A DNA stretch of 64,000 nt. It comes from Gammaproteobacteria bacterium. GTDB lineage: Bacteria; Pseudomonadota; Gammaproteobacteria; Steroidobacterales; Steroidobacteraceae. The translations under genes were made by a program, and so were the position numbers. The DNA is taken from NCBI GenBank assembly GCA_003134045.1, contig PLAH01000125.1:31828-95827 (forward strand). The letters are read 5' to 3'. The notes beneath the pieces were generated by a model that had not been told where the DNA came from, made no database searches, and saw nothing but the letters and a program-made list of their open reading frames with translations. This document shows positions 1 to 64,000 of the stretch, one piece after another. Positions within the stretch are counted from its first letter, which is position 1. Every line of letters starts with the position of its first letter.

Positions 1-2921
1 CCGGGCAATTGGCCGCCCTCGCCGGGCTTCGCACCCTGCGCGATCTTGATCTGCAGCACCTCGGCATTGATGAGGTACTCGGGCGTCACGCCAAAGCGGC
101 CGGAGGCCACCTGCTTGATCTTGGAGTTCTTCTCGGTGCCGTAGCGCACCGGATCCTCGCCGCCCTCGCCGCTGTTCGAGCGCGCGCCCAAGCGGTTCAT
201 GGCGATCGCCAGCGCTTCGTGCGCTTCGGGCGACAAGGCGCCCAAGGACATGCCGGCGCTGTCGAAGCGCGTGAGGATGGCGGTGATCGATTCCACTTCG
301 GCGATGGGGATGGCCGTGCCGGTCTTCAACTTCAGCAGATCGCGGATGCAGGAAACCGGCCGCTGGTTCACGAGCGCGGCGAATTCCTGGTAGCGCTCGT
401 AATCGCCGTCCATCACGGCGGACTGGAGCGTCGCGATCACGTCCGGGTTGTACATGTGGTATTCGCCGTTGTGCATGTACTTGAGCAGGCCGCCCTGTTC
501 CACGCCCTCGGTGGGATCCCAGGCACGCTTCGCCAGATACTCGGTATCCGCTTTCAGATCGGCGAAATCCGCGCCCTGGATACGGCTGTCAGACCCCTCG
601 AAACACAGCGACACCACGTCCTCGCCCAAGCCGACGATCTCGAACAGCTGCGCGCTGCGATAGCTGGCAATGGTCGAGATGCCCATCTTGGACATGATCT
701 TGAACAGGCCCTTGCGGATGCCGCGGCGATAGCTGCGGCCGAGCTCCTGACGCGTGCCGGCGTCCATCTTCACGGCGCCCTTGCGCATGAGATCGAACAA
801 CGTCTGATAGGCGAGATACGGATACACCGCGGTCGCGCCATAGCCGATGAGGCAGGCGAAGTGATGCGCGTCGCGCGCCGTGCCGGTCTCGACCAGAATG
901 TTGCATAGGCAGCGCAGGCCGCTCTTGACCAGCCGGTGATGCACGGCGCCCGTGGCGAGCAATGCCTGGATGGGAATCTTGCCCGCCACCAGGTAGCGAT
1001 CGGACAGCAGCAGCACCAGCTTGCCGGCGCGCACTGCGGCTTCGGCTTGATCGCACACCGCGAGTATCGCCGTCTTGAGATCCAACCCCTCGTCGTACTG
1101 CAAATCGATGAACGCGTGCGGTACGCCGGAATCCTCGAGCCCCATGATCTGGCGCAGCTTGCGCTGCGAGAGAATGGGCGAACTCAACACGATCTGCTCG
1201 GCATGCTGCTGCGCCGGCACGAAGATGTTGGCTTCCGCGCCGATCTGCGTCTGCAGCGACATGACGATGCTCTCGCGCAGCGAATCGATGGGCGGGTTGG
1301 TGACCTGGGCGAACTGCTGGCGGAAATAATCGTAGAGCGAGCGCACCTTCTTCGACAGCACCGGCATGGGCGTGTCGTCGCCCATCGAGCCCACCGCCTC
1401 GCTCTCATCCTCGGCGAGCACGCGAATGATCTCGTCGCGCTCCTCGGCCGAGACGTTGTACATCTTTTGGAACAAGGCCAGCGTCTCGCGATCGAAGGGC
1501 TCGGCCGCCAACCTCGGGTCGATGAGATCGGTCTGCAGATAGCGCACGCCTTTCTTCAACCACACCTTGTAGGGGTGGCGGCTTTTCAGCAGGTCGTCCA
1601 CCTGCTTGGTGTCCAGAAGTTCGGAGGTCTGCAGATCGAGCGCGAGAATCTCGCCCGGCCCGAGTTTCCCCTTGCGCACCACATCCTCCGGGTTGTAGTC
1701 CCACACGCCGGCCTCGGACGCGATGGTGATGTGGCGGTTCTTGGTGATGACCCAGCGCGCCGGGCGCAGGCCGTTGCGGTCCAAGGTGCAGCAGGCATAG
1801 CGGCCATCGGTGACCACGATGCCGGCCGGTCCGTCCCACGGCTCCATGTGAGTGGCGTAATACTCGTAAAACGCCTTCAGATCGGGATCGATCATATCCA
1901 CCGACTGCCATGCGGGCGGCACCAGCACGCGCAGCGCGTGCATGGGATCGAGCCCGCCCACCAGGAGCAGCTCCAGCATGTTGTCGAGCGACTGGGAATC
2001 CGAGCCCGTCAACGAGACCACCGGCAGCACATCGGACAGGTCCGGCAGCACGGGCGAGCGGAACAACGGGCCGCGCGCCACCGCCCAGCTGCGATTGCCC
2101 TGCACCGTGTTGATCTCGCCGTTGTGCGCCAGATAGCGATACGGGTGCGCGAGCCGCCACTGCGGCAGCGTGTTGGTGGAAAAACGCTGGTGGAACACCA
2201 CCGCGGACGCCTCCATCCGCGGATCCTTGAGGTCCGGATAGAACTGCGCCAGAAACTGCGGCATCACCATGCCCTTGTAGACGATGGTGCTCGCCGACAA
2301 CGACGGAATGTAGAACACCGGATCGCCGGGTTCCAGGATCTTCTCCGCGCGGCGGCGCGCCATGTAGAGCTTGCGGTTGAGCGTGGCCTCGTCGATGCCG
2401 GGGTCGGCATTGACGAACACCTGGACGATGCTCGGCAGGGTCTTCAGTGCCTCGGCGCCGCAGGCAGAGGGGTCGGTGGGCAGCTGCCGAAAGCCGGCGA
2501 CACGCAGCTTCTCGCCCTCGATTTGTTCGGTGAGCACCCGGAGGGCGGCGTCCGCCTTGGCCGGATCGCGATCCAGGAACACGAGGCCGGCGGCGAACCG
2601 CGCGGTCAGGGAGAAGCCTGCCTCGGCGGCGACGGCCCGCAAAAAGCCCGTGGGCATCTTGATGAGCAGGCCGCAGCCGTCGCCGGTTTTACCATCGGCC
2701 GCGATCGCCCCGCGATGCGTCAATCGGTTGAGCGAGCTGATCGCAGTCTCGATCACCCAATGGGTAGCCTGATCGTCGAGACTGGCGATCAATCCGAAGC
2801 CGCAGGAATCCCGCTCATAGCGAGCCCGGCACAGGCCCCAATCGCCGATCCGCGGATCCGCGCCGTCGCGGCTGGTTTCCAGCTCGCGTGATTCCAAAAC
2901 CGCCATTTGCTCGTTCGCCAT
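1..2921 (-). CDS. gltB: Glutamate synthase large subunit, N-terminal ~973 codons (3' end lies beyond the window start)
   Basis: Not in the ORF track because it runs off the window edge. Reverse translation from ATG (complement of 2919-2921) reads MANEQMAVLESRELETSRDGADPRIGDWGLCRARYERDSCGFGLIASLDDQ (Ntn-amidotransferase Cys in CGFG). At the window edge it reads QGAKPGEGGQLPG (synthase-domain motif). Track ORFs 9..908(+) and 936..2891(+) are antisense shadows of it. Confidence 0.9.
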   Translation of the reverse strand, partial: MANEQMAVLESRELETSRDGADPRIGDWGLCRARYERDSCGFGLIASLDDQATHWVIETAISSLNRLTHRGAIAADGKTGDGCGLLIKMPTGFLRAVAAEAGFSLTARFAAGLVFLDRDPAKADAALRVLTEQIEGEKLRVAGFRQLPTDPSACGAEALKTLPSIVQVFVNADPGIDEATLNRKLYMARRRAEKILEPGDPVFYIPSLSASTIVYKGMVMPQFLAQFYPDLKDPRMEASAVVFHQRFSTNTLPQWRLAHPYRYLAHNGEINTVQGNRSWAVARGPLFRSPVLPDLSDVLPVVSLTGSDSQSLDNMLELLLVGGLDPMHALRVLVPPAWQSVDMIDPDLKAFYEYYATHMEPWDGPAGIVVTDGRYACCTLDRNGLRPARWVITKNRHITIASEAGVWDYNPEDVVRKGKLGPGEILALDLQTSELLDTKQVDDLLKSRHPYKVWLKKGVRYLQTDLIDPRLAAEPFDRETLALFQKMYNVSAEERDEIIRVLAEDESEAVGSMGDDTPMPVLSKKVRSLYDYFRQQFAQVTNPPIDSLRESIVMSLQTQIGAEANIFVPAQQHAEQIVLSSPILSQRKLRQIMGLEDSGVPHAFIDLQYDEGLDLKTAILAVCDQAEAAVRAGKLVLLLSDRYLVAGKIPIQALLATGAVHHRLVKSGLRCLCNILVETGTARDAHHFACLIGYGATAVYPYLAYQTLFDLMRKGAVKMDAGTRQELGRSYRRGIRKGLFKIMSKMGISTIASYRSAQLFEIVGLGEDVVSLCFEGSDSRIQGADFADLKADTEYLAKRAWDPTEGVEQGGLLKYMHNGEYHMYNPDVIATLQSAVMDGDYERYQEFAALVNQRPVSCIRDLLKLKTGTAIPIAEVESITAILTRFDSAGMSLGALSPEAHEALAIAMNRLGARSNSGEGGEDPVRYGTEKNSKIKQVASGRFGVTPEYLINAEVLQIKIAQGAKPGEGGQLP

Positions 2922-3104
2922 AACTTACGCCCACAAGAACCTAAGCCCGCGGCCGATCCGCAGAACCTTTGGATAACAACAACTTAAATCGGTTCTAGGC
3001 GCTCAAACATGCGCGCCATTGGGGCAAACGCCTCTTAGCGTGCCTTGAGTATGGATCTCATGATACCTAGCCCGTCCGCATCGTCAACCGCTGCGCCGCC
3101 CTCG

Positions 3105-3533
3105 TCACCCCGCAATATAGCGCTCCAGCTGTTCGATCTGCTGGCTCTGCTCCTCGATCACGGCTTTGACCAGGTCGCCGATGGACAGCATTCCCACCAC
3201 TCTCCCTGAGTCCACCACCGGTAAATGGCGAAAACGGCCTTCGGTCATGAGTTCCATGCAACGGTGCACGGTTTCCTGCGGCGTGACGGTCACCGGATCC
3301 GTGGTCATGATGTCGCCGACCGGGGTGTCGTGCGAGGATCGATTCTTCAGAATGACTTTGCGCGCGTAATCGCGCTCCGAAATGATGCCGAGCAACGAAC
3401 CCTGGCTCATGACCAGCAGCGCCCCGACGTGACGGGTCGCCATCAGTTCGATGGCACGCAAGACGGAATCGGCGGGCGATACGGAGAAAACCTGGCTGCC
3501 CTTGACCCGGATCAACTGATTGACGGTCTGCAT
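3105..3533 (-). CDS. CBS-domain pair protein (142 aa)
   Basis: Last 142 codons of track ORF 3105..4568(-), from MQTVNQLIRVKG (ATG = complement 3531-3533). Two CBS-like repeats (VGALLVMSQGSLLGIISERD and FRHLPVVDSGRVVGMLSIGD). The rest of the track ORF is antisense to ptrB. Confidence 0.8.
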   Translation of the reverse strand: MQTVNQLIRVKGSQVFSVSPADSVLRAIELMATRHVGALLVMSQGSLLGIISERDYARKVILKNRSSHDTPVGDIMTTDPVTVTPQETVHRCMELMTEGRFRHLPVVDSGRVVGMLSIGDLVKAVIEEQSQQIEQLERYIAG

Positions 3534-3611
3534 AACCCCCCCCTTATCCCGACGTCGCCTGAAGCGCTCTTCCGATTGACTATACTCCGGCCTCATCCGA
3601 GGACAAGAGCC

Positions 3612-5684
3612 ATGCAGGATCTGAAATTCAGCCCCCCCATCGCCGCCGTCGGCGCGCACAGCGTCGCGTCGCCGCATGGCGCCCGCGCGGACCCCTATTA
3701 CTGGCTGCGCGACGATGAGCGCCGCGACCCGGCCGTTCTCGCCCACCTCGGCGCCGAAAACGCCTATCACGCGCAGTTCCGGGCCCGTTCTCAGGCGCTG
3801 GAGGACAAGATCTACGGCGAGATCGTCGCGCGCCTGAAACAGGACGATTCCACCGTTCCCTACCGCAAGAATGGTTACTGGTACTACATCCGTTTCGAGG
3901 CCGGCAAGGAACATCCGATTTTCGCGCGCCGCAAAGCCTCGCTCGATGCGCCCGAGCAGGTCATATTGGACGCCAACGAACTGGCGGCCGGGCACGACTA
4001 CTACCAGATCGGCGAGGCCGACATCTCGCCCGACTCGCGCTGGCTGGCATTCTGCGAGGACACCGTCGGCAGACGCCAATATAGCTTGCGCTTCAAGGAC
4101 TTGGACACCGGCGAGATGCTGCCTGACGCGATCGCCGGCGTCGAAGCCGACATCGTGTGGGCAAACGACAACGAAACGCTGCTGTACATCGAAAAGGACC
4201 CGGAGACCTTGCTGGGTCTGCGCGTGAAAAAGCACGTGCGGGGGACGCAGCCGCACCGCGATGAACTGGTGTTCGAGCAAACGGACACGACCTTGTACAC
4301 CGGGCTGACGAAATCCAAATCCGAGCGCTTCATCTTCATTCACATGGACGGAACGCTCACGTCGGAATGGCGGTACGCCGAGGCCGGCGATCCGAATCTT
4401 TCGTTCCGGGTATTCTTTCCCCGCCAGCGCGACCACGAGTATGAAGTCGAGCATCTGGGCGATCGATTCATCATTCGTACCAATTGGCAGGCCTGCAATT
4501 TCCGCATCATGGAGGTGCCCATCGGCAACGAAGGGGCACGCGAGCAGTGGCGGGACATGATCGCCCACCGCGACGACACCTTCATCGAGGAATTCGAGGT
4601 CTTCACGAATTTCCTGGTGTCGTCGGTGCGCAGCGGCGGCCTGCGCAAGCTCGCCATTCAGCCGCTGACTCCGGCCGGTGCCGCGCAGTTCTTCATTGCC
4701 AGCGACGAACCGACCTACACCACGTCCATCTCGGCCAATCCGGAATTGGATTCCGAGATCGTTCGCTACACTTACTCATCGCTCGCGATTCCGACCACCG
4801 TGTACGACTACAACATGCGCAGCGCCGAGCAAGTGCTGCTGAAGCGCGATCCGGTGCAGGGTGGCTTCGACCCCGCCAATTACCAGACGGAGTTTCTGTT
4901 CGTACCCGCCCGGGACGGCAGCCAGATCCCCGTATCCATGATCTATCGCAAAGGTTTCGCCCGCGATGGCGCCGCGCCGCTTCTGCAATACGCTTATGGC
5001 GCCTATGGGCTGTCGATGGATCCGGCATTCTCGTCGGCGCGTTTCAGCCTGATCGACCGCGGTTTCGTCTATGCGATCGCGCATATTCGCGGCGGGCAGG
5101 AAATGGGCCGCGCCTGGTACGATCAAGGCCGGCGGCTGCACAAGAAAAACTCCTTCACCGACTTCATCGACGTGACCCACTTTCTGGTGGCCCAGCGCTA
5201 TGCCGCGAAGGACAAGGTGTTCGCCATGGGCGGCAGCGCGGGTGGCTTGCTGATGGGCGCCATCGCCAACATGAATCCCGCGGACTACCGGGGAATCGTC
5301 GCCCAGGTACCGTTCGTCGACACCGTCACGACCATGCTCGACGACAGCATTCCCCTGACCACCAACGAATACGACGAATGGGGCGATCCCAGCGACAAGA
5401 CCTCCTATGACTATATGTTGTCCTACTCCCCGTACGACAACGTCCGCGCGCAGGCCTATCCGGCGATGCTGGTCACCACCGGCCTATGGGACAGCCAGGT
5501 GCAGTACTACGAACCGGCCAAGTGGGTGGCCAAATTACGCGCTCGCAAGACCGACCGGAATGTCTTGCTGTTCCACATCGACATGGACGCCGGACACGGC
5601 GGAAAGTCGGGCCGCTTCCAGCGCTATCGGGAGACGGCCATGGAATTTGCTTTCATACTCGACCAGCTGGGAATCCACGAGTAG
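3612..5684 (+). CDS. ptrB: Oligopeptidase B / protease II (S9 prolyl-oligopeptidase family)
   Basis: Track ORF 3225..5684 trimmed to MQDLKFSPP (ATG 3612, codon 130 of the ORF). DPYYWLRDDER N-terminal signature, catalytic Ser in GGSAGGLLMG, His in DAGHGG. Confidence 0.9.
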   Translation: MQDLKFSPPIAAVGAHSVASPHGARADPYYWLRDDERRDPAVLAHLGAENAYHAQFRARSQALEDKIYGEIVARLKQDDSTVPYRKNGYWYYIRFEAGKEHPIFARRKASLDAPEQVILDANELAAGHDYYQIGEADISPDSRWLAFCEDTVGRRQYSLRFKDLDTGEMLPDAIAGVEADIVWANDNETLLYIEKDPETLLGLRVKKHVRGTQPHRDELVFEQTDTTLYTGLTKSKSERFIFIHMDGTLTSEWRYAEAGDPNLSFRVFFPRQRDHEYEVEHLGDRFIIRTNWQACNFRIMEVPIGNEGAREQWRDMIAHRDDTFIEEFEVFTNFLVSSVRSGGLRKLAIQPLTPAGAAQFFIASDEPTYTTSISANPELDSEIVRYTYSSLAIPTTVYDYNMRSAEQVLLKRDPVQGGFDPANYQTEFLFVPARDGSQIPVSMIYRKGFARDGAAPLLQYAYGAYGLSMDPAFSSARFSLIDRGFVYAIAHIRGGQEMGRAWYDQGRRLHKKNSFTDFIDVTHFLVAQRYAAKDKVFAMGGSAGGLLMGAIANMNPADYRGIVAQVPFVDTVTTMLDDSIPLTTNEYDEWGDPSDKTSYDYMLSYSPYDNVRAQAYPAMLVTTGLWDSQVQYYEPAKWVAKLRARKTDRNVLLFHIDMDAGHGGKSGRFQRYRETAMEFAFILDQLGIHE

Positions 5685-5808
5685 GCGGCAACGCTCGCCG
5701 CCGAGGTGGGGGCCGGCGTCTCACCGAGTCGATTAAGCCGCTTACGACTTGCTGCGGCTTCCCCCGAGTGACAAGAATCGTCACCAGTGACGCGGCTCGG
5801 CATGCGAG

Positions 5809-6606
5809 TCAGCCGTGCGCGGGCGGCACCACCACACACACCTGCGACTTGGCCTCGAGGCTCGCGCAGAGGGCCCGCGCGCGTTTCTCGGTCAGGCCCG
5901 TCGCCCGCAGTCGATACAAGGTTCCGGAGGCGGTTTTCTTGGCTTCCACCTTGGAGGACAGGCCGGCGAGTAGCGTCGGGTACTGCTTTTGCAGATGGGC
6001 CCAGCGCTCATGCGCCGCGGGCGCGCCTGTCTTGAATGCACCCAACTGTACGCCGAACGAGCCCGCTTCGGCCTTGGACGACGATTTCAAGCCTGCCGCG
6101 GGCGCGGGGGGCGCGGCAACCGGTGGGGCCGGCGGTGGCGTGGCGCCGGCCGCAGGCTGTTTGGGCCCCTTGGGCGCCGTCGCGGGCGGCTCGGCGGTCT
6201 CGCCGTTCTGCGCCACGGCCGGTGTGCCTGCGGCATCCGCGGCGGAAGTCGCACCGGGCGCCGCCGCCGCACCCGAAGGCGCCTGCGCCAACGTGAAATT
6301 TTCGACGCGAATGCGCGCTTCCTCCGTCCATTTACCTTCCGGATACTGTTTCAGGAAGGCCTGATACGCTTCCGGCGTATCGGCATCGCGGGCCTTCTGC
6401 CAGTCGCGCTCCTCGTACAGTTCCTTGACCCGCGCCTGAGCTTGAGCCGTGAATTCGCCGCTGGGATATTTCTTCAGAAATTGCTCGTATGCGTCCGTGG
6501 TATTGGTTTCCCGAGTCTTCTGCCAGTCGCTTTGCTGGCGGCTGCAGCCCGCCGCGGCAAGCAGCAACGCACAACACACACTCAACACCACTTTATGCTT
6601 GAACAT
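5809..6606 (-). CDS. SPOR-domain lipoprotein with two YxxFLKxYPxG repeats and a Pro/Ala-rich linker
   Basis: Track ORF 5809..6807(-) starts at a TTG. I prefer the in-frame ATG at complement 6604-6606, giving MFKHKVVLSVCCALLLAAAGC (lipobox). The C-terminus FGVQLGAFKTGAPAAHERW...YRLRATGL is SPOR-like. ATG at 6648 is an alternative start. Confidence 0.75.
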   Translation of the reverse strand: MFKHKVVLSVCCALLLAAAGCSRQQSDWQKTRETNTTDAYEQFLKKYPSGEFTAQAQARVKELYEERDWQKARDADTPEAYQAFLKQYPEGKWTEEARIRVENFTLAQAPSGAAAAPGATSAADAAGTPAVAQNGETAEPPATAPKGPKQPAAGATPPPAPPVAAPPAPAAGLKSSSKAEAGSFGVQLGAFKTGAPAAHERWAHLQKQYPTLLAGLSSKVEAKKTASGTLYRLRATGLTEKRARALCASLEAKSQVCVVVPPAHG

Positions 6607-6850
6607 TTTTTTGAATCCCAACCCCAGGGTTTTTGACGCGGCCATCATTCTACTGCGATTTCCATCGTCTGTCGGCGACGCCAAGCTCGTCACATCCGCG
6701 GCCGCGTCAGCGCTCGCACCATCGCGATCGCGAAAGGCGCCATCGTGGATGGCGATATCGAGATCACCCCGGGTACGCCCATCGTACGGTTCGAGGAAAA
6801 GCGGCAAGACCGTTAGACGCGGTGCCGGGTTTCGCGCATCCTAGCCGGGC

Positions 6851-6870
6851 TATTTTATTTTTATTTTTTT
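6851..6870. other. 20-nt pure A/T tract (TATTTTATTTTTATTTTTTT) in a divergent intergenic region
   Basis: Read directly. Flanked by very GC-rich sequence, about 120 nt upstream of the OMP gene start at 6988. Confidence 0.9.
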
Positions 6871-6987
6871 GGCATCGCGTGATCCACGGCCGCGTTTCCG
6901 GGGTCCCGGTGACGGCAAACTCACCGGTTGGGGCGGACCGCCCGTGGGCTGGCGCGTTTCCGGCCAGTTGATATCGAGGAGAACCGG

Positions 6988-7842
6988 ATGACGAGGAAAT
7001 TGAGGGGTCGAGGTCTCGCGCGCGTCGCGCCGCTCGCGTTGGCCGCGTCCATGACGCTCCCGGCGCCTCGCGCTCACGCGGACGGAGACTATTACTTCAG
7101 CCCCACCGACGAACATGTCCGGCTGTCCCTCGGCGCCATGCACCTGACCTCCGCGACCAGCGTTCGCGCCGACTCCAGCGCGGGGTCGCCGGGCACGGAT
7201 ATCGACGGTGAACGTGATTTCGGCCTGGACAAATCGGATTTCGAACCCAAATTTCAAGCCACGGTTCGGGTGGCCACGCGGCATCGGCTGAGCTTCGATT
7301 ACTTCACGTTGGATCGCAGCGGCAACGCGACCATCCCCACGACGGGAACCCCGATCGTGTTCCGCGACAGCATCCTGCTTCCCGGCGACCCGCTGCAGAC
7401 CCGTTTAAGCCTGCGCACCTTCGGCATCACGTACGGCTATTCGTTCTGGCACAGCGAAACACTCGAAATTGCGGCAACCCTCGGCGTGCACAGTACGGAC
7501 GTGTCCTCCACCGTGAAGGTGCAGACCCTGACTCGCCACATCATTCAGACCGAAGACGCCGCCGGTCCCGTGCCCACCGTGGGGATCGACGGCACCTGGG
7601 TCATCAGCAGGCGGTTCTATATCGACGGCCGCGCTCAATATCTCAACCTGCACGTCGCCAACCTCGACGGCTCGCTGGGTTTGTATGAATTGAATGGGCT
7701 GTATCGCTACCGGCCCAACGTGTCGTTCGGTGTGGGCTACACGGAGGTGCGTGCACACCTCTCGTCGCTGCGCTCCTCGCAGACCGGCTTGTTCGACTTC
7801 AATACCAAGGGCCCCGAAATGTTCTTCCGGATCGGCTTCTAA
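6988..7842 (+). CDS. Outer-membrane beta-barrel protein (hypothetical)
   Basis: Track ORF 6928..7842 trimmed to ATG 6988 (GAGGAG upstream). Signal peptide MTRKLRGRGLARVAPLALAASMTLPAPRAHA, alternating beta-strand pattern, C-terminal ...FFRIGF. Confidence 0.65.
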   Translation: MTRKLRGRGLARVAPLALAASMTLPAPRAHADGDYYFSPTDEHVRLSLGAMHLTSATSVRADSSAGSPGTDIDGERDFGLDKSDFEPKFQATVRVATRHRLSFDYFTLDRSGNATIPTTGTPIVFRDSILLPGDPLQTRLSLRTFGITYGYSFWHSETLEIAATLGVHSTDVSSTVKVQTLTRHIIQTEDAAGPVPTVGIDGTWVISRRFYIDGRAQYLNLHVANLDGSLGLYELNGLYRYRPNVSFGVGYTEVRAHLSSLRSSQTGLFDFNTKGPEMFFRIGF

Positions 7843-9164
7843 GGGGCGGCCTCGGCGGCGAATTCCACGCGATTGTTGGCCGCCGCGGCCCGATTCCATT
7901 CGCCGGCGGTCACGGACTCGTTGCGGGGCGGATAAGGCACGGCGGTGCGCGACGTGCCGGCGTTCTCGATGGTCACGGCGATCGCACCCGAGGTTCGCTG
8001 CCGCACGCTGGCCACCAGGTTGGCGAACGCCAGCGACTGGCGCTGCTGACTCGTCAACGCCTCTTCGAACGGGTTGCCGAGCAGATCGCATTTGCCCACG
8101 GCCAGACTGCCGATGGCGGGAGCAAACCCGTCGGTCGCATTGCCGTTGAGGCAGAACGAGCCGGCTGCGCTGGTGATCTTGACCACGCCGCGAAAGTTCT
8201 GGGCTTCGAGCTTCGCCAAGAAGTCGCGCAGCACGTCGAGTCGGCTCCGATCGAAGGGAATCTCTCCATAAGGCACCGGCTCGACCCGCACGGCGGTGCC
8301 GGGCGCGGCGTTCACGGGCGCGGGATTGACGGCGTTCGCCGCCAATGCGGCCGCCAACTCCTTGTTGGTCGCCCCGATCTCCTCCGCCGCGCGTTTCAGC
8401 TCCGCATTGGCCGAGGTGAGCGCCGCCACTTCGGCATGGGCTTGCGCGGCATCCTCGCGGCTCAACGACCAGAATGCCGCGCAGGCGGCGGCCGCGCCGC
8501 AAACCACCACCAACGCCGCGACCCAGGGCCATATTCTCGGCCGCTGGTTGGCGACGACCGGCGGCAACGGCTCCAGGAGCGGCGCCGGCGCATCGCGCAC
8601 ATCGGCCACGATGCGCGCCGCGAAGCTGTCGAGGCTCGCCATGATGAAGCGGCGCATGTCCGCCGCCTGCTCCTTCACCGTCGACTCGACCCGCCGCCCC
8701 CAATCGGGCGGCGCGGGTTTGGCCTCCACGACGCCGGCGGTCTCGTCGAGTTCGACGGGCGACAGCGCCGGTTCCGCCGTATCGCGGCGATCCGGCAGGA
8801 GATGCAGTTCGTATAGAACTTTGGAGACGTCGACGGGCCGAACTTGTTTGGGCAAGACGCCCATCGCGCCCAGGGCTCGCGCTTGCCCGACGTACAGTTC
8901 GCCTTCCTGCGAGGTGTACATCATGATGGGGATCATCGCCGTCTGCGGATTGCTCTTGATCGCTTGAACGGCTTGCAGGCCGTCCATCCCGGGCATGAGC
9001 TGGTCCATGAAGATGGCGTCGGGCCGATTCTGATTCAGATACTCGATGGCCTGTTCGGCCGATTCGGCCATGTCCACTTCAATGCCATACTTCTCGAGCA
9101 TGCGGCTCAAGATCACGCGTGCCGACTTCGAATCGTCGACGACTAGTGCACGTTTGCGGGCCAT
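7839..9164 (-). CDS. Response-regulator receiver domain - TM helix - C-terminal OmpA/MotB-like tail (no DNA-binding domain)
   Basis: Track ORF. N-terminus ALVVDDSKSARVILSRML...IFMDQLMPGMDG...MYTSQ is a CheY-like REC domain. Hydrophobic segment IWPWVAALVVVCGAAAACAAFW. The C-terminal end ...AGEWNRAAAANNRVEF resembles the NRRVE end of OmpA_C-like domains. Confidence 0.8.
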   Translation of the reverse strand: MARKRALVVDDSKSARVILSRMLEKYGIEVDMAESAEQAIEYLNQNRPDAIFMDQLMPGMDGLQAVQAIKSNPQTAMIPIMMYTSQEGELYVGQARALGAMGVLPKQVRPVDVSKVLYELHLLPDRRDTAEPALSPVELDETAGVVEAKPAPPDWGRRVESTVKEQAADMRRFIMASLDSFAARIVADVRDAPAPLLEPLPPVVANQRPRIWPWVAALVVVCGAAAACAAFWSLSREDAAQAHAEVAALTSANAELKRAAEEIGATNKELAAALAANAVNPAPVNAAPGTAVRVEPVPYGEIPFDRSRLDVLRDFLAKLEAQNFRGVVKITSAAGSFCLNGNATDGFAPAIGSLAVGKCDLLGNPFEEALTSQQRQSLAFANLVASVRQRTSGAIAVTIENAGTSRTAVPYPPRNESVTAGEWNRAAAANNRVEFAAEAAP

Positions 9165-9226
9165 ATGACGCCGGGACCTGAGATTCGCGGAGCGGCGGCC
9201 GCGCGGCCGCGGACTCCCGGCCGAAT

Positions 9227-9439
9227 TCAGGCGGCCTCGGAACTAGGCGATTCTTTGTTCTGCGCGATCCAGGTCAACGCGGACTCCACGTCGGCAAGCT
9301 CGCTGGCGGTGAAACCTTCGATTCTGACCCCGGTGGCCTCGGCCTTTTTCTTGGCGAGTTCCGCGGCTGCGACCGTGTGTATCCACACCAGACCGCGACG
9401 TACTTTAGCCGTGAATTTCTGCTGCTTCTCTTCGGTCAT
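9227..9439 (-). CDS. Small hypothetical protein (70 aa)
   Basis: Track ORF. ATG preceded by AAGGAG with a 7-nt spacer (reverse complement of 9440-9455 = TTGAAGGAGATGACTG). Same strand as and immediately upstream of the REC-TM gene. Confidence 0.5.
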   Translation of the reverse strand: MTEEKQQKFTAKVRRGLVWIHTVAAAELAKKKAEATGVRIEGFTASELADVESALTWIAQNKESPSSEAA

Positions 9440-9521
9440 CAGTCATCTCCTTCAAATTATCCAGACCTGGCCCGGCACGATACACGACTACGGCGGGTAT
9501 GAGGAACCTCGCGCGGCGGCC

Positions 9522-11792
9522 CTACGGCGTCGCGATCGCACGGTCCAACCTTTCACTGTAAGCGTTCAGTGAGTGCGCGACCACCCCAATATATCGATTT
9601 GCCTCGCTCCAACGGCGCTCCTCGAGCGCTTCGCGGATGCCCGGGAGGGTTTTGACGCCGTAACCAGTGTGCAATCCGGGCGCGTACAGCATGTGCCGGT
9701 ACCACTCGCGCCCCGGCAACCCTCGAGGATCGGTCAGGGCCTGCTCGAGCCCCCCTAAGGCTGCGTTGAGCCGCAGACGCGCCGCATTCGCGGGACCCCC
9801 CGCCATGGCGACCCGGGCATACGCCGCGTCGAACCCCGCGGCGCTCGTTTTGAGGCGCGCGACGGCGGCGTCGAGCGGCGCAAAGTCCAGATTGGGAACC
9901 TCATCCGCACGCGCGGGCGCCGCACGCGGTTGGCGCGGATCCTCCGCGAATCGATAGGAGCCGTCGTCCAGCAACGTATCGAGTTCGCGGCTCTTCTCGC
10001 GCATCCCGTCGATGAGCTTGTGCACTTCATCGTCGTAGGCGGCCACGGAATCGGCGAAATCACCTTGCGCTGTCGGCAGCAGGTCCGCTTGCGCCGCGCG
10101 CAGCACGATCCGACCCACCACCTGCGCCAGGGCCACGCCATATTGGAAGGTGGGATCCACGAAGCGGCGAAAATGATCGAACGAATCGTAGGCCGAATGA
10201 TAAACGCCGTACTCGGCCTCGCCGTGAAACTCGACGTTCAATGAACTCACGCCCAAATGCTGCAAAAAGGGCGTGAAGTCGGACCCCGAGCCGAGCGCGC
10301 CCAACGGCACATCGCCGCCGGTGTCGAAGGCGCGGCCGGCTTCATACGCCGCGACGCGCCGCACCGCGACGGCGCGCGTGCGCACCGATCCAGCGGTTTC
10401 CGGATCCTGCACGTCGCGCGCAGCTTGATTGACGAACTGCTGCAAGCTGTGGCTGCCCTGCACGTCCAGCGTGCCGCGGCTGTTCATGTCGGAATTGATG
10501 TAAAGCGCCGCCTTCGCCTGCAGTTCGGCGGCGTGGGCTTCCACCCACTCGGTCGACCCGAGGAGGCCTGGCTCCTCGCCGTCCCAGCTCGCGTACACCA
10601 ACGTGCGGCGCGGTCTCCAGCCTTCTTTGGCAAGCTTGCCGATGGCTTTCGCCTCGGCCATCAGCGCGACGTGGCCGGAAAACGGATCGGCCGCGCCGAA
10701 CACCCAGGCATCGTGATGATTGCCGCGGACGATCCAGCGGTCCGGCTCCTCCGAGCCGCGAATTTTCGCGATGACATCGTAGATTGGCTTCTGCTGCCAG
10801 TCGGACTGCACCTTCAAATGCACCCGCGCCGGGCCGGGGCCCAGGTGGTAGGCAAGCGGCAGACCGCCGCGCCAGGCGGGGGGCGCCACCCGGCCGCCCA
10901 ACGCCGCGAGCAGCGGCCCCGCGTCGGCGTAGGAAATCGGCAGCACCGGAATCTTTAAAATGGTGATGGCATCCTGCAGCGCCAGCCGTTTGGCACCCGC
11001 CGTCGAGCCGATACCCGGGGTCAACGGGTCGCCGCTGTACAGCGTCAAATCCTGCACCGAACCGCGCTGCACACCGTCGGGCGGACGGTAGCCCCCCCGC
11101 GGATAGGTATCGCCGGCGCCGTAGCCATCGTCCCGCGGATCCGAATAGATCAGGCAACCGATGGCGCCGTGCTCGTAGGCCAGCTTGGGCTTGAGCCCCC
11201 GCCAGCCGCCGCCGTAGCGTGCGAGCACGATGCGGCCTTTGACGCTGACGCCCAGGGCGTCGAGTTCCTTGTAGTCGTCGGGCATCCCCTGATTGACGTA
11301 GACGAGTTCCGCCGTCACGTCGCCGTCCGCGCCATACACGTTGTAGGGCGGCAGTTCGTCCGCGACTTGGGCGGACGTGGCATCGCCGTCGACCGGGGGT
11401 TCGCGCAATGTCGCGATGAATCGGCCGGGAGCGACCAGCTCCACGATTTCCTCGCGAGGCGTCGGGTAGAGCACCGAGAACTGCTCGATCGAGGCATCCC
11501 AGCCCCATTCGCGAAATTTCTGCAGGATGAATTCGGCGTTGGCCTTATCGTGCGCGCTGCCGACGTGATTCGGAGCGGCCGATAATTGCTGCATCCAAGC
11601 CCGCAGATCCGCCGCGGACAGCGCGGCGTCGAAGCGCTGTTCCAATCGCTGCTGCAGCGCCGCGGTGCGCGCTGAGAATCCCTGCAGATCGGCGACGCCG
11701 GGGGTGCCGGGGACGGCAGCTACGGCCAGCGCGAGCGGTGCGATCAAGCCCATCAACAGCGCGCCTCGATGACGCTTCAGAGCCGCTAACAT
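9522..11792 (-). CDS. M28-family zinc peptidase with PA and transferrin-receptor-like dimerisation domains (NAALADase/PSMA-like)
   Basis: Track ORF 756 aa. Signal peptide. RGNHHDAWVFGAADP and SWDGEEPGLLGSTEWVE zinc-ligand motifs. C-terminal PGREWYRHMLYAPG... dimerisation-domain signature. Confidence 0.85.
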   Translation of the reverse strand: MLAALKRHRGALLMGLIAPLALAVAAVPGTPGVADLQGFSARTAALQQRLEQRFDAALSAADLRAWMQQLSAAPNHVGSAHDKANAEFILQKFREWGWDASIEQFSVLYPTPREEIVELVAPGRFIATLREPPVDGDATSAQVADELPPYNVYGADGDVTAELVYVNQGMPDDYKELDALGVSVKGRIVLARYGGGWRGLKPKLAYEHGAIGCLIYSDPRDDGYGAGDTYPRGGYRPPDGVQRGSVQDLTLYSGDPLTPGIGSTAGAKRLALQDAITILKIPVLPISYADAGPLLAALGGRVAPPAWRGGLPLAYHLGPGPARVHLKVQSDWQQKPIYDVIAKIRGSEEPDRWIVRGNHHDAWVFGAADPFSGHVALMAEAKAIGKLAKEGWRPRRTLVYASWDGEEPGLLGSTEWVEAHAAELQAKAALYINSDMNSRGTLDVQGSHSLQQFVNQAARDVQDPETAGSVRTRAVAVRRVAAYEAGRAFDTGGDVPLGALGSGSDFTPFLQHLGVSSLNVEFHGEAEYGVYHSAYDSFDHFRRFVDPTFQYGVALAQVVGRIVLRAAQADLLPTAQGDFADSVAAYDDEVHKLIDGMREKSRELDTLLDDGSYRFAEDPRQPRAAPARADEVPNLDFAPLDAAVARLKTSAAGFDAAYARVAMAGGPANAARLRLNAALGGLEQALTDPRGLPGREWYRHMLYAPGLHTGYGVKTLPGIREALEERRWSEANRYIGVVAHSLNAYSERLDRAIATP

Positions 11793-11814
11793 GCGTCCTC
11801 GTCTCCTTCAATCT

Positions 11815-12597
11815 TCAATCGCGGATGCCGGTGCCCCTGTTCAGCAAGGTGACGGCCAGCGCGAACATGACGATCACCGCCGACACCATGATCCCGTAGG
11901 CCAGCCGCAGATCGACGTCCGACGTGCCGAGAAAGCCGTAACGGAATGCGCTCACCATGTACAGAATGGGATTCAGGTGCGACACGGCCAACGCCCACGG
12001 CGGCAGCATCTTGATCGAATAGAACACGCCGCCGAGATAGGTGAGCGGCGCGAGCACGAAGGTCGGAAACCAGGATATCTGGTCGAAATTCTTGGCGAAC
12101 AGCGCGTTGACGAACCCGCCCAGCGCAAACACGATGCTGGTCAGCAGCACCGCCGACAGCACCGCGAAGACATGCGTCACGGTAAAATGCGTGAAGCAGA
12201 AAGCGACGACGGTGACCACCGAGCCCACCAAGAGGCCGCGCAGCACGCCGCCGGCGACGTAGCCCGTCAGGATCAGCCAGTTCGGCATCGGCGATACCAG
12301 GAGTTCCTCGAGATGCTTGCCGAACTTGGCGCCGAAAAAAGACGACACCACGTTGCCGTACGAATTGGTGATGACCGTCATCATGATGAGGCCGGGGGCG
12401 ATGAACTGCATGTAATCGTAACCGCCGACCTGACCCACCCGCTTGCCGATCAAGCTGCCGAAAATGACGAAGTAGAGCGTCGCAGTCACCACCGGCGGCA
12501 CGATGGTCTGGCCCCAGATGCGGACGATGCGATTGAACTCGCGAATGATGATGGTCGAGAATCCGACCCATTCGGCGCGCGCGCGCGAGGCAGCCAC
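11815..12597 (-). CDS. ABC-2 type transporter permease (YadH-like)
   Basis: Track ORF 260 aa, six hydrophobic segments, directly downstream of the ATPase gene. Confidence 0.85.
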   Translation of the reverse strand: MAASRARAEWVGFSTIIIREFNRIVRIWGQTIVPPVVTATLYFVIFGSLIGKRVGQVGGYDYMQFIAPGLIMMTVITNSYGNVVSSFFGAKFGKHLEELLVSPMPNWLILTGYVAGGVLRGLLVGSVVTVVAFCFTHFTVTHVFAVLSAVLLTSIVFALGGFVNALFAKNFDQISWFPTFVLAPLTYLGGVFYSIKMLPPWALAVSHLNPILYMVSAFRYGFLGTSDVDLRLAYGIMVSAVIVMFALAVTLLNRGTGIRD

Positions 12598-12600
12598 GCC

Positions 12601-13536
12601 TCAGGAACCTTGGGCCGCAGCGCGAGCGCTGACATCGACCAGGCGGATGAACAGCTCTTCGAGCCGGTTGACCTTGTTGCGCATGCTGTTCACGACGATG
12701 CCCTGCGTCGATAGCTGCGCGAAAATATCGTTCAAATTCTGCCCCTTGGAGACTTCCACCTCGAGCGTATGCGGGTCGGGAAGCGTCGTTCGGAATCCTT
12801 CGAGCCGCGGCGCCGCGGCGAGGGATTCGCTCAGGTTGAACACGAAGATCTCCGTCTGCAGCTTGCGCAGCACATTCGCCATGGTGTCGCGCTCGATGAT
12901 GCGCCCGCCCTCGATGATGGCGACGTTGCGGCACAAGCTCTCGGCTTCTTCCAGGTAATGGGTGGTCAAGATGATGGTCGTACCGCGCTCGTTGATGTCG
13001 CGCAGGAATTCCCACATCGAGCGGCGGATCTCGATGTCGACGCCGGCGGTCGGTTCGTCCAGGATCAGGAGCTTGGGCTCGTGCATCAAGGCCCGGGCGA
13101 TCATGAGCCGGCGCTTCATGCCGCCGGACAGGGAACGCGCGATCGAGTTTCGGCGGTCCCACAATTGCAGCTGCTTCAAGTACTTCTCCGCGCGTTGCTT
13201 GGCGAGCGGCCGCGGAATGCCGTAGAAGCCGGCTTGATTGACGACGATGGTGAAAACCGACTCGAACATGTTGAAATTCATTTCCTGCGGCACCACGCCG
13301 ATACAGGATTTGGCCGTCTCGAGTTCCCGATCGATGTCGTGCCCAAAGACCTCGACGACGCCGCTGGTCTTGTTGACCAAGGACGTTACGATGCCGATGG
13401 CGGTGGTCTTGCCCGCGCCGTTCGGTCCCAGCAGCGCAAAAAAATCGCCTTCCGCCACCTCGAGATCGATCCCTTTGAGCGCTGTGATGCCGTTTTTGTA
13501 GATCTTGGTGAGCTGGCGGAGGACGAGGGCTTGCAT
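12601..13536 (-). CDS. ABC transporter ATP-binding protein (YadG-like)
   Basis: Track ORF 311 aa. Walker A GPNGAGKTT, signature LSGGMKRRL, Walker B LLILDEPT. Confidence 0.9.
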   Translation of the reverse strand: MQALVLRQLTKIYKNGITALKGIDLEVAEGDFFALLGPNGAGKTTAIGIVTSLVNKTSGVVEVFGHDIDRELETAKSCIGVVPQEMNFNMFESVFTIVVNQAGFYGIPRPLAKQRAEKYLKQLQLWDRRNSIARSLSGGMKRRLMIARALMHEPKLLILDEPTAGVDIEIRRSMWEFLRDINERGTTIILTTHYLEEAESLCRNVAIIEGGRIIERDTMANVLRKLQTEIFVFNLSESLAAAPRLEGFRTTLPDPHTLEVEVSKGQNLNDIFAQLSTQGIVVNSMRNKVNRLEELFIRLVDVSARAAAQGS

Positions 13537-13591
13537 AGGAGCCGCGTAGCCTAAACCTCGCGAGGCTCCGCCCGCAACTCGAAGGCCGCCG

Positions 13592-14212
13592 CTAGCCCAA
13601 ATGCGCCGCCGCCGTCAATTGCAGTCCCTGCAGCTGCGCCCTGCGCAGCTGCGCCGAGTTCGAGCGGGTGGCGGCGCGCGTCAGGGCGCTCCAGTAAGTC
13701 GGGCAATCGCTCCATCTCGCGGACAGATGGGCGGCTTCGGTGGCTGCCAAACCGGCCAGACAGTCGATGGTCAGCGCGCGAAACGCGGCCACCGTCACGT
13801 CGTTCATACCGAGCAACAAGCGCGCCGCGAGTTTGTCGACGGATGCCACGTGCCAGGCGAAGAACAGGGCCATACGCGCGAAATCGACCCTGGTGTCGTC
13901 GAGCGGCGGCGCGTCGGCAACGTTCCACGAGGAATCCGGATGCAACCGCGTCCGCCAATGCGAATCGTCGTGAAACTTAAGGTCGAACAGGGCGTAGGGG
14001 CAGTTCGCGGCCGATTTTTTCTGGGCCGGCGTCAGCGGCGCGATCCGCAACTGAACGTCAGGCGGCAATCTCGCGAATCCGCACGAATTCCAAGCGCGCG
14101 GCGCGGCGCCGATCAAGTCGAGAAATCGATGGTTCAGTCCGCGCACCGATTCGAGCATTGCGGCGGAAACGTGCGACTCGCGCGCCCACCTTTTGACGTT
14201 AGCTTCCTGCAT
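13592..14212 (-). CDS. Hypothetical protein containing two tandem FlhD-like repeats
   Basis: Track ORF 13592..14272 trimmed to ATG at complement 14210-14212 (GGGAGG upstream). Both halves align by eye to the E. coli FlhD core ([35 protein letters not shown]). Repeat 1 is GFARLPPDVQLRIAPLTPAQKKSAANCPYALFDLKFHD. Repeat 2 is DKLAARLLLGMNDVTVAAFRALTIDCLAGLAATEAAHLSARWSD. Confidence 0.6.
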   Translation of the reverse strand: MQEANVKRWARESHVSAAMLESVRGLNHRFLDLIGAAPRAWNSCGFARLPPDVQLRIAPLTPAQKKSAANCPYALFDLKFHDDSHWRTRLHPDSSWNVADAPPLDDTRVDFARMALFFAWHVASVDKLAARLLLGMNDVTVAAFRALTIDCLAGLAATEAAHLSARWSDCPTYWSALTRAATRSNSAQLRRAQLQGLQLTAAAHLG

Positions 14213-14387
14213 AACCGCCTCCCATGGCGACCCGTGTCTCTCGGATTCGAGGTTCCGTGCATTCCTTGGCAAATGCGGCGTTAATTGCCCGCTACCCTCT
14301 TGGCAAGTACGCTAACTTTGTGATTAATTTCTGTCAAATTATTTTGTGCCCGAAAACACGCGAATTGCATAGGAAAAGGAGTTCACC

Positions 14388-14975
14388 ATGCGAGTGTCAG
14401 ACGACCGATACACCCGGGAGCGCGAGCGCCTGGATCTTGCGCTGCGTTTCATCCGCCACGAGGCGCGCACCTTCACCATTCGGCAGTGGACCGGGCTCAG
14501 CGACGATCGAATCCGCAAGCTCTACCGCACCTACGTCCTGGAGACCGATGCCCAACAGGTGCACCGGCACCGCGGCAAATCGCCGCGTCAGGCGGCGTTC
14601 TTCTTCAAGAACCCGGAACTGAATTTCCAGGCCGCGCAGTTGGCAAGCTTGTTCGTGGTTTACGGTTTGCTCTGCGGTTCGGATGGCGGGGTCAAATCGC
14701 GCTATCGGGTCGGCTCCCTCGAGTCCGGCACCCTGCTTTGCCAGGTCTACGAATCGTATCTCGAACTGCATGCGCCGGTGAGCATCTCCTTCGAACACGC
14801 CTGGTTCTTGCTGCTGGCGCTATCGCGGCACGATGAATTGAGCGTGGCACCCTGCAGCGTCTGCGGCGGCGTGCGCCTGCGCGATCTGCTGTCGACGCGG
14901 CGGTTCGACTGCAGCAACTGCGCATCGGCCGCGGCCGCCGCGCGGGAATTCAGCGAAGGCGCCGCGCCCTGCTAG
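14388..14975 (+). CDS. FlhC-family transcriptional activator-like protein
   Basis: Track ORF 195 aa, AAGGAG 6 nt upstream. LDLALRFIRHEARTFTIRQWTGLSDDRIRKLYRTY, YESYLE, and SFEHAWFLLLALSRHDELSVAPCSVCGG...FDCSNC parallel E. coli FlhC, including the four zinc-site Cys. Confidence 0.75.
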   Translation: MRVSDDRYTRERERLDLALRFIRHEARTFTIRQWTGLSDDRIRKLYRTYVLETDAQQVHRHRGKSPRQAAFFFKNPELNFQAAQLASLFVVYGLLCGSDGGVKSRYRVGSLESGTLLCQVYESYLELHAPVSISFEHAWFLLLALSRHDELSVAPCSVCGGVRLRDLLSTRRFDCSNCASAAAAAREFSEGAAPC

Positions 14976-14985
14976 AATCCGGCGC

Positions 14986-15930
14986 ATGCAGAAAAGGAAC
15001 GTCTTCGCCGGTCCTTACTTGGATCGCGCCGCTCATTTGCGCCAGGACGCGGAATGGTTTGCCGATGCGCTCGCGGACGCCAACAGCCGGGTGATCCCGG
15101 TCTGGAATTCGCGCAGCCTGGTCTACGAGGGCGACGACCCGCGGGCAGCGTTCATCGCGCTGGGCGACGTACCGCCGGAGCGGCGGGCCTTGAGCGACCT
15201 GATCCTGTTGGGACGCATCGACACCACGAGTTTCTTTGCCTATGAACTCGACGGCCTCGATGCGCCGCAGCTGTTGCCGGGCGCGCGTTTCGAGGACCTG
15301 CGGCTCGTGGCCTCGCTGCTGCCGCCCGAGGAGGCGGGACTGCTGGGCTACGCGCGCGCGCTGGTTTCGTGGCGGCGGCGGCATCGCTACTGCGGGACGT
15401 GCGGGGCGACGACGGTGCCGGTCAAAGGCGGCCACGTGCTCGTGTGCACCAATCCCGCATGCCGCCACGAACAGTTTCCGCGTCTCGACCCCGCCATCAT
15501 CGTGCTGGTCAGCGACGGCGATCGAGCGCTGCTCGGGCGCCAAGCCTCATGGCCCGTGGGCCGCTACTCCACCATCGCCGGTTTCGTCGAGCCCGGCGAG
15601 TCGCTCGAGGATGCGGTGGCGCGCGAAGTGCTGGAGGAAACCGGCGTGGTGGTGGATTCGATCGAATATCACTCCTCGCAGCCGTGGCCGTTTCCGGCAT
15701 CGCTGATGCTGGGATTCACCGCCCACGCGGTCACGCACGAGATACGGCGGCGCGACGAGGAACTCGAAGATGCCCAATGGTTTACCCGAGCGGACATTGC
15801 GGGCGGGGTGCCGTTGCTGCCGCCCAGGCAGTCCATTTCCTTCAGTTTGATCGAGCATTGGTTCGACGCCGGAAGCGACCGCCCCTTGAGCGATTTTCAC
15901 GGCACCACGTCCTGGCCGCCGCCGCGCTAG
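14986..15930 (+). CDS. nudC: NAD+ diphosphatase (NADH pyrophosphatase), Nudix family
   Basis: Track ORF 314 aa. Zinc ribbon YCGTCG...CTNPAC, Nudix box GFVEPGESLEDAVAREVLEETGV, SQPWPFPAS motif. Confidence 0.9.
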   Translation: MQKRNVFAGPYLDRAAHLRQDAEWFADALADANSRVIPVWNSRSLVYEGDDPRAAFIALGDVPPERRALSDLILLGRIDTTSFFAYELDGLDAPQLLPGARFEDLRLVASLLPPEEAGLLGYARALVSWRRRHRYCGTCGATTVPVKGGHVLVCTNPACRHEQFPRLDPAIIVLVSDGDRALLGRQASWPVGRYSTIAGFVEPGESLEDAVAREVLEETGVVVDSIEYHSSQPWPFPASLMLGFTAHAVTHEIRRRDEELEDAQWFTRADIAGGVPLLPPRQSISFSLIEHWFDAGSDRPLSDFHGTTSWPPPR

Positions 15931-15954
15931 TACTCGGAAGCCTCGCCCCTTTGG

Positions 15955-16071
15955 GTGCGACGCATGCGTCGCACGGGTGGCCATGCAAGGCCACCCCGGG
16001 CTTGCGCGTAGCAGGGATTGCGTAGCGCAATGCGCCGCAAGCGGCGTTCAATTCGGCCGGGAGGCCGAATT
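15955..16071. repeat. Cluster of five consecutive GC-rich palindromes/hairpins in a convergent intergenic region
   Basis: Read directly. GTGCGACGCATGCGTCGCAC (15955-15974, perfect 20-bp palindrome). GGGTGGCC-atgcaa-GGCCACCC (15975-15996). ATTGCG-tag-CGCAAT (16017-16031). CGCCGC-aa-GCGGCG (16033-16046). AATTCGGCC-ggga-GGCCGAATT (16050-16071, abutting the stop of the minus-strand lipoprotein gene). Confidence 0.7.
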
Positions 16072-16393
16072 AGTCGCCGCGCGCCCAGTGGCCGGGCTTC
16101 ATCCGCCATCCATCGCCCTGCCTGACCCATTGATCGGGAACCCAGTGACGCCCTGGACGACCGGCGGCCCAATGACCGGGCACCCACTCATGGCGATCGC
16201 CGACCCAGCCCCAGTAGCCGCTCAACCACACTTGGCCGGGCACCGGGGCGACGCCGACGATCTCTTCGCGGGGCGGCGGCGGCGCGACCAGCACCACGCC
16301 GCCCGCGTAATGGCGCTGGTCCGGAACGATGACGCAGGCGCTCAACGTCACGGCGGCGAACACGCATAGAGCCCGGCGGAGAAATGTCGGCAT
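16070..16393 (-). CDS. Small lipoprotein with Trp-rich YxWGxW-type repeats
   Basis: Track ORF 16070..16495 trimmed to ATG at complement 16391-16393, giving MPTFLRRALCVFAAVTLSAC (lipobox). Repeats WLSGYWGWVGDRHEWVPGHW / HWVPDQWVRQGDGW. Confidence 0.6.
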   Translation of the reverse strand: MPTFLRRALCVFAAVTLSACVIVPDQRHYAGGVVLVAPPPPREEIVGVAPVPGQVWLSGYWGWVGDRHEWVPGHWAAGRPGRHWVPDQWVRQGDGWRMKPGHWARGD

Positions 16394-16595
16394 GATTCGA
16401 GAATAGCGCCCGGACGCCCAAATATCACCTGGCGCGGCCCGCGTCGACCATATGGACATCCCAGGCCCCCCGCTGGGCTTGCATCGATGCCGCACTGCCT
16501 AATTCCGCCGGGCAACCGCCGCCCGTGACCTGAAACGGCGCGCGCCCTCTTCAAGGGCTGGCGCGCCTCACGAGGCCGCGGGCTCGCGCTTGGGA

Positions 16596-16979
16596 CTACG
16601 CCGAGGTCTCCACACCGGAGGACAACGGCTCCGACACCGGCTCGTTCTGCAACGATTCCGGCGGCTCCGTCACGGGCGCTGCCGCAACCGGCGCGACGCT
16701 CTTCGGCCATACGACCTTTTTCTTGGCGGCCTTCTTCACGACTTTTCGAGCGGCCGGTGCCGCCTTGGCCTGCGCTTTCCTGTGCGCCGGCTTCGTCGCC
16801 TTCTTGGCGGCCTTCTTGGCGGCCTTCTTCGCGACCTTTTTCTTGCTCGACGTCTTGGACTTGCTCGACGTCTTCGTCGGGCGCGCCTTCTTCTTCAAGA
16901 CTTTGGTCTTGGTGCCTGTGCGTTTTGCTTTCGCCACAGGACGCTTCTTCGCTTTGGTCTTCTTCTTGGCCATGATCAA
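16596..16979 (-). CDS. Lys/Ala-rich histone-H1-like (AlgP-like) basic protein
   Basis: Track ORF 127 aa. MIMAKKKTKAKKRPVAKAKR...KKAAKKAAKKATKPA low-complexity basic repeats with an acidic/neutral tail. Confidence 0.7.
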   Translation of the reverse strand: MIMAKKKTKAKKRPVAKAKRTGTKTKVLKKKARPTKTSSKSKTSSKKKVAKKAAKKAAKKATKPAHRKAQAKAAPAARKVVKKAAKKKVVWPKSVAPVAAAPVTEPPESLQNEPVSEPLSSGVETSA

Positions 16980-17088
16980 TTCTCCTCGCGGTCTTACGGC
17001 TACTCTCGGTGAGAGTAGTCCCGAAAAAGTCCGCTGTCATCTGCGCGTGACGCTGGAGTCGGTCGCGCGGATTGCGTAGGCTGCTCGC

Positions 17089-17727
17089 GTGCTACCTACA
17101 GAACCCATTCGCCCGCTGCACGATGTGTGGCTGAGACCTCGACGAGTATTTCGCGAGCTGGCAACGCAACCCATCGCTGCAGTCGACTATGTGCTCGGCG
17201 CCGCACAGGGTATCGCGGGATGGCTCGCCTTGAGCCGCGCGCAAAACCTCGGGCTCACCAGCAGCGTCGCGGAGATCTTCGGCAAGGCACTGCTCATCGG
17301 ATCCTTCGCAGGAATCGCCAGTCTTTTTCTTTTTGGCGCGATCTACACGCGCCTGGGTTCTCGCGCCGGCGGCGCCGCTCGCGCCCAGGTCATGCACGTT
17401 CTCGCCTACAGCGGCGTGCCGATGGCCGCGTCCCTGATCGTCTGGGTGCTCACCGCCCTGCTCACCGGCGAAGCGACGTTCGAGCAAACGCCGCGTCCCG
17501 AAGTCGAGGGCTTCGTCGCCGTTCTCCTGCACGTGCAATTCCTCGCCTACCTGCTGCTCACGCTATGGAGCGTGGTGATTCAGGTCATGGGCCTGAGCGA
17601 GATACAAGGGGTGGTGACCCGCAAGGCCTTCGGCCTGTGGCTGCTGGGGCAGGTGATTGGACTTCTGGCGGCGTTGTTCCTGGTGATTCTGATCGCCACC
17701 CTGTTTCCGAATGCGCCGAGCAGCTGA
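17089..17727 (+). CDS. Polytopic membrane protein (Yip1-domain-like)
   Basis: Track ORF 212 aa (GTG start), five hydrophobic segments. Family call by overall pattern only. Confidence 0.55.
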   Translation: MLPTEPIRPLHDVWLRPRRVFRELATQPIAAVDYVLGAAQGIAGWLALSRAQNLGLTSSVAEIFGKALLIGSFAGIASLFLFGAIYTRLGSRAGGAARAQVMHVLAYSGVPMAASLIVWVLTALLTGEATFEQTPRPEVEGFVAVLLHVQFLAYLLLTLWSVVIQVMGLSEIQGVVTRKAFGLWLLGQVIGLLAALFLVILIATLFPNAPSS

Positions 17728-17754
17728 GCCGGACACCGCGGCTTCACGCAGGCC

Positions 17755-18366
17755 CTAGGGTTCGCCGGCCTCGAATTCCGCGGTGACCGTATTCTGTACG
17801 GCATCCGGCGTGCTACCCGCTACCGGGTTCGGTGCCCCGGCGGACGGCGCGGCGGCCGCATTCTTCTTCACGCGATTGGCGGCGGCCATCCTGCCGATGA
17901 CCGATTTGGCGACTTCCGCGGCCGACAGCAGCTTCGGAGTGCCGGGCTTGGCCGCCGCGGACGTACGGGCGGCGTTGGCGGATTTGGATTTCGCGGGCCG
18001 CGGCGTCTTCGCCTTGGCCGGTTTTGCCGCCTTGGCTGGAATTGCGGCCTTCGCGGGCGAGGTGGTCTTCACCGTCTTTGCGCGGGGCTTGGGTTTGCCG
18101 CCGGCGGCCGTGCCTGCGCGGGCCGTCTTCGCGGCAGCGGCTTGCTTGATGGCGGCCGCAGCGGCCTCGACTTTCTTGCGCGCCTGCTTCGCGGTCTTTT
18201 TCGCGGCCTTGGACAGCTTGCGAGCTTTTTTAAGGTCCGCCTTTGCGGATCGGACCAGCTGTTTCGCCGCCTCGGCACGCGCCGCGGCCTTCGCGGCATC
18301 GTCGCCCAAGCGTTGCACGGCGGAGCTGGCCGGAATTCGAGTCGCGCTTACGGGGGTAGTGGCCAC
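17755..18366 (-). CDS. Ala/Lys-rich histone-H1-like (AlgP-like) basic protein
   Basis: Track ORF 203 aa. KKARKLSKAAKKTAKQARKKVEAAAAAIKQAAAAKTA...PAKAAKPAKAKTPRPAKSK repeats. Confidence 0.7.
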   Translation of the reverse strand: MATTPVSATRIPASSAVQRLGDDAAKAAARAEAAKQLVRSAKADLKKARKLSKAAKKTAKQARKKVEAAAAAIKQAAAAKTARAGTAAGGKPKPRAKTVKTTSPAKAAIPAKAAKPAKAKTPRPAKSKSANAARTSAAAKPGTPKLLSAAEVAKSVIGRMAAANRVKKNAAAAPSAGAPNPVAGSTPDAVQNTVTAEFEAGEP

Positions 18367-18423
18367 GATGTTCGCCTTGAGTTTGATGGTGGTCGGTTAG
18401 CTTAGCGCCGGCCAAGACCCTTG

Positions 18424-19101
18424 TCACTTTGGATGCGGAGCGGGGAGAACGCGGAAAAGATACTCGCGAATGTCCGCAATTTCGGCCGAACAGACCGCGT
18501 GCGCCATCGGATACTGGTGCCATTCCACCGCGTAGCCGTGGGTTCGGAGCTCATCGCGCGACTCCAGCCCCATCGCGATCGGCAGAGTGCCGTCGGCGAG
18601 CCCATGTGCCATGAAAATCGACAATCCGTCGTTGGCCGGCGAGCGCTCGCCATCGAGAAGACTCGCCAACGGCAGATAGGCGGATAGCGCCATGACGCCG
18701 GCCAGCCGCTCCGGGTATCGAGGCGCCGTGTAGAGCGACACCGCGCCGCCCTGCGAGAATCCCGCGAGCACGATGCGACCGGCTGGAATTCCGCGGGCGA
18801 TTTGCTCGGCGATCAAGGCGCGAATCGCCCGGTCGGTGTCGCGAAAGCCGGCTTCGTCCTCCCGGGCTTTTCGATCCAGGCCGAGGATGTCGTACCACGC
18901 CCGCATACGCATCCCGCCGTTCAGAGTCACGGGACGAGGGGTTGCATGCGGGAACACGAACCGCCAGGCGCGTTCACCGCGACGGACCAGTTCGGGCACG
19001 ACCGGCTCGAAGTCATGCCCATCCGCGCCCAACCCGTGCAGCCAGATGATCGCCGCATCCGGCTGCGGCGCCGTCTCTATTTCGATGGTTTCCAGCGTCA
19101 T
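18424..19101 (-). CDS. Alpha/beta hydrolase, carboxylesterase/phospholipase family
   Basis: Track ORF 225 aa. IIWLHGLGADGHDF, nucleophile elbow GFSQGG, C-terminal His in YPMAHAV. Confidence 0.85.
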   Translation of the reverse strand: MTLETIEIETAPQPDAAIIWLHGLGADGHDFEPVVPELVRRGERAWRFVFPHATPRPVTLNGGMRMRAWYDILGLDRKAREDEAGFRDTDRAIRALIAEQIARGIPAGRIVLAGFSQGGAVSLYTAPRYPERLAGVMALSAYLPLASLLDGERSPANDGLSIFMAHGLADGTLPIAMGLESRDELRTHGYAVEWHQYPMAHAVCSAEIADIREYLFRVLPAPHPK

Positions 19102-19234
19102 ACTACAAGCCTACTAGAATCCCGGCACCGTGGCGTCGACCAGTTCGAACCCCCGCGACCGGTCGATCCATGGTGCCGAAGTTCCAGGCGCCGCACTGCC
19201 GTCCCGCGGGCTTGAAATCGCATTTGACAGTTCC

Positions 19235-19269
19235 TGCATTTTTATGCAAACTGTGCGCAACTTTATGCA
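19235..19269 (+). promoter_or_regulatory. Tandem ARG-box-like operator upstream of argR
   Basis: TGCATTTTTATGCA (19235-19248, perfect palindrome). A second copy, CGCAACTTTATGCA (19256-19269), matches it at 11 of 14 positions and is offset by 21 bp. TTGACA at 19224-19229 just upstream. Resembles the E. coli ARG box TGAAT-AT rich-ATTCA architecture (two 18-bp boxes separated by 3 bp). Confidence 0.55.
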
Positions 19270-19292
19270 CCGGCCCGCACCCGCCATCGCCC

Positions 19293-19754
19293 ATGATCCG
19301 CTCTGACACCGACAATTCCAGTGCACCGGCACGCCGCACGATGCTCGCGAAAATCATTCGCGAGCAGGTCGTCGGCCGCCAGGTACAGCTGGTCGCGATG
19401 TTGCGCGAACATGGCCACGTCGCCACCCAATCGAGCGTGAGCCGCGACCTGCGCGAGCTGGGCGTGGCCAAACTGGGCGACCGCTACGTGTTGCCCGACG
19501 GTGCCGCGGCGCCGAAGAACGATTTCTCCACGTTGAAGCAATTCGTCAGCGCCCAGCTGACGGCCGGCACCAACCTCACGGTGCTCAAGACCACCGTCGG
19601 CTCGGCGCAGAGCGTGGCGGTTGCCATCGATACCGCCCGCTGGCCCGAGGTGGTGGGCACGATTTCCGGTGACGACACCATTTTCATCGCCACGGCCGGA
19701 GCGCGCGAGCAACGCAAGCTCGGATTACGCCTCCGCGCCATTTTCGGACGCTAA
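19293..19754 (+). CDS. argR: Arginine repressor
   Basis: Track ORF 19170..19754 trimmed to MIRSDTDN (ATG 19293). HTH ATQSSVSRDLRELG, C-terminal oligomerisation/arginine-binding GTISGDDTIFIA. Confidence 0.85.
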   Translation: MIRSDTDNSSAPARRTMLAKIIREQVVGRQVQLVAMLREHGHVATQSSVSRDLRELGVAKLGDRYVLPDGAAAPKNDFSTLKQFVSAQLTAGTNLTVLKTTVGSAQSVAVAIDTARWPEVVGTISGDDTIFIATAGAREQRKLGLRLRAIFGR

Positions 19755-19759
19755 CCTCT

Positions 19760-21004
19760 ATGACATCGACTACCCTCACGGGCGCTGAGCCCATTCTTTT
19801 GGCTTTTTCCGGCGGACTGGACACCTCCTTCTGCGTGCCCTGGCTCAAGGATACGTATCGACGGCCGGTCATCACGGTCACGGTGGACACCGGCGGCATC
19901 GACGCCGATGCGGCGGCCAGTCTCGAGCGGCGGTCGGTGCAGCTCGGCGCCATCGAGCATCATTTGATCGATGCCCGCGCGGCCTATTTCGATCAGGTAC
20001 TCAAATACCTCATCATGGGCAATGTGCGCAGGGGCGGCCTCTACCCCTTGAGCGTGGGGGCCGAGCGCGTGCTGCAGGCGCAAACCATCGCGCAGATGGC
20101 GCTCCACCTCGGGACCACGATGGTGGCGCACGGCTGCACGGCCGCCGGCAACGACCAGGTCCGCTTCGAGGTGGCGCTGCGTACGCTGGCGCCCGATCTC
20201 GAGATCATCGCACCGGTACGCGATCGCGCCTTCAAACGGCCGGAGCAGCTCAAGTACCTCGAGGATCACCGATTGCCCATTCCGCCGTTCGGCGGCGCCT
20301 ATTCGGTGAACCGCGGACTCTGGGGCGTCACGATTGGCGGCAAGGAGACGCTCACGTCGGACGGCAGCATTCCGGAGGATGCATGGGTCTTGTCGAGGGA
20401 CGCCTTCTCGAACCCGCGCCCAGCGGAGCGGCACACCGTCGGCTTCGCCGCGGGCGTGCCCGTCAGTCTCGATGGCGTGACGCAATCCGCGGTCTCGATC
20501 ATCGAGCAGCTCGAATCGCTGGCGGGGCCCTTCGGCATCGGCCGCGGCATCCATCTGGGCGACACGGTCATCGGCACCAAGGGGCGCGTGGCATTCGAGG
20601 CGCCGGCCGCCGATGTCCTCCTGACCGCGCATCGTGAACTCGAGAAACTGGTGCTGACCGGCAAGCAGGCTCGCATCAAGGAAACGGTGGCGCAGCCGTA
20701 CGGCGATCTGCTGCATGAAGGCCAGCATCTGGATCCGGCGTGCCGCGATATCGAGGCGCTGCTCGCCTCCTCCCAAGCGCGCGTCACCGGCGAGGTCCGA
20801 GTGCTGTTCCGCCCCGGGAGCGTTTTCATCGAGGGCGTGACGTCGCCGTTCTCGCTGATGGCCGCTTCCAAAGGCGTGTACGGCGAAGCGGCCGGCGAAT
20901 GGACGCCCACCGACGCGCTGGGTTATTCGAAAATGCTGGCCTTGACGGGAATCTTCTACAAACGCGCGGGCACCAAAGCGGCCGCCGAAGCGAGCGAATC
21001 ATGA
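19760..21004 (+). CDS. argG: Argininosuccinate synthase
   Basis: Track ORF 414 aa. ATP-binding AFSGGLDTS, GCTAAGNDQVRFE. Confidence 0.9.
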   Translation: MTSTTLTGAEPILLAFSGGLDTSFCVPWLKDTYRRPVITVTVDTGGIDADAAASLERRSVQLGAIEHHLIDARAAYFDQVLKYLIMGNVRRGGLYPLSVGAERVLQAQTIAQMALHLGTTMVAHGCTAAGNDQVRFEVALRTLAPDLEIIAPVRDRAFKRPEQLKYLEDHRLPIPPFGGAYSVNRGLWGVTIGGKETLTSDGSIPEDAWVLSRDAFSNPRPAERHTVGFAAGVPVSLDGVTQSAVSIIEQLESLAGPFGIGRGIHLGDTVIGTKGRVAFEAPAADVLLTAHRELEKLVLTGKQARIKETVAQPYGDLLHEGQHLDPACRDIEALLASSQARVTGEVRVLFRPGSVFIEGVTSPFSLMAASKGVYGEAAGEWTPTDALGYSKMLALTGIFYKRAGTKAAAEASES

Positions 21005-22089
21005 GCGGCATGCGCACCGTGGTGGTCCATAAGATCGCCTCGATCACCCAGGCGTGCGGGCTGTCGCACGAGATTCGCATTTCGCCCGAAATCCCGTGCG
21101 AGGAAGGCGTGGTGCTGGTGGTCGAGATTCTCAACAGCAAGGCCAATTACAACACCCTGGAACTGACCAGCGGGCGCATGGCCAAGGTGTCGCGCGGCGA
21201 CATCGTGGTCGGCGCGCTCGGCCATCGCAAGGCCTTGTTCGGCTACTCGGGCCACATCCCGGACTCATTGAAGCCGGGCGATGTGGTGCAAATGTTGAAC
21301 ATCGGCGGCGTTCTCGGCATCTGCGATTCGGCGACCCAGGACAAGGGCAAGCCGTTCGATTGCAAGGTGCTCGGCACGGTATTGGCCTTCCCGTTTCTGG
21401 GCGAGCGCATCGGCGTGCCCGCGCGCGTGGGCTACAAGGCGCTGGACTACGACGCCGGGCTCGAGATGCGCGGCGTGCCCGTGGTCGCGCTGGCGGGCAC
21501 CTGCATGGAAGCCGGCAAGACGGCGGCGGCCTCCGCCATCATCGCGCGCATGCGCCACCGCGGCCTCGTCGTCGACGCGTTCAAGGCGACCGGGGTCTCG
21601 CTCCGGCGCGACATTTTGGCATTCGAGGACTCCGGTGCCCGCCGCACCATGATCTTCACCGACTTCGGCATCGTGACCACGACCGAGAAATGCGGTCCCG
21701 CCTTGACGCGGTCCATGCTCACGGAAATGGCGGCCGGTAAGCCGGACGTGATCGTGTTCGAGCTCGGCGATGGACTGCTGGGTACCTACGGGGTGCAGTC
21801 GATCTTGAGCCAGGCCGACATCAAATCGGCATTGACCGCCGTGGTGTTGTCCGCCAACGATCCGGTCGCCGCGTGGGGCGGAATCAAGCTGTTGCGGGAG
21901 CGCTTCGGCATCGAGCCGGCCGTCGTGACCGGCCCCGCGACGGACAATCAGGTCGGCGTGGATCTCATCCGGGACCAATTGAAGGTCGAGGCGTTCAATG
22001 CCATCAGCAATCCCGCGGACCTCGGCGATTATCTGATCGCAAGGCTCGGCATCCAGCATGCCGGCGAATCGAAGGTGGCCGGCGCGTGA
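21001..22089 (+). CDS. Uncharacterised arg-operon protein X with a deviant P-loop (possibly DUF1611/DgcN-related)
   Basis: Track ORF 20740..22089 trimmed to MSGMRTVVVHK. ATG 21001 overlaps the argG stop (ATGA), and its own stop overlaps the argC GTG start (GTGA). Motif VVALAGTCMEAGKTAAASAIIARM has G-x5-GK spacing, as in the GTDCAVGK motif I recall for DUF1611 proteins. Confidence 0.75.
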   Translation: MSGMRTVVVHKIASITQACGLSHEIRISPEIPCEEGVVLVVEILNSKANYNTLELTSGRMAKVSRGDIVVGALGHRKALFGYSGHIPDSLKPGDVVQMLNIGGVLGICDSATQDKGKPFDCKVLGTVLAFPFLGERIGVPARVGYKALDYDAGLEMRGVPVVALAGTCMEAGKTAAASAIIARMRHRGLVVDAFKATGVSLRRDILAFEDSGARRTMIFTDFGIVTTTEKCGPALTRSMLTEMAAGKPDVIVFELGDGLLGTYGVQSILSQADIKSALTAVVLSANDPVAAWGGIKLLRERFGIEPAVVTGPATDNQVGVDLIRDQLKVEAFNAISNPADLGDYLIARLGIQHAGESKVAGA

Positions 22090-23147
22090 CCGAGCGCATA
22101 CCCGCCATCGTGCTCGGCGGCACCGGCTACGTGGCCGGCGAATTGCTGCGCTTGATCGCGGGACATCCGCATCTCGAGGCCGCGGCCATTCTGTCCGACA
22201 GCCAGCCCGGCGCGCCCGTCGCCGCGGCGTTCCCCCATCTGCGCAGCGCCTATCCGCGCTTGAAATTCAGCGGCCTCGAGGAGATCGAAGCGCTGCTGCG
22301 CGGCGCGCCCCGCTCGGCGCTGTTTTCCGCCGCCCCGCATGGCGCGGCCGCGGGCCTCATCGATCGGCTGCTGGGCGCGTCCGAGTCGGCGGGAAACCGG
22401 ACCCATTGCGTCGATATCTCGGCCGACTTTCGCTACACCAGTGCGGCCGCCTACGAATCCGTCTACAAGCACGCCCACGGCGCGCCCGCACGCATCCGGC
22501 AATTCACGTGTGCGGTTCCCGAGCACCTGGCGAGCTCGCCGACGCCGCACGTCGCCCATCCCGGGTGCTTCGCGACGGCCACCCTATTGGCCAGCGTGCC
22601 GCTGTTGGCGCTCGGCCTCACCGATGCGCGCCTGTTCGTGACGGGCATCACCGGCAGCACGGGCTCCGGCCGCAAACCCACCGAAGGCACGCACCATCCG
22701 CAGCGCCACAGCGATTTTTACAGTTATGGCGCCTTGAGTCATCGGCACGTGCCCGAGATCGCGGCGTGCGCCAGGCTGGCGACGGACATCGACGCGGAAT
22801 TCAACTTCGTGCCGCATTCGGGGCCGTTCGCCCGCGGCATCCATGTCACCGTGCAGGCGAGTCTCAAAAAGCCCATCGACAGCGCGCAGGCGCTCGAAGC
22901 GCTGGCGGCCTACTACGCGGACTGCCGCTTCGTGAAGGTGCTCGACACGGCGCCGCGGGTCAAGGACGTGGCGACCAGCAGCTACGCCCACTTGAGCGCG
23001 GTCACCAACGGCTCGTCCATCGCGGTCATGGCGGTACTCGACAATTTGAACAAGGGCGCCGCCGGCGGCGGCATGCAATGGATGAACCGCCTGCTCGGGT
23101 TCGACGAGGGCACGGGGCTTCTGGCGCCGGCTCCCGGTTGGACTTGA
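22086..23147 (+). CDS. argC: N-acyl-gamma-glutamyl-phosphate reductase
   Basis: Track ORF 21873..23147 trimmed to GTG 22086 (VTERIPAIVLGGTGYVAGELLRL). Active-site Cys in HPGCFATA. Confidence 0.85.
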   Translation: MTERIPAIVLGGTGYVAGELLRLIAGHPHLEAAAILSDSQPGAPVAAAFPHLRSAYPRLKFSGLEEIEALLRGAPRSALFSAAPHGAAAGLIDRLLGASESAGNRTHCVDISADFRYTSAAAYESVYKHAHGAPARIRQFTCAVPEHLASSPTPHVAHPGCFATATLLASVPLLALGLTDARLFVTGITGSTGSGRKPTEGTHHPQRHSDFYSYGALSHRHVPEIAACARLATDIDAEFNFVPHSGPFARGIHVTVQASLKKPIDSAQALEALAAYYADCRFVKVLDTAPRVKDVATSSYAHLSAVTNGSSIAVMAVLDNLNKGAAGGGMQWMNRLLGFDEGTGLLAPAPGWT

Positions 23148-23167
23148 GAACGGCTGGGGGCAACGTG

Positions 23168-24343
23168 ATGGCAGCGACATCGGCAAACAGTCAGTCCGCG
23201 CAGCTCGTGAAGAGCCACCTGGCACAGGTGTTCGCGCAGTATCCCATCGAAGTGGCGCACGGCGACGGCGTCTGGCTGCACGCACGCGACGGCCGCAAGA
23301 TTCTGGATTTTTACGGCGGCCACGCGGTCGCGGGACTGGGTTACGGCCACCCTCGCTGGTTGGCCGCGCTCGAGCGCCAGGCGCGACAGATGGCGTTTCA
23401 GACCAATGCGTTGCCGATGGTCATCCGTGAACGGGCCGCCGCGCGGCTGGTGAAATTCGCGGGCCTTGGGCTCAATACGGTGTTCTGGATCAACAGCGGT
23501 GCCGAGGCCAATGAAAATGCCTTGAAGCTGGCGTTCAAGATCACCGGCCGCAGCAAGGCCGTGGCCTTGGAACAGGGCTGGCACGGCAGAACCGCGGCGG
23601 CCGGCGCGGTGACCTGGGGTGCGCTGGAGAAATGGTACGGCTTCCCGCGCACGCCCTTCGATGTGAGCTTCGCGCCGCGCGACAACCCGGCGGCGGTGGA
23701 GCGGTTCGTGGATAAACACACCGCCGCCGTCATCGTCGAACCCGTGCAGGGAGTGGGCGGCGCCTACGGCATCGGCAAGCCGATGCTGCAAGCGCTTAAG
23801 GCACGTTGCGACGATGTGGGCGCGGTGTTGATCTTCGACGAAGTGCAATGCGGCATGGGGCGCACGGGCGCGCCGTTCGCCGCGAATTACTACGGCGTCA
23901 CGCCGGACATCATCACGGCCGCCAAGGCGCTGGGCAACGGCTTCCCGGTGTCCGCCGTATTGCTGTCCAAGCGCGTGGCGGACAGCATCAAGTACGACGA
24001 CATGGGCACCACCTTCGGCGGCGGACCCATGGCCTGTGCGGTTGCCGAAGCCGTGATCGACACCATCGAGTCCGAGTCGCTGCTGGCGAACGTGCGCCAG
24101 GTGTCTACGTATATCCGATCGAACTGCGTCATCGGCCCCATCACGGGCACGCAGGGCGCCGGATTTCTGCTCGGGCTCAAGACCTCGCGGCCCGCCAAAG
24201 AGATTCAGGCCGCGCTCCTGGAGAAGAACATTCTGACCGGCACCAGCGGCGATGCGCACGTGCTGCGGCTGCTGCCCGCGTACATCTTGAACGAAGGGCA
24301 CGTCGATCAGCTGCGCGACGCACTCTCGACCATTCCCGCATGA
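23168..24343 (+). CDS. argD: Acyl-ornithine aminotransferase (class III PLP aminotransferase)
   Basis: Track ORF 22058..24343 trimmed to MAATSANS (ATG 23168). INSGAEANE, FDEVQCGMGRTG, PLP Lys in TAAKALGNG. Confidence 0.85.
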   Translation: MAATSANSQSAQLVKSHLAQVFAQYPIEVAHGDGVWLHARDGRKILDFYGGHAVAGLGYGHPRWLAALERQARQMAFQTNALPMVIRERAAARLVKFAGLGLNTVFWINSGAEANENALKLAFKITGRSKAVALEQGWHGRTAAAGAVTWGALEKWYGFPRTPFDVSFAPRDNPAAVERFVDKHTAAVIVEPVQGVGGAYGIGKPMLQALKARCDDVGAVLIFDEVQCGMGRTGAPFAANYYGVTPDIITAAKALGNGFPVSAVLLSKRVADSIKYDDMGTTFGGGPMACAVAEAVIDTIESESLLANVRQVSTYIRSNCVIGPITGTQGAGFLLGLKTSRPAKEIQAALLEKNILTGTSGDAHVLRLLPAYILNEGHVDQLRDALSTIPA

Positions 24344-25335
24344 AACGCTTTCTGGATCTCGCCGACTTCAGCCGCGAGCAGATTCTCGATCTGCTCGCGC
24401 TCGCGCAATCCTTGCAGGATCATCCGCAACCGCGGGCGCTCGCCGGCAAGATCTTGGGGCTGGTGTTCTTGAACCCGTCATTGCGTACGCTGGCCTCGTT
24501 CCAGGTCGGCATGTCGCGGCTCGGCGGCGACTCGTTCGTCATCACGCCCGGGCAGGGAACCTGGCAGCTCGAGACGCGTCTGAACGCCGTCATGAACGGC
24601 GCCGCCGCCGAGCACGTGCGCGAGGGCATACCGGTACTCGCGTCTTATTGCGACGCGCTGGGCGTGCGCGCTTTCGCCGACGGCAAGGCGCTGCAGAGCG
24701 ATCTCAACGAGACTTTTTTCGGCATGATCGACGGGTTGTGCGACAAACCGCTCATCAACATGGAATCCGCCATGAACCATCCGTGCCAGGCGCTGGCGGA
24801 CTGGCGCACGCTGGATGAGCTGCGCATACCGAAACGCTCCAAGTTCGTGTTGAGTTGGGCCTATCACCCCAAGCCGCTGCCGCTCGCCGTGCCCGCCGCC
24901 ATCCTGCACATGGCTGCCATGCGCGGCATGGAAGTCGTGGTCGCGCGGCCGGATGGGTTCGCGTTGCCTCCGCAAATCATGGCCAAGGCGCGCGTGGCCG
25001 CCGCTTCGGCCGGCGGCTCGGTGAACGAAACGTCCGACCGTACCGAGGCGCTCGCCGGTGCGCAGGTACTGTACGCCAAGGAGTGGGGCAGCACCCTGCA
25101 CTACGGCGATGCGCAAGGCGACTCGCGCTTGCGGGCCGGCCTCGCGGATTGGTGCGTGAACGAGCGCTGGTTCACGGGCGCGCTGCCCGACGCCAAGCTC
25201 ATGCATTGTCTACCCGTGCGGCGCAACGTCGCCGTCGCGGATGAAGTCCTGGATGGTCCTCGTTCCCTCGTCCGGCTCGAGGCCTTCAATCGTTTGGCGG
25301 TGCAGATGGCCGTTCTGCACCGCATGCTGGCGTGA
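24340..25335 (+). CDS. argF: N-acyl-ornithine carbamoyltransferase (AOTCase/SOTCase family)
   Basis: Track ORF 23806..25335 trimmed to MKRFLDLADF (ATG 24340, ATGA overlap with the argD stop). FLNPSLRTLAS, MNHPCQALAD, HCLPVRRN. Closer by eye to the Xanthomonas/Bacteroides ArgF' type than to classical OTCase. Confidence 0.85.
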   Translation: MKRFLDLADFSREQILDLLALAQSLQDHPQPRALAGKILGLVFLNPSLRTLASFQVGMSRLGGDSFVITPGQGTWQLETRLNAVMNGAAAEHVREGIPVLASYCDALGVRAFADGKALQSDLNETFFGMIDGLCDKPLINMESAMNHPCQALADWRTLDELRIPKRSKFVLSWAYHPKPLPLAVPAAILHMAAMRGMEVVVARPDGFALPPQIMAKARVAAASAGGSVNETSDRTEALAGAQVLYAKEWGSTLHYGDAQGDSRLRAGLADWCVNERWFTGALPDAKLMHCLPVRRNVAVADEVLDGPRSLVRLEAFNRLAVQMAVLHRMLA

Positions 25336-25360
25336 CGGCTGCCGTTTCGGAGTAATTCCT

Positions 25361-26311
25361 ATGATGAGTCGACCTGACCCTTCCGTCGCCGTGCTGGCGC
25401 TCATGAGCGCAGCGCCCTACATACGCATGTACAAGAACAAAGTGTTCATCATCAAGGTGGGCGGCGCCGTATTCAGCGATGAAACCTCGACGCGAGCCCT
25501 GATCGAACAAGTCGCGATCCTGCACCAGGTCGGCGTCAAGACCGTCCTGGTCCACGGCGGCGGCCCGCAGCTCGACAGCATGCAGGCAACCCTCGGCATC
25601 GAAACGCGGATGGTGAACGGCCGGCGCGTCACGGACCAAAAATCGATCGATGTGACCTCGATGGTGCTGAATGGTCTCATCAACACCCGCATCCTCGCCA
25701 TTTGCCGGGAGCTCGGCATCGAGGCCATCGGTCTGTCCGGCGTCGACGCAGGCCTCATCCGGGCGCACCGGCGCGCGCCGGTTCCCGTCTCGGCGGGCTC
25801 CACCGAAACCGTCGATTACGGCTTCGTGGGCGACATCGACTCGGTCAATGCCGCGGTGCTCGAGAAGCTGTTGGAGGACGGACTGATGCCGGTGGTGAGC
25901 CCGCTATCGGCCGACTCGAACGGCGTGCTGCTCAACATCAATGCCGACACGGTGGCGGCGGCCATCGGCGGCGCGTTGGCGGCGGAAAAGCTGGTGATTT
26001 GCACGGGCGCGCCGGGCATTCTGGAACGAGCGGAGGATCCGAGCACCATCGTCTCCTACACGGACATCAACGGCCTGCGGCGCATGCGCGATCAGGGCCT
26101 CCTGAAAGATGGCATGCTGCCCAAGGCCACGGCGATCGAGAATGCCATCCGCGGCGGCGTGCGGCGCGTGCACGTCATCACGTACAAATCGACCGATAGC
26201 CTGCTCGCCGAGATCTTCACCAACGAAGGCACCGGCACTCTCGTGGTCGCCGACTTGAACGCGTTGAGTCCGGCGGAACAGAAGAGCGCAGCGCAGGTCT
26301 TAAGCGGATGA
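25361..26311 (+). CDS. argB: Acetylglutamate kinase (short, kinase-only form, 316 aa)
   Basis: Track ORF 25241..26311 trimmed to MMSRPD (ATG 25361). IIKVGGAV, LVHGGGPQ, NINADT. Confidence 0.85.
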   Translation: MMSRPDPSVAVLALMSAAPYIRMYKNKVFIIKVGGAVFSDETSTRALIEQVAILHQVGVKTVLVHGGGPQLDSMQATLGIETRMVNGRRVTDQKSIDVTSMVLNGLINTRILAICRELGIEAIGLSGVDAGLIRAHRRAPVPVSAGSTETVDYGFVGDIDSVNAAVLEKLLEDGLMPVVSPLSADSNGVLLNINADTVAAAIGGALAAEKLVICTGAPGILERAEDPSTIVSYTDINGLRRMRDQGLLKDGMLPKATAIENAIRGGVRRVHVITYKSTDSLLAEIFTNEGTGTLVVADLNALSPAEQKSAAQVLSG

Positions 26312-27498
26312 CCCGGCTCTGGGACAAGGGGACGCCGCTCGATGCGCGAGTGCTGGCGTACACGGCCGGCGACGACCATGTGCTCGATGACCGATTGGTC
26401 GAATACGACGTGCGTGCGTCGATCGCCCACGCGGAAATGCTCGGGGAACGCGGCTTGCTTTCCGCCGGCGACCTGATCGCGATCCGCGACGCGCTCACCG
26501 CCATCGGCCAGGAACACGCGCGACGGGAGTGGCGCGTTACGCTCGATCAGGAGGACTGCCAGACGGCGATCGAGAACCTGTTGACGGCGCGCATCGGCGC
26601 CACCGGCGGACGCTTGCACGCGGGCCGCTCGCGCAACGATCAGGTGCTCGCCGCGCTGCGGCTGTATCTGCAGGACGCGGCCGCGGCGCTGCACGCCGGC
26701 GCCATCGCGGTGGCGCAAGCGCTCGACGCGCTCGCGGCACGCGACGGATCGATCGAACTGCCCGGCTACACCCATATGCAGCAGGCCATGCCCAGTTCGG
26801 TGGCGCTGTGGGCCTCAGGGTTCGCCGCCGAGATTCGCGACGACGCGCAGGGCCTGCAGTTGACGCAGCGGCGGGCATCCAAGAATCCGCTCGGATCCGC
26901 CGCCGGTTACGGCACGCCGAACCTCGATGTCAGCCGCGAATCGACGCGCAAGCGCCTGGGCTTCAGCGTGACCCACGAGCCGGTCACCGCGGTGCAGTTG
27001 TCGCGCGGCAAGGCGGAAGCGCACCTGCTGTTCGAGATCACGTTGCTGACGCAGGATATCGGGCGGCTTGCCGCCGACTTGATGCTGTTCTACACGCAGG
27101 AGTACGGCTTCGTCAGCCTGCCCGCCGAGTTCACGACGGGCTCCTCGATCATGCCGCAGAAGCGCAATCCCGACGTGTTCGAACTGATGCGCGGGCGCAG
27201 CTCCGTGGCCCAGGCGGCGCTCAACGAGGTGCTGGGCATCACGCAGAAGTTGAGTTCGGGCTACCACCGCGATTTGCAGCTCATCAAACCGCCGTTGTTT
27301 CGCGGCATCGACTCGTGTCTGCAGACCCTCGACATCCTGCCGAGTGCCCTCGCAGGCGTGCGCTTCAACGAGTCCCGTATCCGCATGGACCCGAGCATCC
27401 ACGCGGCCGCCGAGGCGAACGCCCTGGTGGCGAAGGAAGGCATTCCGTTCCGCGAGGCCTATCAGCGGATTGGCGCGAAACTCAAGGATTCGACGTGA
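26308..27498 (+). CDS. argH: Argininosuccinate lyase
   Basis: Track ORF 396 aa. ATG overlaps the argB stop (ATGA). GRSRNDQV and GSSIMPQKRNPD signatures. Confidence 0.9.
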   Translation: MTRLWDKGTPLDARVLAYTAGDDHVLDDRLVEYDVRASIAHAEMLGERGLLSAGDLIAIRDALTAIGQEHARREWRVTLDQEDCQTAIENLLTARIGATGGRLHAGRSRNDQVLAALRLYLQDAAAALHAGAIAVAQALDALAARDGSIELPGYTHMQQAMPSSVALWASGFAAEIRDDAQGLQLTQRRASKNPLGSAAGYGTPNLDVSRESTRKRLGFSVTHEPVTAVQLSRGKAEAHLLFEITLLTQDIGRLAADLMLFYTQEYGFVSLPAEFTTGSSIMPQKRNPDVFELMRGRSSVAQAALNEVLGITQKLSSGYHRDLQLIKPPLFRGIDSCLQTLDILPSALAGVRFNESRIRMDPSIHAAAEANALVAKEGIPFREAYQRIGAKLKDST

Positions 27499-27932
27499 GC
27501 ATTTGGCAGAGCCCGCAGTCGCTCGAGGCGATGAACGCGGCACGCGACCGCACCATGATCCAGCATCTCGGCATCGTCTTCAGCGAGGTCGGCGACGATT
27601 TCATTCGGGCCACCATGCCCGTGGACGAACGCACCCATCAGCCCCATGGAATGTTGCATGGGGGGGCCTCGGTGGCGCTGGCGGAAACGGTGGGCAGCAT
27701 GGGCGCGGCGATGTGCATCGATCGATCGCAGTACTTTTGCGTAGGCCAGGAAATCAACGCCAACCACGTCCGTTCGGTGCGGCGCGGGCAGGTGACGGCG
27801 ACCGCGCGCCCGGTACACTTAGGTGGCCGCAGCCAGGTGTGGGCCATCGACATCGTCACCGACTCGCAGGACCTGGTGTGCATCTCCCGCCTGACCGTCG
27901 CCGTCATCAAGCAGGGCGCGCTGGGTTCGTGA
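27495..27932 (+). CDS. PaaI/YdiI-type hotdog-fold thioesterase
   Basis: In-frame tail of track ORF 26529..27932 from GTG 27495 (GTGA overlap with the argH stop). [65 protein letters not shown]. Confidence 0.75.
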   Translation: [145 protein letters not shown]

Positions 27933-27965
27933 ATCCATGCTAGCGTTTGCAACGCCGAGTGGCGT

Positions 27966-28814
27966 ATGGTGCGCGCCATGAAACAAGCCAACTTCGAATC
28001 CACCCGCCGCATCGCGGCCCAGCCCGCGCGGACGTGCGGCCTTTGGGTCTTGATGGCGGTCGCACCCCTCGCCGGCGCACAGACGCCCGCCCCGGCGCCG
28101 GTCCAGAACGCACCGTTGACGCCGGCGCCCGCGCCCCCCGTCGATACGTCGAGCGAGCATACGAGCTACCTGTTCGGCCTGACCTTCGGCGAACAAATGC
28201 ACTCGGTCGGGATCAGCGATCAAGTCAACCCCGATGCCATCGCGCAAGGCGTGAAGGACGGCTTGGCGGGCAAGAAGTCGACCCACGCCGATCAGCAGCA
28301 GATCCAGGAATTCGTGCACTCGGTGATGGCCGCATCGACGGCGCGCAACAAGGCCGCCGCACAGGAATTTCTGGCGCGCAACGGCCGCGACAAGAACGTG
28401 AAGACCACCGCCTCGGGGCTGCAGTACAAGATCCTCGTGCCGGGGAACGCCAAGGCGGCGGCGATTCTTCCCACCGACGAAGTGACCGTCAACTACCGCG
28501 GCAAGCTGCTCGACGGCTCGGAATTCGACAGCTCCTACTCGCGCGGAGTACCGGCCACATTCAAGATCAACGGCGTCATCAAGGGCTGGCAGGAGGCCTT
28601 GGTGCTCATGAAGCCCGGCGCGAAATGGCAATTGTTCGTTCCGCCCGAACTCGCCTATGACACGAGCCCGCGCCCGGGTATTCCCGCCGGATCGCTGCTG
28701 ATCTTCGATGTCGACCTCGTCAGCGTCAAACCGAACGAGCCAGGCGCGCAGGCTCAGCCGTTGCCGCAATCCCACCGGGCCGTGCCGCCGCTCACACCGA
28801 CCCCGAACCAATAG
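27966..28814 (+). CDS. FKBP-type peptidyl-prolyl cis-trans isomerase (FkpA/Mip-like, secreted)
   Basis: Track ORF 282 aa. Signal peptide. VNYRGKLLDGSEFDSSY...INGVIKGWQEALVLMKPGAKWQLFVPPELAY. Confidence 0.85.
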   Translation: MVRAMKQANFESTRRIAAQPARTCGLWVLMAVAPLAGAQTPAPAPVQNAPLTPAPAPPVDTSSEHTSYLFGLTFGEQMHSVGISDQVNPDAIAQGVKDGLAGKKSTHADQQQIQEFVHSVMAASTARNKAAAQEFLARNGRDKNVKTTASGLQYKILVPGNAKAAAILPTDEVTVNYRGKLLDGSEFDSSYSRGVPATFKINGVIKGWQEALVLMKPGAKWQLFVPPELAYDTSPRPGIPAGSLLIFDVDLVSVKPNEPGAQAQPLPQSHRAVPPLTPTPNQ

Positions 28815-28877
28815 CTCACGCGTCGGCAGAGCGAACGACGTGAGCGACACGACCGGCAGCGCCCTGGCGCTCGCCGG

Positions 28878-30575
28878 TCATGGGCGCGGCGTCAAGTCCA
28901 GCGCGTTGGTCAGATCGCCCATGGGGGCCTCGGCGTGTTCCTCGAGGGCGCGGTCGCGCGCCGCGATGCCGGGCAGGATCGCAAGGTCGAAGCGGCGGGT
29001 GAACAAACGCAGGATGGAGGCCGTGTCGTATTGCGTGTGGTCGACCGTGCCCATTCTTGCAAAGGGCGAAATCACGATCGCCGGGATGCGAGCACCCGGC
29101 CCGAGCAGATCGCCCTTCGGCGGCGCGACATGGTCCCAGGCCCCGCCGTATTCGTCGTAAGTGATGACGATCACCATGTCCTTCCACTGCGGGCCGGCCT
29201 GAAGCTTCGCGACCAGGTCGGCGATGTGCGCATCGCCATCGGCCACCGATGCATAGCCCGGGTGTTGATTGAGATTCCCCTGCGGCTTGTAGAAGACGAC
29301 GGGCGGTAGCCGGCCCGCGCCGATGTCGGCAATGAGTCCGTCGTAGTCCTTCAGGTGCTCTGCGCGCTGATCGGCATGCGCCTCAGGATCGAACCTCGAG
29401 TAATAATTGAACGGCTGATGATGGGGCTGAAAGTCCGGACTGCCCGCGGGGGTGGTCGGCGCATAGATCACTTTGCGCATCCTAGCCGCCGGCTGCCTGC
29501 CGTCGGCGATCGCCGCGTCCCACGACCCGGCATACCAGGTCCAGGCGACGTTCTTGGCGCTCAGACGGTCGCCGATGGTGGGGCCGCTCTGCGGCGGCAA
29601 CGTGGTGGAATTGTTGGGATCCGCATAATCCGGCGCGCCGCCCCGCGCCGGCGCGTTGCCGCTGGGCTGATAGGCGGGCTGCATGGTGTTCACGGCATGG
29701 AACTTGCCGTCGCCGAAATAGTCCGCGGGGGCAATGTTGCCGCTCTTCACGAACTTCGGCGGGCCATCGAGCGCCGACGCGGGCGAGCCTTTGGCCACCG
29801 TGAGCCGCGGCAGGAGATGACCGGCGTCGCTGTCGAGCACCGTGAGCGACGGCTTGGCGGCCGCGGTGTCGGCATTCGGATATTCCGGGGCACAGGCGCA
29901 AATCAAGTATTGATGATTGAGGAACGAGCCGCCGAAGGCGCCTTGGAAAAAATGATCCGCCAGCACGTACTTGCGCGCCAGGGCATACAGCGCGGATCGA
30001 CTGTAGTCATAGTGGCCCATGGTCAGGCCGCCCGAGTCCGACCAGGCTGCATATCCATCGTTCTTGCCGCCGTCGATCTGCATCTGGTGCTCGTAGAAGC
30101 GGTGATACAGATCCCGCGTCACGACCTGCGTCGACAAAGTGACTGTCGACTGCCCGGTAAACGCATGTTCGATCGAAAACGGCGCGTTGGGCAAACCGCC
30201 GCTTTGCGCCTGCGTGACGACGGGCTGGTAGCCGGCCGCGGTCACGCCCCCCCAGGTCTGCGGCAGCTTCGCCAACACCGAACCGTCGCGGTCCCGCTGG
30301 GGAACATAGGCCGGCAGCGGATGCCCCGCGGCGTCGACCACATCGCGGAGGCCGCCCGCCCCCGGAAAGTTGCCATACAGATTGTCGAAGGCGCGGTTCT
30401 CGGCGTAGATCACGACGATGGTTTTGACCCGGCTGCGCAGCGCCTGAGTGGTCGGATCGCCGGCCCCGGCGTGAGATTTGAGGAGTGAGTGGGGCGACGT
30501 GCAGGCGCCAATGGCCAGCGCAGCACAGAGGGCGGTCAGCGACTTGAGCCGGCGGCTCGAGGTATGCGATGTCAT
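28878..30575 (-). CDS. Phosphoesterase-family lipoprotein (AcpA acid phosphatase / phospholipase C-like)
   Basis: Track ORF 565 aa. Lipobox [42 protein letters not shown]. Confidence 0.8.
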
Positions 30576-30702
30576 GCGGCCAGTATAAATAGAAGCAGGC
30601 CGCAGCGTCGCGGCCGTTGACGCGCGCCGTGCGCCGCACCGGCTTGGACGCGCATGTCGCGGAATGGCCGTGCCGGCGCCGCGTTATACTGCGGGGATGA
30701 AA

Positions 30703-30927
30703 ATGGCGCATCTGCTCGCAGCCGTTGCGATGACGGCAAATCTTGGATGCGGCCAGAAGGGCCCGCTGGTGCTGCCGGACGCCCAGCGCCCGCATAAAAA
30801 AGTAGGGTTGCCCAAGCCGGCCGCCTCGCCGGCCCCGCAGCAGGCGCCGGCACAAACACCGGGCGCACCGGCCGGTTCCCCACCGGCAACGGGCGACGCC
30901 AAGACGGACCCCGCTCCGCCGCGCTAG
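30703..30927 (+). CDS. Small lipoprotein, LptM (YifL)-like
   Basis: Track ORF 30664..30927 trimmed to ATG 30703 (GGGGA 5 nt upstream). MAHLLAAVAMTANLGCGQKGPLVLP matches the CGxKGPLxLP lipopeptide signature. Pro/Ala-rich tail. Confidence 0.6.
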   Translation: MAHLLAAVAMTANLGCGQKGPLVLPDAQRPHKKVGLPKPAASPAPQQAPAQTPGAPAGSPPATGDAKTDPAPPR

Positions 30928-30942
30928 CGGGGCAAGTACTGC

Positions 30943-33705
30943 ATGCCACGTAAGCTGCTCTTGGTCGATGGATCGTCCTATTTGTACCGGGCCTTCCATG
31001 CGCTGCCGCCGCTGAGCAACTCCAAAGGAGAGCCCACCGGCGCCGTGCTGGGGGTGCTCAACATGCTGAACAAGCTCATTAAAGAAGAGTCGCCGGCACG
31101 CGTCGCCGTGGTGTTCGATGCGCCCGGAAGAACCTTTCGAGATGATTTGTTCGACCAATACAAAGCCCATCGCACGCCCATGCCCGACGATCTGCGATCG
31201 CAAGTGCAGCCGCTCCTGGAGGCGGTCGAAGCGCTGGGACTGCCGATGTTGCGCATCGTCGGCGTGGAAGCGGACGACGTGATCGGCACGCTCGCGACGC
31301 AGGCCGCCCACCTCGGATTCGACGTGCTGATCTCGACCGGCGACAAGGACATGTGCCAGCTCGTCGGCCCGAGCATCGGGCTGGTGAACACCATGAGCAA
31401 CACGCGGCTCGACCGCGAGGGCGTCAAAGCGAAGTTCGACGTGCTGCCCGAACAGATCGTCGATTACCTCGCGCTGGTCGGCGACAGTTCGGACAATATT
31501 CCGGGGGTGACCGGCGTCGGCCCGAAAACCGCGGCGAAATGGCTCAATCAATATCACACCTTGGATTCATTGATCGGTCACGCCGCATCGATCACCGGCA
31601 AAGTGGGCGAGAACTTGCGCAGCGAGCTGCCGGCGCTCGAACTGTCGCGCAAGCTCGCGACGATCGACACCAACGTGGCGTTGACGGTCGACCCCGAGGG
31701 ACTGTCCGCCCGCGAGCCCGATCTTGCACGCCTGCGCGAACTGTATACGCGCCTGGAATTGCGCCAACTGCTGCGTGCCCTCGATCAGGGGTCGGCAGCG
31801 GCCACCCAGCCGGGTCCGGGCCCTGCGCCCGTGGCCGCCGCATCGAACGGGCTGTCGCCGGCACTGCCGGTGGGCGCGGTCAGCGCCCCGCCACGGCGCC
31901 GTGAGTACGACACTGTCACGACGCAGGAGGCCTTCGATGCGTGGCTCGCCAAACTCGCCGCGGCGCCCCTCATCTCCTTCGATACCGAGACCGACAGTCT
32001 CGACTACATGCAGGCCCACCTCGTCGGTGTGTCCTTTGCGGTGTCGCCGGGGGAAGCGGCCTACGTTCCGCTCGCGCACGATTATCCCGGAGCCCCGCCG
32101 CAATTGGATCGGGCCCGCGTGCTGGCAGCCTTGAAGCCGCTGCTGGAAGACGCTGCCAAACCGAAGCTCGGGCATCATTTGAAATTCGACAACCACATCC
32201 TCGCGAACTACGGCATCGCCCTGACGGGCCAGCGCTACGACTCGATGCTCGAGTCGTACGTGCTCAACAGCGTGACCACGCGGCACGACATGGACTCGAC
32301 CGTCGAGAAGTACCTGGGCATCAAGACCATTCACTACGAGGACGTCTGCGGCAAGGGCGCCAAGCAGATCACTTTCAACCAGGTCGAGGTCGAGCGAGCC
32401 GCCGACTACGCCGCCGAGGATGCGGACGTCACCCTGCAATTGCACCAGGCGCTGTGGCCGCAGCTGGAAGCGTTGCCGCGCCTCAAGGAACTGTACGAGA
32501 CCATCGAGCAGCCCTTGGTACCGGTGCTGTACCGCATGGAGCGAACCGGCGTACTGGTCGATCGGGAGCTTCTGAAGAAGCAGAGCGCCGAACTCGCGGC
32601 GCGCATGTTGGAGCTGCAGGCGCAGGCTCACAGCGAAGCCGGCGGCACGTTCAATGTCGACTCGCCGAAACAACTGCAGGAGATCCTGTTCGGCAAACTG
32701 GGCATTCCCGTCATCCGCAAGACGCCGACCGGACAGCCGTCGACCGCGGAGGACGTGCTCGAAGAGCTGGCCGCATCGTATCCGCTGCCCAAGCTCATCC
32801 TCGAATATCGCGGCGTGGCCAAGCTCAAATCGACTTATACGGATAAATTGCCGGAACAGATCGATCGGCAGACGGGGCGCATTCACACGTCCTACCATCA
32901 AGCGGTGGCTGCGACCGGCCGTCTCTCATCATCCGATCCGAACTTGCAGAACATCCCGATTCGCACGCCGGAAGGACGCCGCATACGTCAGGCGTTCGTG
33001 GCCCCGCCCGGGTACCGCCTGGTCGCCGCCGACTACTCGCAGATCGAGCTGCGCATCATGGCGCATCTGTCCGGCGACGCCACCCTGCTGGCCGCGTTCG
33101 CGGAGGATCGCGACGTGCACCAAGCCACGGCCGCAGAAGTGTTCGGCATACCGCTCGAGGCGGTCACCGCCGATCAGCGCCGCTCCGCCAAAGCGATCAA
33201 CTTCGGATTGATCTACGGCATGTCGGCCTTCGGGCTCGCCCGTCAGTTGGGGATAGGGCGCGGCGAGGCGCAACGTTACGTCGACCTTTATTTCGAGAGG
33301 TACCCCGGCGTCAAGCGCTACATGGACGAGACCAAGCTGAAGGCGCGCGAAGCCGGGTTCGTCGAAACGCTTTTCGGACGGCGCTTATATCTGCCGGAGA
33401 TCCAGTCGCGCAATCAGGCGCTGCGGCAATACGCCGAACGCAGTGCGATCAACGCGCCCATGCAGGGTACGGCCGCCGACATCATCAAACGCGCGATGAT
33501 CGACGTCGATTCGTGGCTGCGCGCCTCGGGCGCGGCGGCCCGCCTCATCATGCAAGTCCACGATGAACTGGTGTTGGAAGTCGCCGATACCGCGATAGAA
33601 TCCACCGTCGGGCAGCTCAGACAACGCATGGCGCAAGCCGCGGACCTGGCCGTTCCCCTCAAGGTGGACGTGGGGGTAGGCCTCAATTGGGACGAGGCGC
33701 ATTAG
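30943..33705 (+). CDS. polA: DNA polymerase I
   Basis: Track ORF 920 aa. 3'-5' exonuclease motif FDTETDSL, polymerase motifs DYSQIELRI, RRSAKAINFGLIYG, QVHDELV. Confidence 0.95.
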   Translation: MPRKLLLVDGSSYLYRAFHALPPLSNSKGEPTGAVLGVLNMLNKLIKEESPARVAVVFDAPGRTFRDDLFDQYKAHRTPMPDDLRSQVQPLLEAVEALGLPMLRIVGVEADDVIGTLATQAAHLGFDVLISTGDKDMCQLVGPSIGLVNTMSNTRLDREGVKAKFDVLPEQIVDYLALVGDSSDNIPGVTGVGPKTAAKWLNQYHTLDSLIGHAASITGKVGENLRSELPALELSRKLATIDTNVALTVDPEGLSAREPDLARLRELYTRLELRQLLRALDQGSAAATQPGPGPAPVAAASNGLSPALPVGAVSAPPRRREYDTVTTQEAFDAWLAKLAAAPLISFDTETDSLDYMQAHLVGVSFAVSPGEAAYVPLAHDYPGAPPQLDRARVLAALKPLLEDAAKPKLGHHLKFDNHILANYGIALTGQRYDSMLESYVLNSVTTRHDMDSTVEKYLGIKTIHYEDVCGKGAKQITFNQVEVERAADYAAEDADVTLQLHQALWPQLEALPRLKELYETIEQPLVPVLYRMERTGVLVDRELLKKQSAELAARMLELQAQAHSEAGGTFNVDSPKQLQEILFGKLGIPVIRKTPTGQPSTAEDVLEELAASYPLPKLILEYRGVAKLKSTYTDKLPEQIDRQTGRIHTSYHQAVAATGRLSSSDPNLQNIPIRTPEGRRIRQAFVAPPGYRLVAADYSQIELRIMAHLSGDATLLAAFAEDRDVHQATAAEVFGIPLEAVTADQRRSAKAINFGLIYGMSAFGLARQLGIGRGEAQRYVDLYFERYPGVKRYMDETKLKAREAGFVETLFGRRLYLPEIQSRNQALRQYAERSAINAPMQGTAADIIKRAMIDVDSWLRASGAAARLIMQVHDELVLEVADTAIESTVGQLRQRMAQAADLAVPLKVDVGVGLNWDEAH

Positions 33706-33851
33706 GGGAGAGCCCGCATAGTGGATGTTCTGCGGGCGTTGAGCAAGAGCAGCAACGCTAAAGTTTCGAGCAGTTTTTTAGTTGATTTTGGCCTGCCGGC
33801 GGCCTGTTTCGGCGAAATGGAGCTTTCAACGAAAATGCTCGCGGAGAGACT

Positions 33852-33879
33852 GGAACTTTCACCCCCCGTCCCCATCTAA
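33852..33879 (+). promoter_or_regulatory. Extracytoplasmic-stress sigma (RpoE/AlgU-type) promoter: GGAACTT-N16-TCTAA
   Basis: GGAACTT at 33852-33858, a 16-nt spacer, TCTAA at 33875-33879. There is no protein gene downstream on this strand before the terminator. Confidence 0.5.
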
Positions 33880-33884
33880 TCCAA

Positions 33885-34003
33885 TGAGCGAGAAAGACGC
33901 TCCCCGCTCTTCTCCCTGAGCGGGCTAGACCCGGTTTGTCATCCCCATGCCGGGTTGGTCTGCCTCGGTGGCTGTGTCAAAACTACCACCGGGGCCTTTT
34001 TTT
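33885..34003 (+). ncRNA. Candidate ~120-nt small RNA in the polA-engB spacer (ErsA / Spot 42 genomic position)
   Basis: Bounded by the sigmaE-type promoter and an intrinsic terminator. Internal hairpins GAGCG-agaaaga-CGCTC and CCCGCTC-ttctccct-GAGCGGG. The 5' end is estimated, not determined. Confidence 0.45.
33963..34003 (+). terminator. Rho-independent terminator
   Basis: CCTCGGTGG (33963-33971) pairs with CCACCGGGG (33986-33994): 9 bp including one G-U, with a 14-nt loop. It is followed by CC and seven T (33997-34003). There is no U-tract in the opposite orientation. Confidence 0.7.
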
Positions 34004-34592
34004 AGGCCGCCTCCAGCCACCGGTTCATGACCTCGCGGGCTTCCTCGAACCCCTGTTTGGCGTGCGCGGAAAACAATTGTGCGGTCACCGCCGTGTCGGC
34101 ACAAGCGGTTTTGGTTTCCCGCAACACGCGCAGCGAGTCGCGCCGATTCAATTTGTCCGCCTTGGTCAGCAGCACGTGCGCGTGGGCGTCGCGCGCCAGC
34201 ACCCATTCGAGCATGGCGGCATCCTGTGCGCCCAGGCCGCGTCGGCTATCGACGATCAGCACCAGGCCGACCAGGGATTCGCGTACGTTGAAGTAATGTT
34301 CCATCAACTGCAGCCACTTCAGGCGGATCCTTTCCGGCACCTTGGCGAACCCGTAGCCGGGTAGATCGACCAAGCGCCGCTCCGGCGCCAATTCGAAGAA
34401 ATTGATGAGTTGGGTACGGCCCGGCGTGCGGCTGACCCGTGCCAATCCGGCGCGTTGAGTGATCGAGTTGATGGCCGTGGATTTGCCGGAATTGGATCGT
34501 CCCGCGAAGGCAATTTCCCGGCCGGTGTCGGCGGCGAACTGATGCGCCTCGGCGGCGCTGGTCAGGAATTTTACATGCGGGTAGATCGACAT
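34002..34592 (-). CDS. engB: Ribosome-biogenesis GTPase EngB/YihA
   Basis: Track ORF 34002..34823 trimmed to MSIYPHVKF (ATG = complement 34590-34592). G1 GRSNSGKST, G3 DLPGYG, G4 TKADK. Confidence 0.9.
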   Translation of the reverse strand: MSIYPHVKFLTSAAEAHQFAADTGREIAFAGRSNSGKSTAINSITQRAGLARVSRTPGRTQLINFFELAPERRLVDLPGYGFAKVPERIRLKWLQLMEHYFNVRESLVGLVLIVDSRRGLGAQDAAMLEWVLARDAHAHVLLTKADKLNRRDSLRVLRETKTACADTAVTAQLFSAHAKQGFEEAREVMNRWLEAA

Positions 34593-34680
34593 AGTTGTTG
34601 CTGGGACGCAAATTATTGACTCTAGTGTACAATTTGGGGGCGTCGGCAGTTCACTTAAAGTTATGGGGTCAAAGGCGATC

Positions 34681-35289
34681 ATGAAGAGGTTTTGGATTCT
34701 CGCAGCAGCTATTTCGGGCGTGATCGTCAGCAACTCAGGCACCGCCGCCGGTAATGCGGAAACCGGTGCGACCAAGGCAGTCGTCTGCCAGGCGTGCCAT
34801 GGCGCCAACGGCAACAGTGTCAACCCCGAATGGCCCAGCTTGGCCGGGCTCGGGGCCGACTACATCGCCGATCAGCTCGAGAATTTCAAGGAACACAAGC
34901 GCGACAATCCGGTAATGATGCCGAACGCGGCGAATTTGAGTCCGGACGACATGGCGGACTTAGGCGCCTATTTCGACAGCCAAACGAACACCGGCCTCGA
35001 GGCGGACCCCTCTTACTGGCAGGCGGGCCAGAAGCTCTACCGCGCCGGCGACAAAGCCCGCGGCATTCCTGCCTGCATGGCATGCCATGGCCCCACCGGC
35101 CAGGGCAACGAGCCCGCGAAGTTTCCCGCATTGCGCGGTCAACATTCGGTGTACGTCGCGAAGCAGTTGAACGATTACGCGTCGGGCGCACGTGCCACCG
35201 GACCCAACGGCGTCATGCCCACGATCGCGAAGCGCCTCTCGCCCGACGACATCCGCAACCTGTCCTCTTATCTGCAAGGACTTCGCTGA
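34681..35289 (+). CDS. Dihaem cytochrome c4
   Basis: Track ORF 34663..35289. Preferred start MKRFWILAAAISG (34681). Two CxxCH sites (CQACHG, CMACHG). Confidence 0.85.
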   Translation: MKRFWILAAAISGVIVSNSGTAAGNAETGATKAVVCQACHGANGNSVNPEWPSLAGLGADYIADQLENFKEHKRDNPVMMPNAANLSPDDMADLGAYFDSQTNTGLEADPSYWQAGQKLYRAGDKARGIPACMACHGPTGQGNEPAKFPALRGQHSVYVAKQLNDYASGARATGPNGVMPTIAKRLSPDDIRNLSSYLQGLR

Positions 35290-35291
35290 AC

Positions 35292-36227
35292 ATGCGCGCC
35301 TCCGGCCTGGCGTTGCTCCTGACTCTTGCGCTCACCCTCGGTGCTTGCGGGAACCCACACTCGGCGAGCGACCGCGCGCCGGCGGCGACGACGCCGGCCA
35401 CTGCGTTGGCGCCTCCTCCCAGCACCACCGCTCCGGTTGCCACGCCGAGCGAGCAACAGGCGGCGGGCCTGGTCCCGACGCAGCCGGCCAGAGTGCGGCA
35501 TCCCAACGAAGACGGCTCGGAGACGGTGGAGGAGACCGCGGGCGACAGCGGCACGCACAATCCTCTGTTGGCGGCGGTCGCCTCGACCATGGCGGCAGCC
35601 ACCCCGGCCGCAGCCGCGGCCACTACCAGCGGACCCACCCTGTGGCAGGAAGGCGTGAATTACACCCGGCTCGTTCCGGCGCAGCCCACGTCCGTGCCCA
35701 CCGGACAAGTCGAAGTTCTGGAGTTCTTCTGGTACGCCTGCCCGCATTGCTATGCGATCGATCCGCTGGTGGAATCGTGGAAAAAGACCAAACCGGCGTT
35801 CGTCAGCTTTACGAGAGTGCCCGTCATGTGGAGCGAGGGACACAGGTCCACGGCGCGTCTTTATTACACGCTCGAGAGCCTGGGCAAGCTCGATCAATTG
35901 CACGGCGAAGTGTTCAAGGAAATCCACGTCAACAACGACCCCTTGATCGCGAGCGATCCCAACGACACCGCCGGGGCCGAACGCGTTCAAGCCGCGTTCG
36001 TTCAGAAGTTCGGAATCTCCGGCGACACGTTCAAGAAGGCCTATCACTCCTTCTCGGTGGAGACGTCGCTGCAACGTGCGGATCAGCTGGTGCAGCGCTA
36101 CCGCGTCGAAGGTGTCCCGACATTCGTCGTCAACGGCAAGTTCGTCGCCGATGTACGGTCTGCCGGCGGTCCGGAGCGTCTGCTCACCTTGGTCGACGAC
36201 TTGGCAACGCAGGAACACAAGCACTGA
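35292..36227 (+). CDS. dsbA: Thiol:disulfide interchange protein DsbA with lipoprotein signal and a ~100-aa Pro/Ala/Thr-rich linker
   Basis: Track ORF 34794..36227 trimmed to MRASGLALLLTLALTLGAC (ATG 35292). Active site FFWYACPHCY. C-terminal VEGVPTFVVNGKF. Confidence 0.85.
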   Translation: MRASGLALLLTLALTLGACGNPHSASDRAPAATTPATALAPPPSTTAPVATPSEQQAAGLVPTQPARVRHPNEDGSETVEETAGDSGTHNPLLAAVASTMAAATPAAAAATTSGPTLWQEGVNYTRLVPAQPTSVPTGQVEVLEFFWYACPHCYAIDPLVESWKKTKPAFVSFTRVPVMWSEGHRSTARLYYTLESLGKLDQLHGEVFKEIHVNNDPLIASDPNDTAGAERVQAAFVQKFGISGDTFKKAYHSFSVETSLQRADQLVQRYRVEGVPTFVVNGKFVADVRSAGGPERLLTLVDDLATQEHKH

Positions 36228-36520
36228 TCGGCGCCGCCGCAATGCGGCGTGAAGGCCTTCTACATTCCCCGATCCCATCCCGGTGTCGAGCTGCCTCGGC
36301 GGCACCGGCGGCACCGGCGAATCGATGACATCGCACCCTTCGATGGACGCAATTGGACGCTGTGCGCTCGGTTGCAGCGCAGCGCGACATAATGGATTTT
36401 TCTTCGGCGGTTATGTCGTGATTCCGCCCTCGCGGGCGGCGCGTGAGCGCAAATTCGTGACGTAGGCCGTGCGGTCCCGCCGTGGGTTTGGCGGATGCTA
36501 TACTTGTCGTTCAGGTCACG

Positions 36521-37189
36521 ATGCAACGGCCTACCCCCATGGCGCACTGGTCATACAGCGATCTGCAGGCATACGGCGGCGCAAACCGTCACCGCGGCAG
36601 GTGCGCCAAATTGCTGGTGGGACTGGTGTTGTTGACGGCGATCAGAAGCGGCGAGGCGACGGCCGGCGAACCAGCTCCCTTCGTGGGTGAGCCGTTGAAG
36701 CCCGACTTCAACCTCTCCGAGCGGTCCTCATGGCTCTCTGCTCCGCTGATCTCGGCTCCCGCGACTTTTCAAGGCGCGGCGTTGCCCGACGGCCCGCCAT
36801 TCTCGCCGCGCGACTTTCGTCCGCGCGGCCGCTCCATGCTCGAGAAGGAAGCAGTCCCCTTAGGCACACTTGAGAATACCCCGATGCTCGGAGCCACCAC
36901 GGTGTGGCAACGCTTATCCGAATACCGAGGGCACAATCGGGTGCGGCTGCTGACATTGTGGGAGACGGGCGGCAGCAGCGTCTCCTTGCAGGCGGACCAC
37001 AAAGGCGACCCGTCGCTGCAGTGGACCAGCCGGCTGATGAATCGCGGCGGCGCCACGCGCGGCCTGCTCGATCGAATGTTTTCCACCTCTCTGGCCGGCG
37101 CGGGCCGCGGTCTGCATTTATCGCCGCGCACGATGACCGGCGACGCGCCGGGCAAGCCGGCCAAACCCCTCGACGCCGGCAACAAATAG
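36521..37189 (+). CDS. Hypothetical secreted protein
   Basis: Track ORF 36482..37189 (GTG). In-frame ATG at 36521. Signal-like RCAKLLVGLVLLTAIRSGEATA. No family recognised. Confidence 0.4.
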   Translation: MQRPTPMAHWSYSDLQAYGGANRHRGRCAKLLVGLVLLTAIRSGEATAGEPAPFVGEPLKPDFNLSERSSWLSAPLISAPATFQGAALPDGPPFSPRDFRPRGRSMLEKEAVPLGTLENTPMLGATTVWQRLSEYRGHNRVRLLTLWETGGSSVSLQADHKGDPSLQWTSRLMNRGGATRGLLDRMFSTSLAGAGRGLHLSPRTMTGDAPGKPAKPLDAGNK

Positions 37190-37368
37190 CGGTCCGTCTT
37201 CGGAACCGCAGCGCTCGCAACGGCCTCGCGCAGGACGGCCAATGCCGCGCCATGATCGTTGGGCGGCCCGAATACGCCGCGTCCCGCGAGTTGCATCGCA
37301 CCGTAGCCAATACGTTTTACGATGCGGTTGCCGAGCTTAAAGGTGGCGGATTTATCGATGCTAGTCAT
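37190..37368 (-). pseudogene. Aldo/keto reductase N-terminal remnant (about 55 codons)
   Basis: The first part of track ORF 36769..37368(-) reads MTSIDKSATFKLGNRIVKRIGYGAMQLAGRGVFGPPNDHGAALAVLREAVASA. This is the typical AKR N-terminus (xRxGYGAMQLxGxGVFGPP...ALAVLREAV). Similarity stops near 37200, and the ~280 remaining codons of an AKR are missing. Confidence 0.6.
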
Positions 37369-37496
37369 GGCCTAAAATCCTCTGGGTCTCGTGTGAAGCC
37401 ATCATAACCATGGGTGAATCCTGCAATTCGCTTAGCAGCCGGACATAGGACGCCGATACAGTGCTCAGAGAGTGTCAAACATCCTGGATTGGCACT

Positions 37497-39026
37497 TCAG
37501 GGCGTGGATGGGCTCAACACACGCCGAAAAGCGGCTATGATCGCCGGTTGTGGACGCTGAATGGCCGGAACATCCTGATAGTTCTGCCAACCACCACCGA
37601 GGCTCTTGTAGAGCTGCACGAATTGCTCGCCTTGGCTCACTTGCGCCTCCGCGTATTGTTCCTGTAGAGCATAGAACTCGCGTTCCGCGTCGACGACATT
37701 GAGAAAATCGGTGAGGCCGCGGTTGTAGCGCGCATTGGCCAAATCGACGGCACGCTGGCCAGCCGTCATGGCGGTCGTCAGCTTATCCATGCGATCCCGC
37801 TGCGCCTGGTATGCATCCAGCGAGGTATCCACCTCTTGAACCGCATTCAGAATCGTCTTTCGGTAGTTGACCAAGCTGATCTGCGTCGCGATGTCGGCTA
37901 CATTGATTCGGGCATCGAGCGCGCCAAAATCCAACAGCGGCCATATGGCCCCAGCGCCGAACGAATAGATGTGTTTGCCAATGTCCGGCGCACTTCCCCA
38001 ATTTTGCCCTTGGCTGCCGAGGGAGCCGCTGATGGTAACATCGGGAAATAGATTCGCGGTCGCAACTCCAATGCGCGCGGTGGCAGCGGCCAATTCTCGC
38101 TCGGCTTGCTGTATGTCGGGTCGACGTTTGAGGAGATCGAGCGGCGCACCCGGTGCGGTCGGCGCCGGCATGGAAGGAATGAGGTCCGGCTTCGCGAGTT
38201 CGTCAATCATGGATTCGGGATACTCGCCGAGCAGCGCAGCCAGCGTGTACTGCGCCGCCTTGACCTGCGCCTCCACCGGGGCGATTTCGCCCTCCAGAGT
38301 AGCCAGTTCGCGGGTCGCTAACGCGACATCGAGCTCATTGGTGATTCCCCGATCGTAGCGGATGTTGATGATGCGCAGCGATTCACGCAGGACGTCGCTC
38401 GCGTGATGCAAAATACCGGCGCGGACCTGAAATCCGCGCAAATCCACGTATGCCCTGACAACGTTGCTGATAACCGATGTCAGCACATCGTAGCGGGCAG
38501 CACGCGCCGCCTGCGTATCCGCTCGCACGGCCTGCAACTCCCGGCGATATTTCCCGAATAAGTCGAGTTCCCAGACCGCATCGAATCCGGCCAAAGTGTT
38601 GATGTGCTGTAAACCGCTGCCGGTGTCCGCCGACCGTAAGACTTGGTCAGCTCTCCCTTTGGTCAGATCGCTGCCCGTCCCCCGGGCCGCAGCTGCGCTG
38701 GCATCGACATCCGGCAACATGTAACCCAGAACCACGGTCTCGTAGGTCCTCGCCTGCTGTAACCGGTCGAGTGCAATCCGTATGTCTAAATTGGATGAAA
38801 CGGCCCGCTCGACCAGGGAGTTGAGCTCTTCATCGTTGAGCGATTGCCACCACGTCGCCAGGTCAACCGGCGCGCCCGCTTGCACATTGTTGCCGTCCTG
38901 CGTCGAGGTTACTTGCGCGGTGAAGGCCGCGGGCTCATCCGGTTTGGGTACATGATAGTTAGGACCGGCGGCGCATGCAGCCAATCCTGTAAAGAGACCA
39001 AGAACAATTGCTCGTAGCACTTTCAC
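37497..39026 (-). CDS. RND efflux outer-membrane factor lipoprotein (NodT family)
   Basis: Track ORF 37497..39110 trimmed to GTG at complement 39024-39026, preceded by GGAGG with a 5-nt spacer. VKVLRAIVLGLFTGLAAC lipobox. NodT-like coiled repeats. Confidence 0.85.
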   Translation of the reverse strand: MKVLRAIVLGLFTGLAACAAGPNYHVPKPDEPAAFTAQVTSTQDGNNVQAGAPVDLATWWQSLNDEELNSLVERAVSSNLDIRIALDRLQQARTYETVVLGYMLPDVDASAAAARGTGSDLTKGRADQVLRSADTGSGLQHINTLAGFDAVWELDLFGKYRRELQAVRADTQAARAARYDVLTSVISNVVRAYVDLRGFQVRAGILHHASDVLRESLRIINIRYDRGITNELDVALATRELATLEGEIAPVEAQVKAAQYTLAALLGEYPESMIDELAKPDLIPSMPAPTAPGAPLDLLKRRPDIQQAERELAAATARIGVATANLFPDVTISGSLGSQGQNWGSAPDIGKHIYSFGAGAIWPLLDFGALDARINVADIATQISLVNYRKTILNAVQEVDTSLDAYQAQRDRMDKLTTAMTAGQRAVDLANARYNRGLTDFLNVVDAEREFYALQEQYAEAQVSQGEQFVQLYKSLGGGWQNYQDVPAIQRPQPAIIAAFRRVLSPSTP

Positions 39027-39039
39027 CGTGGCCTCCGAT

Positions 39040-40386
39040 TCAGCGCTTCGCGCCGAGCGGCAGTTTCGATGCGGCTGCTTCGTTGACGGCGACCACCTGG
39101 CCGGACGCAATCTGACTGCTGATGTTCAGTACCAGCCGATCGCCCGGTTTGACCCCTGAGGCGAGTTCCACCAGGCTGCCGTTATCTCGCGCAATCACGA
39201 CATCGTTGAACGCAATCTTCCCCTGCTCATCAACATGTGCCACCTGCGTACCGGACGATCGGAAAATGAGCGCGGCCGCTGGGACTTCGACCAAACCCCG
39301 TGGGGGTAGCTGAAAGGCGACGTCGACATACATTCCCGGGACCAGCTCGTGCTTGGCGTTGGGCATGTCGACTTCTACCCGCATGGTGCGGGCTTGCGGA
39401 TTCAGCGATTCGGCGGAGCGAACGATCTTCCCGTGGAAAGCCCCCCCGACAGCCCCGGTCGCGCGGATCTCGGCAGGCACCCCGGCGTTCATCAACTCAC
39501 CGGAAGCACTCTGAGGGACATCCACAAACACGCGCAGGGGGTCGGTCTGCGCCATGCGGTACAACGGCGTGGTCGTCGAGCCGCTCCCGGCGGTCACTAG
39601 ATTCCCGACATCGATCTTGCGTTCCGTGACCGTTCCATCGAAAGGCGCCTTGACCGACTTGAACTCGCTCAGAGCGCTGTATTGGTCCACCTTGGATTTA
39701 TCCAAGGCCACCTGGGCATTGGCCGCATAGAGTCGGGCCTCCGCACTTTGATAATCCGCCTTCTTCGACTCTCGTTCTTGTTCCGAGACGACGCCCTTCG
39801 GCGAATCGCGCCAACGTTCGTTGGTTGTCTTGCTGAATTGCGCTTCCGCCTCGCGCGCGCTCACCTGCGCCTGCGAGGCCTTCAGCTGCGCTTTGGCCGC
39901 TTGCAATTCGGCATCTACTTCGGGTGTTTCAATTGTGGCTAACACCTGACCCTTGGTCACGTGGTCGCCAATATCGACCATCCATTTCGCCACATAACCA
40001 TTGACGCGCGCATAGATCGTGGCTTCATACCACGCGGCCGTTTCGCCGGGGAGGACGAGATCTTGACCCACGCTCGCTGGCTTGGCCGTCACTACGTCGA
40101 CCGGCGGGGGGGCCGAATAGGCGGCCTCGCCCTCATTTGCGACGCCGCGTGCATGGAAATAACGGATTACGGTGATTGCCAGGAAGAACGTCACTAACAC
40201 AGCCGCCGCAATGACAACACCGCGCTTGGTGCGCCGCCCGGTATCCGGGGAGAAGGTGGTGGATACGGTGTCGTGTTCCGCCCGCGAAATCTGGTCCGGA
40301 AACTTGCCATGGGACTCGCTCTCAGGCGAATGGCTGGGAATGGTGGGATGCTGGGGATCATGCAATTGCATTGGCTCTACCTTCAA
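39040..40386 (-). CDS. RND efflux periplasmic adaptor (HlyD/MFP family)
   Basis: Track ORF 448 aa. N-terminal TM anchor, coiled-coil ELQAAKAQLKASQAQVSAREAEAQ, beta-barrel region. Start 40386 or 40371, both overlapping the pump gene end (40358). Confidence 0.85.
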   Translation of the reverse strand: MKVEPMQLHDPQHPTIPSHSPESESHGKFPDQISRAEHDTVSTTFSPDTGRRTKRGVVIAAAVLVTFFLAITVIRYFHARGVANEGEAAYSAPPPVDVVTAKPASVGQDLVLPGETAAWYEATIYARVNGYVAKWMVDIGDHVTKGQVLATIETPEVDAELQAAKAQLKASQAQVSAREAEAQFSKTTNERWRDSPKGVVSEQERESKKADYQSAEARLYAANAQVALDKSKVDQYSALSEFKSVKAPFDGTVTERKIDVGNLVTAGSGSTTTPLYRMAQTDPLRVFVDVPQSASGELMNAGVPAEIRATGAVGGAFHGKIVRSAESLNPQARTMRVEVDMPNAKHELVPGMYVDVAFQLPPRGLVEVPAAALIFRSSGTQVAHVDEQGKIAFNDVVIARDNGSLVELASGVKPGDRLVLNISSQIASGQVVAVNEAAASKLPLGAKR

Positions 40387-43300
40387 CGTGCGAATCAGTA
40401 ATTACGACCGGTTGACGGCGTAGCAGTCGATACATGGTCGGAACGAATATGAGCGTCGCCAGCGTTGCAAACAGTAGGCCGCCAATCACGGCTCTGCCCA
40501 ACGGGGCATTCTGTTCGCCGCCCTCGCCGATCCCGAGCGCCATCGGCACCATGCCGAGAATCATTGCGCCGGCCGTCATCAGCACCGGCCGAAGGCGCGT
40601 GTAGCCGGCGGTGGTCACGGCCAGCAGCGGGCTGTCGCCGGCGTCCATCCGCTGGTTGGCAAAGCTCACCACCAAAATACTGTTGGCTGTCGTCAAGCCG
40701 ATACACATGAGCGTACCCATCAGCGCCGGCACACTCATTGGTGTCTGCGAGAGGAAGAGCATCCACAGCACGCCGCCCAGCGCAAACGGCACCGCCATCA
40801 GCACAATCAGCGGGTCAATCCAGCTCTGAAAATTCATGACCAGGAACAAATACACGAGAACGATCGCCAGCCCGATGCCCGTAAAGAGCCCCGTGTAGCT
40901 CTCTTGCATGGTCTCGACTTGTCCGCTCAACGTCACTTTCAAAGCCGTCGACGCCGCGGGCTGATGCGCCTTGAGGACCTTCTCGATGTCTCCGGCCGCG
41001 GAATACAAATCGCGTCCTTGGACATCCGCATGAACATCAAAGACGGGCCGGATGTTCAACTGCGAGGTGACCAGCGGCAAGGCTTCGCGGCCGAAGGACG
41101 CCAAATTCAAGAGCAATTGTCCGGAACTCGAACCCCCTGAGGAGGTGACCGGCATGGTTTCCAGATCCTGCGAAGAGCCGATTCGGTAGGTCGGGACCTG
41201 CACGACCAATGCGTAGCTCACGCTGTTGCGCGGATCGACCCAAAAATTGGGGGCCGTCTGGGCGCTAGAGTTGGTCGCTACCAGCACGTTATTGGCCGCC
41301 TCCTGCTGCGTCACGCCGGTCTGGGTCGCCAACGTGCGATCCATATCGACGGTCAGCACCGGCGCGTTGGGAACCTGAAACACGTGCGAATCCACGACGC
41401 CGGCGACTCGTGTGAGGGAGCGCGCTATCTCCGAGGCCAGCGCAAACGCTTTGTCTTGGTCCGGGCCGGAAATGCGAACATCGATGGGTGCTGGCTGGCC
41501 GAAGTTCAAGACCTGGTCCACGATGTCGGCCGGCTGAAAGAAGAATTGAAGTTGGGCGAATTGCGCCGGCAACTCGCGCCGTAGCATGGCCACGATTTTC
41601 GCCGTCGGTGTGTGCTTCTCCGTCAATGAGATTAAAATCTCACCGTCCATGGGACCGACCGTGGCCGAATCGCTCAGCGCGATATTGATGCCGCTGTAAG
41701 GTAGCCCGATATTGTCGAGCATCACGTCGATCTGATCGTTGCCGACCAGCTTGCGGATCTGCGTCTCCACTTCGGCGAAATATTGTTGCGTCCGCTCGAG
41801 ACGTGTGCCGGGAGGCGCCCTGACGTGCAAGCGCATTTGACCGGCGTCCACCTGCGGGAAGAAATCTCGGCCCAGAAACGGGAACAGCGCCGCCGACACC
41901 GCAATGAGGGCCAAGAAGGCAATAACCGTGAGTCGTGCCTCGGAGAGAGCCCATGACAGGACATTTCGATAGTTTTCCCGAAATCGCTCAAACCCGCGTT
42001 CGAAGGCCGCTTGAAAGCGCACGAGCACGTTTTTTGACGGCGCCTCGGGCGGTCCAGGCGTATGCGACGACTTGTCGATGAATTCATGAACCGCGCCACG
42101 CATCAAATGGTTGAACAGGACCGGTACCATCGTGAACGATAGCGCAAGACTGGCCAGGAGTGAGCCGATCACGGACAACGACAACGGGGAGAACAGGTAC
42201 TTGGCCGTACCCTCGAGCAGAAACACCGGTACGAAGACGATACAGATGCACAACGTCGATAAAAATGTCGGTACCGCCACCTCACTCGCACCGACGACGA
42301 TCGCTTGATGCAGCGGCTCGCGCATGCCCACATGCCGCTCGATGTTTTCGATCACCACGGTGCCATTGTCGACGAGAATGCCGATTGCCAGCGCGAAGCC
42401 GCCCAACGTCATGGTGTTGAGCGTCTGACCGAGCAGCTTGATGAATAGAACCGCGGTGATGATGGACAACGGGATTGCCGCGAGAATGATGACGGACAGG
42501 CGAACGTTACCCAAAAACAGAATGATCACGACAGCCGTCAATCCTGCCGCCATGCCGGCGCTCAACAACACACTATGCAACGCGGCACGAACGAATACCG
42601 ATTGGTCGAAGAGCGCTTTGACACTGACCTCTTTGGGCAGCACATTCTTGAGATCCTCGAGCGCTGTCCGCACGCCATCGATGACGGCCAAGGTTGAAAC
42701 GCCGCCCGTCTTTCGGATCGTCATCAGCGCCCCGGGGGTCCCATTGACCGAGACCGAGTTGGTTTGCACTTGGAAGCCGTCGTGGACGTGGGCCACGTCG
42801 CGCATGAACACCGTCCGGCCATCGACCTGTTTGATCGGAAAGGCGTTGATGGTATCGAGAACGTCCGGGGAATTATTCATCGCGAGCATGTAGTCTTTGT
42901 CGCCGATCTTGACGTCGCCGGCCGGTAGAATCACGTTCTGGTGTTGTAATGCGTTGCTTACGTCCGATGCCGACAAGCCACGAGCCTGCAAGGCTTGCAG
43001 GTCCAGATCGGCCATGATGACGCGGGGTTTACCCCCGTATGGATAAGGCACCTCCGCACCGTGCACGACCGCGAGCGCCGGACGGATGATGTTCTGCCCG
43101 AGATCATTTAATTTCGTGTCAGGCAGCGATTTGCTCGACAGGCTCAGCTGGATGATGGGCACATCGGTCGCGCCATAGCGCAGGACCAAGGGAGGCGTGA
43201 TGTTGGGCGGCATGTACTTGAGCACCACCAACGCGCTGCTGGCGAGTTGGGAGATCGCTCGCGTGACATCGGCTCCCTCGTGCAGGTAGATCTTCTCGAC

Positions 43301-43570
43301 GCCCACGCCTTGATAGCTGACGGCCTCGATGCGGGAAATGTCGTCCACCAGAGAGGCTAATTGACGCTGGTGCAGAGTCAAAATCCGATTCTGGATGTCT
43401 TGCGCGCTCATGCCGTTGTAAGTCCACACGACGGCGGCCACCGGAATGTCGATCTCGGGGAAGATATCGATCGGCATGCGCAGCGCAGCGCCTATCCCCA
43501 TCAGCGTCACGAGGATCAGGACGGCAACGACGGTGTAGGGGCGTTTCAGCGCAATTTCAACAACAGACAT
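40358..43570 (-). CDS. RND efflux transporter permease (AcrB/HAE family)
   Basis: Track ORF 1070 aa. 12-TM pattern with two large periplasmic loops. GILVDNGTVVIENIERH motif. Confidence 0.9.
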   Translation of the reverse strand: MSVVEIALKRPYTVVAVLILVTLMGIGAALRMPIDIFPEIDIPVAAVVWTYNGMSAQDIQNRILTLHQRQLASLVDDISRIEAVSYQGVGVEKIYLHEGADVTRAISQLASSALVVLKYMPPNITPPLVLRYGATDVPIIQLSLSSKSLPDTKLNDLGQNIIRPALAVVHGAEVPYPYGGKPRVIMADLDLQALQARGLSASDVSNALQHQNVILPAGDVKIGDKDYMLAMNNSPDVLDTINAFPIKQVDGRTVFMRDVAHVHDGFQVQTNSVSVNGTPGALMTIRKTGGVSTLAVIDGVRTALEDLKNVLPKEVSVKALFDQSVFVRAALHSVLLSAGMAAGLTAVVIILFLGNVRLSVIILAAIPLSIITAVLFIKLLGQTLNTMTLGGFALAIGILVDNGTVVIENIERHVGMREPLHQAIVVGASEVAVPTFLSTLCICIVFVPVFLLEGTAKYLFSPLSLSVIGSLLASLALSFTMVPVLFNHLMRGAVHEFIDKSSHTPGPPEAPSKNVLVRFQAAFERGFERFRENYRNVLSWALSEARLTVIAFLALIAVSAALFPFLGRDFFPQVDAGQMRLHVRAPPGTRLERTQQYFAEVETQIRKLVGNDQIDVMLDNIGLPYSGINIALSDSATVGPMDGEILISLTEKHTPTAKIVAMLRRELPAQFAQLQFFFQPADIVDQVLNFGQPAPIDVRISGPDQDKAFALASEIARSLTRVAGVVDSHVFQVPNAPVLTVDMDRTLATQTGVTQQEAANNVLVATNSSAQTAPNFWVDPRNSVSYALVVQVPTYRIGSSQDLETMPVTSSGGSSSGQLLLNLASFGREALPLVTSQLNIRPVFDVHADVQGRDLYSAAGDIEKVLKAHQPAASTALKVTLSGQVETMQESYTGLFTGIGLAIVLVYLFLVMNFQSWIDPLIVLMAVPFALGGVLWMLFLSQTPMSVPALMGTLMCIGLTTANSILVVSFANQRMDAGDSPLLAVTTAGYTRLRPVLMTAGAMILGMVPMALGIGEGGEQNAPLGRAVIGGLLFATLATLIFVPTMYRLLRRQPVVITDSHVEGRANAIA

Positions 43571-43623
43571 GCAGAATCCTCGCTAGCGACGCTTCACTGT
43601 AGACGGAAGAGATCCAAAGGTCA

Positions 43624-43685
43624 GGGGCCAAAAGTCACCATTTCGGAGTGACTTTCGTCACTAATTGAAAGTGACCAAAGTCACT
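43624..43685. promoter_or_regulatory. Three phased copies (23-bp period) of the palindrome AGTGAC-N4-GTCACT upstream of the RND operon
   Basis: AGTGACTTTCGTCACT 43647-43662. AGTGACCAAAGTCACT 43670-43685. Degenerate copy with only the right half (GGGGCCAAAAGTCACC) at 43624-43639. They lie 77-115 bp upstream of the pump ATG (43570, minus strand). Confidence 0.7.
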
Positions 43686-43749
43686 TTTGCGCATGCTTTT
43701 CAGGCGATCGGGCATTCTAGAGCGAGGGGGGTACGTTCCTCGGGACCGG

Positions 43750-44493
43750 TTACCTGCGGTGAGACGCATGCGTACGAGACAGGATTGCAAGCCCCGTTCG
43801 AGTGTTGGCATGGAGCTTTTCCATGATGCGAGTGACATAGTTCTTGACGGTGCCTTCTGCGAAACAAAGTGCTTCACCAATCTGCCGATTGCTCAACCCT
43901 TCAGCGATCAGTTGCAAAATCCTCTCTTCTTTCTCGTTCAATGCTTCAGCGAACAAAGGTTTGGCTGACGTTTCGCCCATGCTAGAAGTGGTGGACGGCT
44001 CGAGTGAGCCGAGTCGAAACTCGTCGGACCGGGTCACCTGGGTGAGTCGGCGGAATTGATCCATCACTTTGCGGGCGATTTGGGGGGTCAAGTGCGATTC
44101 ACCGCGCCGCAATCCGCGGATGGTATCCAGTAGTTCACTCTCGGCGGCATCTTTGAGCAAATAAGCTTGAGCTCCCGCACGGACTGCTTCGAACACCGTC
44201 TCATCGTCGTTTAAGGTGGTTAAAACCAGGACTTGTGTCTTGGGAAACGCTTGTGTGATCTCGCGTGTCGCAGCGACGCCGCCTTTGATCGGCATGTGCA
44301 AATCCATCAAAATGATGTCCGGCTGCAGGAGTTTAGCCAACTCGACCGCCTCCACTCCATTACATGCCTGACCCACCACTTCCATATCGGGTTCCATGGA
44401 GATCAAAAGCGCCGCGCCTCGTCGTACGAGTGCCTGATCTTCAGCGATCACGATTCGAATCGTCGGTGGATTATTGCCCACGGTGGACGTCAT
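43750..44493 (-). CDS. Orphan NarL/FixJ-family response regulator (REC + LuxR-type HTH)
   Basis: Track ORF 43750..44673 trimmed to MTSTVGNNPPTIRIVIAEDQ (ATG = complement 44491-44493). ILMDLHMP phospho-acceptor region. HTH LSNRQIGEALCFAEGTVKNYVTRIMEKL. No histidine kinase gene in the window. Confidence 0.85.
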   Translation of the reverse strand: MTSTVGNNPPTIRIVIAEDQALVRRGAALLISMEPDMEVVGQACNGVEAVELAKLLQPDIILMDLHMPIKGGVAATREITQAFPKTQVLVLTTLNDDETVFEAVRAGAQAYLLKDAAESELLDTIRGLRRGESHLTPQIARKVMDQFRRLTQVTRSDEFRLGSLEPSTTSSMGETSAKPLFAEALNEKEERILQLIAEGLSNRQIGEALCFAEGTVKNYVTRIMEKLHANTRTGLAILSRTHASHRR

Positions 44494-44721
44494 GGTGCTG
44501 ACCTCTCGAGCTAGAAAATTGCCGCCAGTCCAGAAGTCCATGTGTCCCGACGCATCGAACGGTCCTTTCGGTTGCCATCCGTTCCACACACGGCGCCCAC
44601 CAATGCGGCGGCGCACTGGCGTGCTGTCGGCCGTCTCGATACCTTGTTGGCGCGCACCACGTGAACCCCGCATGTTGAAATTCGCTCAACTCCATACTGC
44701 AACCGCTCCTCTGTCGATGGA

Positions 44722-44737
44722 AGTGACTTTAGTCACT
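44722..44737. promoter_or_regulatory. Single AGTGACTTTAGTCACT palindrome upstream of the response-regulator gene
   Basis: Read directly. 229 bp upstream of the regulator ATG, in the 359-bp spacer between the ClC gene end and the regulator gene. Confidence 0.65.
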
Positions 44738-44852
44738 AGTTCACGCTGACTTCATGAGCTTTGCCGCCAGCAGCAGCGGAATCCAGGGATTGCTTCGAGC
44801 CATCAACCCGCGGCGTAGTCGAGCGGCGCCTGTGGCCCCTCCGGATAACCGG

Positions 44853-46184
44853 TTAGTTCGGGGAGGGTCTTCGCTGCTTCTCCAACGCGTCCATCTCACG
44901 GGGCGTAAAACGGACGTCGTAAATCGACCGCGGATCGAGCGAACGTGCGACAACCGTCGCGGCGACCACGGCGATCAGTAAAGGCAGGACAAACGAGCGA
45001 TCGCGACCGGTCAGTTCCATGACCAAGACGACCGCCGAAATCGGCCCATGGGTCGTCGCCGCCAACACCGCTGCGGCTCCGATCACCGCAAAGAGGCCCG
45101 GCGGGACGCCGGGCCAAAACGAGGTCCATGCCACGCCAAGCACCCCGCCCAAGAGAGCTCCAAGCGCCAATGAGGGGGTAAAAAGTCCGCCGGGAACCCC
45201 GCTGCCCAAGCACGCCACCGTAGACAGAGGTCGCAGCACTAAGAGGGTGACGAGCAGCATCGGCGCGATCCGGTTCGTGAATGCAAGCTGCGCAACGTCT
45301 TTGCCGTTGCCAAGTACCTCGGGGTATTTGATCGAGATCAACCCCACCAGACCTAGCGCAGCTGTGGGTGCGGCCAAGCGCAGCCAACCCGCCGGCTTGT
45401 GACGATCCGCCCACGCCACCAGATGAACGTAGCCAATCGAGACCAGTCCCGCTACCGGGCCCGCGATCAGAGCCCAGCAAATGACGGACGGGGAAGACGC
45501 ATATGCTGGAATCACATATGTGGGTGCATTGGGCAGCAAAATCCACGAGATACCTGCCGCGACAGCGCAGGCTAGGAGCGCCGGCAAGATCAATCGCAAC
45601 GCCAGGATGCCACGCAGCACTTCGAGTGCAAACAGAGCCCCGCCCAACGGTACGCCGTAGGCTGCAGCCATGCCTGCGCCTGCGCCGCAAGCCACCAGGA
45701 GCCGTCGTTGCTCATCCGACAATCGCGCCTGGTCCGATAACGCATTCGCGAGGACCGCGCCCACTTGCTTAGGGGCTCCTTCTCGGCCGAGCGATGCCCC
45801 CATGCCGACCACCAAGATCGAGAGCACCGCGCTGCCAAGGGTTCGCAATGCGGGAAGGCGGCCGGCATGCTCGGATATCGCCTCGGTGATGTCGATCCCG
45901 TTGCCGCTCGTCAAGCGGCGCAGAATGATTTGTCCCGCACCAGTCAACCCCCCCGCACCGATCAAAACCCATACATGGCGGTAGGCGGCAGCACTCGCGG
46001 CCGCATCGAGCAAATCAGGGCCGGGCCACATCCACTGCTGTACTTTCCCCAACAACATCGTGAGAGCCACGGCGGCAAATCCTGCCCCAGCGCCGGTCAA
46101 GACCACTGCAGCCCAGAAGGCGAGCGCACCTTCGCTCATGAGCGTGGCCGGGACTCCGAGCGCTTCCGTGTCCGGCGACTTCAT
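44853..46184 (-). CDS. ClC-family voltage-gated chloride channel / H+-Cl- antiporter
   Basis: Track ORF 443 aa. GREGAPKQ and GVPGGLFTPS selectivity-filter-like motifs, about 10 hydrophobic helices. Confidence 0.85.
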   Translation of the reverse strand: MKSPDTEALGVPATLMSEGALAFWAAVVLTGAGAGFAAVALTMLLGKVQQWMWPGPDLLDAAASAAAYRHVWVLIGAGGLTGAGQIILRRLTSGNGIDITEAISEHAGRLPALRTLGSAVLSILVVGMGASLGREGAPKQVGAVLANALSDQARLSDEQRRLLVACGAGAGMAAAYGVPLGGALFALEVLRGILALRLILPALLACAVAAGISWILLPNAPTYVIPAYASSPSVICWALIAGPVAGLVSIGYVHLVAWADRHKPAGWLRLAAPTAALGLVGLISIKYPEVLGNGKDVAQLAFTNRIAPMLLVTLLVLRPLSTVACLGSGVPGGLFTPSLALGALLGGVLGVAWTSFWPGVPPGLFAVIGAAAVLAATTHGPISAVVLVMELTGRDRSFVLPLLIAVVAATVVARSLDPRSIYDVRFTPREMDALEKQRRPSPN

Positions 46185-46301
46185 TCGCGCAAAAACGGCT
46201 TCCGATGCCTCGTCACGATACCCTCAATGACTCGCGAGATCGCGAACCGAATAACCGCGCTCGGACCAGTCGAAAGACCCGCGATGCTTTCACGCGCATT
46301 G

Positions 46302-46520
46302 CTACCGAGAATCGAGGTCAAGGTCCAAAATTACGTTCCGCACATCATCGACACTTTGCGCGGCTCGCTCCGCTTTAGCTCTGGCCGAGGAGTCATTGAC
46401 ATGCCCCGCCAGCTTCACGACTCCGTGATGCACTTCTATCCCGATGGTTGAACAGTCGAGTCCGTCGATAGCTCGCAATTGCTCCAAGACCTGCCGCTGA
46501 ATCAACAAATCGTTCTGCAC
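46302..46520 (-). CDS. BON-domain protein (72 aa)
   Basis: Track ORF (GTG start). IGIEVHHGVVKLAGHVNDSSARAKAERAAQSVDDVRNV is a typical BON domain. Confidence 0.7.
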   Translation of the reverse strand: MQNDLLIQRQVLEQLRAIDGLDCSTIGIEVHHGVVKLAGHVNDSSARAKAERAAQSVDDVRNVILDLDLDSR

Positions 46521-46608
46521 AGCAAACTCCTTACCGTACCCACCCGACGCAGCTCATTCTTCGACCCGCAAGATAGGCTGATGTTCCTCCTTACCCTGGC
46601 CGCGGGGA

Positions 46609-46647
46609 AGTGACTTTAGTCACTGCGCGATCGTGACTTTCGGCACT
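46609..46647. promoter_or_regulatory. Two copies (23-bp offset) of the AGTGAC-N4-GTCACT palindrome upstream of the BON-ClC unit
   Basis: AGTGACTTTAGTCACT 46609-46624. CGTGACTTTCGGCACT 46632-46647. They lie 89-127 bp upstream of the BON start (46520, minus strand). Confidence 0.7.
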
Positions 46648-46925
46648 AGCTATTCTCACCCCCGTGTCGTTGGATGATGCTGCCGGTTCGTTCAATGCGG
46701 GGAAAGAAGGCATCGATGCACCCGGAACGCCGTTGGGGAGCACCCTGAACGGAAAGAGAGACTGTGCTCGTGCTCAGGTGCCTTTGCGGAGCACGCCGCC
46801 GGGTTTAGTCGCGCCCTGTCCGAGCACATGGCCGGCGCCCTTCGCGCCATCACAGAGGGTACATCGCTGTTCATAGACCGCGCTGCCGCGTCCGGAGTCG
46901 GCTGCCATCTCCGGCTTCGGCAAAT

Positions 46926-47144
46926 TTGGGATATCCGCGCCCCGAGGATATCGAGTTTCTAAAGCCGACTCCCGGAGTCGGCGACGCCAAGGTGCGCTTG
47001 GCAGACGGCGAGGTGACGATCAATTTCAATGAGCGGCGAATTTCGGTGGCGCAGCTAACCGCGGCGGTCGAAGAGGCAGGATATGAAGTGGATGGCGCCG
47101 GCCCCGTCCATACTCACCAAGCGCGAGGTGGTTACCTCAACTGA
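46926..47144 (+). pseudogene. Heavy-metal-associated (HMA) domain, C-terminal half only
   Basis: Track ORF with a TTG start. PGVGDAKVRLADGEVTINFNERRISVAQLTAAVEEAGYEV matches the second half of an HMA fold. No in-frame GMxCxxC N-terminus. Another frame upstream reads SGAFAEHAAGFSRALSE, HMA-like but with both Cys positions as Ala. Confidence 0.35.
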
Positions 47145-47165
47145 CGGGACCGCGATGCGGTGTAT

Positions 47166-48137
47166 CTATCGAAGGAGTTTTCGCGGCTTGTGCGGTTGGT
47201 TGATGAGCGACACTGGCTTAGTTCCGGCATCCCATTGTTCGACCACTTTGGCGATGTAACTCAGCGTGCCACTCAGCGTGAGATCCGTGTCACCGGCGAT
47301 ATGGGGCGTGATGAGCGCCTGTGCAAATCCCAGCAGGGGATTATCCGATTTCGCGGGCTCCGTGCGAAGTACGTCCAACCCGACCGCCGAGATCCGGCCG
47401 CTGCGCAACGCCGAACAAAGGGCGTCCTCATCGACCACATTGCCACGTGCGACATTGACTAGGATCGCGCCGGGTTTCATTGCGTCCAGCACCGACGCAT
47501 TGATCAGATTCTCATTCTCATGGCTACCCGGAACGCAGATCACCACGTAGTCCGCGGGGGCGATGGCGCGCTTCAATTCGTTCGCGAGATAGACGGTAAC
47601 CCCGGCGGGTGGCAGAGCGAGGTCTCCGTTGGTCGCGATGAGGGTCACCCCAAATGGGCGCAAGCGCTCGACGAGGTGTCGACCGATGCTTCCAAGCCCA
47701 ACAATGCACACCGTCTTGCCGCTGAGCGCCTGATGGGATGTACTGGATGCGGTAGCTTGATCTATGTTGGAACGGAGAGCCGCGACGAGATGTCGCGATG
47801 CCCCGATGAGCAACATCACGGCAAATTCGGCGACCGACGCGGCGTTACCGGTAAGGCCGGCCGGCGCATTGGACACCCAGATGCCCATTTCGCTAGCAGC
47901 ATCCACGTCGATCGACTCAAATCCGGCGCTAACCGTTTGTACGAGCTCAAGCTGTGACAACGGCTCCAGTTGTGCACGTGCAAGCGCACCCAGCGCAAGT
48001 ACAACGCGAATATCTAGGGCCGGTGCCGTGTTCTCCAAAGGCCACGAAAGGAGTTCGTGGCCTACGAGTACAGCGGTGAGCCCCCGCAATAGCTGCGAGG
48101 CGTGCTCACTCTGGGGATGACGAAATGCCATTTTCAT
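47166..48137 (-). CDS. D-isomer-specific 2-hydroxyacid dehydrogenase family, NAD-binding
   Basis: Track ORF 47166..48221 trimmed to MKMAFRH (ATG = complement 48135-48137). GKTVCIVGLGSIGRHL Rossmann motif, NVARGNVVDEDAL, ITPHIAG catalytic His. Confidence 0.8.
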   Translation of the reverse strand: MKMAFRHPQSEHASQLLRGLTAVLVGHELLSWPLENTAPALDIRVVLALGALARAQLEPLSQLELVQTVSAGFESIDVDAASEMGIWVSNAPAGLTGNAASVAEFAVMLLIGASRHLVAALRSNIDQATASSTSHQALSGKTVCIVGLGSIGRHLVERLRPFGVTLIATNGDLALPPAGVTVYLANELKRAIAPADYVVICVPGSHENENLINASVLDAMKPGAILVNVARGNVVDEDALCSALRSGRISAVGLDVLRTEPAKSDNPLLGFAQALITPHIAGDTDLTLSGTLSYIAKVVEQWDAGTKPVSLINQPHKPRKLLR

Positions 48138-48213
48138 AGAACAGTCCTCGACCCTCAGTGCTGATCCTACCGATCGCGGCAAAACAAAGCTACGGCTGCT
48201 CCGGGCGCAATGT

Positions 48214-48438
48214 GAGTTCAATCTCGCAGGCTCAGCGGCTTATACCATCGTTTACGTCCTGCTCGGGTATTTTTTTGGCAAGCAGTGGAAACTCCTTCAA
48301 GCATGGTTAGGCCCGACAGTGCTCTACGCGATCCTGGCGGGAGTCGCTCTTATCGTTCTTGGTTTCGCCTTCCGACAGACGATCTTCCGATATGTCGCAC
48401 GCCTTTTTTCCAGGGACGAAAATGGAAAACATGAATGA
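48214..48438 (+). pseudogene. DedA-family membrane protein, C-terminal remnant
   Basis: My translation of the frame starting at 48241: YTIVYVLLGYFFGKQWKLLQAWLGPTVLYAILAGVALIVLGFAFRQTIFRYVARLFSRDENGKHE, stop at 48436-48438, preceded by FNLAGSAA. Matches the DedA C-terminus (FNxxG...LGYxxG). No start codon, and no N-terminal ~130 codons. Confidence 0.55.
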
Positions 48439-48439
48439 A

Positions 48440-48817
48440 TGAACGCTGTGGAAAGGAATCGAGAGCGTCGCGACCAAGCTCCTTCATTGCGCTGCAGCGG
48501 CGCAATTTGAACGCGAACGGTTGGCCGAGACGCCGTGCTTCAAGGCTAATGTGCGGTGGCGTCCAGACAGACTGCCTCGCGCATGCTTCAATATCTCCCG
48601 CAAGCTGGCAACGGAGATTCTTATGTATATCGGACGCGGGATTCTCGGAACCCTCTTCGTCGTCGCGCTCGTCGTGTGTACGAGAGATCGCTTGTAGAAG
48701 CTGCCGAAGTATAGCCATAGCGAGCTGGTCGCCGCGATACTTGGTCGGCAGACGACGGAAGGTGCGCCATGGCGCAAACTCCATCACCTGGGCGAAGACG
48801 AGCTTGCGTGCGTACAT
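48440..48817 (-). mobile_element. IS4-type transposase remnant (DUF4372-like N-terminus, then frame decay)
   Basis: Track ORF 48350..48817(-) begins MYARKLVFAQVMEFAPWRTFRRLPTKYRGD, the typical N-terminus of DUF4372/IS4-family transposases. GDIEAC further on echoes the conserved LRDIEAC. The rest has no DDE domain, and I identified no terminal inverted repeats. Confidence 0.5.
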
Positions 48818-48940
48818 CCAGATCTCCCGGGGAAATCCCGGCAGACTGCGTTTCTTGGCCTCCGTCGTTCAAGTCGTTAACACCTGGAAATCTTATGAAA
48901 CCCTTGAAAATACAGACTTTTAGCGAATCCGGCTTCAAAC

Positions 48941-49405
48941 GTGCCGGACATTAGTGGTCGCTTGGCCACCGTACTATTGAGTATCGGCCTCATAGCCGCC
49001 TGCCAGACGTCGAAAGAGAGAGTGGCGAGACACGAGGACAACCTGGCCGTGGCGGGCTTCCTCGTTCGACCTGCCAACACGCCGGAACGTCAAGCCATGC
49101 TGGCCCGGCTACCGGCACACAAGTTCGTGCGACATGCGAAAGGCGACAACATACAGTACGTGTATGCGGATCCGTCGGTCTGCAGGTGCCTGTATGTTGG
49201 CTCGCAAGCAGCGTATGCAAAGTACCAGGAAAACAAACAGTCGGACCAACGCATCAAGGAACTGAAGCGCGATCTCCGGGACCATGAGAACGCGGCCGAG
49301 GACGACGACTTCAATGCACAAGTTTACGACGATCCCGCATGGAACTGGAACGCATGGGGACCTTGGGGTTCAGAGTACGGGTACGGACCCGGGCTGGGTT
49401 GGTAG
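48941..49405 (+). CDS. Hypothetical lipoprotein
   Basis: Track ORF 154 aa (GTG start). Lipobox LLSIGLIAAC. Charged middle region, Trp/Gly/Tyr-rich tail. Confidence 0.55.
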   Translation: MPDISGRLATVLLSIGLIAACQTSKERVARHEDNLAVAGFLVRPANTPERQAMLARLPAHKFVRHAKGDNIQYVYADPSVCRCLYVGSQAAYAKYQENKQSDQRIKELKRDLRDHENAAEDDDFNAQVYDDPAWNWNAWGPWGSEYGYGPGLGW

Positions 49406-49671
49406 GCACTGGAGGTCGATCAGGCCTGGCGCAAAATGTTGGCATCGACCGCGTAACCCAGGCGGTGGATCCGGATCCGCACAACGACGCGCCAATTCAT
49501 CCAGTACCACGGCAAAATCGCCGGATGTTTGAACCGGCGCAATCTCGGGGACCGCGGCGTAGTAGTTAGGGCCCACGCCAGCCGGAAGCAAGATCTCGCC
49601 CCAGGTACCGCGCCATGTCAAAGAGTATTATCGAGCCCTTCTATCGTTCCGCACTACTCATCAGGTGATTC

Positions 49672-49833
49672 ATGAAACATATAAGCAGCTTCTTCCTTAC
49701 CGCAATCCTGATGTCCGGCTGCGTTGCCGGTAGCACCGTGTCGCACGCCGACGACCCCGCAGCGAACAAACGAGACCAAGGGCCGGCTCTGTGCCGTGAT
49801 GGGACGGCTCCGCCTTGCAATGATCGAAATTAG
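49672..49833 (+). CDS. Small putative lipoprotein (53 aa, below the track cutoff)
   Basis: My translation: MKHISSFFLTAILMSGCVAGSTVSHADDPAANKRDQGPALCRDGTAPPCNDRN. Lipobox LMSGC. AGGTGA 3 nt upstream of the ATG. Confidence 0.4.
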   Translation: MKHISSFFLTAILMSGCVAGSTVSHADDPAANKRDQGPALCRDGTAPPCNDRN

Positions 49834-50108
49834 CGAACGCCGATCGCTTCGCACGCAGGCGATGGAGTGAAGCTCAGCATTGACATCATCGCGCACAGGG
49901 CAATCTCAGGATGGAGCGCCAGCTCAAGCCCTTTGGTTTGCCAATATCGGCCTACTGCGACACGCATTCAACGACGAGGCGCTGGCATGGTCCGAATACA
50001 TCGATCCAACGACTATCGTCGATCCGCATGAGTGCAGCGGCCAGCAGCAGCCAGGATAGGCCGGCTGTGGTACGTACAAACTCTTATTGTCGTTCGTCTT
50101 TTGCATAC

Positions 50109-50134
50109 TTGCGCAAATACGCAACCATGCGTAT
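50109..50134. promoter_or_regulatory. Overlapping palindromes upstream of the cyd operon
   Basis: TTGCG-caaata-CGCAA (50109-50124) and ATACGCA-acca-TGCGTAT (50117-50134), 37-62 bp upstream of the cydP-like ATG (50171). Confidence 0.4.
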
Positions 50135-50170
50135 CGTCTTGCCGTCGCCGTATTCCAGCGAGACAGCGTT

Positions 50171-50374
50171 ATGAAAAACTTCTTCGTCAGGCCTGCCCAG
50201 TCGACGCCAGCACCCAGGCCCTCTCGAGACTTGATGATTGCGCTCGCTCTGAAAGGTGCCCTCTTGTTTGCCATCTATCTATTGTGCTTCGGTCCGACGC
50301 ATCGCTTGCCGTCAGACGCTGCCGCGACGGCTGCGGCGCTGATCGGTGCGGCAGCGCCTGAGGAATCTCGATGA
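50171..50374 (+). CDS. Small membrane protein upstream of cydA (CydP-like)
   Basis: Track ORF 50087..50374 trimmed to MKNFFVRPAQ (ATG 50171). One TM helix, RDLMIALALKGALLFAIYLLCF. Its stop overlaps the cydA ATG (ATGA at 50371-50374). Confidence 0.5.
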   Translation: MKNFFVRPAQSTPAPRPSRDLMIALALKGALLFAIYLLCFGPTHRLPSDAAATAAALIGAAAPEESR

Positions 50375-51954
50375 ATTCGTCGAATCTGGTCGAGTTGTCT
50401 CGGTTGCAATTCGCCGCCACCGCGATGTATCACTTCCTATTCGTTCCGCTGACCTTGGGTTTGTCCGTGCTGATCGCAATAATGGAAAGCGTCTACGTCA
50501 TGACTGCGAGACCCATATGGCGCGACATGACGCGCTTCTGGGGAATCCTTTTCGGTATCAATTTTGCCATGGGTGTTGCTACCGGTATCACGATGGAATT
50601 TCAGTTCGGCACGAACTGGGCCTATTATTCACATTATGTCGGCGACATTTTCGGCGTGCCGCTCGCCATCGAAGGACTAATGGCGTTCTTCCTCGAGGGC
50701 ACGTTCATCGGTCTCTTCTTTTTCGGCTGGGATCGCCTGAGCCGCCGCCAGCATCTGTTGGTTACCTGGCTGGTCGCCATCGGCAGCAACCTATCGGCGC
50801 TGTGGATTCTCATTGCGAACGCCTGGATGCAAAATCCCACCGGCGCGCATTTCAACTCGAGCACCATGCGGATGGAACTCGATTCGATTCGGGACGTCAT
50901 TTTCAACCCTGTTGCTCAGTCCAAGTTCGTGCATACCGTAAGCGCCGGATATGTGACGGGTGCGGTTTTCGTACTCGCCGTCAGCGCGTGGTATCTCCTC
51001 AAAGGTCGGCACGTGGAATTTGCCAAGCGGTCGGCGACCGTCGCCATCAGCTTCGGGCTTGCGGCCGCGCTATCCGTGGTCGTTCTGGGTGATGAAAGCG
51101 GTTATACCCTGACCGAACACCAAAAAATGAAAATTGCCGCCGTCGAAGCCATGTGGCATACCGAGCCCGCGCCGGCGCCCTTCACTATCATCGGGATCCC
51201 GGACGCGGCCACGCGCCAGACGCGTGCGCAGATTCAAGTGCCGTGGATGCTCGGGCTCATTGCGACGCGTTCCTTGGATACGGAAGTTCCCGGGATCTAC
51301 GAACTCGTCGATCAGGCGAAAGCGCGGATCATCAGCGGGATTCCCGGCTATACGGCATTGCGTGAATTGCGAAATAACCCGAACGATGAGGCGGCCCGAC
51401 AGACACTGAAAGCGCACGTCGAGGATCTCGGATATGCGTTGCTTCTGCGCAAGTATGTCGCGGATCCTGCAAAGGCAACGCCCGCACAGATAGACCAGGC
51501 GGCCTGGGACACAGTGCCCTCGGTTGGCCCCATGTTTTGGACTTTTCGCGTGATGGTCGGCTTGGGCTTTTTTTTCATCGCCCTCTTCGGCATTGGTTTT
51601 TTTCTCGCCGCTCGCCGCCGAATCGCCCAAAGCCGCACCTTCCTCAAGGTGGCGCTTTGGGCTCTCCCGCTGCCGTGGTGCGCGGCGGAGCTAGGCTGGT
51701 TCGTCGCCGAGCATGGGCGACAGCCATGGGCGATCGAGGGCGTTCTGCCCACTTTCCTGGCGGTATCCCCGATCCCCGCATCGAGTGTCGCGCTCAGCCT
51801 CGCCGGTTTCGTGATGTTCTACACGGTACTGGCCGTGATCGACGTTTTCCTATTGAAAAAGTACGTCAAATTGGGGCCGGCGTCTGACACCTCCCGGCGC
51901 GCGGATGCAACGGACGCCGCTTCGGTTCCGGCGCCGGTCGGCTCACAGCCCTAG
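50371..51954 (+). CDS. cydA: Cytochrome bd ubiquinol oxidase subunit I
   Basis: Track ORF 527 aa. [23 protein letters not shown]-terminus, [14 protein letters not shown] motif. Confidence 0.95.
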
Positions 51955-51962
51955 GAGCGACT

Positions 51963-53102
51963 ATGTTCGACTTCGAAACATTGAAGGTCATTTGGTGGTT
52001 GCTGCTGGGCGTGCTGCTGATCGGTTTCGCCGTCATGGATGGCTTCGATTTGGGTGTCGGGATGCTGCTGCCGTTCATTGCGCGCACGGATACCGAACGG
52101 CGTGTGGTCATCAACACCGTCGGGCCCGTCTGGGAAGGCAACCAGGTCTGGCTGATCCTGGGCGGGGGTGCCATTTTCGCGGCGTGGCCGGCTCTCTATG
52201 CCGCCAGCTTCTCCGGGTTCTATTTAGCCATGCTGTTGGTCTTGGCAGCCCTGATTCTACGGCCGGTTGGCTTCAAGTTCCGCAGTAAAATGCCGGGCGT
52301 GCGCTGGCGTGCCAACTGGGATTGGGCGCTCTTCGTCGGTGGCGCAGTGCCTTCGCTCGTCTTTGGGGTTGCCATGGGAAACCTCATCGAGGGTGTCCCG
52401 TTCAGCTTCGATTCGGAACTACGTGCAACCTACACCTTCGGCTTGTTCGACCTCCTAAATCCCTTTGCCCTGCTTTGCGGTCTGGTGAGCGTAGCGATGC
52501 TCACAACGCACGGCGCAGTCTATCTGGCAATGAAAACCGATGGCGATCTGGCGCGGCGTGCACGTACGATTTCTCGTTATGCGGCGCTCGTCTGGGTCGC
52601 CCTGTTCGCACTGGCCGGGATATGGATTTGGAAGAGCGGCTACGGGATTGCGATCGTGACCGGCGCGCTGCCGGGGGGCGAACCCGATCCGCTCGCCAAG
52701 ACCGCCGTTTCCCGGACTGGAGCATGGCTTGCCAACTACGGGAAATGGCCATTGACCATGCTCGTACCCGCGATAGGCCTGGCGGCTCCCGTGCTGGTGG
52801 CGGCGCTCGCGAGCATCCGTCAGCGTCTCGTCGTGTTCACCGTCAGTGGTCTTGGCATCACCGGAGTCATCGGCAGCATGGGCGTCAGCCTGTTTCCATT
52901 CCTGCTGCCTTCATCCTCGCATCCTGGCAGCAGTTTGACGGTGTGGGACGCCTCGAGCAGTCATCGGACACTGGGCATCATGTTGATCGCCGTGGTGATC
53001 TTTCTGCCCATTATTTTGGCGTATACGAGTTGGGTCTATTGGGTCATGCGCGGTCCGGTGACGAGCGCCTACATCGAAGCCAATCGCGACACGAGCTACT
53101 GA
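51963..53102 (+). CDS. cydB: Cytochrome bd ubiquinol oxidase subunit II
   Basis: Track ORF 379 aa. [34 protein letters not shown]-terminus typical of CydB. Confidence 0.95.
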
Positions 53103-53111
53103 GGATCTGCC

Positions 53112-53243
53112 ATGTGGTATTTCAGCTGGATACTGGGTCTGGGTCTTGCCTGCGCATTCGCGATTCTCAATGCGATGTGGTTCGAACTGGATGCCGATCG
53201 GCATGCCGGCGATCGCCCGGCCGCCACCACTAATATTTCGTGA
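53112..53243 (+). CDS. cydX: Cytochrome bd oxidase small subunit CydX (43 aa, below the track cutoff)
   Basis: My translation: MWYFSWILGLGLACAFAILNAMWFELDADRHAGDRPAATTNIS. GAGGA upstream. MWYFxWILG...NAxW is the CydX signature. Confidence 0.8.
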   Translation: MWYFSWILGLGLACAFAILNAMWFELDADRHAGDRPAATTNIS

Positions 53244-53281
53244 CGTCATCGGACGCTTGATCGCAGGGAGTTGGTTGGCCA

Positions 53282-53626
53282 ATGCAGATTGATGCACTCA
53301 ACGAATCGGCGGAACGCGCCGCAGAATTTCTGCGCTCGGTCGCGCACCCGGGCCGTTTGCGCATCGTCTGTGCACTCATGGACACGGAACTCTCGGCCAC
53401 CCAGCTGGCACGCCGCGCGCACCTACCGGCTCCGGCACTCTCCCAGCAAGCGGCAATCCTCGAGGCGGAAGGCCTGATTGGGCGGCGGCGCGATGGGCGG
53501 TCCGTGTTCTATCGGCTGGTGTCGCCGGAAATCAAACCGCTCGCCAAGCTGTTGTATCGATTGTTTTGTAGACCGGCGCAGGCCACGGCCGGTCGTCGCA
53601 CCAGGAAAAAAGGAGAGACCTTGTGA
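53282..53626 (+). CDS. ArsR/SmtB-family regulator with a BigR/SqrR-like Cys pair
   Basis: Track ORF 114 aa. wHTH region LSATQLARRAHLPAPALSQQAAILEAEGLI. Cys30 (RIVCAL) and Cys96 (RLFCRP), 66 residues apart. Confidence 0.8.
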   Translation: MQIDALNESAERAAEFLRSVAHPGRLRIVCALMDTELSATQLARRAHLPAPALSQQAAILEAEGLIGRRRDGRSVFYRLVSPEIKPLAKLLYRLFCRPAQATAGRRTRKKGETL

Positions 53627-53967
53627 ATAAGCAGAAGTCACCCATCGAGACCATGGATCCCGCCGAGGTTGCAACGTTGCTGAACGCCGGCAAGCTGCTG
53701 CTCATTGATGTTCGCGAGCCGAGCGAATACGCATCGGAGCGGATTGCCGGGGCGCTTCTCTATCCGCTCTCGACGTTCGATGCAGCCTCGCTGCCCGATG
53801 ACGGAGCGCGGCGGGTGGTCTTTCACTGCGGAAGCGGTAAGCGGTCGCTGACGGCTGCGGAACATCGTCTCGCGGCCGGTCAGAGCCACGCCGCGCACAT
53901 GGGCGGCGGCATAGCGGCCTGGAAAGCCGCTGGCCTACCCGTGCTTACACCCGGAACTTCTCGCTGA
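53623..53967 (+). CDS. Single-domain rhodanese (sulfurtransferase)
   Basis: Track ORF 114 aa. GTG start overlaps the ArsR stop (GTGA), AGGAGA upstream. Active-site loop FHCGSGKRS. Confidence 0.85.
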   Translation: MNKQKSPIETMDPAEVATLLNAGKLLLIDVREPSEYASERIAGALLYPLSTFDAASLPDDGARRVVFHCGSGKRSLTAAEHRLAAGQSHAAHMGGGIAAWKAAGLPVLTPGTSR

Positions 53968-54154
53968 TCCAGGCGCCCGAACATGCCCTAATCGAGGCGC
54001 CAAACGGTTCCGCAACGGCCGACGCGTTTGCCCAGCGCCGGAGATCGACGGCTTTGTCGGCTTACGGCTTCTTTGTGGACATCCTCTCCATCGGTGCTTT
54101 CCGGCAATTCGTCCCGGCGCAGTCGGGCGCCGTGCTGACGTGGCCGCCTCCTTA

Positions 54155-54535
54155 TCAGTTTCTCCGAGCTGATTTGACCTTCGCCCTTTTGACGCGAGTC
54201 TTTGAGGCCGGTGGCGCGCAAAACGCCGAGTAGAGAATTTCCATGATTTTCAGGGCGGGTCCCTGCGCCAGCGCATAATAAACGGTCTGCGACTTCCGAT
54301 TCGTCGTGACGAGCCCGGCGTCGCGCAGAACACCCAAGTGCTGAGAGAGCGATGACTGACTCAGCGGCACGCGCTGATTGATCTCGCCCACCGACAAAGG
54401 ACCATCGATCAAGCAGCACAGCGTCAGGAGTCTCTGGTCATTGGCCAGTGCCTTGAGGAACGTGGCCGCCTCAACTGCATGATCCTGCATGACTTCCAGT
54501 GCAGGAAGAACTCGCTTGTACGTTGCACCCCTCAT
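54155..54535 (-). CDS. ArsR/SmtB-family regulator with a BigR/SqrR-like Cys pair
   Basis: Track ORF 54155..54577 (GTG). I prefer ATG at complement 54533-54535 (MRGATYK). wHTH region LSQSSLSQHLGVLRDAGLV. Cys40/Cys41 (LTLCCL) and Cys106 (SAFCAP), spacing 66/65, numbering close to BigR C42/C108 and SqrR C41/C107 as I recall them. Confidence 0.8.
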   Translation of the reverse strand: MRGATYKRVLPALEVMQDHAVEAATFLKALANDQRLLTLCCLIDGPLSVGEINQRVPLSQSSLSQHLGVLRDAGLVTTNRKSQTVYYALAQGPALKIMEILYSAFCAPPASKTRVKRAKVKSARRN

Positions 54536-54600
54536 TTCCTCTGCTCTCACGCGATGACCTCCTTTTTGGCTATGCACGGACTCTCTATTAATCGGCCTTT

Positions 54601-54611
54601 GCTAATTTAGC
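54601..54611. promoter_or_regulatory. Perfect palindrome GCTAA-T-TTAGC in the divergent ArsR / DUF2892 promoter region
   Basis: Read directly, in the spacer between the two divergent starts. The spacer is 145 bp with the ArsR ATG at 54535, or 103 bp with the track GTG at 54577. Candidate operator only. Confidence 0.35.
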
Positions 54612-54680
54612 AGATGATGATATGGTACGCCACGCGAAAGGCATAAATAGTTATTCGGAACAAGATTAAGGAGACCGAAG

Positions 54681-54884
54681 ATGAGCATTGATCGCTGGGT
54701 GCTGAGATTCGCGGGCACGATGATCCTTCTGAGTGTGCTTCTCGCGCATTTCGTGAGTGTCAATTGGCTTTGGCTCACCGCGTTCGTGGGCGCCAACCTG
54801 CTCCAATCCTCGTTTACCGGATTCTGTCCGCTGGCGATGCTGCTGAAGCGCTTCGGGGTTCAGCCCGGTCACGCGTTCTCCTGA
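54681..54884 (+). CDS. DUF2892 / YgaP-like small membrane protein
   Basis: Track ORF 67 aa. AAGGAG upstream. Two TM helices and the conserved FTGFCPL motif. Confidence 0.75.
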   Translation: MSIDRWVLRFAGTMILLSVLLAHFVSVNWLWLTAFVGANLLQSSFTGFCPLAMLLKRFGVQPGHAFS

Positions 54885-54902
54885 ACAATCGAAGTGTGGA
54901 CC

Positions 54903-55982
54903 ATGCGCCCGAACCGATCGGCATTGCGCTCGATTTTCCTGGCGGGGACCGTTCTCGCCGTGGCGGGATGCGGTGGCAAGACACCGCCGCCTCTGAACTC
55001 CCCTATCTCGGCGCTGGCGAGCATCGTTGTGCAGTCGGCGCATGCACCGCTCGAGCGCACCGTCGATGGCACCATTGAGGCTGTCAATCAGGCGACCGTC
55101 TCGGCCCAAACGGCCGGCAGAATCACCGAGATCCTCTACGATGTGAACGACGTGGTCCCCGCAGGCGCCGTCATCATCCGCCTCAAGGGAAATGAGCAAC
55201 GCGCGGGCCTCGAGGGAGCCCAGGCCGCACTCGCGGAAGCGAAGGCGCGTAACGCAGAGGCGGCGACTTCCTATCAGCGCATTTCAGAGCTGTTCCAGCG
55301 GCACGTGGTATCCAAAGCGCAGCTCGACCAGGCGACCGCGAATCGGGATGCCGCTGCCGCCCGATTGACGGCGGCGGATGCGGGCATTGCTACCGCGCGC
55401 GAGGGCGTTGGCTACACGGAAATCCGCGCCCCTTATGGCGGCGTCGTCACGAAACGGCTCGTGGAAGTGGGAGAGTCCGTGAGTCCCGGCACGCCGTTGA
55501 TGACCGGCCTGTCGCTTCGGGACCTGCGGGTCGATACCAACATTCCACAAAGCATCGTGATGCTGGTCCGCCGCCTCAACCAAGCGGCCGTGTACGTTGG
55601 GAATCGACGGGTTGAGGCGACGAAGATCACGATTTTTCCGGAGGCCGCGACTCCATCGAGCACGTTTCGCGCGCGATTGGATCTACCGCCCGGCGCACTC
55701 GATCTCGCGCCAGGCATGTATGTCAAAGTGGGATTCGTCATCGGCGAGACGGATCGTCTCTTGATACCGGCTTCGGCGGTGGTCGAGCGTAGTGAGGTCA
55801 CCGGTGTCTATGTGATCGATTCACACGGACAGGTATCGCTCCGGTACGTGCGCCCCGGACAGCGCGTGGGGGACAAGGTGGAAGTTCTTGCCGGGCTCGC
55901 CCCCGGCGAACGGATAGCGCTCGATCCCGTCGCGGCCGGCGCGCACGCGGACGCTGTCGCGGCATCGGGACCCAGCTCGTGA
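54903..55982 (+). CDS. RND efflux periplasmic adaptor lipoprotein
   Basis: Track ORF 54894..55982 (GTG). In-frame ATG 54903 gives MRPNRSALRSIFLAGTVLAVAGC (lipobox). Coiled-coil and barrel regions typical of MFPs. Confidence 0.85.
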   Translation: MRPNRSALRSIFLAGTVLAVAGCGGKTPPPLNSPISALASIVVQSAHAPLERTVDGTIEAVNQATVSAQTAGRITEILYDVNDVVPAGAVIIRLKGNEQRAGLEGAQAALAEAKARNAEAATSYQRISELFQRHVVSKAQLDQATANRDAAAARLTAADAGIATAREGVGYTEIRAPYGGVVTKRLVEVGESVSPGTPLMTGLSLRDLRVDTNIPQSIVMLVRRLNQAAVYVGNRRVEATKITIFPEAATPSSTFRARLDLPPGALDLAPGMYVKVGFVIGETDRLLIPASAVVERSEVTGVYVIDSHGQVSLRYVRPGQRVGDKVEVLAGLAPGERIALDPVAAGAHADAVAASGPSS

Positions 55983-58900
55983 CGAAACCGCTGGGTTTGA
56001 GCGGCCGGCTCGCGCGATTCTTTCTGGAGAACCAGCTGACGCCGCTGCTGGCATTGACCGCGCTTTTGATGGGGGCGTTCGCGGTCCTCGTGACGCCTCG
56101 CGAAGAGGAGCCGCAGATCGATGTCACCTTCGCCAATATTCTGATCCCGTTCCCCGGCGCGAGCTCGGAACAAGTGGAGAATCTCGTTGCGACCCCGATG
56201 GAGAAGGTGCTCGGCGAGATCTCCGGCGTCAAACACATCTATTCGGTCTCCCGCCCCGGGCTTGCGGTCTTGACCGTGCAGTATGAAGTCGGAATCCACC
56301 GCAACGACGCCATCGTGCGCCTCTACAACGCCGTGTATTCCAATCAGGATTGGCGTCCGGCGGGCGTTGGCATCGGTCAGCCGCTCATCAAGCCGAAGGG
56401 CATCGACGATGTGCCCATCGTGACGCTCACCTTGTGGAGTCGCAATCCCGCCTTGGGGGGGCATGAACTCGGACAGGTGGCGCGCGCCATCGAAAGTGAG
56501 TTGAAGCGGGTCCCTGACACCCGCAACGTTTATTCGATTGGGGACAGTGCTCCCATGATCCGGGTGGAGCTCGATCCGGGGCGGCTTTCGGCGGCGGGGC
56601 TCACCGCGGCCGACCTGGCGGCGGCGCTGCAAGCGGCGAATCTCGTCCGTCAGGCAGACGCGGTCGTGGATGAGAACCGGCTGTCGCCGGTGCAGGCCGG
56701 TCAGTTCCTCGCCAATCGCGACGATGTAGGCGGCCTCATCGTCTCGGCCCGCGATGGCAAGCCTATCTATCTCGACGACGTGGCGACCGTCACCGATGCC
56801 CCCCAGACACCCTCGCAATACGCGTGGTTCGGCTCGGGGCCGGCATTCGGCAAAGCAGGCGGCCAGGGCATCGGTCAAGCTCCTGCGGTGACGATCGCCA
56901 TTGCCAAGAAACCCGGTAGCAATGCGATCGATGTCGCAACCGCCATCATCAACCGCGTCGAACAATTGAAGGGCATCACGATCCCGTCCGGCGTCGAGGT
57001 GACGGTCACGCGCAACTACGGTGTCACAGCAAACGACAAAGCCAAGAAGCTGATTGAGAAGCTCCTATTCGCCACGGCGTCGGTCGTGATTCTGGTGTTG
57101 CTGGCCGTGGGTAAGCGCGAAGCCGTGGTGGTGGGCGCCGCCGTCATCGTCACTCTGGCCGCCACGCTCTTTGCGTCCTGGGCCTGGGGCTTTACGATCA
57201 ATCGGGTTTCCCTGTTCGCCTTGATTTTCGCGATCGGAATCCTCGTCGATGATGCCATCGTGATCGTCGAGAACGTGCACCGACATTTGTCCATCGACAG
57301 GGGTTCTCTGTCCGACGTCATCCCGGTCGCCGTGGACGAGGTTGGCGGACCCACGATTCTGGCCACCTTTACGGTGATCGCGGCGCTGCTGCCGATGGCG
57401 TTTGTCTCGGGGCTCATGGGCCCTTACATGAGTCCGATCCCCATCAATGCGAGTATGGGAATGCTCATCTCGCTGGGCGTGGCGTTGATCTTCACGCCGT
57501 GGCTGTGCCGAAAGTTATTCGCAAGGGAAGCACGCAACGAAGCCGCGGAATCCAAAATGGAAGGCAAGCTGCACCGGTGGTTCGAACATCTGATGGCTCC
57601 ATTCTTGCTGGGAGAGCATGCGCGCCGCAACCGCCATCGATTGTATTTCGGCACGGCGGGCGCGATCGTCGTTGCGGTGCTGCTCGCCGTGGTTCAACTC
57701 GTCGTCTTGAAAATGCTGCCGTTCGACAATAAGTCTGAATTTCAGGTGGTCGTCAACATGCCCGAGGGCACGCCGGTCGAAGGAACCGCTCGGGTGCTGG
57801 CGGGGTTGGCGGCGATCGTGCGGCAAGTACCGGAAGTCACCGATTATCAAGCGTATGCGGGAACCGCCGCCCCCATCAATTTCAATGGCTTGGTGCGTCA
57901 GTACTACTTACGGGGCGATAGCAATCAAGGCGATCTGCAGGTCAATCTGATCGATAAACACGATCGGAGCCGCAAGAGTCACGATATCGCACGCGCCATT
58001 CGGCCGGCACTTGCCGCTGAGGGCAAGAGGCTCGGGGCCGCCTCCGTTCAAGTGGTCGAGGTGCCCCCGGGGCCGCCGGTGCAGGCTCCCTTGGTGGCCG
58101 AGATCTACGGCCCGGCCTATGCCGCGCAAGAACGAATCGGGCGGGCGCTGCGCAGGGTATTCGATTCGACTCGCGATATCGTCGATACCGACGATACCCT
58201 CGCTGCCCCGGTGCCTCGGTTCATCGTCTCGCTCGATCGTGCGAAGGCGGCGCTACTGGGTGTGACCCAGGCGGCGGTCTCTGAATCGCTCACCACGGCG
58301 CTCGCCGGATTCGATGCGACCTATGTCCATTCGGGCCGCGAGCGCGATCCGATTGCCGTGCATCTCGAACTCGGATCGGCCGACAAGCAGGGGCTTGAAC
58401 GGGCGCTCGCCCTCCCGGTGCGCAGCGCAACCGGCTCCTTGGTGCCCTTGTCCGAAGTGGTCACGGTGTCGAAGGTGCCGTGGGATGCGACGATTTACCA
58501 CAAAGATCTCTTACCCGTGGTGTTCGTCACCGGCGACATGGCCGGCCGGCTCGATAGTCCGCTCTACGGCATGTTCGACATCGTCTCGCAGATCGATAAA
58601 GCCCCGCCCGCCGGACAGCCGATCATGCAACGCTTCATGAGTCCGCCCGACCGTCCGAGTGAATTCAGCGTGAGGTGGGACGGCGAGTGGACGATCACCT
58701 ACGAAACGTTCCGCGACATGGGTCTCGCGTACGCCGTGGGCCTCGTGTTCATCTACCTGCTCGTGGTGGCGCAATTCCGCTCCTATGCCGTGCCGCTCAT
58801 TATTATGGCGCCGATTCCCCTGACCATCATTGGCGTAATGCCCGGGCATGCGCTGCTCGGCGCTCAATTCACCGCGACCTCGATGATCGGAATGATCGCG

Positions 58901-59203
58901 CTGGCCGGCATCATTGTCCGCAACTCCATTTTGCTGGTTGACTTCATCAACCAGGAGATCGCGGCGGGACAGCCGCTCGCGCAGGCAGTCATGCGCGCGG
59001 CCTCCATTCGGGCGCGGCCCATCGTCCTCACAGGTCTGGCCGCGATGATCGGGGCGTTTTTCATCATCGACGATCCGATATTCAACGGTCTCGCCATTTC
59101 CCTGATCTTTGGGATCTTGGTATCGACGGCGTTGACGCTTCTGCTGATTCCGCTGCTCTATTACGGCTACATCAAGCGCTCTCATGCGAGCGCCGCTATC
59201 TAA
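55979..59203 (+). CDS. RND efflux transporter permease
   Basis: Track ORF 1074 aa. GTG start overlaps the adaptor stop (GTGA). 12-TM / two-loop pattern. GILVDDAIVIVENVHRH motif. Confidence 0.9.
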   Translation: MTKPLGLSGRLARFFLENQLTPLLALTALLMGAFAVLVTPREEEPQIDVTFANILIPFPGASSEQVENLVATPMEKVLGEISGVKHIYSVSRPGLAVLTVQYEVGIHRNDAIVRLYNAVYSNQDWRPAGVGIGQPLIKPKGIDDVPIVTLTLWSRNPALGGHELGQVARAIESELKRVPDTRNVYSIGDSAPMIRVELDPGRLSAAGLTAADLAAALQAANLVRQADAVVDENRLSPVQAGQFLANRDDVGGLIVSARDGKPIYLDDVATVTDAPQTPSQYAWFGSGPAFGKAGGQGIGQAPAVTIAIAKKPGSNAIDVATAIINRVEQLKGITIPSGVEVTVTRNYGVTANDKAKKLIEKLLFATASVVILVLLAVGKREAVVVGAAVIVTLAATLFASWAWGFTINRVSLFALIFAIGILVDDAIVIVENVHRHLSIDRGSLSDVIPVAVDEVGGPTILATFTVIAALLPMAFVSGLMGPYMSPIPINASMGMLISLGVALIFTPWLCRKLFAREARNEAAESKMEGKLHRWFEHLMAPFLLGEHARRNRHRLYFGTAGAIVVAVLLAVVQLVVLKMLPFDNKSEFQVVVNMPEGTPVEGTARVLAGLAAIVRQVPEVTDYQAYAGTAAPINFNGLVRQYYLRGDSNQGDLQVNLIDKHDRSRKSHDIARAIRPALAAEGKRLGAASVQVVEVPPGPPVQAPLVAEIYGPAYAAQERIGRALRRVFDSTRDIVDTDDTLAAPVPRFIVSLDRAKAALLGVTQAAVSESLTTALAGFDATYVHSGRERDPIAVHLELGSADKQGLERALALPVRSATGSLVPLSEVVTVSKVPWDATIYHKDLLPVVFVTGDMAGRLDSPLYGMFDIVSQIDKAPPAGQPIMQRFMSPPDRPSEFSVRWDGEWTITYETFRDMGLAYAVGLVFIYLLVVAQFRSYAVPLIIMAPIPLTIIGVMPGHALLGAQFTATSMIGMIALAGIIVRNSILLVDFINQEIAAGQPLAQAVMRAASIRARPIVLTGLAAMIGAFFIIDDPIFNGLAISLIFGILVSTALTLLLIPLLYYGYIKRSHASAAI

Positions 59204-59219
59204 CTACACGGGGTTATCC

Positions 59220-60500
59220 ATGGCACACGTCATCGTCATTGGCGCAGGATTGGGGGGCATTCCCGCCGCATTCGACCTGCGCAAGCATCTTCCCAAAAGC
59301 CATCGCGTGACGTTGATCGGCGCAAGACCGTATTTCGAATTCACGCCCTCGAATCCCTGGATTGCGGTGGGATGGCGAACGACCGCAGAGACCCGTGTGA
59401 CGATGCAAGCACCGCTCGATAACAAGGGCATCCAATGGGTTGTCAATACCGTCACCCAGATCGATGCTGAACACTCCAAGCTCGAGCTCGATGACGGCAA
59501 GGAACTCCACTATGACTACCTCGTCATTGCGACCGGACCGCGTCTCGCCTTCGAGGAAGTGCCCGGGTTGGGCCCGGACGGATTCACGCAGTCGGTGTGC
59601 AGCCAGGACCATTCGGCGCAGGCATGGACGCGATATCAGGATTTCTTAAAAAATCCCGGCCCCATCATCGTCGGTGCGGCGCCCGGTGCCAGTTGTTTCG
59701 GCCCCGCATACGAAACCGCGATGATATTGGATTCCGATCTACGCAAACGCAAGCTGCGAGACCGTGTGCCGATGACTTACGTGACGAGCGAGCCGTACAT
59801 CGGCCACATGGGCTTGGGCGGCGTTGGCGACAGCAAGGGGCTCATGGAATCGGAACTGCGCGAGCGCCACATCAAATGGATTGCCAACGCCAAGATGACC
59901 TCCGTCACCGCGAATGAGATGACCGTGCAGGAACTCCATGAGGACGGAGCGCTCAAGAAGGAGCACAAGTTGCCGTTCGCGTACAGCGCCGTGATCCCCG
60001 CGTTTAAGGGCGTCGACGCCGTGGCGGCGGTGCCGGGACTGTGCAATCCGCGCGGCTTCGTGCTGATCGACAAGCATCAGCGAAACCCGAAGTACACGAA
60101 TATCTTCTCCGTCGGCGTCTGTGTCGCCATCCCGCCGGTCGAGGCAACCCCCGTCGCGACCGGTGCGCCGAAGACGGGCTACATGATCGAATCGATGGTA
60201 TCGGCCACGGCGGCCAATATCGTCGCTGAAATTGCCGGCAAGCCGGCGGTCGCCGAAGCCACTTGGAATGCCATTTGCCTGGCGGATTTTGGCGACACCG
60301 GAGCCGCATTCGTCGCGCTCCCGCAGATTCCGCCGCGCAATGTCACGTGGTTCAAGAAGGGCAAGTGGGTGCACTTGGCGAAGGTCGCGTTCGAAAAATA
60401 TTTCCTGCGCAAGGTACGCACCGGTTCGTTGACCCCGATCTACGAAACCTATGTGCTCAAGGCACTGGGCATCGTGTCGCTCAAGCGTCGCGCAAACTGA
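59220..60500 (+). CDS. sqr: Sulfide:quinone oxidoreductase (type I-like)
   Basis: Track ORF 59184..60500 trimmed to MAHVIVIGAGLGG (ATG 59220). FAD fold. Cys127 (QSVCSQ), Cys159 (GASCFGPAYE) and a third Cys in NAICLADFGD parallel the three catalytic Cys of Acidithiobacillus-type SQR. Confidence 0.85.
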   Translation: MAHVIVIGAGLGGIPAAFDLRKHLPKSHRVTLIGARPYFEFTPSNPWIAVGWRTTAETRVTMQAPLDNKGIQWVVNTVTQIDAEHSKLELDDGKELHYDYLVIATGPRLAFEEVPGLGPDGFTQSVCSQDHSAQAWTRYQDFLKNPGPIIVGAAPGASCFGPAYETAMILDSDLRKRKLRDRVPMTYVTSEPYIGHMGLGGVGDSKGLMESELRERHIKWIANAKMTSVTANEMTVQELHEDGALKKEHKLPFAYSAVIPAFKGVDAVAAVPGLCNPRGFVLIDKHQRNPKYTNIFSVGVCVAIPPVEATPVATGAPKTGYMIESMVSATAANIVAEIAGKPAVAEATWNAICLADFGDTGAAFVALPQIPPRNVTWFKKGKWVHLAKVAFEKYFLRKVRTGSLTPIYETYVLKALGIVSLKRRAN

Positions 60501-60517
60501 AGAGGTAGACGAGTACC

Positions 60518-61834
60518 ATGACCGCTCGTGAATCGGCACGCAACGTCCCTCCACTGCCGCGCTGGGCACTGTGGACGTTGCTCGCGATCCCCTGGGTCAG
60601 CCACGCGGAATCGTTGAGCGATGCGTGGACTATGGCTCTGCAGTCGGACGGCACGGTGGCGGCCGCGCACAGTGAACGGGATGCGGCAGAGGCTGAACGC
60701 TCCGCTGCGATGCGCCAGCGTTGGCCATCACTGGATCTCAACGGTAACTACACCCAGCTACAACACGCGCCGCAATTCGACTTTACGACGCCCACCGGCC
60801 AGATACTGGCGCCAATTTGGCGGCACGACGGGTACGCGGCGGCCGGCGCCGATTTATCGGTGCCGGTTTGGACATCGGGTGGAACCAGCGGGGCCATTGG
60901 CGCCGCCGCCGCCGGCGTCCGAGGAGCCGCCGCCCAGGAGGTGGGAAGCGCGGCCGATGTGAAACTCGCCGTTGCCGAATCCTATGTGGCGGTGTTCCGC
61001 GCCCGCAGGGCGTTGGCCGTGGCCGAGTCGAACGTGGCGAGCCTGATGGCGCATCGCGACGATGTGCAGGTCATGTACGACACACAAGCGGTGCCGCAGT
61101 CGGATCTGCTCGGGGCTCAGGTTTCGTTCGCCAATGCCCAGCAACAACGTTTGCGTGCCGCCAATGCCCTGCATTTGGCGACGGCCGCTTACAACCGCTG
61201 GGTCGGTCAGCCCTTGGATCGCGCTCCCGAACTCGATGAGCCATCGACCACGCCGGCTGGCGATACCGGCGAACCACTCGAGCAGTTGGTCGCTCATGCC
61301 CTCGATCGTCGCCCCGAACTTGCGGCGTTGAGCGCGCAGCAAGAGAAGTTTGAGCAAGCCGCGCGGTCGGAACGTGCGCAAGGGCTGCCGCAGGTTGCAC
61401 TGCACGCGGGCTACAACCACTTCGACAATCAGATCTTGGATCGTGAGAATTTCGCGTCGATCGGTATCGGATTTCAGTGGCGAGTCTTCGATAGCGGACA
61501 GCTCAAGGCAAGAACGAGCGCCTTGCACAGCCACGCGCGCGCCACGGGTCAACAGCTTGCCGATTTTCGATCGATGGTAGCGCTGCAAGTGGAAACCGCC
61601 TTTCTCGATCGTGAGGAATCGATCGCGAGAATTCACGTCTCTGCCGCGGCTGTTGCCCAGGCGGAAGAAAACGTCCGGGACGCCAAGGAACTCTACGGGA
61701 ACGGGCTTGGAACCAGCAATCAAGTGTTGGACGCGGAAACCCTCCGCGTAGTCGCGTTGACCAATCGGGATGACGCCGCCTTCGATCTACTCATCGCAGA
61801 GTTCCGGTTGCAGCGCGCGCTCGGAGACTTGTGA
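60518..61834 (+). CDS. TolC-family outer-membrane efflux protein
   Basis: Track ORF 438 aa. Signal peptide ...WVSHA. Two tandem OEP repeats. Confidence 0.85.
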   Translation: MTARESARNVPPLPRWALWTLLAIPWVSHAESLSDAWTMALQSDGTVAAAHSERDAAEAERSAAMRQRWPSLDLNGNYTQLQHAPQFDFTTPTGQILAPIWRHDGYAAAGADLSVPVWTSGGTSGAIGAAAAGVRGAAAQEVGSAADVKLAVAESYVAVFRARRALAVAESNVASLMAHRDDVQVMYDTQAVPQSDLLGAQVSFANAQQQRLRAANALHLATAAYNRWVGQPLDRAPELDEPSTTPAGDTGEPLEQLVAHALDRRPELAALSAQQEKFEQAARSERAQGLPQVALHAGYNHFDNQILDRENFASIGIGFQWRVFDSGQLKARTSALHSHARATGQQLADFRSMVALQVETAFLDREESIARIHVSAAAVAQAEENVRDAKELYGNGLGTSNQVLDAETLRVVALTNRDDAAFDLLIAEFRLQRALGDL

Positions 61835-61904
61835 GTCGCCGTTTGGGCGCCATCAGCCGGCACCGATTTTTGTCGCGATGGCACGCTGCGCATGCGCAAG
61901 TAAC

Positions 61905-62687
61905 ATGTTGACGTTGACTTCGCTGCAATACCTGCTGGGGGCCGTGTCAGGCAGCCTCGTCGGCTTCACTCTCGGGCTCGTCGGAGGCGGCGGATCCATC
62001 CTCGCAGTGCCCTTGATGATTTATGTGGTGGGCGTCCGCAACCCGCATGTGGCGATCGGCACCAGTGCGTTTGCGGTCGCGGCCAACGCGGCCGTCGGCC
62101 TGATTCATCATGCGCGACAGGGACGCGTCATATGGCGGTGCGGTGGAATCTACGCGCTTGCCGGTATTGTTGGCGCGCTTGCCGGCTCAACGGTCGGCAA
62201 GTATTTCGATGGACAGCGGCTCCTGTTTTTGTTTGCGCTGGTGATGATTCTGGTGGGCGTCCTGATGTTGCGGCGACGGCACGATAGCGGAGTCGCGGGT
62301 GCAGCCTGTCACCGAGGGAATGCCGGCAAAGTGTTGAGCTTCGGGTTCGGCACCGGTGTGTTCTCGGGCTTCTTCGGAATTGGGGGTGGATTCCTGATCG
62401 TGCCGGGCCTGATGGGCTCGACCAACATGCCCATGCTGAATGCGGTGGGCACGTCGCTCGTGGCGGTCACTGCCTTTGGACTCACGACCTCACTGAATTA
62501 CGCCCTCTCGGGCTTGGTGGATTGGCCGCTCGCAGGTGTATTCATTGCGGGCGGAGTGATGGGAAGCACGATCGGAACCACGGCCGCAAAGCGCCTCGCG
62601 GGTACCGCCGGCCGATTGACGAGCGTATTCGCGATGTTGATCTTTCTCGTCGCGGCCTACATGCTCTGGCGCGGCAGCCACCCTTAG
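61905..62687 (+). CDS. TauE/SafE-family anion (sulfite/organosulfonate) exporter
   Basis: Track ORF 61770..62687 trimmed to MLTLTSLQYLLG (ATG 61905). GGGGSILAVPLM and GIGGGFLIVPGL repeats. Confidence 0.8.
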   Translation: MLTLTSLQYLLGAVSGSLVGFTLGLVGGGGSILAVPLMIYVVGVRNPHVAIGTSAFAVAANAAVGLIHHARQGRVIWRCGGIYALAGIVGALAGSTVGKYFDGQRLLFLFALVMILVGVLMLRRRHDSGVAGAACHRGNAGKVLSFGFGTGVFSGFFGIGGGFLIVPGLMGSTNMPMLNAVGTSLVAVTAFGLTTSLNYALSGLVDWPLAGVFIAGGVMGSTIGTTAAKRLAGTAGRLTSVFAMLIFLVAAYMLWRGSHP

Positions 62688-62693
62688 GGAACC

Positions 62694-63185
62694 ATGATTC
62701 AGACTCGCATTCCGCCACCCGTCTATGCGCTTTGCACGGCTCTGTTCATGTGGCTCGCGAATCGGCACGCCCCCGCCATTCGATGGATCGCCGCCCCATG
62801 GAATGAGTTCGGATGGATATTGATTGCACTGGGTTTGGCGTTGGACCTGCATTCGATACTGATCTTCATTCGCACACGCACAACGGTAAATCCGCTTCGC
62901 CCCGGAAATGCGACCCAATTGGTCGTATCTGGCGTCTACCGGATTTCCCGCAATCCCATGTATCTTGGCATGGTGCTGTCCCTGAGCGGGTGGGCGTGGC
63001 TACTTGGCAGCCCGTTGTGCTTGCTCATGGTTTTACTATTCGCTCGTGTCTTGGTCATCGTTCAAATCACTCCCGAAGAGATTGCGTTGCGAGACCTGTT
63101 CGGCACGAGCTATGGTGACTATTGCAAGCAAGTCAACCGCTGGATTGGCCGAAAGGGTCGGTCCACCAAACGTCCCCCAGAATGA
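62694..63185 (+). CDS. Membrane methyltransferase of the ICMT/PEMT family
   Basis: Track ORF 163 aa. Four TM helices. LVVSGVYRISRNPMYLGMVL signature. Confidence 0.75.
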   Translation: MIQTRIPPPVYALCTALFMWLANRHAPAIRWIAAPWNEFGWILIALGLALDLHSILIFIRTRTTVNPLRPGNATQLVVSGVYRISRNPMYLGMVLSLSGWAWLLGSPLCLLMVLLFARVLVIVQITPEEIALRDLFGTSYGDYCKQVNRWIGRKGRSTKRPPE

Positions 63186-63210
63186 ATATCGATGTAACAC
63201 GAGGTCAGGC

Positions 63211-64000
63211 ATGTCAACCCGCCACGAATCATCTGTCAATGCGGCACAGATCGACTATTGGAACGCGACCGCGGGTGAAACCTGGGCGTTGTTTCAGGAA
63301 CAATTGGATCGCCAGATAGCGCCGCTGGGCCTCGAGGGATTGAGGGTTCTTGCGCCTGCGACCGGGGAAAGGGTAATCGATATCGGCTGCGGATGCGGCC
63401 AGACGTCATTGGATCTTGCGCGCCGAGTGGGAAGCAATGGTCACGTGGTAGGCGTCGATATCTCCGCGCCGATGCTCGATGTGGCTCGTCATCGGCCCCT
63501 ATCGGGCTCGGCGATGCGGCCGGAGTTTCGCGAAGTCGATGCGCAAAGCGTCGATCTGGGGCATGCCGTGTTTGACGCCGGCTTCTCCCGCTTCGGAGTG
63601 ATGTTCTTCAGTGATCCCATCGCCGCGTTTTCGAATATCCGTCGATCGCTGAAGCCGCGCGGACGCTTGGGCTTCGTGTGCTGGCGCCCACTTTCGGAGA
63701 ATACCTGGATGCTGGCGCCGCTGAACGCCGCGCTTCCGTTCCTGCCGGCGCCGCCGCCGGCGGATCCCTTGGCGCCGGGTCCGTTTGCGCTTTCCGACGC
63801 CGGCCGCGTGCGGTCCATCTTGCGTGATGCCGGTTTCGGGTCGGTGACGATCGAGCCTTTCGACGCCATCATCGGCAGCGGCGACATCGAACAAACCTTG
63901 GAGTTGACGCTCGAGGTTGGGCCGCTGGGGGCGGCGCTGCGCGAGAATCCGCAGCAGAAAAGCAATGTGGCCGATGCGGTGCGCAAAGTGCTGACACACT
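63211..64000 (+). CDS. Class I SAM-dependent methyltransferase (3' end beyond the window)
   Basis: Not in the track (no stop inside the window). My translation from ATG 63211 (GAGG upstream): MSTRHESSVNAAQIDYWNATAGETW...RVIDIGCGCGQTSLDLARRVG (motif I)...GRLGFVCW. Confidence 0.75.
   Translation, partial: MSTRHESSVNAAQIDYWNATAGETWALFQEQLDRQIAPLGLEGLRVLAPATGERVIDIGCGCGQTSLDLARRVGSNGHVVGVDISAPMLDVARHRPLSGSAMRPEFREVDAQSVDLGHAVFDAGFSRFGVMFFSDPIAAFSNIRRSLKPRGRLGFVCWRPLSENTWMLAPLNAALPFLPAPPPADPLAPGPFALSDAGRVRSILRDAGFGSVTIEPFDAIIGSGDIEQTLELTLEVGPLGAALRENPQQKSNVADAVRKVLTH

Follow-up and report, generated by a model that had tools for sequence, protein, structure and literature searches.

A divergent FlhC-like and tandem FlhD-like gene pair as a candidate FlhDC-class regulator in Steroidobacteraceae

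The 64-kb stretch of DNA analysed here (the window) carries two adjacent, divergent genes for a 195-aa FlhC-like protein and a 206-aa protein, here called FlhD2. We consider it probable (roughly 60%) that the pair is a chromosomal, vertically inherited two-subunit regulator of the FlhDC class, composed of a distant FlhC and a tandem FlhD chain. Overall, profile comparisons indicate that the 195-aa protein is a distant full-length FlhC homologue, not an equivalog of flagellar FlhC, and that FlhD2 is a single chain of two diverged FlhD domains. Of 80 Steroidobacteraceae species loci, 79 have the divergent pair, which also occurs in relatives of 25-35% identity, including the cultured Steroidobacter agaridevorans. 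It is carried by 138 GTDB species, and the locus appears to be specific to Steroidobacteraceae/Steroidobacterales.

Gene arrangement, control region and flagellar context

Both open reading frames lie where the original prediction had placed them, a 195-aa frame on the plus strand and a 206-aa frame on the minus strand, and they are divergent (Table 1). The ATG start of FlhD2 (MQEA...), which yields the 206-aa product, is kept in 40 relatives; an upstream TTG start (226 aa) was rejected in favour of this conserved ATG. Among the neighbours, nudC scored 240 bits against the NCBIfam equivalog model NF001299 (cut-off 158), and the exporter permease scored 390 bits against NCBIfam PRK15066 (cut-off 225). 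In the window nudC begins 10 nt after the stop of the FlhC-like gene, and this gap measures 9-13 nt in 49 of the 64 loci; for the ABC exporter, the distance from the FlhD2 stop falls within 14-128 nt in about 70 of 78. Because of these short gaps, the FlhC-like and FlhD2 genes probably head two divergent operons, flhC-like-nudC and flhD2-ABC exporter, with nudC probably co-transcribed with the FlhC-like gene. The predicted yadGH-like and nudC flanks were thus found in place, whereas their description as mere housekeeping neighbours did not hold, given the operon-like gaps across loci. Linkage to nudC is also kept in three distant relatives (L084, L086 and L087), and in S. agaridevorans the ABC exporter does not adjoin the pair. 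The tight linkage of nudC can stem from operon piggy-backing instead of regulation.

The two genes are separated by a control region that is AT-rich compared with its flanks, and the corresponding intergenic spacer measures 113-209 bp across 77 loci. Within it, a core of about 70 bp is mostly at least 90% conserved among the 77 species loci, a conservation that does not reach the distant clade. A promoter and terminator scan of positions 14100-14500 returned nothing by its criteria, which the hand-picked, back-to-back promoter hexamers listed in Table 1 also fail. A repeat search of the control region in the window gave no inverted repeat and no clear operator, and found one 13-nt direct repeat (CTTGGCAA..) whose second copy is not conserved and whose 9-mer shows no enrichment across the window. 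A 22-mer of the conserved core has no second copy in the window, and an Rfam search of positions 13400-15200 gave no match.

Table 1 Features of the FlhC-like/FlhD2 locus (positions within the window)
Feature	Position	Strand	Description	Basis
yadGH-type ABC-2 exporter	11815..13536	-	downstream of FlhD2	NCBIfam matches
Exporter permease	11815-12597	-		NCBIfam PRK15066
Exporter ATPase	12601-13536	-		DrrA-like
FlhD2 gene	13592..14212	-	206-aa tandem-FlhD protein	ORF, conserved ATG, GGGAGG Shine-Dalgarno
C-terminal helix of FlhD2	13604..13657	-	residues 186-203, LRRxQLxGLQLxAA	conservation, predicted helix H186-203
Second FlhD-like repeat	13661..13870	-	residues ~115-184, AWHVA...LGM...HLSARWSD...YW	profile vs 1g8e, hhalign
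First FlhD-like repeat	13934..14173	-	residues ~14-93, ends ...CPYALFDLKFHD	profile vs PDB FlhD, hhalign
Divergent control region	14213..14387		175 bp, between FlhD2 and FlhC-like genes	intergenic spacer
Conserved core	14298..14370		~70 bp	column conservation, 77 species loci
Candidate promoter toward FlhC-like gene	14300-14305, 14323-14328		TTGGCA, 17-nt spacer, ATTAAT	by eye
Candidate promoter toward FlhD2	14337-14332, 14314-14309		TTGACA, 17-nt spacer, TAGCGT	by eye
FlhC-like gene	14388..14975	+	195-aa product	ORF, Pfam/NCBIfam FlhC matches
Cys4 zinc-ribbon of FlhC-like protein	14853..14921	+	C156, C159, C175, C178	invariance, FlhC alignment
nudC	14986..15930	+	NAD+ diphosphatase	NCBIfam NF001299 equivalog

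No flagellar, motility, chemotaxis or conjugation genes were found in the 64-kb window, and no flagellar, motility or chemotaxis genes in any related locus inspected; the predicted lack of a flagellar or ICE context was upheld both in the window and for 79 of the 80 loci from related species. This argues against the possibility, unlikely in our view, that the pair is in fact the master regulator of flagella in Steroidobacteraceae, encoded away from the flagellar clusters, the fused FlhD being a lineage quirk. The homology of both proteins to FlhD and FlhC would fit such a role, as would the fact that enterobacterial FlhDC also governs non-flagellar genes; however, polar flagella of Gammaproteobacteria are normally under FleQ/FlrA-type sigma-54 activators and not FlhDC, and the sequences are very far from those of flagellar FlhDC. 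Several cultured Steroidobacter species are motile via a polar flagellum (PMC5979037), which speaks for the flagellar reading, whereas S. agaridevorans carries the pair and is non-motile (PMC7966939). A flagellar role of the pair is unlikely.

Relationship of the two proteins to FlhC and FlhD

The FlhC-like protein matched the Pfam FlhC family (PF05280) with an E-value of 1.2e-5, residues 10-186 aligning to positions 8-168 of the 173-position profile; its score of 25.6 bits is just below the curated gathering cut-off of 27. It also matched NCBIfam FlhC (NF009365; E 3.7e-6) at 26.8 bits, where the equivalog cut-off of 216 was not reached. Many of its relatives have a precomputed PF05280 match, and the profile of its family matched FlhC chains in the PDB (8j56_C, E 5.2e-6; 2avu_E, E 0.01). 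The cysteines C156, C159, C175 and C178 (PCSVCGG / FDCSNC) are invariant in 21 relatives and correspond in the alignment to the CxxC...CxxC motif of the FlhC chains 8j56_C and 2avu_E, while the N-terminal 50 residues are nearly invariant down to relatives of 47-54% identity.

As a single sequence, FlhD2 matched no family in Pfam or NCBIfam, and PF05247 (FlhD) was matched by 47 of 115 FlhD2 relatives (best E 5.5e-7). A profile of these 115 diverse relatives was searched against 177,635 PDB sequences. Its N-half matched FlhD (8j56_A, E 2.3e-9; 5hxg_B, E 7.5e-5), its C-half matched residues 18-92 of E. coli FlhD (1g8e, E 1.3e-4) as the sole significant PDB match, and no non-FlhD chain came below an E-value of 0.3. 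By hhalign, FlhD aligned with the N-half over 80 columns (P 1.7e-7) and with the C-half over 69 columns, nearly the whole FlhD core (P 2.3e-5). The likeness of the two halves to each other is weak (P 2.8e-4, probability 41%); it was not significant with the shallow alignment A1 (40 close relatives) and appeared only once A1 had been deepened with representatives of 25-50% identity (alignment A2). All three hhalign alignments share one register (LG-x-helix-helix-strand-RF/RW-D). Following the second repeat, the C-terminal helix has invariant residues L189, Q193, G196, L197, Q198, L199 and A201. Homologues of FlhD2 fall into 1022 representative clusters (E ≤ 1e-3), most of them 200-245 aa long and matched over their full length, and its size (206 aa, two repeats) departs from the canonical single-domain FlhD of about 105-120 aa.

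These results bear out what the original prediction had said of both proteins. FlhC likeness over the whole length, zinc site included, agrees with the Pfam, NCBIfam and PDB-profile matches, and the motifs that it quoted are present; the 206-aa protein does lack a family match as a single sequence. In the test set beforehand for refuting an FlhD-like nature of both halves, profile and hhalign matches were obtained for each half, and the quoted repeat ends fall one in each, ALFDLKFHD in the first and HLSARWSD in the second. A single-chain pseudo-dimer of FlhD, it had been said, would be a new architecture, and we found no tandem FlhD described in a paper or represented by a model in Pfam or NCBIfam; the literature returned in searches for tandem forms and for proteins resembling FlhDC or FlhD dealt only with ICEs, plasmids and flagella.

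Structure prediction was in line with these comparisons. The AlphaFold2 model of FlhD2 obtained with A2 (pLDDT 90.3, pTM 0.87) is a compact fold with a long helix, a short helix, two further helices, a short strand and a helix, an order that occurs twice; with the shallow A1 of 40 sequences the model was poor (pLDDT 44.7). When the model was compared to the PDB by Foldseek, a probability of at least 0.8 was reached only by the FlhD chains 2avu_B, 1g8e and 4es4, with matches of about 50 columns at an rmsd of 1.1-1.7 Å and 29% identity (E ~2, non-significant). The Foldseek result is consistent with an FlhD fold of the modelled protein and is not decisive. An alternative explanation is that only the N-half of FlhD2 is FlhD-derived and that the C-half is an unrelated helical domain, in which case the protein may still dimerise like ordinary FlhD. 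Such an origin would account for the weak likeness between the halves (not significant with the 40-sequence alignment), the modest scores of the C-half and the coverage of just about 50 FlhD residues by Foldseek. We regard it as quite unlikely, because the C-half alone finds E. coli FlhD among the 177,635 sequences and aligns with it by hhalign over 69 columns, the three alignments are in one register, and the order of secondary structure recurs in the AlphaFold2 model.

Comparison with known FlhDC-class systems

With FlhD4C2 (E. coli 2AVU/1G8E; 8J56) the pair has in common an FlhC carrying a CxxC...CxxC zinc site together with an FlhD fold, and the FlhD core aligns with both halves of the 206-aa protein. 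In contrast to the 116-aa FlhD homodimer and the flhDC operon of that system, the pair comprises a tandem fusion in one chain and divergent genes; it also lies away from mot, che and flagellar genes, occurs in a non-motile species, and its window proteins are too distant for the curated Pfam and NCBIfam cut-offs. SetCD of SXT/R391 ICEs, AcaCD of IncA/C plasmids and SgaCD of SGI1 are heteromeric activators of the FlhDC family that are likewise non-flagellar (PMC4542580, PMC4207636, PMC8373056). Those systems are operonic, possess a single-domain D subunit, reside on mobile elements and switch on genes for transfer, whereas the pair occupies a stable chromosomal locus without mobile-element genes. 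Unlike in FlhDC, SetCD, AcaCD and SgaCD, the D and C subunits are not co-transcribed here, their genes being adjacent but divergent across the 113-209 bp spacer. A distant FlhC-like subunit with a non-canonical partner is also seen in BisDC of ICEclc, in which BisC is a DUF2857 protein, FlhC-like by Phyre2, and BisD is ParB-like, with feedback on their own promoter (PMC7423338). BisD is of ParB type without an FlhD domain and is ICE-borne, whereas the partner found here is clearly FlhD-derived.

The other known non-flagellar FlhDC relatives all activate ICEs, IncC plasmids or genomic islands (PMC4542580, PMC4207636), and Pfam DUF2857, the BisC family, weakly matches 3 of 115 family members, which would suit a domesticated SetCD/AcaCD/SgaCD- or BisDC-type mobile activator left over from an ancient ICE or island that has since decayed. 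We consider this very improbable: nudC and the ABC exporter recur as neighbours across 80 species, and again in relatives at 30% identity; neither in the window nor in related loci does a gene for an integrase, a T4SS or a relaxase lie near the pair; tblastn of both proteins against plasmids gave no match, and no relatives of the FlhC-like protein were found in viral contigs; the GC content of the pair is normal, like that of its flanks; and any mobile origin would predate the family and would no longer describe the present function. PADLOC defence models matched neither the FlhC-like protein nor FlhD2.

Proposed complex and its significance

In E. coli, FlhC is the subunit contacting DNA. The protomers of each FlhD dimer in FlhD4C2 are non-equivalent, one peripheral and one internal, and DNA wraps around FlhC (PMC3510510). 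For the two-subunit regulator that we favour, the FlhD2 chain would stand in for the tightly coupled FlhD homodimer, which would give an assembly of (FlhD-FlhD)2-C2 or (FlhD-FlhD)-C instead of FlhD4C2. Fusion would allow each FlhD half to specialise for the peripheral or the internal position, and this may be why the halves are barely alike although each is FlhD-like. Both genes would be divergently transcribed from the shared conserved core of about 70 bp. As two probable operons extend from the shared control region, the putative direct targets would most likely be nudC, the exporter and, through autoregulation, the two genes of the pair, together with further distant genes. That the two proteins form a complex and bind DNA is inferred, as are the stoichiometry, the autoregulation and the regulon.

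A bolder reading, which we put forward tentatively and judge to be doubtful, is that the pair represents a third FlhDC branch, hitherto unrecognised and neither flagellar nor carried by mobile elements, in which an asymmetric pseudo-dimer combined with FlhC acts as a housekeeping regulator of Steroidobacterales with a core regulon that includes nudC and the ABC-2 exporter. NudC is an NAD+/NADH diphosphatase and an NAD-cap RNA decapping enzyme, and a third branch of this kind, if real, would tie an FlhDC-type switch to the metabolism of NAD or NAD-capped RNA.

FlhDC-type regulators have two known roles: they are the master switches of peritrichous flagella, and they activate the transfer of ICEs, plasmids or islands. 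The uses of this class would be broadened by a version that is stably chromosomal, present family-wide in soil Steroidobacteraceae and tied to nudC. The fused FlhD would also be a natural experiment on how FlhD4C2 is built, since the diverged halves of a single-chain pseudo-dimer, with its stoichiometry fixed, may show which surfaces are needed at each position. Finally, more than 1000 protein clusters labelled ‘hypothetical protein’ would gain a name and a testable hypothesis.

Pairing, distribution and genomic setting

The FlhC-like and FlhD-like genes are divergent, with 175 bp between the two ORFs in the window, and each start has a good Shine-Dalgarno sequence (AAGGAG and GGGAGG, respectively). 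Alignment of the FlhD-like protein with 39 relatives showed that the ATG at 14212 (MQ[DE]A...) is the conserved start, so the 206-aa size given in the original prediction was borne out, and every motif quoted there for the two proteins was found in the ORFs.

Features of the gene pair and its surroundings (window positions)
Feature	Position	Strand	Size	Remark
FlhC-like ORF	14388-14975	+	195 aa
FlhD-like ORF	13592-14212	-	206 aa from ATG	conserved ATG 14212; frame open from TTG 14272
Last residues of FlhC-like protein	14961-14972	+		AAPC tail with terminal Cys in most close relatives
Control core	14298-14370		~70 bp
Core centre	14316-14337			TGACAgaaattAATCA
Glutamate carboxypeptidase II / PSMA-like ORF	9522-11792	-	756 aa	directly downstream of ABC exporter
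Lys/Ala-rich low-complexity ORF	16596-16979	-	127 aa
Lys/Ala-rich low-complexity ORF	17755-18366	-	203 aa

With each GTDB species represented by one genome, a scan identified 138 genomes with a relative. The best 80 are by label nearly all Steroidobacteraceae, Steroidobacterales or unclassified Gammaproteobacteria MAGs, and all source names obtained for the family are Steroidobacter(aceae) or unclassified proteobacterial MAG. Of these 80 best loci, 79 have the FlhC-like gene directly upstream and on the other strand; in the sole exception the contig extends only 341 bp in that direction. Identity to the window's proteins was 66-89 % for the FlhC-like protein and only 47-64 % for the double-FlhD protein in the 80 loci. 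The divergent arrangement was also kept in relatives of 25-35 % identity (L084-L086, a distant clade) and in the cultured Steroidobacter agaridevorans (protein GCM10011487_01240), where the annotated double-FlhD gene gives 280 aa, perhaps owing to a wrongly called start.

One alternative is that the pair is a flagellar master regulator encoded far from the flagellar genes. No genes for flagella, chemotaxis, an integrase or conjugation were present in the 64-kb window, and polar flagella are usually under FleQ-type control. While a polar flagellum gives motility to other Steroidobacter species (PMC5979037), S. agaridevorans is non-motile by description (PMC7966939), and the occurrence of the pair in a non-motile species adds to making this alternative improbable.

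Sequence and predicted structure of the two proteins

As a single sequence, the 206-aa protein had no match in Pfam or NCBIfam. An exhaustive profile search returned 1022 representative clusters at E<=1e-3 (510 at E<=1e-10); among the 150 clusters listed, nearly all are 200-245 aa long with matches along their entire length, which makes the two-part architecture the defining trait of the tandem-FlhD family. The profile of a deep alignment of this family (115 sequences, down to ~25 % identity) matched FlhD chains in the PDB with the N-half (positions 15-107; 8j56_A, E 2.3e-9; 5hxg_B, E 7.5e-5) and the C-half (positions 123-198; E. coli FlhD 1g8e residues 18-92, E 1.3e-4) alike, compared with only E 0.3 for the best non-FlhD chain. 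With hhalign, the N-half (P 1.7e-7, 80 columns) and the C-half (P 2.3e-5, 69 columns) aligned with a three-sequence FlhD profile and with each other (P 2.8e-4, 47-62 columns). A single register is common to all three alignments (...LG-helix-helix-[LFDLRF / LxxRW]-D...), in agreement with the earlier by-eye pairing of two FlhD-like halves, and Pfam FlhD was matched individually by 47 of the 115 members. Descent from FlhD limited to the N-half is unlikely, slightly more so than a remote flagellar role, because the C-half matches FlhD independently.

AlphaFold2 with the deep alignment predicted a confident single globule (pLDDT 90.3, pTM 0.87), in which the elements of the first half (H17-36, H38-43, H51-57, H62-69, strand, H83-89) return in unchanged order in the second (H106-125, H127-134, H138-145, H150-162, strand, H171-182) and are followed by a C-terminal helix (186-203) that is highly conserved and specific to the family. 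Foldseek of this model against the PDB gave no significant E-value; the FlhD chains 2avu_B, 1g8e and 4es4 were the only matches with a probability of at least 0.8 (~50 columns, rmsd 1.1-1.7 A, 29 % identity). Together, the profile, hhalign, AlphaFold2 and Foldseek evidence supports well that the protein is very likely a tandem FlhD, whose halves are plausibly packed like an FlhD dimer. Pfam DUF2857, to which the FlhC-like activator subunit BisC of ICEclc belongs (PMC7423338), matched 3 of the 115 family members (best E 3.3e-5), a hint that FlhD-like helices may also occur in DUF2857 proteins.

The whole-length alignment of the 195-aa protein with FlhC was recovered by Pfam FlhC from the single sequence (E 1.2e-5, residues 10-186 on profile positions 8-168 of 173), at 25.6 bits slightly under the 27-bit gathering score; the NCBI FlhC model gave E 3.7e-6, missing the equivalog cut-off by far. 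A profile of 21 relatives matched the solved FlhC chains 8j56_C (E 5.2e-6, N- and C-terminal stretches) and 2avu_E (E 0.01). C156, C159, C175 and C178, aligned with the FlhC zinc site, are invariant, and residues 1-50 are nearly unchanged even in relatives of 47-54 % identity. Given these matches and the invariant cysteines, the protein is, judged by sequence, a genuine, very distant FlhC homologue and not an equivalog of flagellar FlhC. Most close relatives end in a conserved ...AAPC-COOH tail preceded by a variable Ala/Pro-rich linker; canonical FlhC is not known to have such a tail.

Control region and neighbouring genes

Across 77 loci, the spacer between the pair measures 113-209 bp and its core is mostly at least 90 % conserved, despite the low identity (about 50-60 %) of the adjacent double-FlhD proteins. 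Inside the core, two candidate sigma-70-like elements found by eye overlap back-to-back, TTGACA-17-TAGCGT facing the double-FlhD gene and TTGGCA-17-ATTAAT facing the FlhC-like gene; their hexamers fell short of promoter-scan thresholds, so both are offered as hypotheses. The core centre in some relatives (L035:5818-6000, L047:5887-6000) is TGACAgaaattTGTCA, a perfect 5-bp inverted repeat, and the equivalent place in L084 holds the near-perfect palindrome AATTGGCAAATTTTCGCCAATT; this repeat is a possible operator. The core had no second copy within the window and no Rfam match, and is not kept in the distant clade.

The nudC gene (NCBIfam NAD+ diphosphatase equivalog, 240 bits vs cut-off 158) starts 10 nt past the FlhC-like stop (9-13 nt in 49/64 loci), a linkage kept in the distant clade. 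Downstream of the double-FlhD gene, a yadGH-type ABC-2 exporter begins within 14-128 nt in ~70 of 78 loci, and these neighbours are probably co-transcribed with the pair. The exporter is missing at that position in S. agaridevorans, where a Gp49/HTH_37 toxin-antitoxin-like pair and a Y-family polymerase gene take its place (L087:10951-11684). The 756-aa protein combines PA, M28 peptidase and transferrin-receptor-like dimerisation domains and had no NCBIfam match at E<=1e-10. Both Lys/Ala-rich ORFs are akin to histone-H1/AlgP-like basic proteins; matching genes are called in identical metagenome contigs, with no recorded Pfam match.

The rest of the window has ordinary chromosomal content (prolyl oligopeptidase, arginine biosynthesis, PolA, RND pumps, cytochrome bd), and the GC content of the pair is in line with that of its flanks. 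No relatives of either protein were found in 72,556 plasmids, and none of the FlhC-like protein in IMG/VR. Descent from a mobile-element activator of the SetCD/AcaCD/BisDC kind that became domesticated is highly unlikely, because synteny holds throughout the family and plasmid, viral and mobility genes are lacking.

Comparison with known systems and proposed working

Like FlhDC, SetCD and AcaCD, the pair combines an FlhC-type with an FlhD-type partner; unlike them, its FlhC-like protein misses the curated FlhC score, its FlhD partner is not single-domain, its genes are not in operonic D-C order, and it has no flagellar or mobile-element setting. The nearest precedent is BisDC of ICEclc, where the FlhC-like protein also has an unusual partner, although that partner, BisD, is ParB-like rather than FlhD-type (PMC7423338). 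Neither a tandem-FlhD protein nor a chromosomal non-flagellar FlhDC pair had a Pfam/NCBIfam model or a description in the literature searched; on the sequence evidence, the pair is real, conserved and undescribed, and its function is predicted.

E. coli FlhD is a tightly coupled dimer, and the four FlhD protomers of FlhD4C2 are non-equivalent, two peripheral and two internal (PMC3510510). Duplication and fusion would hard-wire this dimer and leave each half free to adapt to one position, which fits halves that are each FlhD-like yet hardly alike each other. From the observed homology, architecture and conservation of the pair we infer complex formation, DNA binding and a regulon: the assembly would be (FlhD-FlhD)2-C2, at minimum a 1:1 complex, binding DNA through the FlhC-like subunit. 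With a probability of roughly 60 %, the pair is an FlhDC-type regulator with a tandem FlhD that would regulate its own divergent promoters and, through them, nudC and the exporter, and may have further distant targets.

What the first reader, a model, noticed from the sequence alone, without database searches (positions are those of the whole stretch)
43624..46647. Phased DosR-box-like palindromes (AGTGAC-N4-GTCACT) define a mini-regulon: RND pump, its own regulator, and BON-ClC
- **Strong copies seen directly.**
  - AGTGACTTTCGTCACT at 43647-43662.
  - AGTGACCAAAGTCACT at 43670-43685.
  - AGTGACTTTAGTCACT at 44722-44737 and again at 46609-46624.
- **Weaker copies.** CGTGACTTTCGGCACT at 46632-46647, and a right-half-only copy at 43624-43639.
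- **Placement.** They occupy exactly three intergenic regions, each upstream of a minus-strand unit: the RND operon, the NarL-family regulator, and BON-ClC. Neighbouring copies are always offset by 23 bp. I noticed no further copy in the other intergenic regions of the window.
- **Similarity to the DosR box.** The core GTGACTTTAGTCAC differs by one base per half-site from the M. tuberculosis DosR box core GGGACTTTAGTCCC (consensus as I recall it: TTSGGGACTWWAGTCCCSAA).
- **Inference.** A DosR-like hypoxia/redox-type circuit in a proteobacterium, with unexpected targets (efflux pump, chloride channel, BON protein), embedded next to cytochrome bd and sulfide genes.
Basis: partly seen in the sequence, partly recalled or inferred. 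Interest (0 to 1): 0.8.

Follow-up and report, generated by a model that had tools for sequence, protein, structure and literature searches.

The report
Binding boxes of an efflux-pump regulator
The repeated palindromes are real and are almost certainly the DNA docking sites of the neighbouring two-component response regulator, which probably switches on itself, an efflux pump and an ion-exchanger/BON pair; they resemble the tuberculosis DosR box because the regulator's DNA-reading helix is nearly identical, but nothing points to a hypoxia circuit.

Summary
**Observation: confirmed.** Four perfect AGTGAC-N4-GTCACT boxes, one 2-mismatch box and one half-box lie in three intergenic regions, 23 bp apart (5 hits against 1.15 expected).

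**Conservation.**
- In 80 related Steroidobacteraceae loci, the same box (AGTGACT-WW-AGTCACT) lies upstream of the orthologous NarL/LuxR-type response regulator in nearly all.
- In most it also lies between the regulator and a conserved RND-MFP-OMF operon.
- Of 146 near-perfect boxes, 2 fall inside genes.
- ClC and BON genes recur next to, or fused in operons with, this two-component system.

**Promoter layout.** Each promoter has a box centred near -43, abutting a weak -35. The pump promoter adds one or two strong boxes 22-23 bp upstream of a degenerate proximal half-box. This suggests cooperative, class-II-type activation, as described for DosR/DevR.

**DosR resemblance.** It is real at the DNA-reading level. 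The recognition helix is FLAEGTVKNYVSR in most orthologues, against DosR FLAEKTVKNYVSR. Contact residues K182 and N183 are kept and K179 is Gly, which matches the single GGGAC-to-GTGAC difference.

**Not a DosR system.** The partner kinase in relatives is a periplasmic Cache-HAMP-HisKA_3 sensor. No box lies near the cytochrome bd or sulfide genes, which have their own ArsR-type regulators.

**Verdict.** A new member of a known kind, of moderate interest.

The parts
43670..43685 (.). Distal strong box of the RND promoter (centre about -89)
   Evidence: Perfect match, matrix score 29.8. Relatives have one or two strong boxes at this place.
43647..43662 (.). Middle strong box of the RND promoter (centre about -66)
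   Evidence: Perfect match, score 23.8. It lies 23 bp from both neighbouring boxes.
43624..43639 (-). Proximal degenerate half-box (gene strand GGTGACTTTTGGCCCC), centre about -43, overlapping the -35
   Evidence: Read. The same cGTGACTTTCGGCyCCTGAC element is found in most of the 43 RND promoters examined (37 by the pattern match).
43596..43624 (-). Putative RND promoter: -35-like CTGACC (43624-43619), 17-nt spacer, -10-like TACAGT (43601-43596)
   Evidence: Read. 32 of 43 related RND promoters have CTGACn, then 17-18 nt, then TAnnnT (TAGATT, TACAGT and similar) at this fixed position. The generic sigma-70 scan found nothing, so this rests on conservation and is inferred.
37497..43570 (-). 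RND permease (40358-43570), membrane-fusion protein (39040-40386) and outer-membrane factor (37497-39110): the target operon
   Evidence: Pfam and NCBIfam. The RND subunit is up to 90-91% identical in relatives and directly follows the regulator in about 50 of 80 loci.
43750..44493 (-). NarL/LuxR-type response regulator (247 aa), the proposed box-binding protein
   Evidence: Response_reg and GerE domains. The phospho-acceptor motifs are intact. The helix is CFAEGTVKNYVTR. Orthologues are 68-82% identical.
44722..44737 (.). Single strong box of the regulator's own promoter (centre about -43)
   Evidence: Perfect match, score 31.1. An equivalent box lies upstream of the regulator in nearly all of the 80 loci.
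44694..44721 (-). Putative regulator promoter: TCCATC (-35 position) directly after the box, then -10-like CAGTAT (44699-44694)
   Evidence: 61 of 61 related promoters have xAnnnT (mostly CATGAT) 22-25 nt after the box, and TCCAAA directly after it. Inferred.
46609..46624 (.). Proximal strong box of the BON-ClC promoter
   Evidence: Perfect match, score 29.7. It is followed by TCC..., then 22 nt, then GAACAT (46586-46581), the same geometry as the regulator promoter. This -10 assignment is weak.
46632..46647 (.). Distal weaker box of the BON-ClC promoter
   Evidence: 2 mismatches, score 16.2. It lies 23 bp from the strong box.
44853..46520 (-). BON-domain protein (46302-46520) and ClC-type exchanger (44853-46184): the target unit
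   Evidence: Pfam. ClcA-type exchangers are the nearest solved structures. ClC and BON genes are operonic with the kinase or the regulator in relatives.

Best explanation
**What it is.** The boxes are the operator sites of the adjacent NarL/LuxR-type response regulator (43750-44493). Its GerE-type dimer reads the 16-bp palindrome AGTGACT-WW-AGTCACT.

**How it most likely works.**
- Once phosphorylated, the regulator occupies a box centred near -43 at each of three promoters. That box touches a poor -35 element, so the bound regulator recruits RNA polymerase (class-II-type activation).
- The kinase in relatives is a divergently encoded membrane sensor (Cache-like, HAMP, HisKA_3). In this genome it must be encoded elsewhere.
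- At its own promoter and at the BON-ClC promoter, the -43 box is strong.
- At the RND promoter the -43 box is only a half-site. It is probably filled cooperatively from one or two strong boxes 23 bp (about two helical turns) upstream.

**Result.** A positively autoregulated two-component regulon of an RND-MFP-OMF efflux pump, a ClC-type H+/anion exchanger and a BON-domain protein. This is probably an envelope or ionic stress response. The signal is unknown.

**Shown and inferred.**
- Shown: the existence, conservation, placement and spacing of the boxes; the gene linkage; the helix similarity to DosR.
- Inferred: that this regulator binds the boxes; activation rather than repression; cooperativity; the nature of the signal.
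For: **Enrichment**
- 5 boxes in the window against 1.15 expected.
- 146 boxes with at most 1 mismatch in 942 kb of related loci, where I estimate about 2 by chance (my own calculation from base composition). Only 2 lie inside called genes.

**Co-inheritance with the regulator**
- A box lies about 100 bp upstream of the orthologous regulator in nearly all of the 80 Steroidobacteraceae loci. Most also have one to three boxes between the regulator's stop codon and the RND start.
- Flanking intergenic sequence diverges while the box stays invariant (GTGAC and GTCAC in 142-146 of 146 boxes).

**Regulon conserved through rearrangement**
- Regulator followed by RND-MFP-OMF in about 50 of 80 loci.
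- Kinase-ClC(-BON) and regulator-BON are operonic, with gaps of -4 to +21 bp, in many relatives.
- One metagenome contig has the window's own order: BON, ClC, regulator, RND (L091).
- A second RND operon in L009, L012 and L036 carries its own box or box pair.

**Fixed promoter geometry**
- Regulator promoter: box, TCCAAA, about 17 nt, CATGAT-like hexamer, in 61 of 61.
- RND promoter: strong box(es), a half-box 22-23 bp downstream, CTGACn, 17-18 nt, TAnnnT, in 32 of 43.
- Pair spacing is 23 bp (23 pairs) or 21-22 bp (9 pairs).

**A fitting DNA-binding domain**
- The best solved matches to the C-terminal domain are DosR (1zlj, 1zlk) and 7x1k.
- The helix AEGT[VI]KNYV[ST]R is present in 119 of 120 homologues. 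DosR is FLAEKTVKNYVSRL, with base contacts K179, K182 and N183.
- DevR promoters use tandem, in-phase primary and degenerate secondary boxes, for example at -42.5 and -63.5 (PMC3177182).

**Kinase type.** HisKA_3 kinases pair with NarL-type regulators (established knowledge). This kinase type is divergent from the regulator in 47 of 80 loci.
Against: - There are no binding or expression data. Transcription starts are unmapped, and the generic sigma-70 scan found no promoter. The -43 placement therefore rests on conserved -10-like hexamers of modest quality (CATGAT, GAACAT).
- No cognate kinase is encoded in the 64-kb window, so how the regulator is activated in this genome is unknown.
- The window's BON protein (72 aa, no signal peptide) is not clearly orthologous to the lipoprotein BON of relatives. 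The BON link is therefore at domain level.
- Regulon size beyond these loci could not be measured, because no whole genome was available to scan.
- GTGA-N6-TCAC can formally be read as a CRP-type site.
Confidence: 0.8

Rival explanations
1. The boxes are operators at which the same regulator, or its unphosphorylated form, represses the pump, BON-ClC and its own gene. The signal would relieve repression rather than drive activation.
For: Many RND operons are controlled by local repressors that bind palindromes in the promoter (established knowledge). The proximal box overlaps the -35 region, where a bound protein could also occlude polymerase. Transcription starts are unmapped.
Against: - The -35 elements next to the boxes are consistently poor (TCCAAA, CTGACn) while the box position is fixed at about -43. 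That is typical of activator-dependent promoters.
- A degenerate proximal site fed by strong upstream sites is the DevR activation layout.
- In divergent kinase/regulator regions, one box sits between two outward-facing genes.
Confidence: 0.15
2. The sites belong to a CRP/FNR-family regulator encoded elsewhere, read as GTGA-N6-TCAC. Their position next to the NarL-type regulator is coincidental or reflects co-regulation.
For: GTGA-N6-TCAC is the CRP-family core, and every literature hit for this pattern concerns CRP-type proteins. A loose metagenome scan returned many TGTGAC...GTCACA pairs of clear CRP type.
Against: - The base 5' of GTGA is A or G in 132 of 146 boxes and T in only 4. CRP-type sites have TGTGA.
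- The centre is not free. C6 and G11 are invariant, and T7 and A10 are near-invariant. This fits a GerE dimer on abutting half-sites, as in the DosR box.
- No CRP/FNR-family gene was found among the window ORFs scanned with Pfam or among the conserved neighbours.
- The box tracks the NarL-type gene through many rearrangements.
- Centre-to-centre spacing of 21-23 bp is tight for CRP dimers.
Confidence: 0.05
3. One reading: a DosR-like hypoxia, NO, CO or redox circuit transplanted into a proteobacterium and functionally tied to the neighbouring cytochrome bd and sulfide genes.
For: The box differs from the DosR core by one base per half-site, and the recognition helix is nearly identical. The tandem phased architecture is similar. 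cydAB and an SQR-like gene lie within 15 kb.
Against: - The partner kinase in relatives has a periplasmic Cache-like sensor, with no GAF or haem domain.
- No boxes lie at cydAB or the sulfide/RND2 module, which has ArsR-type regulators and a rhodanese of its own.
- Cyd or SQR neighbours occur in only about 3 of 80 loci.
- None of the recurring neighbour families scanned with Pfam is a USP, nitroreductase or alpha-crystallin gene.
- The full-length protein is closest to LiaR/VraR.
Confidence: 0.06
4. The palindromes act at the RNA level, as hairpins that terminate or stabilise the regulator transcript or attenuate read-through into the pump operon.
For: The tandem boxes between regulator and RND fold into a long hairpin (centroid -25.1 kcal/mol for the hairpin alone; whole-fragment MFE -30.1, z = -3.3).
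Against: - The same box occurs singly upstream of the regulator in divergent promoter regions, and upstream of BON.
- The stem bases never covary. They are invariant in sequence.
- The asymmetric centre flips between TAAA and TTTA, as expected for a double-stranded palindrome read from either side.
- There is no U-tract and no Rfam match.
Confidence: 0.03

Closest known systems
DosR/DevR (Rv3133c) and its Dev boxes in Mycobacterium tuberculosis; OsdR of Streptomyces coelicolor
   Same: - **Fold and box frame.** Same GerE-type DNA-binding fold and the same 16-18-bp palindromic frame. Dev box: GGGACT-WW-AGTCCC. OsdR: AGGGCCGATCGGCCCT. Here: AGTGACT-WW-AGTCACT.
- **Critical bases.** The most critical Dev-box bases, the G next to A and the C (G5 and C7 in 18-bp numbering), are kept.
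- **Recognition helix.** 12 of 13 residues are identical in most orthologues. K182 and N183 are kept.
- **Architecture.** Tandem in-phase boxes, with a strong primary box and a degenerate secondary box near -43, plus positive autoregulation.
   Different: - The middle G of each half-site is invariably T (146 of 146), and contact residue K179 is Gly in 119 of 120 homologues.
- The receiver domain is closer to LiaR/VraR.
- The partner kinase is Cache-HAMP-HisKA_3, not haem-GAF DosS/DosT.
- Targets are an RND pump, ClC and BON. They are not USPs, nitroreductases or hspX.
- Box spacing is mostly 23 bp rather than 21.
- The regulator's own promoter has a single box, whereas every DevR promoter has at least two.
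NarL-family two-component systems that switch on efflux or envelope-stress genes (for example EvgS/EvgA of E. coli, LiaS/LiaR-VraS/VraR of Firmicutes)
   Same: A HisKA_3-type kinase paired with a receiver-GerE regulator. Inverted-repeat operators upstream of target promoters. Autoregulation. Outputs in the cell envelope, including RND pumps for EvgA (recalled knowledge). LiaR/VraR are the best full-length structural relatives.
   Different: The box sequence is different. The sensor has a periplasmic Cache-like domain. The regulon combines RND, ClC and BON. No NCBIfam equivalog reaches its cut-off: MadR 140 bits against 300, NarL 136 against 250.
CRP/FNR-family sites (TGTGA-N6-TCACA)
   Same: They share the GTGA...TCAC core with the same 6-bp separation.
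   Different: The flanking base is A/G rather than T. The centre is conserved rather than free. The sites are linked to a NarL-type gene, not a CRP-type gene.

Membership tests
NarL/FixJ (LuxR-type) response-regulator two-component system | Receiver domain with intact phospho-acceptor residues, followed by a C-terminal GerE/LuxR helix-turn-helix | tested here: met
   Pfam Response_reg 2.4e-22 and GerE 5.7e-14. The AEDQ, ILMDLHMP, VLTT and LLKD motifs are present. PDB relatives are VraR/LiaR, DesR, DevR and NarL.
NarL/FixJ (LuxR-type) response-regulator two-component system | Cognate HisKA_3-type histidine kinase encoded nearby | tested here: inconclusive
   A divergent HisKA_3+HATPase_c kinase with HAMP and a Cache-like domain is present in 47 of 80 related loci. 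None is found in this 64-kb window (tblastn) or in the L091 arrangement.
NarL/FixJ (LuxR-type) response-regulator two-component system | Inverted-repeat operator co-inherited with the regulator gene (autoregulation) | tested here: met
   A box lies upstream of the orthologous regulator in nearly all of the 80 loci, at a fixed distance from a -10-like hexamer.
DosR/DevR dormancy regulon | Operator GGGACT-WW-AGTCCC, with G3, G4, G5 and C7 (18-bp numbering) read directly | tested here: not met
   The box frame and G3, G5 and C7 are kept, but G4 is T in 146 of 146 boxes. Criteria are from PMC3177182.
DosR/DevR dormancy regulon | Base-contacting residues Lys179, Lys182 and Asn183 in the recognition helix | tested here: not met
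   K182 and N183 are conserved, but position 179 is Gly in 119 of 120 homologues.
DosR/DevR dormancy regulon | Haem-GAF sensor kinases (DosS/DosT type) as partners | tested here: not met
   The partner kinase in relatives has dCache_1-like, HAMP, HisKA_3 and HATPase_c domains and no GAF. No kinase is present in the window.
DosR/DevR dormancy regulon | Regulon of USPs, nitroreductases, alpha-crystallin, and nitrate or hypoxia metabolism genes | tested here: not met
   The boxed genes are an RND pump, the regulator and kinase, ClC and BON. There are no boxes at cydAB or the sulfide genes.
DosR/DevR dormancy regulon | Tandem, helically phased primary and degenerate secondary boxes, with the proximal one near -42/-43 | tested here: met
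   RND promoter boxes are centred near -43, -66 and -89, and the proximal one is degenerate. The DevR reference layout is -42.5/-63.5. Positions here are relative to predicted, not mapped, transcription starts.
CRP/FNR-family operator | TGTGA-N6-TCACA with a weakly conserved centre, and a CRP/FNR-family regulator in the genome context | tested here: not met
   The flank is T in only 4 of 146 boxes and the centre CTWWAG is near-invariant. No CRP-type gene was found among the window ORFs scanned with Pfam or among the conserved neighbours. A CRP gene elsewhere in the genome cannot be excluded.

The most novel reading that the evidence does not exclude
This regulator family may be a natural specificity variant of the DosR DNA-reading head. 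A single Lys179-to-Gly change would retarget an otherwise identical recognition helix from GGGAC to GTGAC. If so, it gives a clean, testable entry in the GerE/NarL recognition code. The system would also define an undescribed, widespread soil Steroidobacteraceae stress regulon that couples an RND pump to a ClC H+/anion exchanger and BON proteins under a periplasmic Cache sensor. Its physiological signal (acid, halide or osmotic stress, or a plant or soil metabolite) remains to be found.
Probability: 0.35. Interest if true: 0.5.

Novelty: new member of a known kind. Interest (0 to 1): 0.38.

Why it matters
**Regulator-operator-target assignment.** The finding gives a high-confidence assignment for an uncharacterised two-component system that is conserved across many uncultivated soil and peat Steroidobacteraceae. 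It rests on sequence alone and comes with predicted promoter architecture that can be tested directly.

**Recognition code.** The near-identity of the recognition helix to DosR, together with a one-residue and one-base difference, offers a natural experiment on how GerE-type helices read DNA. Two swaps are obvious: Gly to Lys in the protein, and T to G in the box.

**Scope.** It does not reveal a new kind of regulation. It also does not link efflux or chloride transport to hypoxia sensing.

Tried and rejected
- **Metagenome tandem-pattern scan.** I searched GTGAC-N4-GTCAC-N7-10-GTGAC-N4-GTCAC. The pattern was too loose. Most of the 80 loci are CRP-like TGTGAC...GTCACA pairs or unrelated 22-bp tandem arrays. 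Only L091, L096, L113, L138 and L155 are true relatives, so it added little to regulon content.
- **Ambiguous metagenome hits.** I looked at L149, L161, L112, L131 and L147. Their gene context was uninformative and I dropped them.
- **Literature search.** I searched for the box sequence and for GTGAC-N4-GTCAC notations. There was no NarL-type hit, only CRP papers.
- **Kinase in the window.** tblastn found none.
- **Extra boxes.** A weight-matrix scan for boxes at cydAB, the second RND/SQR operon, the 2-hydroxyacid dehydrogenase gene and the small ORFs at 48350 and 48941 found none.
- **A natural helix variant.** P0003/L081 has SESAVKGYV, but it is a decaying copy. Its acidic pocket reads AEGQ, and an IS21 element sits directly after the downstream box. 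It is therefore uninformative.
- **Rfam scan of 43300-47300.** No match.
- **Generic sigma-70 scan.** No promoter found, so the promoter elements were derived from cross-locus conservation.
- **Pump substrate.** NCBIfam and the transmembrane-helix-4 motif did not resolve it.
- **The longer regulator ORF (start 44673).** Rejected. Homologues are about 240-250 aa and start at MTST..., and a GAGAGG ribosome-binding site precedes the ATG at 44493.

Full report
**1.

Reading 43500-46800 and searching the pattern reproduce every box at the stated coordinates.
- There are four perfect AGTGAC-N4-GTCACT copies, at 43647, 43670, 44722 and 46609.
- There is one 2-mismatch copy, at 46632.
- There is one right-half-only copy, at 43624-43639.

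At 2 mismatches or fewer, the 64-kb window has 5 hits against 1.15 expected, and 0 of 100 shuffles reach 5.

Pfam confirms the genes, all on the minus strand:
- OMF 37497-39110, MFP 39040-40386 and RND 40358-43570.
- A receiver+GerE response regulator, 43750-44493.
- ClC 44853-46184 and BON 46302-46520.

All boxes are intergenic. Neighbouring boxes are exactly 23 bp apart.

**2. The boxes are conserved with the regulator**

- The regulator has hundreds of close homologues (68-82% identity), named only as NarL/FixJ-family regulators of Steroidobacteraceae.
- A scan of one genome per species returned 80 loci, all Steroidobacteraceae or unclassified gammaproteobacterial MAGs.
- Nearly every locus has a box about 100 bp upstream of the regulator gene. 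Most have one to three more between the regulator's stop codon and the next gene.
- In 942 kb of these loci there are 146 boxes with at most 1 mismatch. I estimate about 2 by chance from base composition. Only 2 lie inside called genes.
- The logo is AGTGACT-WW-AGTCACT. GTGAC and GTCAC are essentially invariant. C6 and G11 are invariant. The centre is TAAA or its mirror TTTA.
- Pair spacing is 23 bp in 23 cases and 21-22 bp in 9.

**3. The regulon is conserved through rearrangement**

- The regulator is followed by RND-MFP-OMF in about 50 of 80 loci. The RND subunit is up to 90-91% identical to the window's.
- In 47 of 80 loci a 626-aa membrane histidine kinase is transcribed divergently from the regulator, with the box between the two genes. 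Its domains are dCache_1-like, HAMP, HisKA_3 and HATPase_c.
- The ClC orthologue (70-80% identity) follows this kinase with gaps of -4 to +15 bp. A BON lipoprotein follows ClC, the kinase or the regulator at similarly small distances.
- So the genes that carry their own boxed promoter in the window (BON-ClC) are fused into the kinase or regulator operons elsewhere. This is strong evidence that they belong to one regulon.
- One metagenome contig, L091, has the window's own order (BON, ClC, regulator, RND) with a box pair before the regulator.
- A second, more distant RND operon in L009, L012 and L036 carries its own box or box pair.
- The window has no copy of the kinase. The regulator keeps all phospho-acceptor motifs, so the kinase is presumably encoded elsewhere in this genome.

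**4. Promoter anatomy**

I aligned the promoters on the boxes and counted elements.

*Regulator promoter.* In 61 of 61 cases the box is followed directly by TCCAAA. Then, 22-25 nt after the box, comes an xAnnnT hexamer, mostly CATGAT. In the window these are TCCATC and CAGTAT (44699-44694).

*RND promoter.* The layout is one or two strong boxes, then a conserved degenerate half-box cGTGACTTTCGGCyC 22-23 bp downstream. That half-box runs into CTGACn. A TAnnnT hexamer follows after 17-18 nt. This layout is found in 32 of 43 cases. In the window:
- CTGACC is at 43624-43619.
- TACAGT is at 43601-43596.
- The ATG is at 43570.

*Predicted positions.* With a start about 7 nt after the -10, box centres fall near -43, -66 and -89 for the pump and near -43 for the regulator. 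The BON promoter repeats the regulator geometry:
- a strong box at 46624-46609;
- TCC directly after it;
- GAACAT at 46586-46581, 22 nt after the box;
- a weaker box 23 bp upstream.

*Interpretation.* A box abutting a poor -35 at about -43, with a degenerate proximal site fed from strong in-phase upstream sites, is the signature of class-II-type cooperative activation. These positions are inferred from conservation. The generic sigma-70 scan found nothing, and no transcription start is mapped.

**5. The DosR resemblance: what is real and what is not**

*Real*
- PMC3177182 describes DevR promoters as two to four tandem boxes. A conserved primary box recruits DevR cooperatively to degenerate secondary boxes in helical phase, for example at -42.5 and -63.5. 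The half-site is G4G5G6A7C8T9.
- The bases most critical there, the G next to A and the C, are kept in our box. The middle G is always T.
- DosR contacts bases through K179, K182 and N183. Its helix is FLAEKTVKNYVSRL.
- The window protein has CFAEGTVKNYVTRI. Most orthologues have FLAEGTVKNYVSRI. Of 120 homologues, 119 have Gly at position 179 and keep K182 and N183.
- Among solved structures, the DosR C-terminal domain is tied for the best match to this DNA-binding domain, at 2.6e-10 and about 43% identity by my count.
- One protein difference among the contact residues therefore matches one base difference per half-site. That is suggestive but untested.
- OsdR of Streptomyces uses the same 16-bp frame.

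*Not real*
- The full-length protein is closer to LiaR/VraR and DesR than to DosR.
- No NCBIfam equivalog reaches its cut-off.
- The sensor is a periplasmic Cache type, not haem-GAF.
- The targets are not dormancy genes.

**6. The neighbourhood does not support a hypoxia or sulfide link**

- The weight matrix finds only one weak, chance-level hit elsewhere in the window.
- The cydAB genes are at 50371-53102.
- The second RND operon carries an inserted SQR-like gene, followed by TauE. It is preceded by two ArsR-type regulators and a rhodanese (53282-54577), a self-contained persulfide-type module.
- Cyd or SQR genes are neighbours in only about 3 of 80 loci.
- The rest of the window is housekeeping: arginine biosynthesis, polA, peptidases and an ABC transporter. 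It has no kinase and no CRP/FNR-type gene.

**7. Rivals**

*CRP-type reading.* The core GTGA-N6-TCAC fits. Four things argue against it:
- the flank is A/G, with T in only 4 of 146 boxes;
- the centre is invariant;
- the spacing is 21-23 bp;
- the boxes are co-inherited with a NarL-type gene.

*RNA hairpin reading.* The tandem boxes do fold. Five things argue against it:
- the stems show sequence invariance without covariation;
- the centre flips orientation;
- single boxes occur in divergent promoters;
- there is no U-tract;
- there is no Rfam match.

*Repression instead of activation.* This remains the main open alternative, at about 0.15.

**8. Function**

- The pump's substrate could not be assigned. 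It is a divergent HAE-type RND, below all NCBIfam cut-offs.
- The ClC is nearest to ClcA-type H+/Cl- exchangers.
- An RND pump, a ClC exchanger and BON proteins under a periplasmic sensor suggest an envelope or ionic (possibly acid or halide) stress response. Many of the source MAGs come from bog, palsa and peat samples. This is speculation.

**9. Verdict**

- The DosR-box similarity is real and is explained by a near-identical reading helix.
- The inferred hypoxia/redox physiology is not supported.
- This is an uncharacterised member of a well-known kind of system: an autoregulated NarL-family two-component system driving an efflux operon.
- It comes with a tidy, testable specificity hypothesis.

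Noticed in passing
window 53282-54577, 54894-62687: A self-contained sulfide/persulfide-type module. Two ArsR-type HTH genes (53282-53626 +, 54155-54577 -) and a rhodanese (53623-53967 +) precede a second RND operon. In that operon an SQR-like flavoprotein (59184-60500) sits between the RND and OMF genes, followed by TauE and a PEMT/ICMT-like methyltransferase. It has no GTGAC boxes.
   Followed up: partly
L131 4094-4215 (metagenome contig Ga0208938_1000104, GC 34%): An array of five or six GTGACTWWAGTCAC-type boxes spaced 20-23 bp apart in a low-GC, apparently Firmicute-like contig, downstream of an isocitrate-dehydrogenase-like gene. The same box type seems to be used in an unrelated lineage. 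No regulator is visible in the fetched piece.
   Followed up: partly
L084, L086, L100, L108, L109, L122, L128, L136, L159: Tandem arrays with a 22-bp period of palindromic units such as CGTGACAGTTGTCACGAACGAA, in contigs of 42-54% GC. Several come from one sample (Ga0256406). They are unrelated to the Steroidobacteraceae box and their nature is unknown.
   Followed up: no
L081 10001-13578: The second-closest homologue (P0003) looks like a decaying copy. Its acidic pocket reads AEGQ instead of AEDQ, and its helix reads SESAVKGYV instead of AEGTVKNYV. An IS21-family element is inserted directly after the downstream box, where the RND operon normally starts.
   Followed up: partly
window 44853-46184: The ClC protein has SGNGI where E. 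coli ClcA, from my recollection of its sequence, has GSGIP (central Ser replaced by Asn), and GREGAP around the gating Glu. It is still closer to ClcA (about 1e-32) than to CLC-F fluoride antiporters (1e-15). Its anion selectivity may be non-standard.
   Followed up: partly
window 44494-44721: The regulator's predicted 5' leader is about 190 nt, against about 40-60 nt in most relatives. The kinase gene that usually lies divergent at this position is absent, which suggests a rearrangement that brought ClC next to the regulator.
   Followed up: partly
L030/L071/L079; L043/L051; L070/L072; L062/L066; L061/L078; L006 6001-7635: Several single genomes carry two or three paralogous regulator loci with the same box and different downstream operons: the 90%-type RND, a 47%-type RND, or BON-porin-symporter. 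L006 has two regulator genes in tandem. Cross-regulation between paralogues is possible.
   Followed up: no
window 48941-49405; L016 1101-1621; L026 1476-1826: A 154-aa ORF with no Pfam match has homologues (52-56% identity) near the system in relatives. In L016 the homologue is directly preceded by a 23-bp-spaced box pair. It may be a further regulon member. The window copy has no box.
   Followed up: partly
window 7839-9164: A 441-aa protein with an N-terminal receiver domain and no recognised output domain.
   Followed up: no

Follow-up and report, generated by a model that had tools for sequence, protein, structure and literature searches.

Conserved pairing of a type I sulfide:quinone oxidoreductase with a distinct RND pump suggests a possible sulfur-export module

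Canonical sulfide-detoxification operons combine a sulfide:quinone oxidoreductase (SQR), a persulfide dioxygenase (PDO) and a rhodanese under the control of FisR, BigR or CstR, as in Cupriavidus, the bigR–blh loci of Xylella and Agrobacterium and the cst operon of S. aureus. In the window analysed here, a 64-kb stretch of gammaproteobacterial DNA, the sqr gene lies instead between the genes for an RND inner-membrane pump and a TolC-family outer-membrane channel, which raises the question of what a tripartite efflux system has to do with sulfide oxidation. The original prediction, made from the sequence, was that the pump exports the sulfane sulfur made by SQR. The features of the locus are as follows.

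50371–53243, + strand: cydA, cydB and cydX, cytochrome bd quinol oxidase (Pfam; CydX, TIGR02106)
53282–53626, + strand: second two-Cys ArsR regulator
53623–53967, + strand: single-domain rhodanese, active site CGSGKR
54155–54577, − strand: SqrR/BigR/HlyU-type two-Cys ArsR repressor (Pfam HTH_5), divergent from the operon
54599–54626, + strand: putative operator and promoter, with the palindrome TTGCTAATTTAGCA at 54599–54612
54681–54884, + strand: DUF2892/YgaP-like 2-TM membrane protein, operon gene 1 (Pfam PF11127, YgaP_TM, E 2e-12)
54903–55982, + strand: RND periplasmic adaptor (MFP), a lipoprotein, ATG start (TIGR01730, 207 bits versus a cut-off of 94.9)
55979–59203, + strand: RND inner-membrane permease (ACR_tran full length, E 1e-147)
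59220–60500, + strand: type I sulfide:quinone oxidoreductase, ATG at 59220, 16 nt after the RND gene
60518–61834, + strand: TolC-family outer-membrane channel (OMF), ATG start, two OEP repeats (E 5e-53), signal peptide
61905–62687, + strand: TauE/SafE-family anion exporter, accessory (PF01925, E 1e-48; start from the gene call in related locus L084)
62694–63185, + strand: PEMT/ICMT-family membrane methyltransferase, accessory (PF04191, E 7e-14)
63211–64000, + strand: class I SAM methyltransferase, truncated by the window end

The DUF2892, lipoprotein adaptor, RND pump, type I SQR and TolC-like channel genes follow one another in this order on one strand, with a 4-nt overlap between the adaptor and RND genes (the permease starts at a GTG at 55979 that overlaps the adaptor stop as GTGA), a 16-nt gap between the RND and SQR genes and a 17-nt gap between the SQR and OMF genes. 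These coordinates and spacings had been predicted correctly to the base, and the predicted gene identities were borne out by Pfam and NCBIfam profiles and by alignments. The adaptor carries the lipobox LAVAG/C, and the OMF has a signal peptide with the predicted junction ...WVSHA/ESL. A terminator scan of the operon region revealed no terminator-like site in the operon junctions; the scan gave five weak matches in all, a lower number than shuffled sequence did, and these fell within the rnd or sqr coding sequence (4 of 5) or downstream of the PEMT/ICMT methyltransferase gene (1 of 5). The tight spacing and the junctions free of such sites agree with the predicted co-expression. The operon had been taken to end at 61834, but the TauE and two methyltransferase genes continue on the same strand, and the genes from DUF2892 to the methyltransferases probably form a single transcript in this organism. 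Among the closest relatives the TauE gene is not conserved, nor are the methyltransferase genes, even in L001 and L002; the PEMT/ICMT enzyme gave a weak match to MddA (27 bits versus a cut-off of 270), and a DsrE-family gene lies just past the window end, after the class I SAM methyltransferase gene. On the other side of the operon, the only rhodanese gene in the window sits directly 3′ of the second two-Cys ArsR regulator gene, as had been predicted, and cydAB is found near the SQR gene of the same clade in L001, L002, L041, L052, L064, L076 and L098.

The divergent regulator, which probably starts at an internal ATG (126–131 aa according to gene callers), matched HlyU (1e-22), BigR (7e-21) and SqrR (7e-16) in the PDB and scored 87 bits against the NCBIfam BigR profile, below the cut-off of 155. 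Both sensing Cys residues are aligned (LTLCCL, YSAFCAP). The palindrome TTGCTAATTTAGCA, which occurs once in the window, holds a −35-like TTGCTA that is followed, after a 16-nt spacer, by a −10-like TATGGT at 54621–54626, and the palindrome and its spacing are kept between the regulator and DUF2892 genes in L001, L002, L004, L005, L007, L009, L011, L012 and L022. The repressor would bind TTGCTAATTTAGCA as a putative operator overlapping the operon promoter, and the proposed control by a persulfide-sensing repressor is supported by both the retained Cys pair and the conserved palindrome. Among related loci two sensor families flank the module, ArsR-type in Gammaproteobacteria and CsoR-family in Betaproteobacteria.

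Judged by its sequence, the operon SQR is a type I enzyme: it aligned with Acidithiobacillus ferrooxidans SQR structures at 55% identity over 422 residues (E 8e-160), and C127, C159 and C353, the three Cys already noted as type-I-like, align with the catalytic C128, C160 and C356. The RND permease, on alignment and profile evidence alike, is a member of a distinct HAE1-like subfamily. It is only 22% identical to AcrB (22–25% when the window's other RND pump is included) and keeps D407, D408, R971 and T978 of AcrB, with K940 replaced by R and the distal-pocket Phe cluster not kept. Multidrug HAE1 pumps (MdtB, TriC, MexK and AcrB) are its top hits among profiles and PDB entries, yet it scores far under every curated multidrug subfamily cut-off (450 versus 1250); against the HME profile TIGR00914 it reached 239 versus a cut-off of 701. 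By contrast, it is 54–86% identical to the SQR-adjacent pumps of 48 loci and 40–41% identical to a pump of Rhodobacter aestuarii encoded next to an SqrR homologue (itself 91% identical to R. capsulatus SqrR). The only Cys of the pump is not conserved and a Met cluster is lacking, so the sequence gives no hint of sulfur chemistry; a Met triad is likewise absent from it. In DUF2892, Cys49 of the CP motif is invariant, as are G12, F35, N39, Q42 and G59, in 93 of 93 homologues adjoining SQR or this pump subfamily.

We surveyed the 80 closest SQR relatives in dereplicated genomes, 55 of which gave informative loci. In 48 of the 55 an orthologous pump was encoded no more than 3 kb from SQR, and in 47 it was on the same strand. 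The gene order took at least four forms, the loci came from several gamma- and betaproteobacterial families (Steroidobacteraceae, Lysobacterales, Comamonadaceae and Methylophilaceae), and pairwise SQR and RND identities were correlated (r = 0.81, 29 loci). Twelve related loci have the RND–SQR–OMF order, with the OMF gene after SQR. The sqr gene interrupts the run of pump genes, or stands immediately next to it, in most loci of the alpha, beta and gamma types. The pump-free SQRs form a separate cluster (Thiodiazotropha, Sedimenticola and Chromatiaceae), in which several loci have a sigma-54-type regulator gene beside sqr. An independent metagenome scan that started from the pump found SQR adjoining the alpha-type pump branch in 7 of 12 well-flanked loci. 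In a distant pump branch (39–49% identity), DUF2892 was present in 20 of 27 well-flanked loci and SQR in none of the 27, so the pump's job does not require SQR; neighbours of the pump–DUF2892 pair there include ArsR regulators, OsmC-like proteins, rhodaneses and CoADR-rhodanese-like genes, and OsmC-like and TrxC genes also recur adjoining the SQR clusters. Together, these results tie the pump subfamily systematically to DUF2892, persulfide sensors and SQR in three proteobacterial classes, and a linkage that outlasts rearrangement of the genes speaks for a functional connection between SQR and pump.

The recurrence of the pairing in many proteobacteria suggests, without proof, that the pump disposes of SQR-made sulfur, and we tentatively favour export of zero-valent sulfur as the best reading of a sulfide-stress module. 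A rise in cytoplasmic sulfane sulfur would release the persulfide-sensing two-Cys ArsR repressor from the promoter-overlapping palindrome and permit a single transcript from DUF2892 through TauE and the methyltransferases. SQR would oxidize H2S at the membrane and pass the electrons to quinone, and the neighbouring cytochrome bd oxidase could reoxidize the quinol even with sulfide present. AcrB-type RND pumps pick up what they export in the periplasm or at the outer leaflet. The expected SQR product is zero-valent sulfur, either polysulfide or hydrophobic S8. Working with its adaptor and channel, the pump would most likely capture this sulfur, or a compound closely derived from it, in the periplasm or at the outer leaflet of the inner membrane, and expel it across the outer membrane. 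In vitro, SQR yields polysulfide, from which elemental sulfur then forms (PMC8232776), and where the extracellular S0 of R. capsulatus comes from was stated to be unknown (PMC9995734). A sulfane-sulfur product of SQR is a plausible pump substrate, a proposal weakened by the distant SQR-free pump branch; against export, soluble polysulfide anions could exit through porins.

A possible, if doubtful, alternative is that the pump and DUF2892 export another toxic species of sulfide or persulfide stress (organic persulfides or polysulfides, methylated sulfur compounds, thiol-reactive electrophiles or metal-sulfide complexes), SQR being a co-regulated neighbour in the regulon. This would fit the pump–DUF2892 pair that lacks SQR in the distant branch and its neighbours there, the OsmC-like and TrxC genes at SQR clusters and the two methyltransferases and TauE in the window operon. 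Export of metal sulfides was proposed by Mehta-Kolte et al. (PMC5358917). Yet SQR within or abutting the pump genes in most loci is tighter than ordinary regulon membership, the pump bears no HME signature, and the methyltransferases are not conserved in L001 and L002. An ordinary multidrug-type pump for hydrophobic compounds, placed by chance under a sulfide-responsive promoter and having no sulfur-specific substrate, would account for the best matches and the conserved proton-relay residues; we consider it unlikely given the sub-threshold scores, the low identity both to AcrB and to the other RND pump in the window, the lost Phe cluster and the ties of the subfamily to DUF2892, persulfide sensors and SQR. 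A merely fortuitous adjacency of sqr and pump is effectively refuted by the 48 of 55 linked loci in rearranged orders, by the pump-first survey and by co-induction in Azospira.

A stronger version of the original prediction would have the pump replace a missing PDO as the sole route of sulfane-sulfur disposal. Its factual premise held for the 64-kb window: the HxHxDH motif was absent from all frame segments of at least 120 aa, tblastn with ETHE1 gave no match, and MBL-fold Pfam profiles had no match among the main candidate ORFs scanned, which were selected by composition. Most related loci also have no PDO within 10 kb. As a trait of the module, however, the absence did not stand, being a property of this window: in 11 related loci a PDO lies 10 kb away or less, and in five of these it directly adjoins the cluster. 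Blh-type PDO genes lie within or beside the cluster in L008, L028, L031, L065 and L066 (in L008 the PDO gene heads the operon itself and shares 4 nt with DUF2892), and L027, L038, L050, L052 and L079 have a PDO within 10 kb. PDO absence is therefore not a defining feature, the pump is not simply a PDO substitute and export is not the only disposal route, which makes sole disposal by the pump quite improbable.

An SQR–RND operon and SqrR-adjacent RND genes have been reported, pump function being tested in neither study (PMC5358917, PMC12423496). The operon of Azospira suillum PS (Dsui_3440–3443), flagged by Bar-seq (Mehta-Kolte et al., mBio 2017, PMC5358917), has a matching gene content by the authors' annotation, with genes for an RND pump and its adaptor, for SQR and for a small hypothetical protein; OMF, TauE and methyltransferases were not reported there. 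By RNA-seq, H2S lifted expression of all four genes from about log2 1–4 to about 8.6–10.6, and deletion of the operon left the rate of perchlorate-dependent sulfide oxidation unchanged (PMC5358917). As that oxidation runs through PcrAB, the deletion is not a test of export; the authors, who tested only the oxidation rate, guessed metal-sulfide export and left the role of the pump open (PMC5358917). RND genes beside SqrR/sHdrR-type regulators were tabulated, as adjacency only, by Li et al. (2025, Mol Microbiol, PMC12423496, Table S1). As in the SqrR regulon of Rhodobacter, a two-Cys ArsR persulfide sensor gene adjoins an RND pump here, and the R. aestuarii pump belongs to the same subfamily, but in that species sqr lies outside the pump cluster, no DUF2892 occurs within 10 kb, and the orientation of the regulator gene is convergent, not divergent as here.

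With AcrAB–TolC and MexAB–OprM (HAE1) and CusCBA and CzcCBA (HME), the system shares a lipoprotein adaptor, a 12-TM permease with a DD/R/T proton relay and a TolC-like channel; it differs in its divergent pump, below all curated subfamily cut-offs and with neither Phe-rich distal pocket nor Met triad, and in its consistent DUF2892 partner. E. coli ygaVP (the two-Cys ArsR YgaV and YgaP) likewise puts an SqrR-type regulator in charge of a DUF2892 membrane hairpin and includes a rhodanese (PF11127; PMC12423496), except that in YgaP the hairpin is fused to the rhodanese, whereas here it is free-standing (67 aa) and accompanied by an RND pump. Like the canonical sulfide-detoxification operons, the locus has a persulfide-responsive repressor over sqr and a TauE-family exporter and rhodanese; unlike them, its window holds no PDO, its SQR belongs to type I and theirs to type II, and its core is a tripartite RND pump with DUF2892.

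Every coordinate of the original prediction, which had placed a sulfide:quinone oxidoreductase (SQR) gene between the genes of an RND pump and its outer-membrane channel (OMF), was matched by an ORF listing, by profile searches and by direct reading of the junctions. The operon does not end with the channel gene at 61834, however, as had been proposed: genes for TauE and two methyltransferases continue beyond it. The features of the window are as follows.

37497-43570, - strand: another tripartite RND system (RND, adaptor, OMF), unrelated to the sulfide-linked one and adjoined by genes for a response regulator and a CLC channel
50371-53967, upstream of the operon: cydA-cydB-cydX, then a second two-Cys SqrR-type ArsR regulator and a rhodanese
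53282-53626: the second ArsR regulator, with both sensing Cys present
54155-54577, - strand: SqrR/BigR/HlyU-type ArsR-family regulator (126-140 aa), divergent from the operon
54681-54884, + strand: DUF2892/YgaP_TM protein
54903 (ATG)-55982, + strand: adaptor, a lipoprotein with lipobox LAVAGC
55979 (GTG)-59203, + strand: RND permease, its start lying within the adaptor stop (GTGA)
59220-60500, + strand: sqr, 16 nt after the RND gene
60518-61834, + strand: TolC-family channel with a signal peptide, 17 nt after sqr
61905-62687, + strand: TauE, operon tail
62694-63185, + strand: PEMT/ICMT-family membrane methyltransferase, operon tail
to 64000, + strand: class I SAM methyltransferase, operon tail, cut at the window end

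A consensus scan revealed no terminator-like match at the intergenic junctions; the five weak matches that it returned overall, fewer than expected from shuffled sequence, lay inside the rnd or sqr coding sequence (four) or downstream of the PEMT/ICMT methyltransferase (one). The same approach found no promoter-like site near the junctions or around sqr beyond the shuffled-sequence expectation, although an internal promoter may still be present. On metagenome contigs identical to the window, the class I SAM methyltransferase gene is followed by a DsrE-family gene (tail at 12686-15325 of one such contig, L084). The tail (61905-64000) is missing from the closest relatives, L001 and L002, and may serve to methylate sulfide or persulfide; the PEMT/ICMT methyltransferase was rejected as an MddA orthologue (27 bits against a cut-off of 270). 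The exact SQR protein of the window was found in 58 blocks of the contig collection, many of them with contigs of 50 kb to 1 Mb (for example L084-L086, from JGI 3300037176, JGI 3300037094 and ENA ERZ27247314), indicating that the organism or very close strains have been assembled repeatedly from environmental samples.

The SQR carries an FAD-binding GxGxxG fold (VIGAGLGG at residues 5-12; PF07992, Pyr_redox_2, E 7e-21) and matched the Acidithiobacillus ferrooxidans structures over residues 2-423 (E 8e-160; 55% identity over 422 residues), a full-length comparison that includes the C-terminal membrane-binding helices. The three cysteines predicted to be type-I-like, C127, C159 and C353, indeed share columns with the A. 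ferrooxidans catalytic residues C128, C160 and C356. The Aquifex SQR was likewise matched strongly (E 3e-112), whereas the matches to entry 3h8i (the A. ambivalens SQR, entered as 'NADH oxidase'; E 4e-23), to human SQR (E about 2e-17) and to FCSD (E 3e-11 or weaker) were far poorer. By homology, the protein is assigned to type I: solved enzymes of this type are closer to it than SQRs of type II or III, FCSD or NDH-2. Its nearest homologues, about 90% identical, carry the Steroidobacteraceae label.

The tripartite set is encoded together: PF00873 (ACR_tran) spans residues 13-1062 of the 1,074-residue permease, the adaptor scores over the TIGR01730 cut-off and the OMF contains two OEP domains. 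In an alignment to AcrB at 22% identity, the columns of the transmembrane proton-relay residues D407 and D408 (the TM4 Asp pair), R971 and T978 hold D, D, R and T in at least 97% of the clade, while at K940, also a relay position of AcrB, Arg stands in 97%. The Phe-rich pocket of AcrB is not kept, F136, F178, F610, F615, F617 and F628 being replaced by P, I, Y, L, Y and Q. The column of AcrB M573 (AcrB numbering, and not part of CusA's own M573/M623/M672 triad) is Gln in the pump, and no column of the clade alignment holds a conserved Cys. The lack of a conserved Cys and of the Phe cluster gives no indication of the substrate. For each named HAE1 or HME family, the pump scored far under the curated cut-off: no curated multidrug subfamily was reached (best NCBIfam NF033617, 450 bits against 1250), nor was the CusA/CzcA metal-exporter profile TIGR00914 (239 against 701). 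The best solved relatives, MdtB, TriC and MexK, reached only about 210-220 bits, and the RND pump of the second system in the window is only 25% identical; with the pump that adjoins an SqrR homologue in Rhodobacter aestuarii, by contrast, identity is 40-41% along the entire protein. On these profile and identity scores, the pump is classed as a distinct subfamily.

To gauge the conservation of the sqr-pump pairing, we took the 80 SQRs of species-dereplicated genomes that are most closely related to the window SQR (63-90% identity) and located homologues of the window proteins in their 10-kb flanks, counting a locus as informative if the pump was found or if at least 6 kb was available on both sides; in 25 loci the flanks were too short. 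In 48 loci an orthologous pump (54-86% identity) lay no more than 2.7 kb from sqr, and in 7 with the required 6 kb of flank it was missing, so that the pairing occurs in 48/55 informative loci. Gene order varies among them: adaptor-RND-SQR-OMF in 12 loci, mostly Steroidobacteraceae; SQR-DUF2892-adaptor-RND in Lysobacterales, including Stenotrophomonas, Lysobacter and Dyella; adaptor-RND-SQR-DUF2892 in Comamonadaceae and related Burkholderiales MAGs; and SQR-OMF-adaptor-RND in Woeseiaceae. Linkage that survives rearrangement is a classic mark of functional coupling, and its maintenance here across differing gene orders argues that sqr and the pump are functionally coupled. Pairwise identities of SQR and pump correlate (r = 0.81). 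The pump-less SQRs form a separate cluster (Thiodiazotropha, Sedimenticola, Chromatiaceae), and in several of their loci a sigma-54-type regulator adjoins sqr. Beside the SQR-RND clusters, TrxC-type thioredoxin genes were seen in six loci (L005, 12648-13100; L014, L020, L033, L039 and L042) and OsmC-like peroxiredoxin genes in five (L001, 3629-4069; L002, L004, L012 and L022), neighbours that would fit a regulon for thiol or persulfide stress.

For the converse survey, metagenomes were scanned with an alignment of five subfamily members as the seed, which gave 80 loci (L087-L166). In well-flanked loci of the alpha-type branch, SQR was present in 7/12, DUF2892 in 9/12 and an SqrR/BigR-type regulator in 7/12. 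A distant branch (39-49% identity) encoded DUF2892 in 20 of its 27 well-flanked loci, usually directly after the pump, and SQR in none of the 27; its neighbours include ArsR regulators, OsmC-like proteins, rhodaneses and a CoADR-rhodanese-like gene. Because DUF2892 is kept where SQR is missing, the conserved core is the pump and DUF2892, with SQR as a recurrent partner in the alpha-, beta- and gammaproteobacterial branches. The Cys-Pro motif of DUF2892 is invariant in 93/93 homologues (surveyed examples at L116 13156-13359, L119 3133-3315 and L143 13162-13344), as are Cys49, G12, F35, N39, Q42 and G59, and the protein may serve the pump as a small subunit or act as an adaptor that carries sulfur.

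The divergent regulator has a winged-helix ArsR fold (HTH_5), and in PDB alignments to BigR and HlyU both sensing cysteines (BigR C42 and C108) are aligned, within LTLCCL and YSAFCAP. It was rejected as a BigR equivalog by the curated profile (NF040642, 87 bits against 155), while remaining a family member. The palindrome TTGCTAATTTAGCA(A) is common to the regulator-DUF2892 intergenic regions of ten loci and is inferred to be the putative operator of this regulator. In the window it lies at 54599-54612 and overlaps the -35 box of a putative promoter, its left half forming the -35-like TTGCTA, which is followed after 16 nt by a -10-like TATGGT. No second copy was found in the window, cydA and the second regulator included, with up to three mismatches allowed. 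In betaproteobacterial modules a CsoR/FrmR-family two-Cys regulator replaces the ArsR-type repressor directly after DUF2892 (L028, 1848-2177; L031, 11578-11937; L051, L054, L060 and L063) and may be a CstR-like persulfide sensor. Two unrelated thiol-sensor families flanking the module speak for control of both the pump and sqr by sulfide or persulfide.

Upstream of the operon, a single-domain rhodanese follows the second two-Cys regulator, and cydAB also stands beside clade SQRs in L001, L002, L041, L052, L064, L076 and L098. Cytochrome bd quinol oxidase is known to tolerate sulfide, and the combination of cyd, regulator and rhodanese suggests a sulfide-tolerant respiratory unit, from SQR through quinone to cytochrome bd, under persulfide control. 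Elsewhere in the window lie housekeeping genes and the second RND system. The locus is well supported as a putative persulfide-derepressed operon, from which a dedicated tripartite pump would be made together with a type I SQR, beside cytochrome bd.

The original prediction further held that persulfide dioxygenase (PDO) is missing. This stands for the window, in which no HxHxDH motif was found, the main candidate ORFs showed no MBL-fold Pfam match, and tblastn with an ETHE1 sequence gave no match. It does not extend to the module in general: a Blh-type PDO gene opens the operon in L008 (4651-5505; PDO-DUF2892-adaptor-RND-SQR-OMF), overlapping the DUF2892 gene by 4 nt, and PDO genes also adjoin the cluster in L028, L031, L065 and L066. 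PDO absence was consequently rejected as a defining mark of the module.

What the pump carries can be weighed against these associations. That sqr and the pump adjoin by chance is effectively excluded in view of a linkage that outlasts rearrangement. The original prediction, export of the sulfane sulfur made by SQR, is unproven and is still the leading idea: the pump would remove zero-valent sulfur, or a close SQR-made derivative, from the inner membrane or the periplasm and release it outside the cell. RND pumps pick up substrates from the periplasm or the outer leaflet. SQR chemistry yields polysulfide that goes on to S8 (PMC8232776). Export of zero-valent sulfur fits both, and we regard it as a tentative proposition, plausible without being probable. 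Against it count the distant branch without SQR and the PDOs in five of the clusters (L008, L028, L031, L065 and L066). The main rival, that the pump exports some other compound arising under sulfide or persulfide stress, is somewhat less likely. A generic drug pump would fit the subfamily-specific associations poorly, and we consider it improbable. The narrower proposal that the RND subfamily and its invariant-Cys DUF2892 form a dedicated exporter of zero-valent sulfur, as S8, polysulfide or membrane-bound persulfide, is one that we hold as doubtful.

How insoluble zero-valent sulfur leaves the membrane and periplasm and crosses the outer membrane is an open question in oxidisers without sulfur-globule proteins, and in R. 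capsulatus the origin of extracellular sulfur was stated as unknown (Shimizu et al. 2023, PMC9995734). The conserved, putatively sulfide-regulated RND-DUF2892 unit joined to sqr offers a concrete candidate, carried by cultured, genetically tractable organisms; cultured carriers include Acidovorax soli DSM 25157 (L044), Dyella sp. KULCS107 (L076) and Lysobacter brunescens (L050). If sulfur is exported, the unit would supply the missing route that places SQR-derived sulfur outside non-globule-forming proteobacteria, Rhodobacter included, and would be the first RND pump for an inorganic, non-metal substrate, a new substrate class. Confirmation would give DUF2892 a function, and for proteobacteria of soil, sediment and wastewater it would alter the way in which sulfide tolerance and the deposition of sulfur outside the cell are annotated. 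With another substrate, the module would still mark out a branch of the persulfide stress regulon that is uncharacterised.

The observation holds, and it concerns a conserved, coherent module; the SQR-pump arrangement has been seen before and never explained. The literature searched on SQR-RND and sulfur export contained no study of the function or substrate of the pump, and papers on A. caldus SscR and P. putida selenite proved unrelated to it. RND genes that adjoin regulators of the SqrR/sHdrR type, R. capsulatus SqrR among them, have been tabulated, with a suggested role in sulfur-compound transport (Li et al. 2025, PMC12423496). In Azospira suillum PS, an operon (Dsui_3440-3443) of a hypothetical protein, RND pump, SQR and adaptor was flagged by Bar-seq (Mehta-Kolte et al. 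2017, PMC5358917); its four genes rose from about log2 1-4 to 8.6-10.6 with H2S, its deletion left perchlorate-dependent sulfide oxidation unaltered and the authors ascribed the pump, without a test, to metal-sulfide export (PMC5358917). By its published annotation, to which this likeness is confined, the Azospira operon has the composition of the window locus, and in Rhodobacter aestuarii a subfamily pump adjoins a close SqrR homologue. The canonical SQR-PDO detoxification cluster differs from the window cluster in encoding a PDO with sqr.
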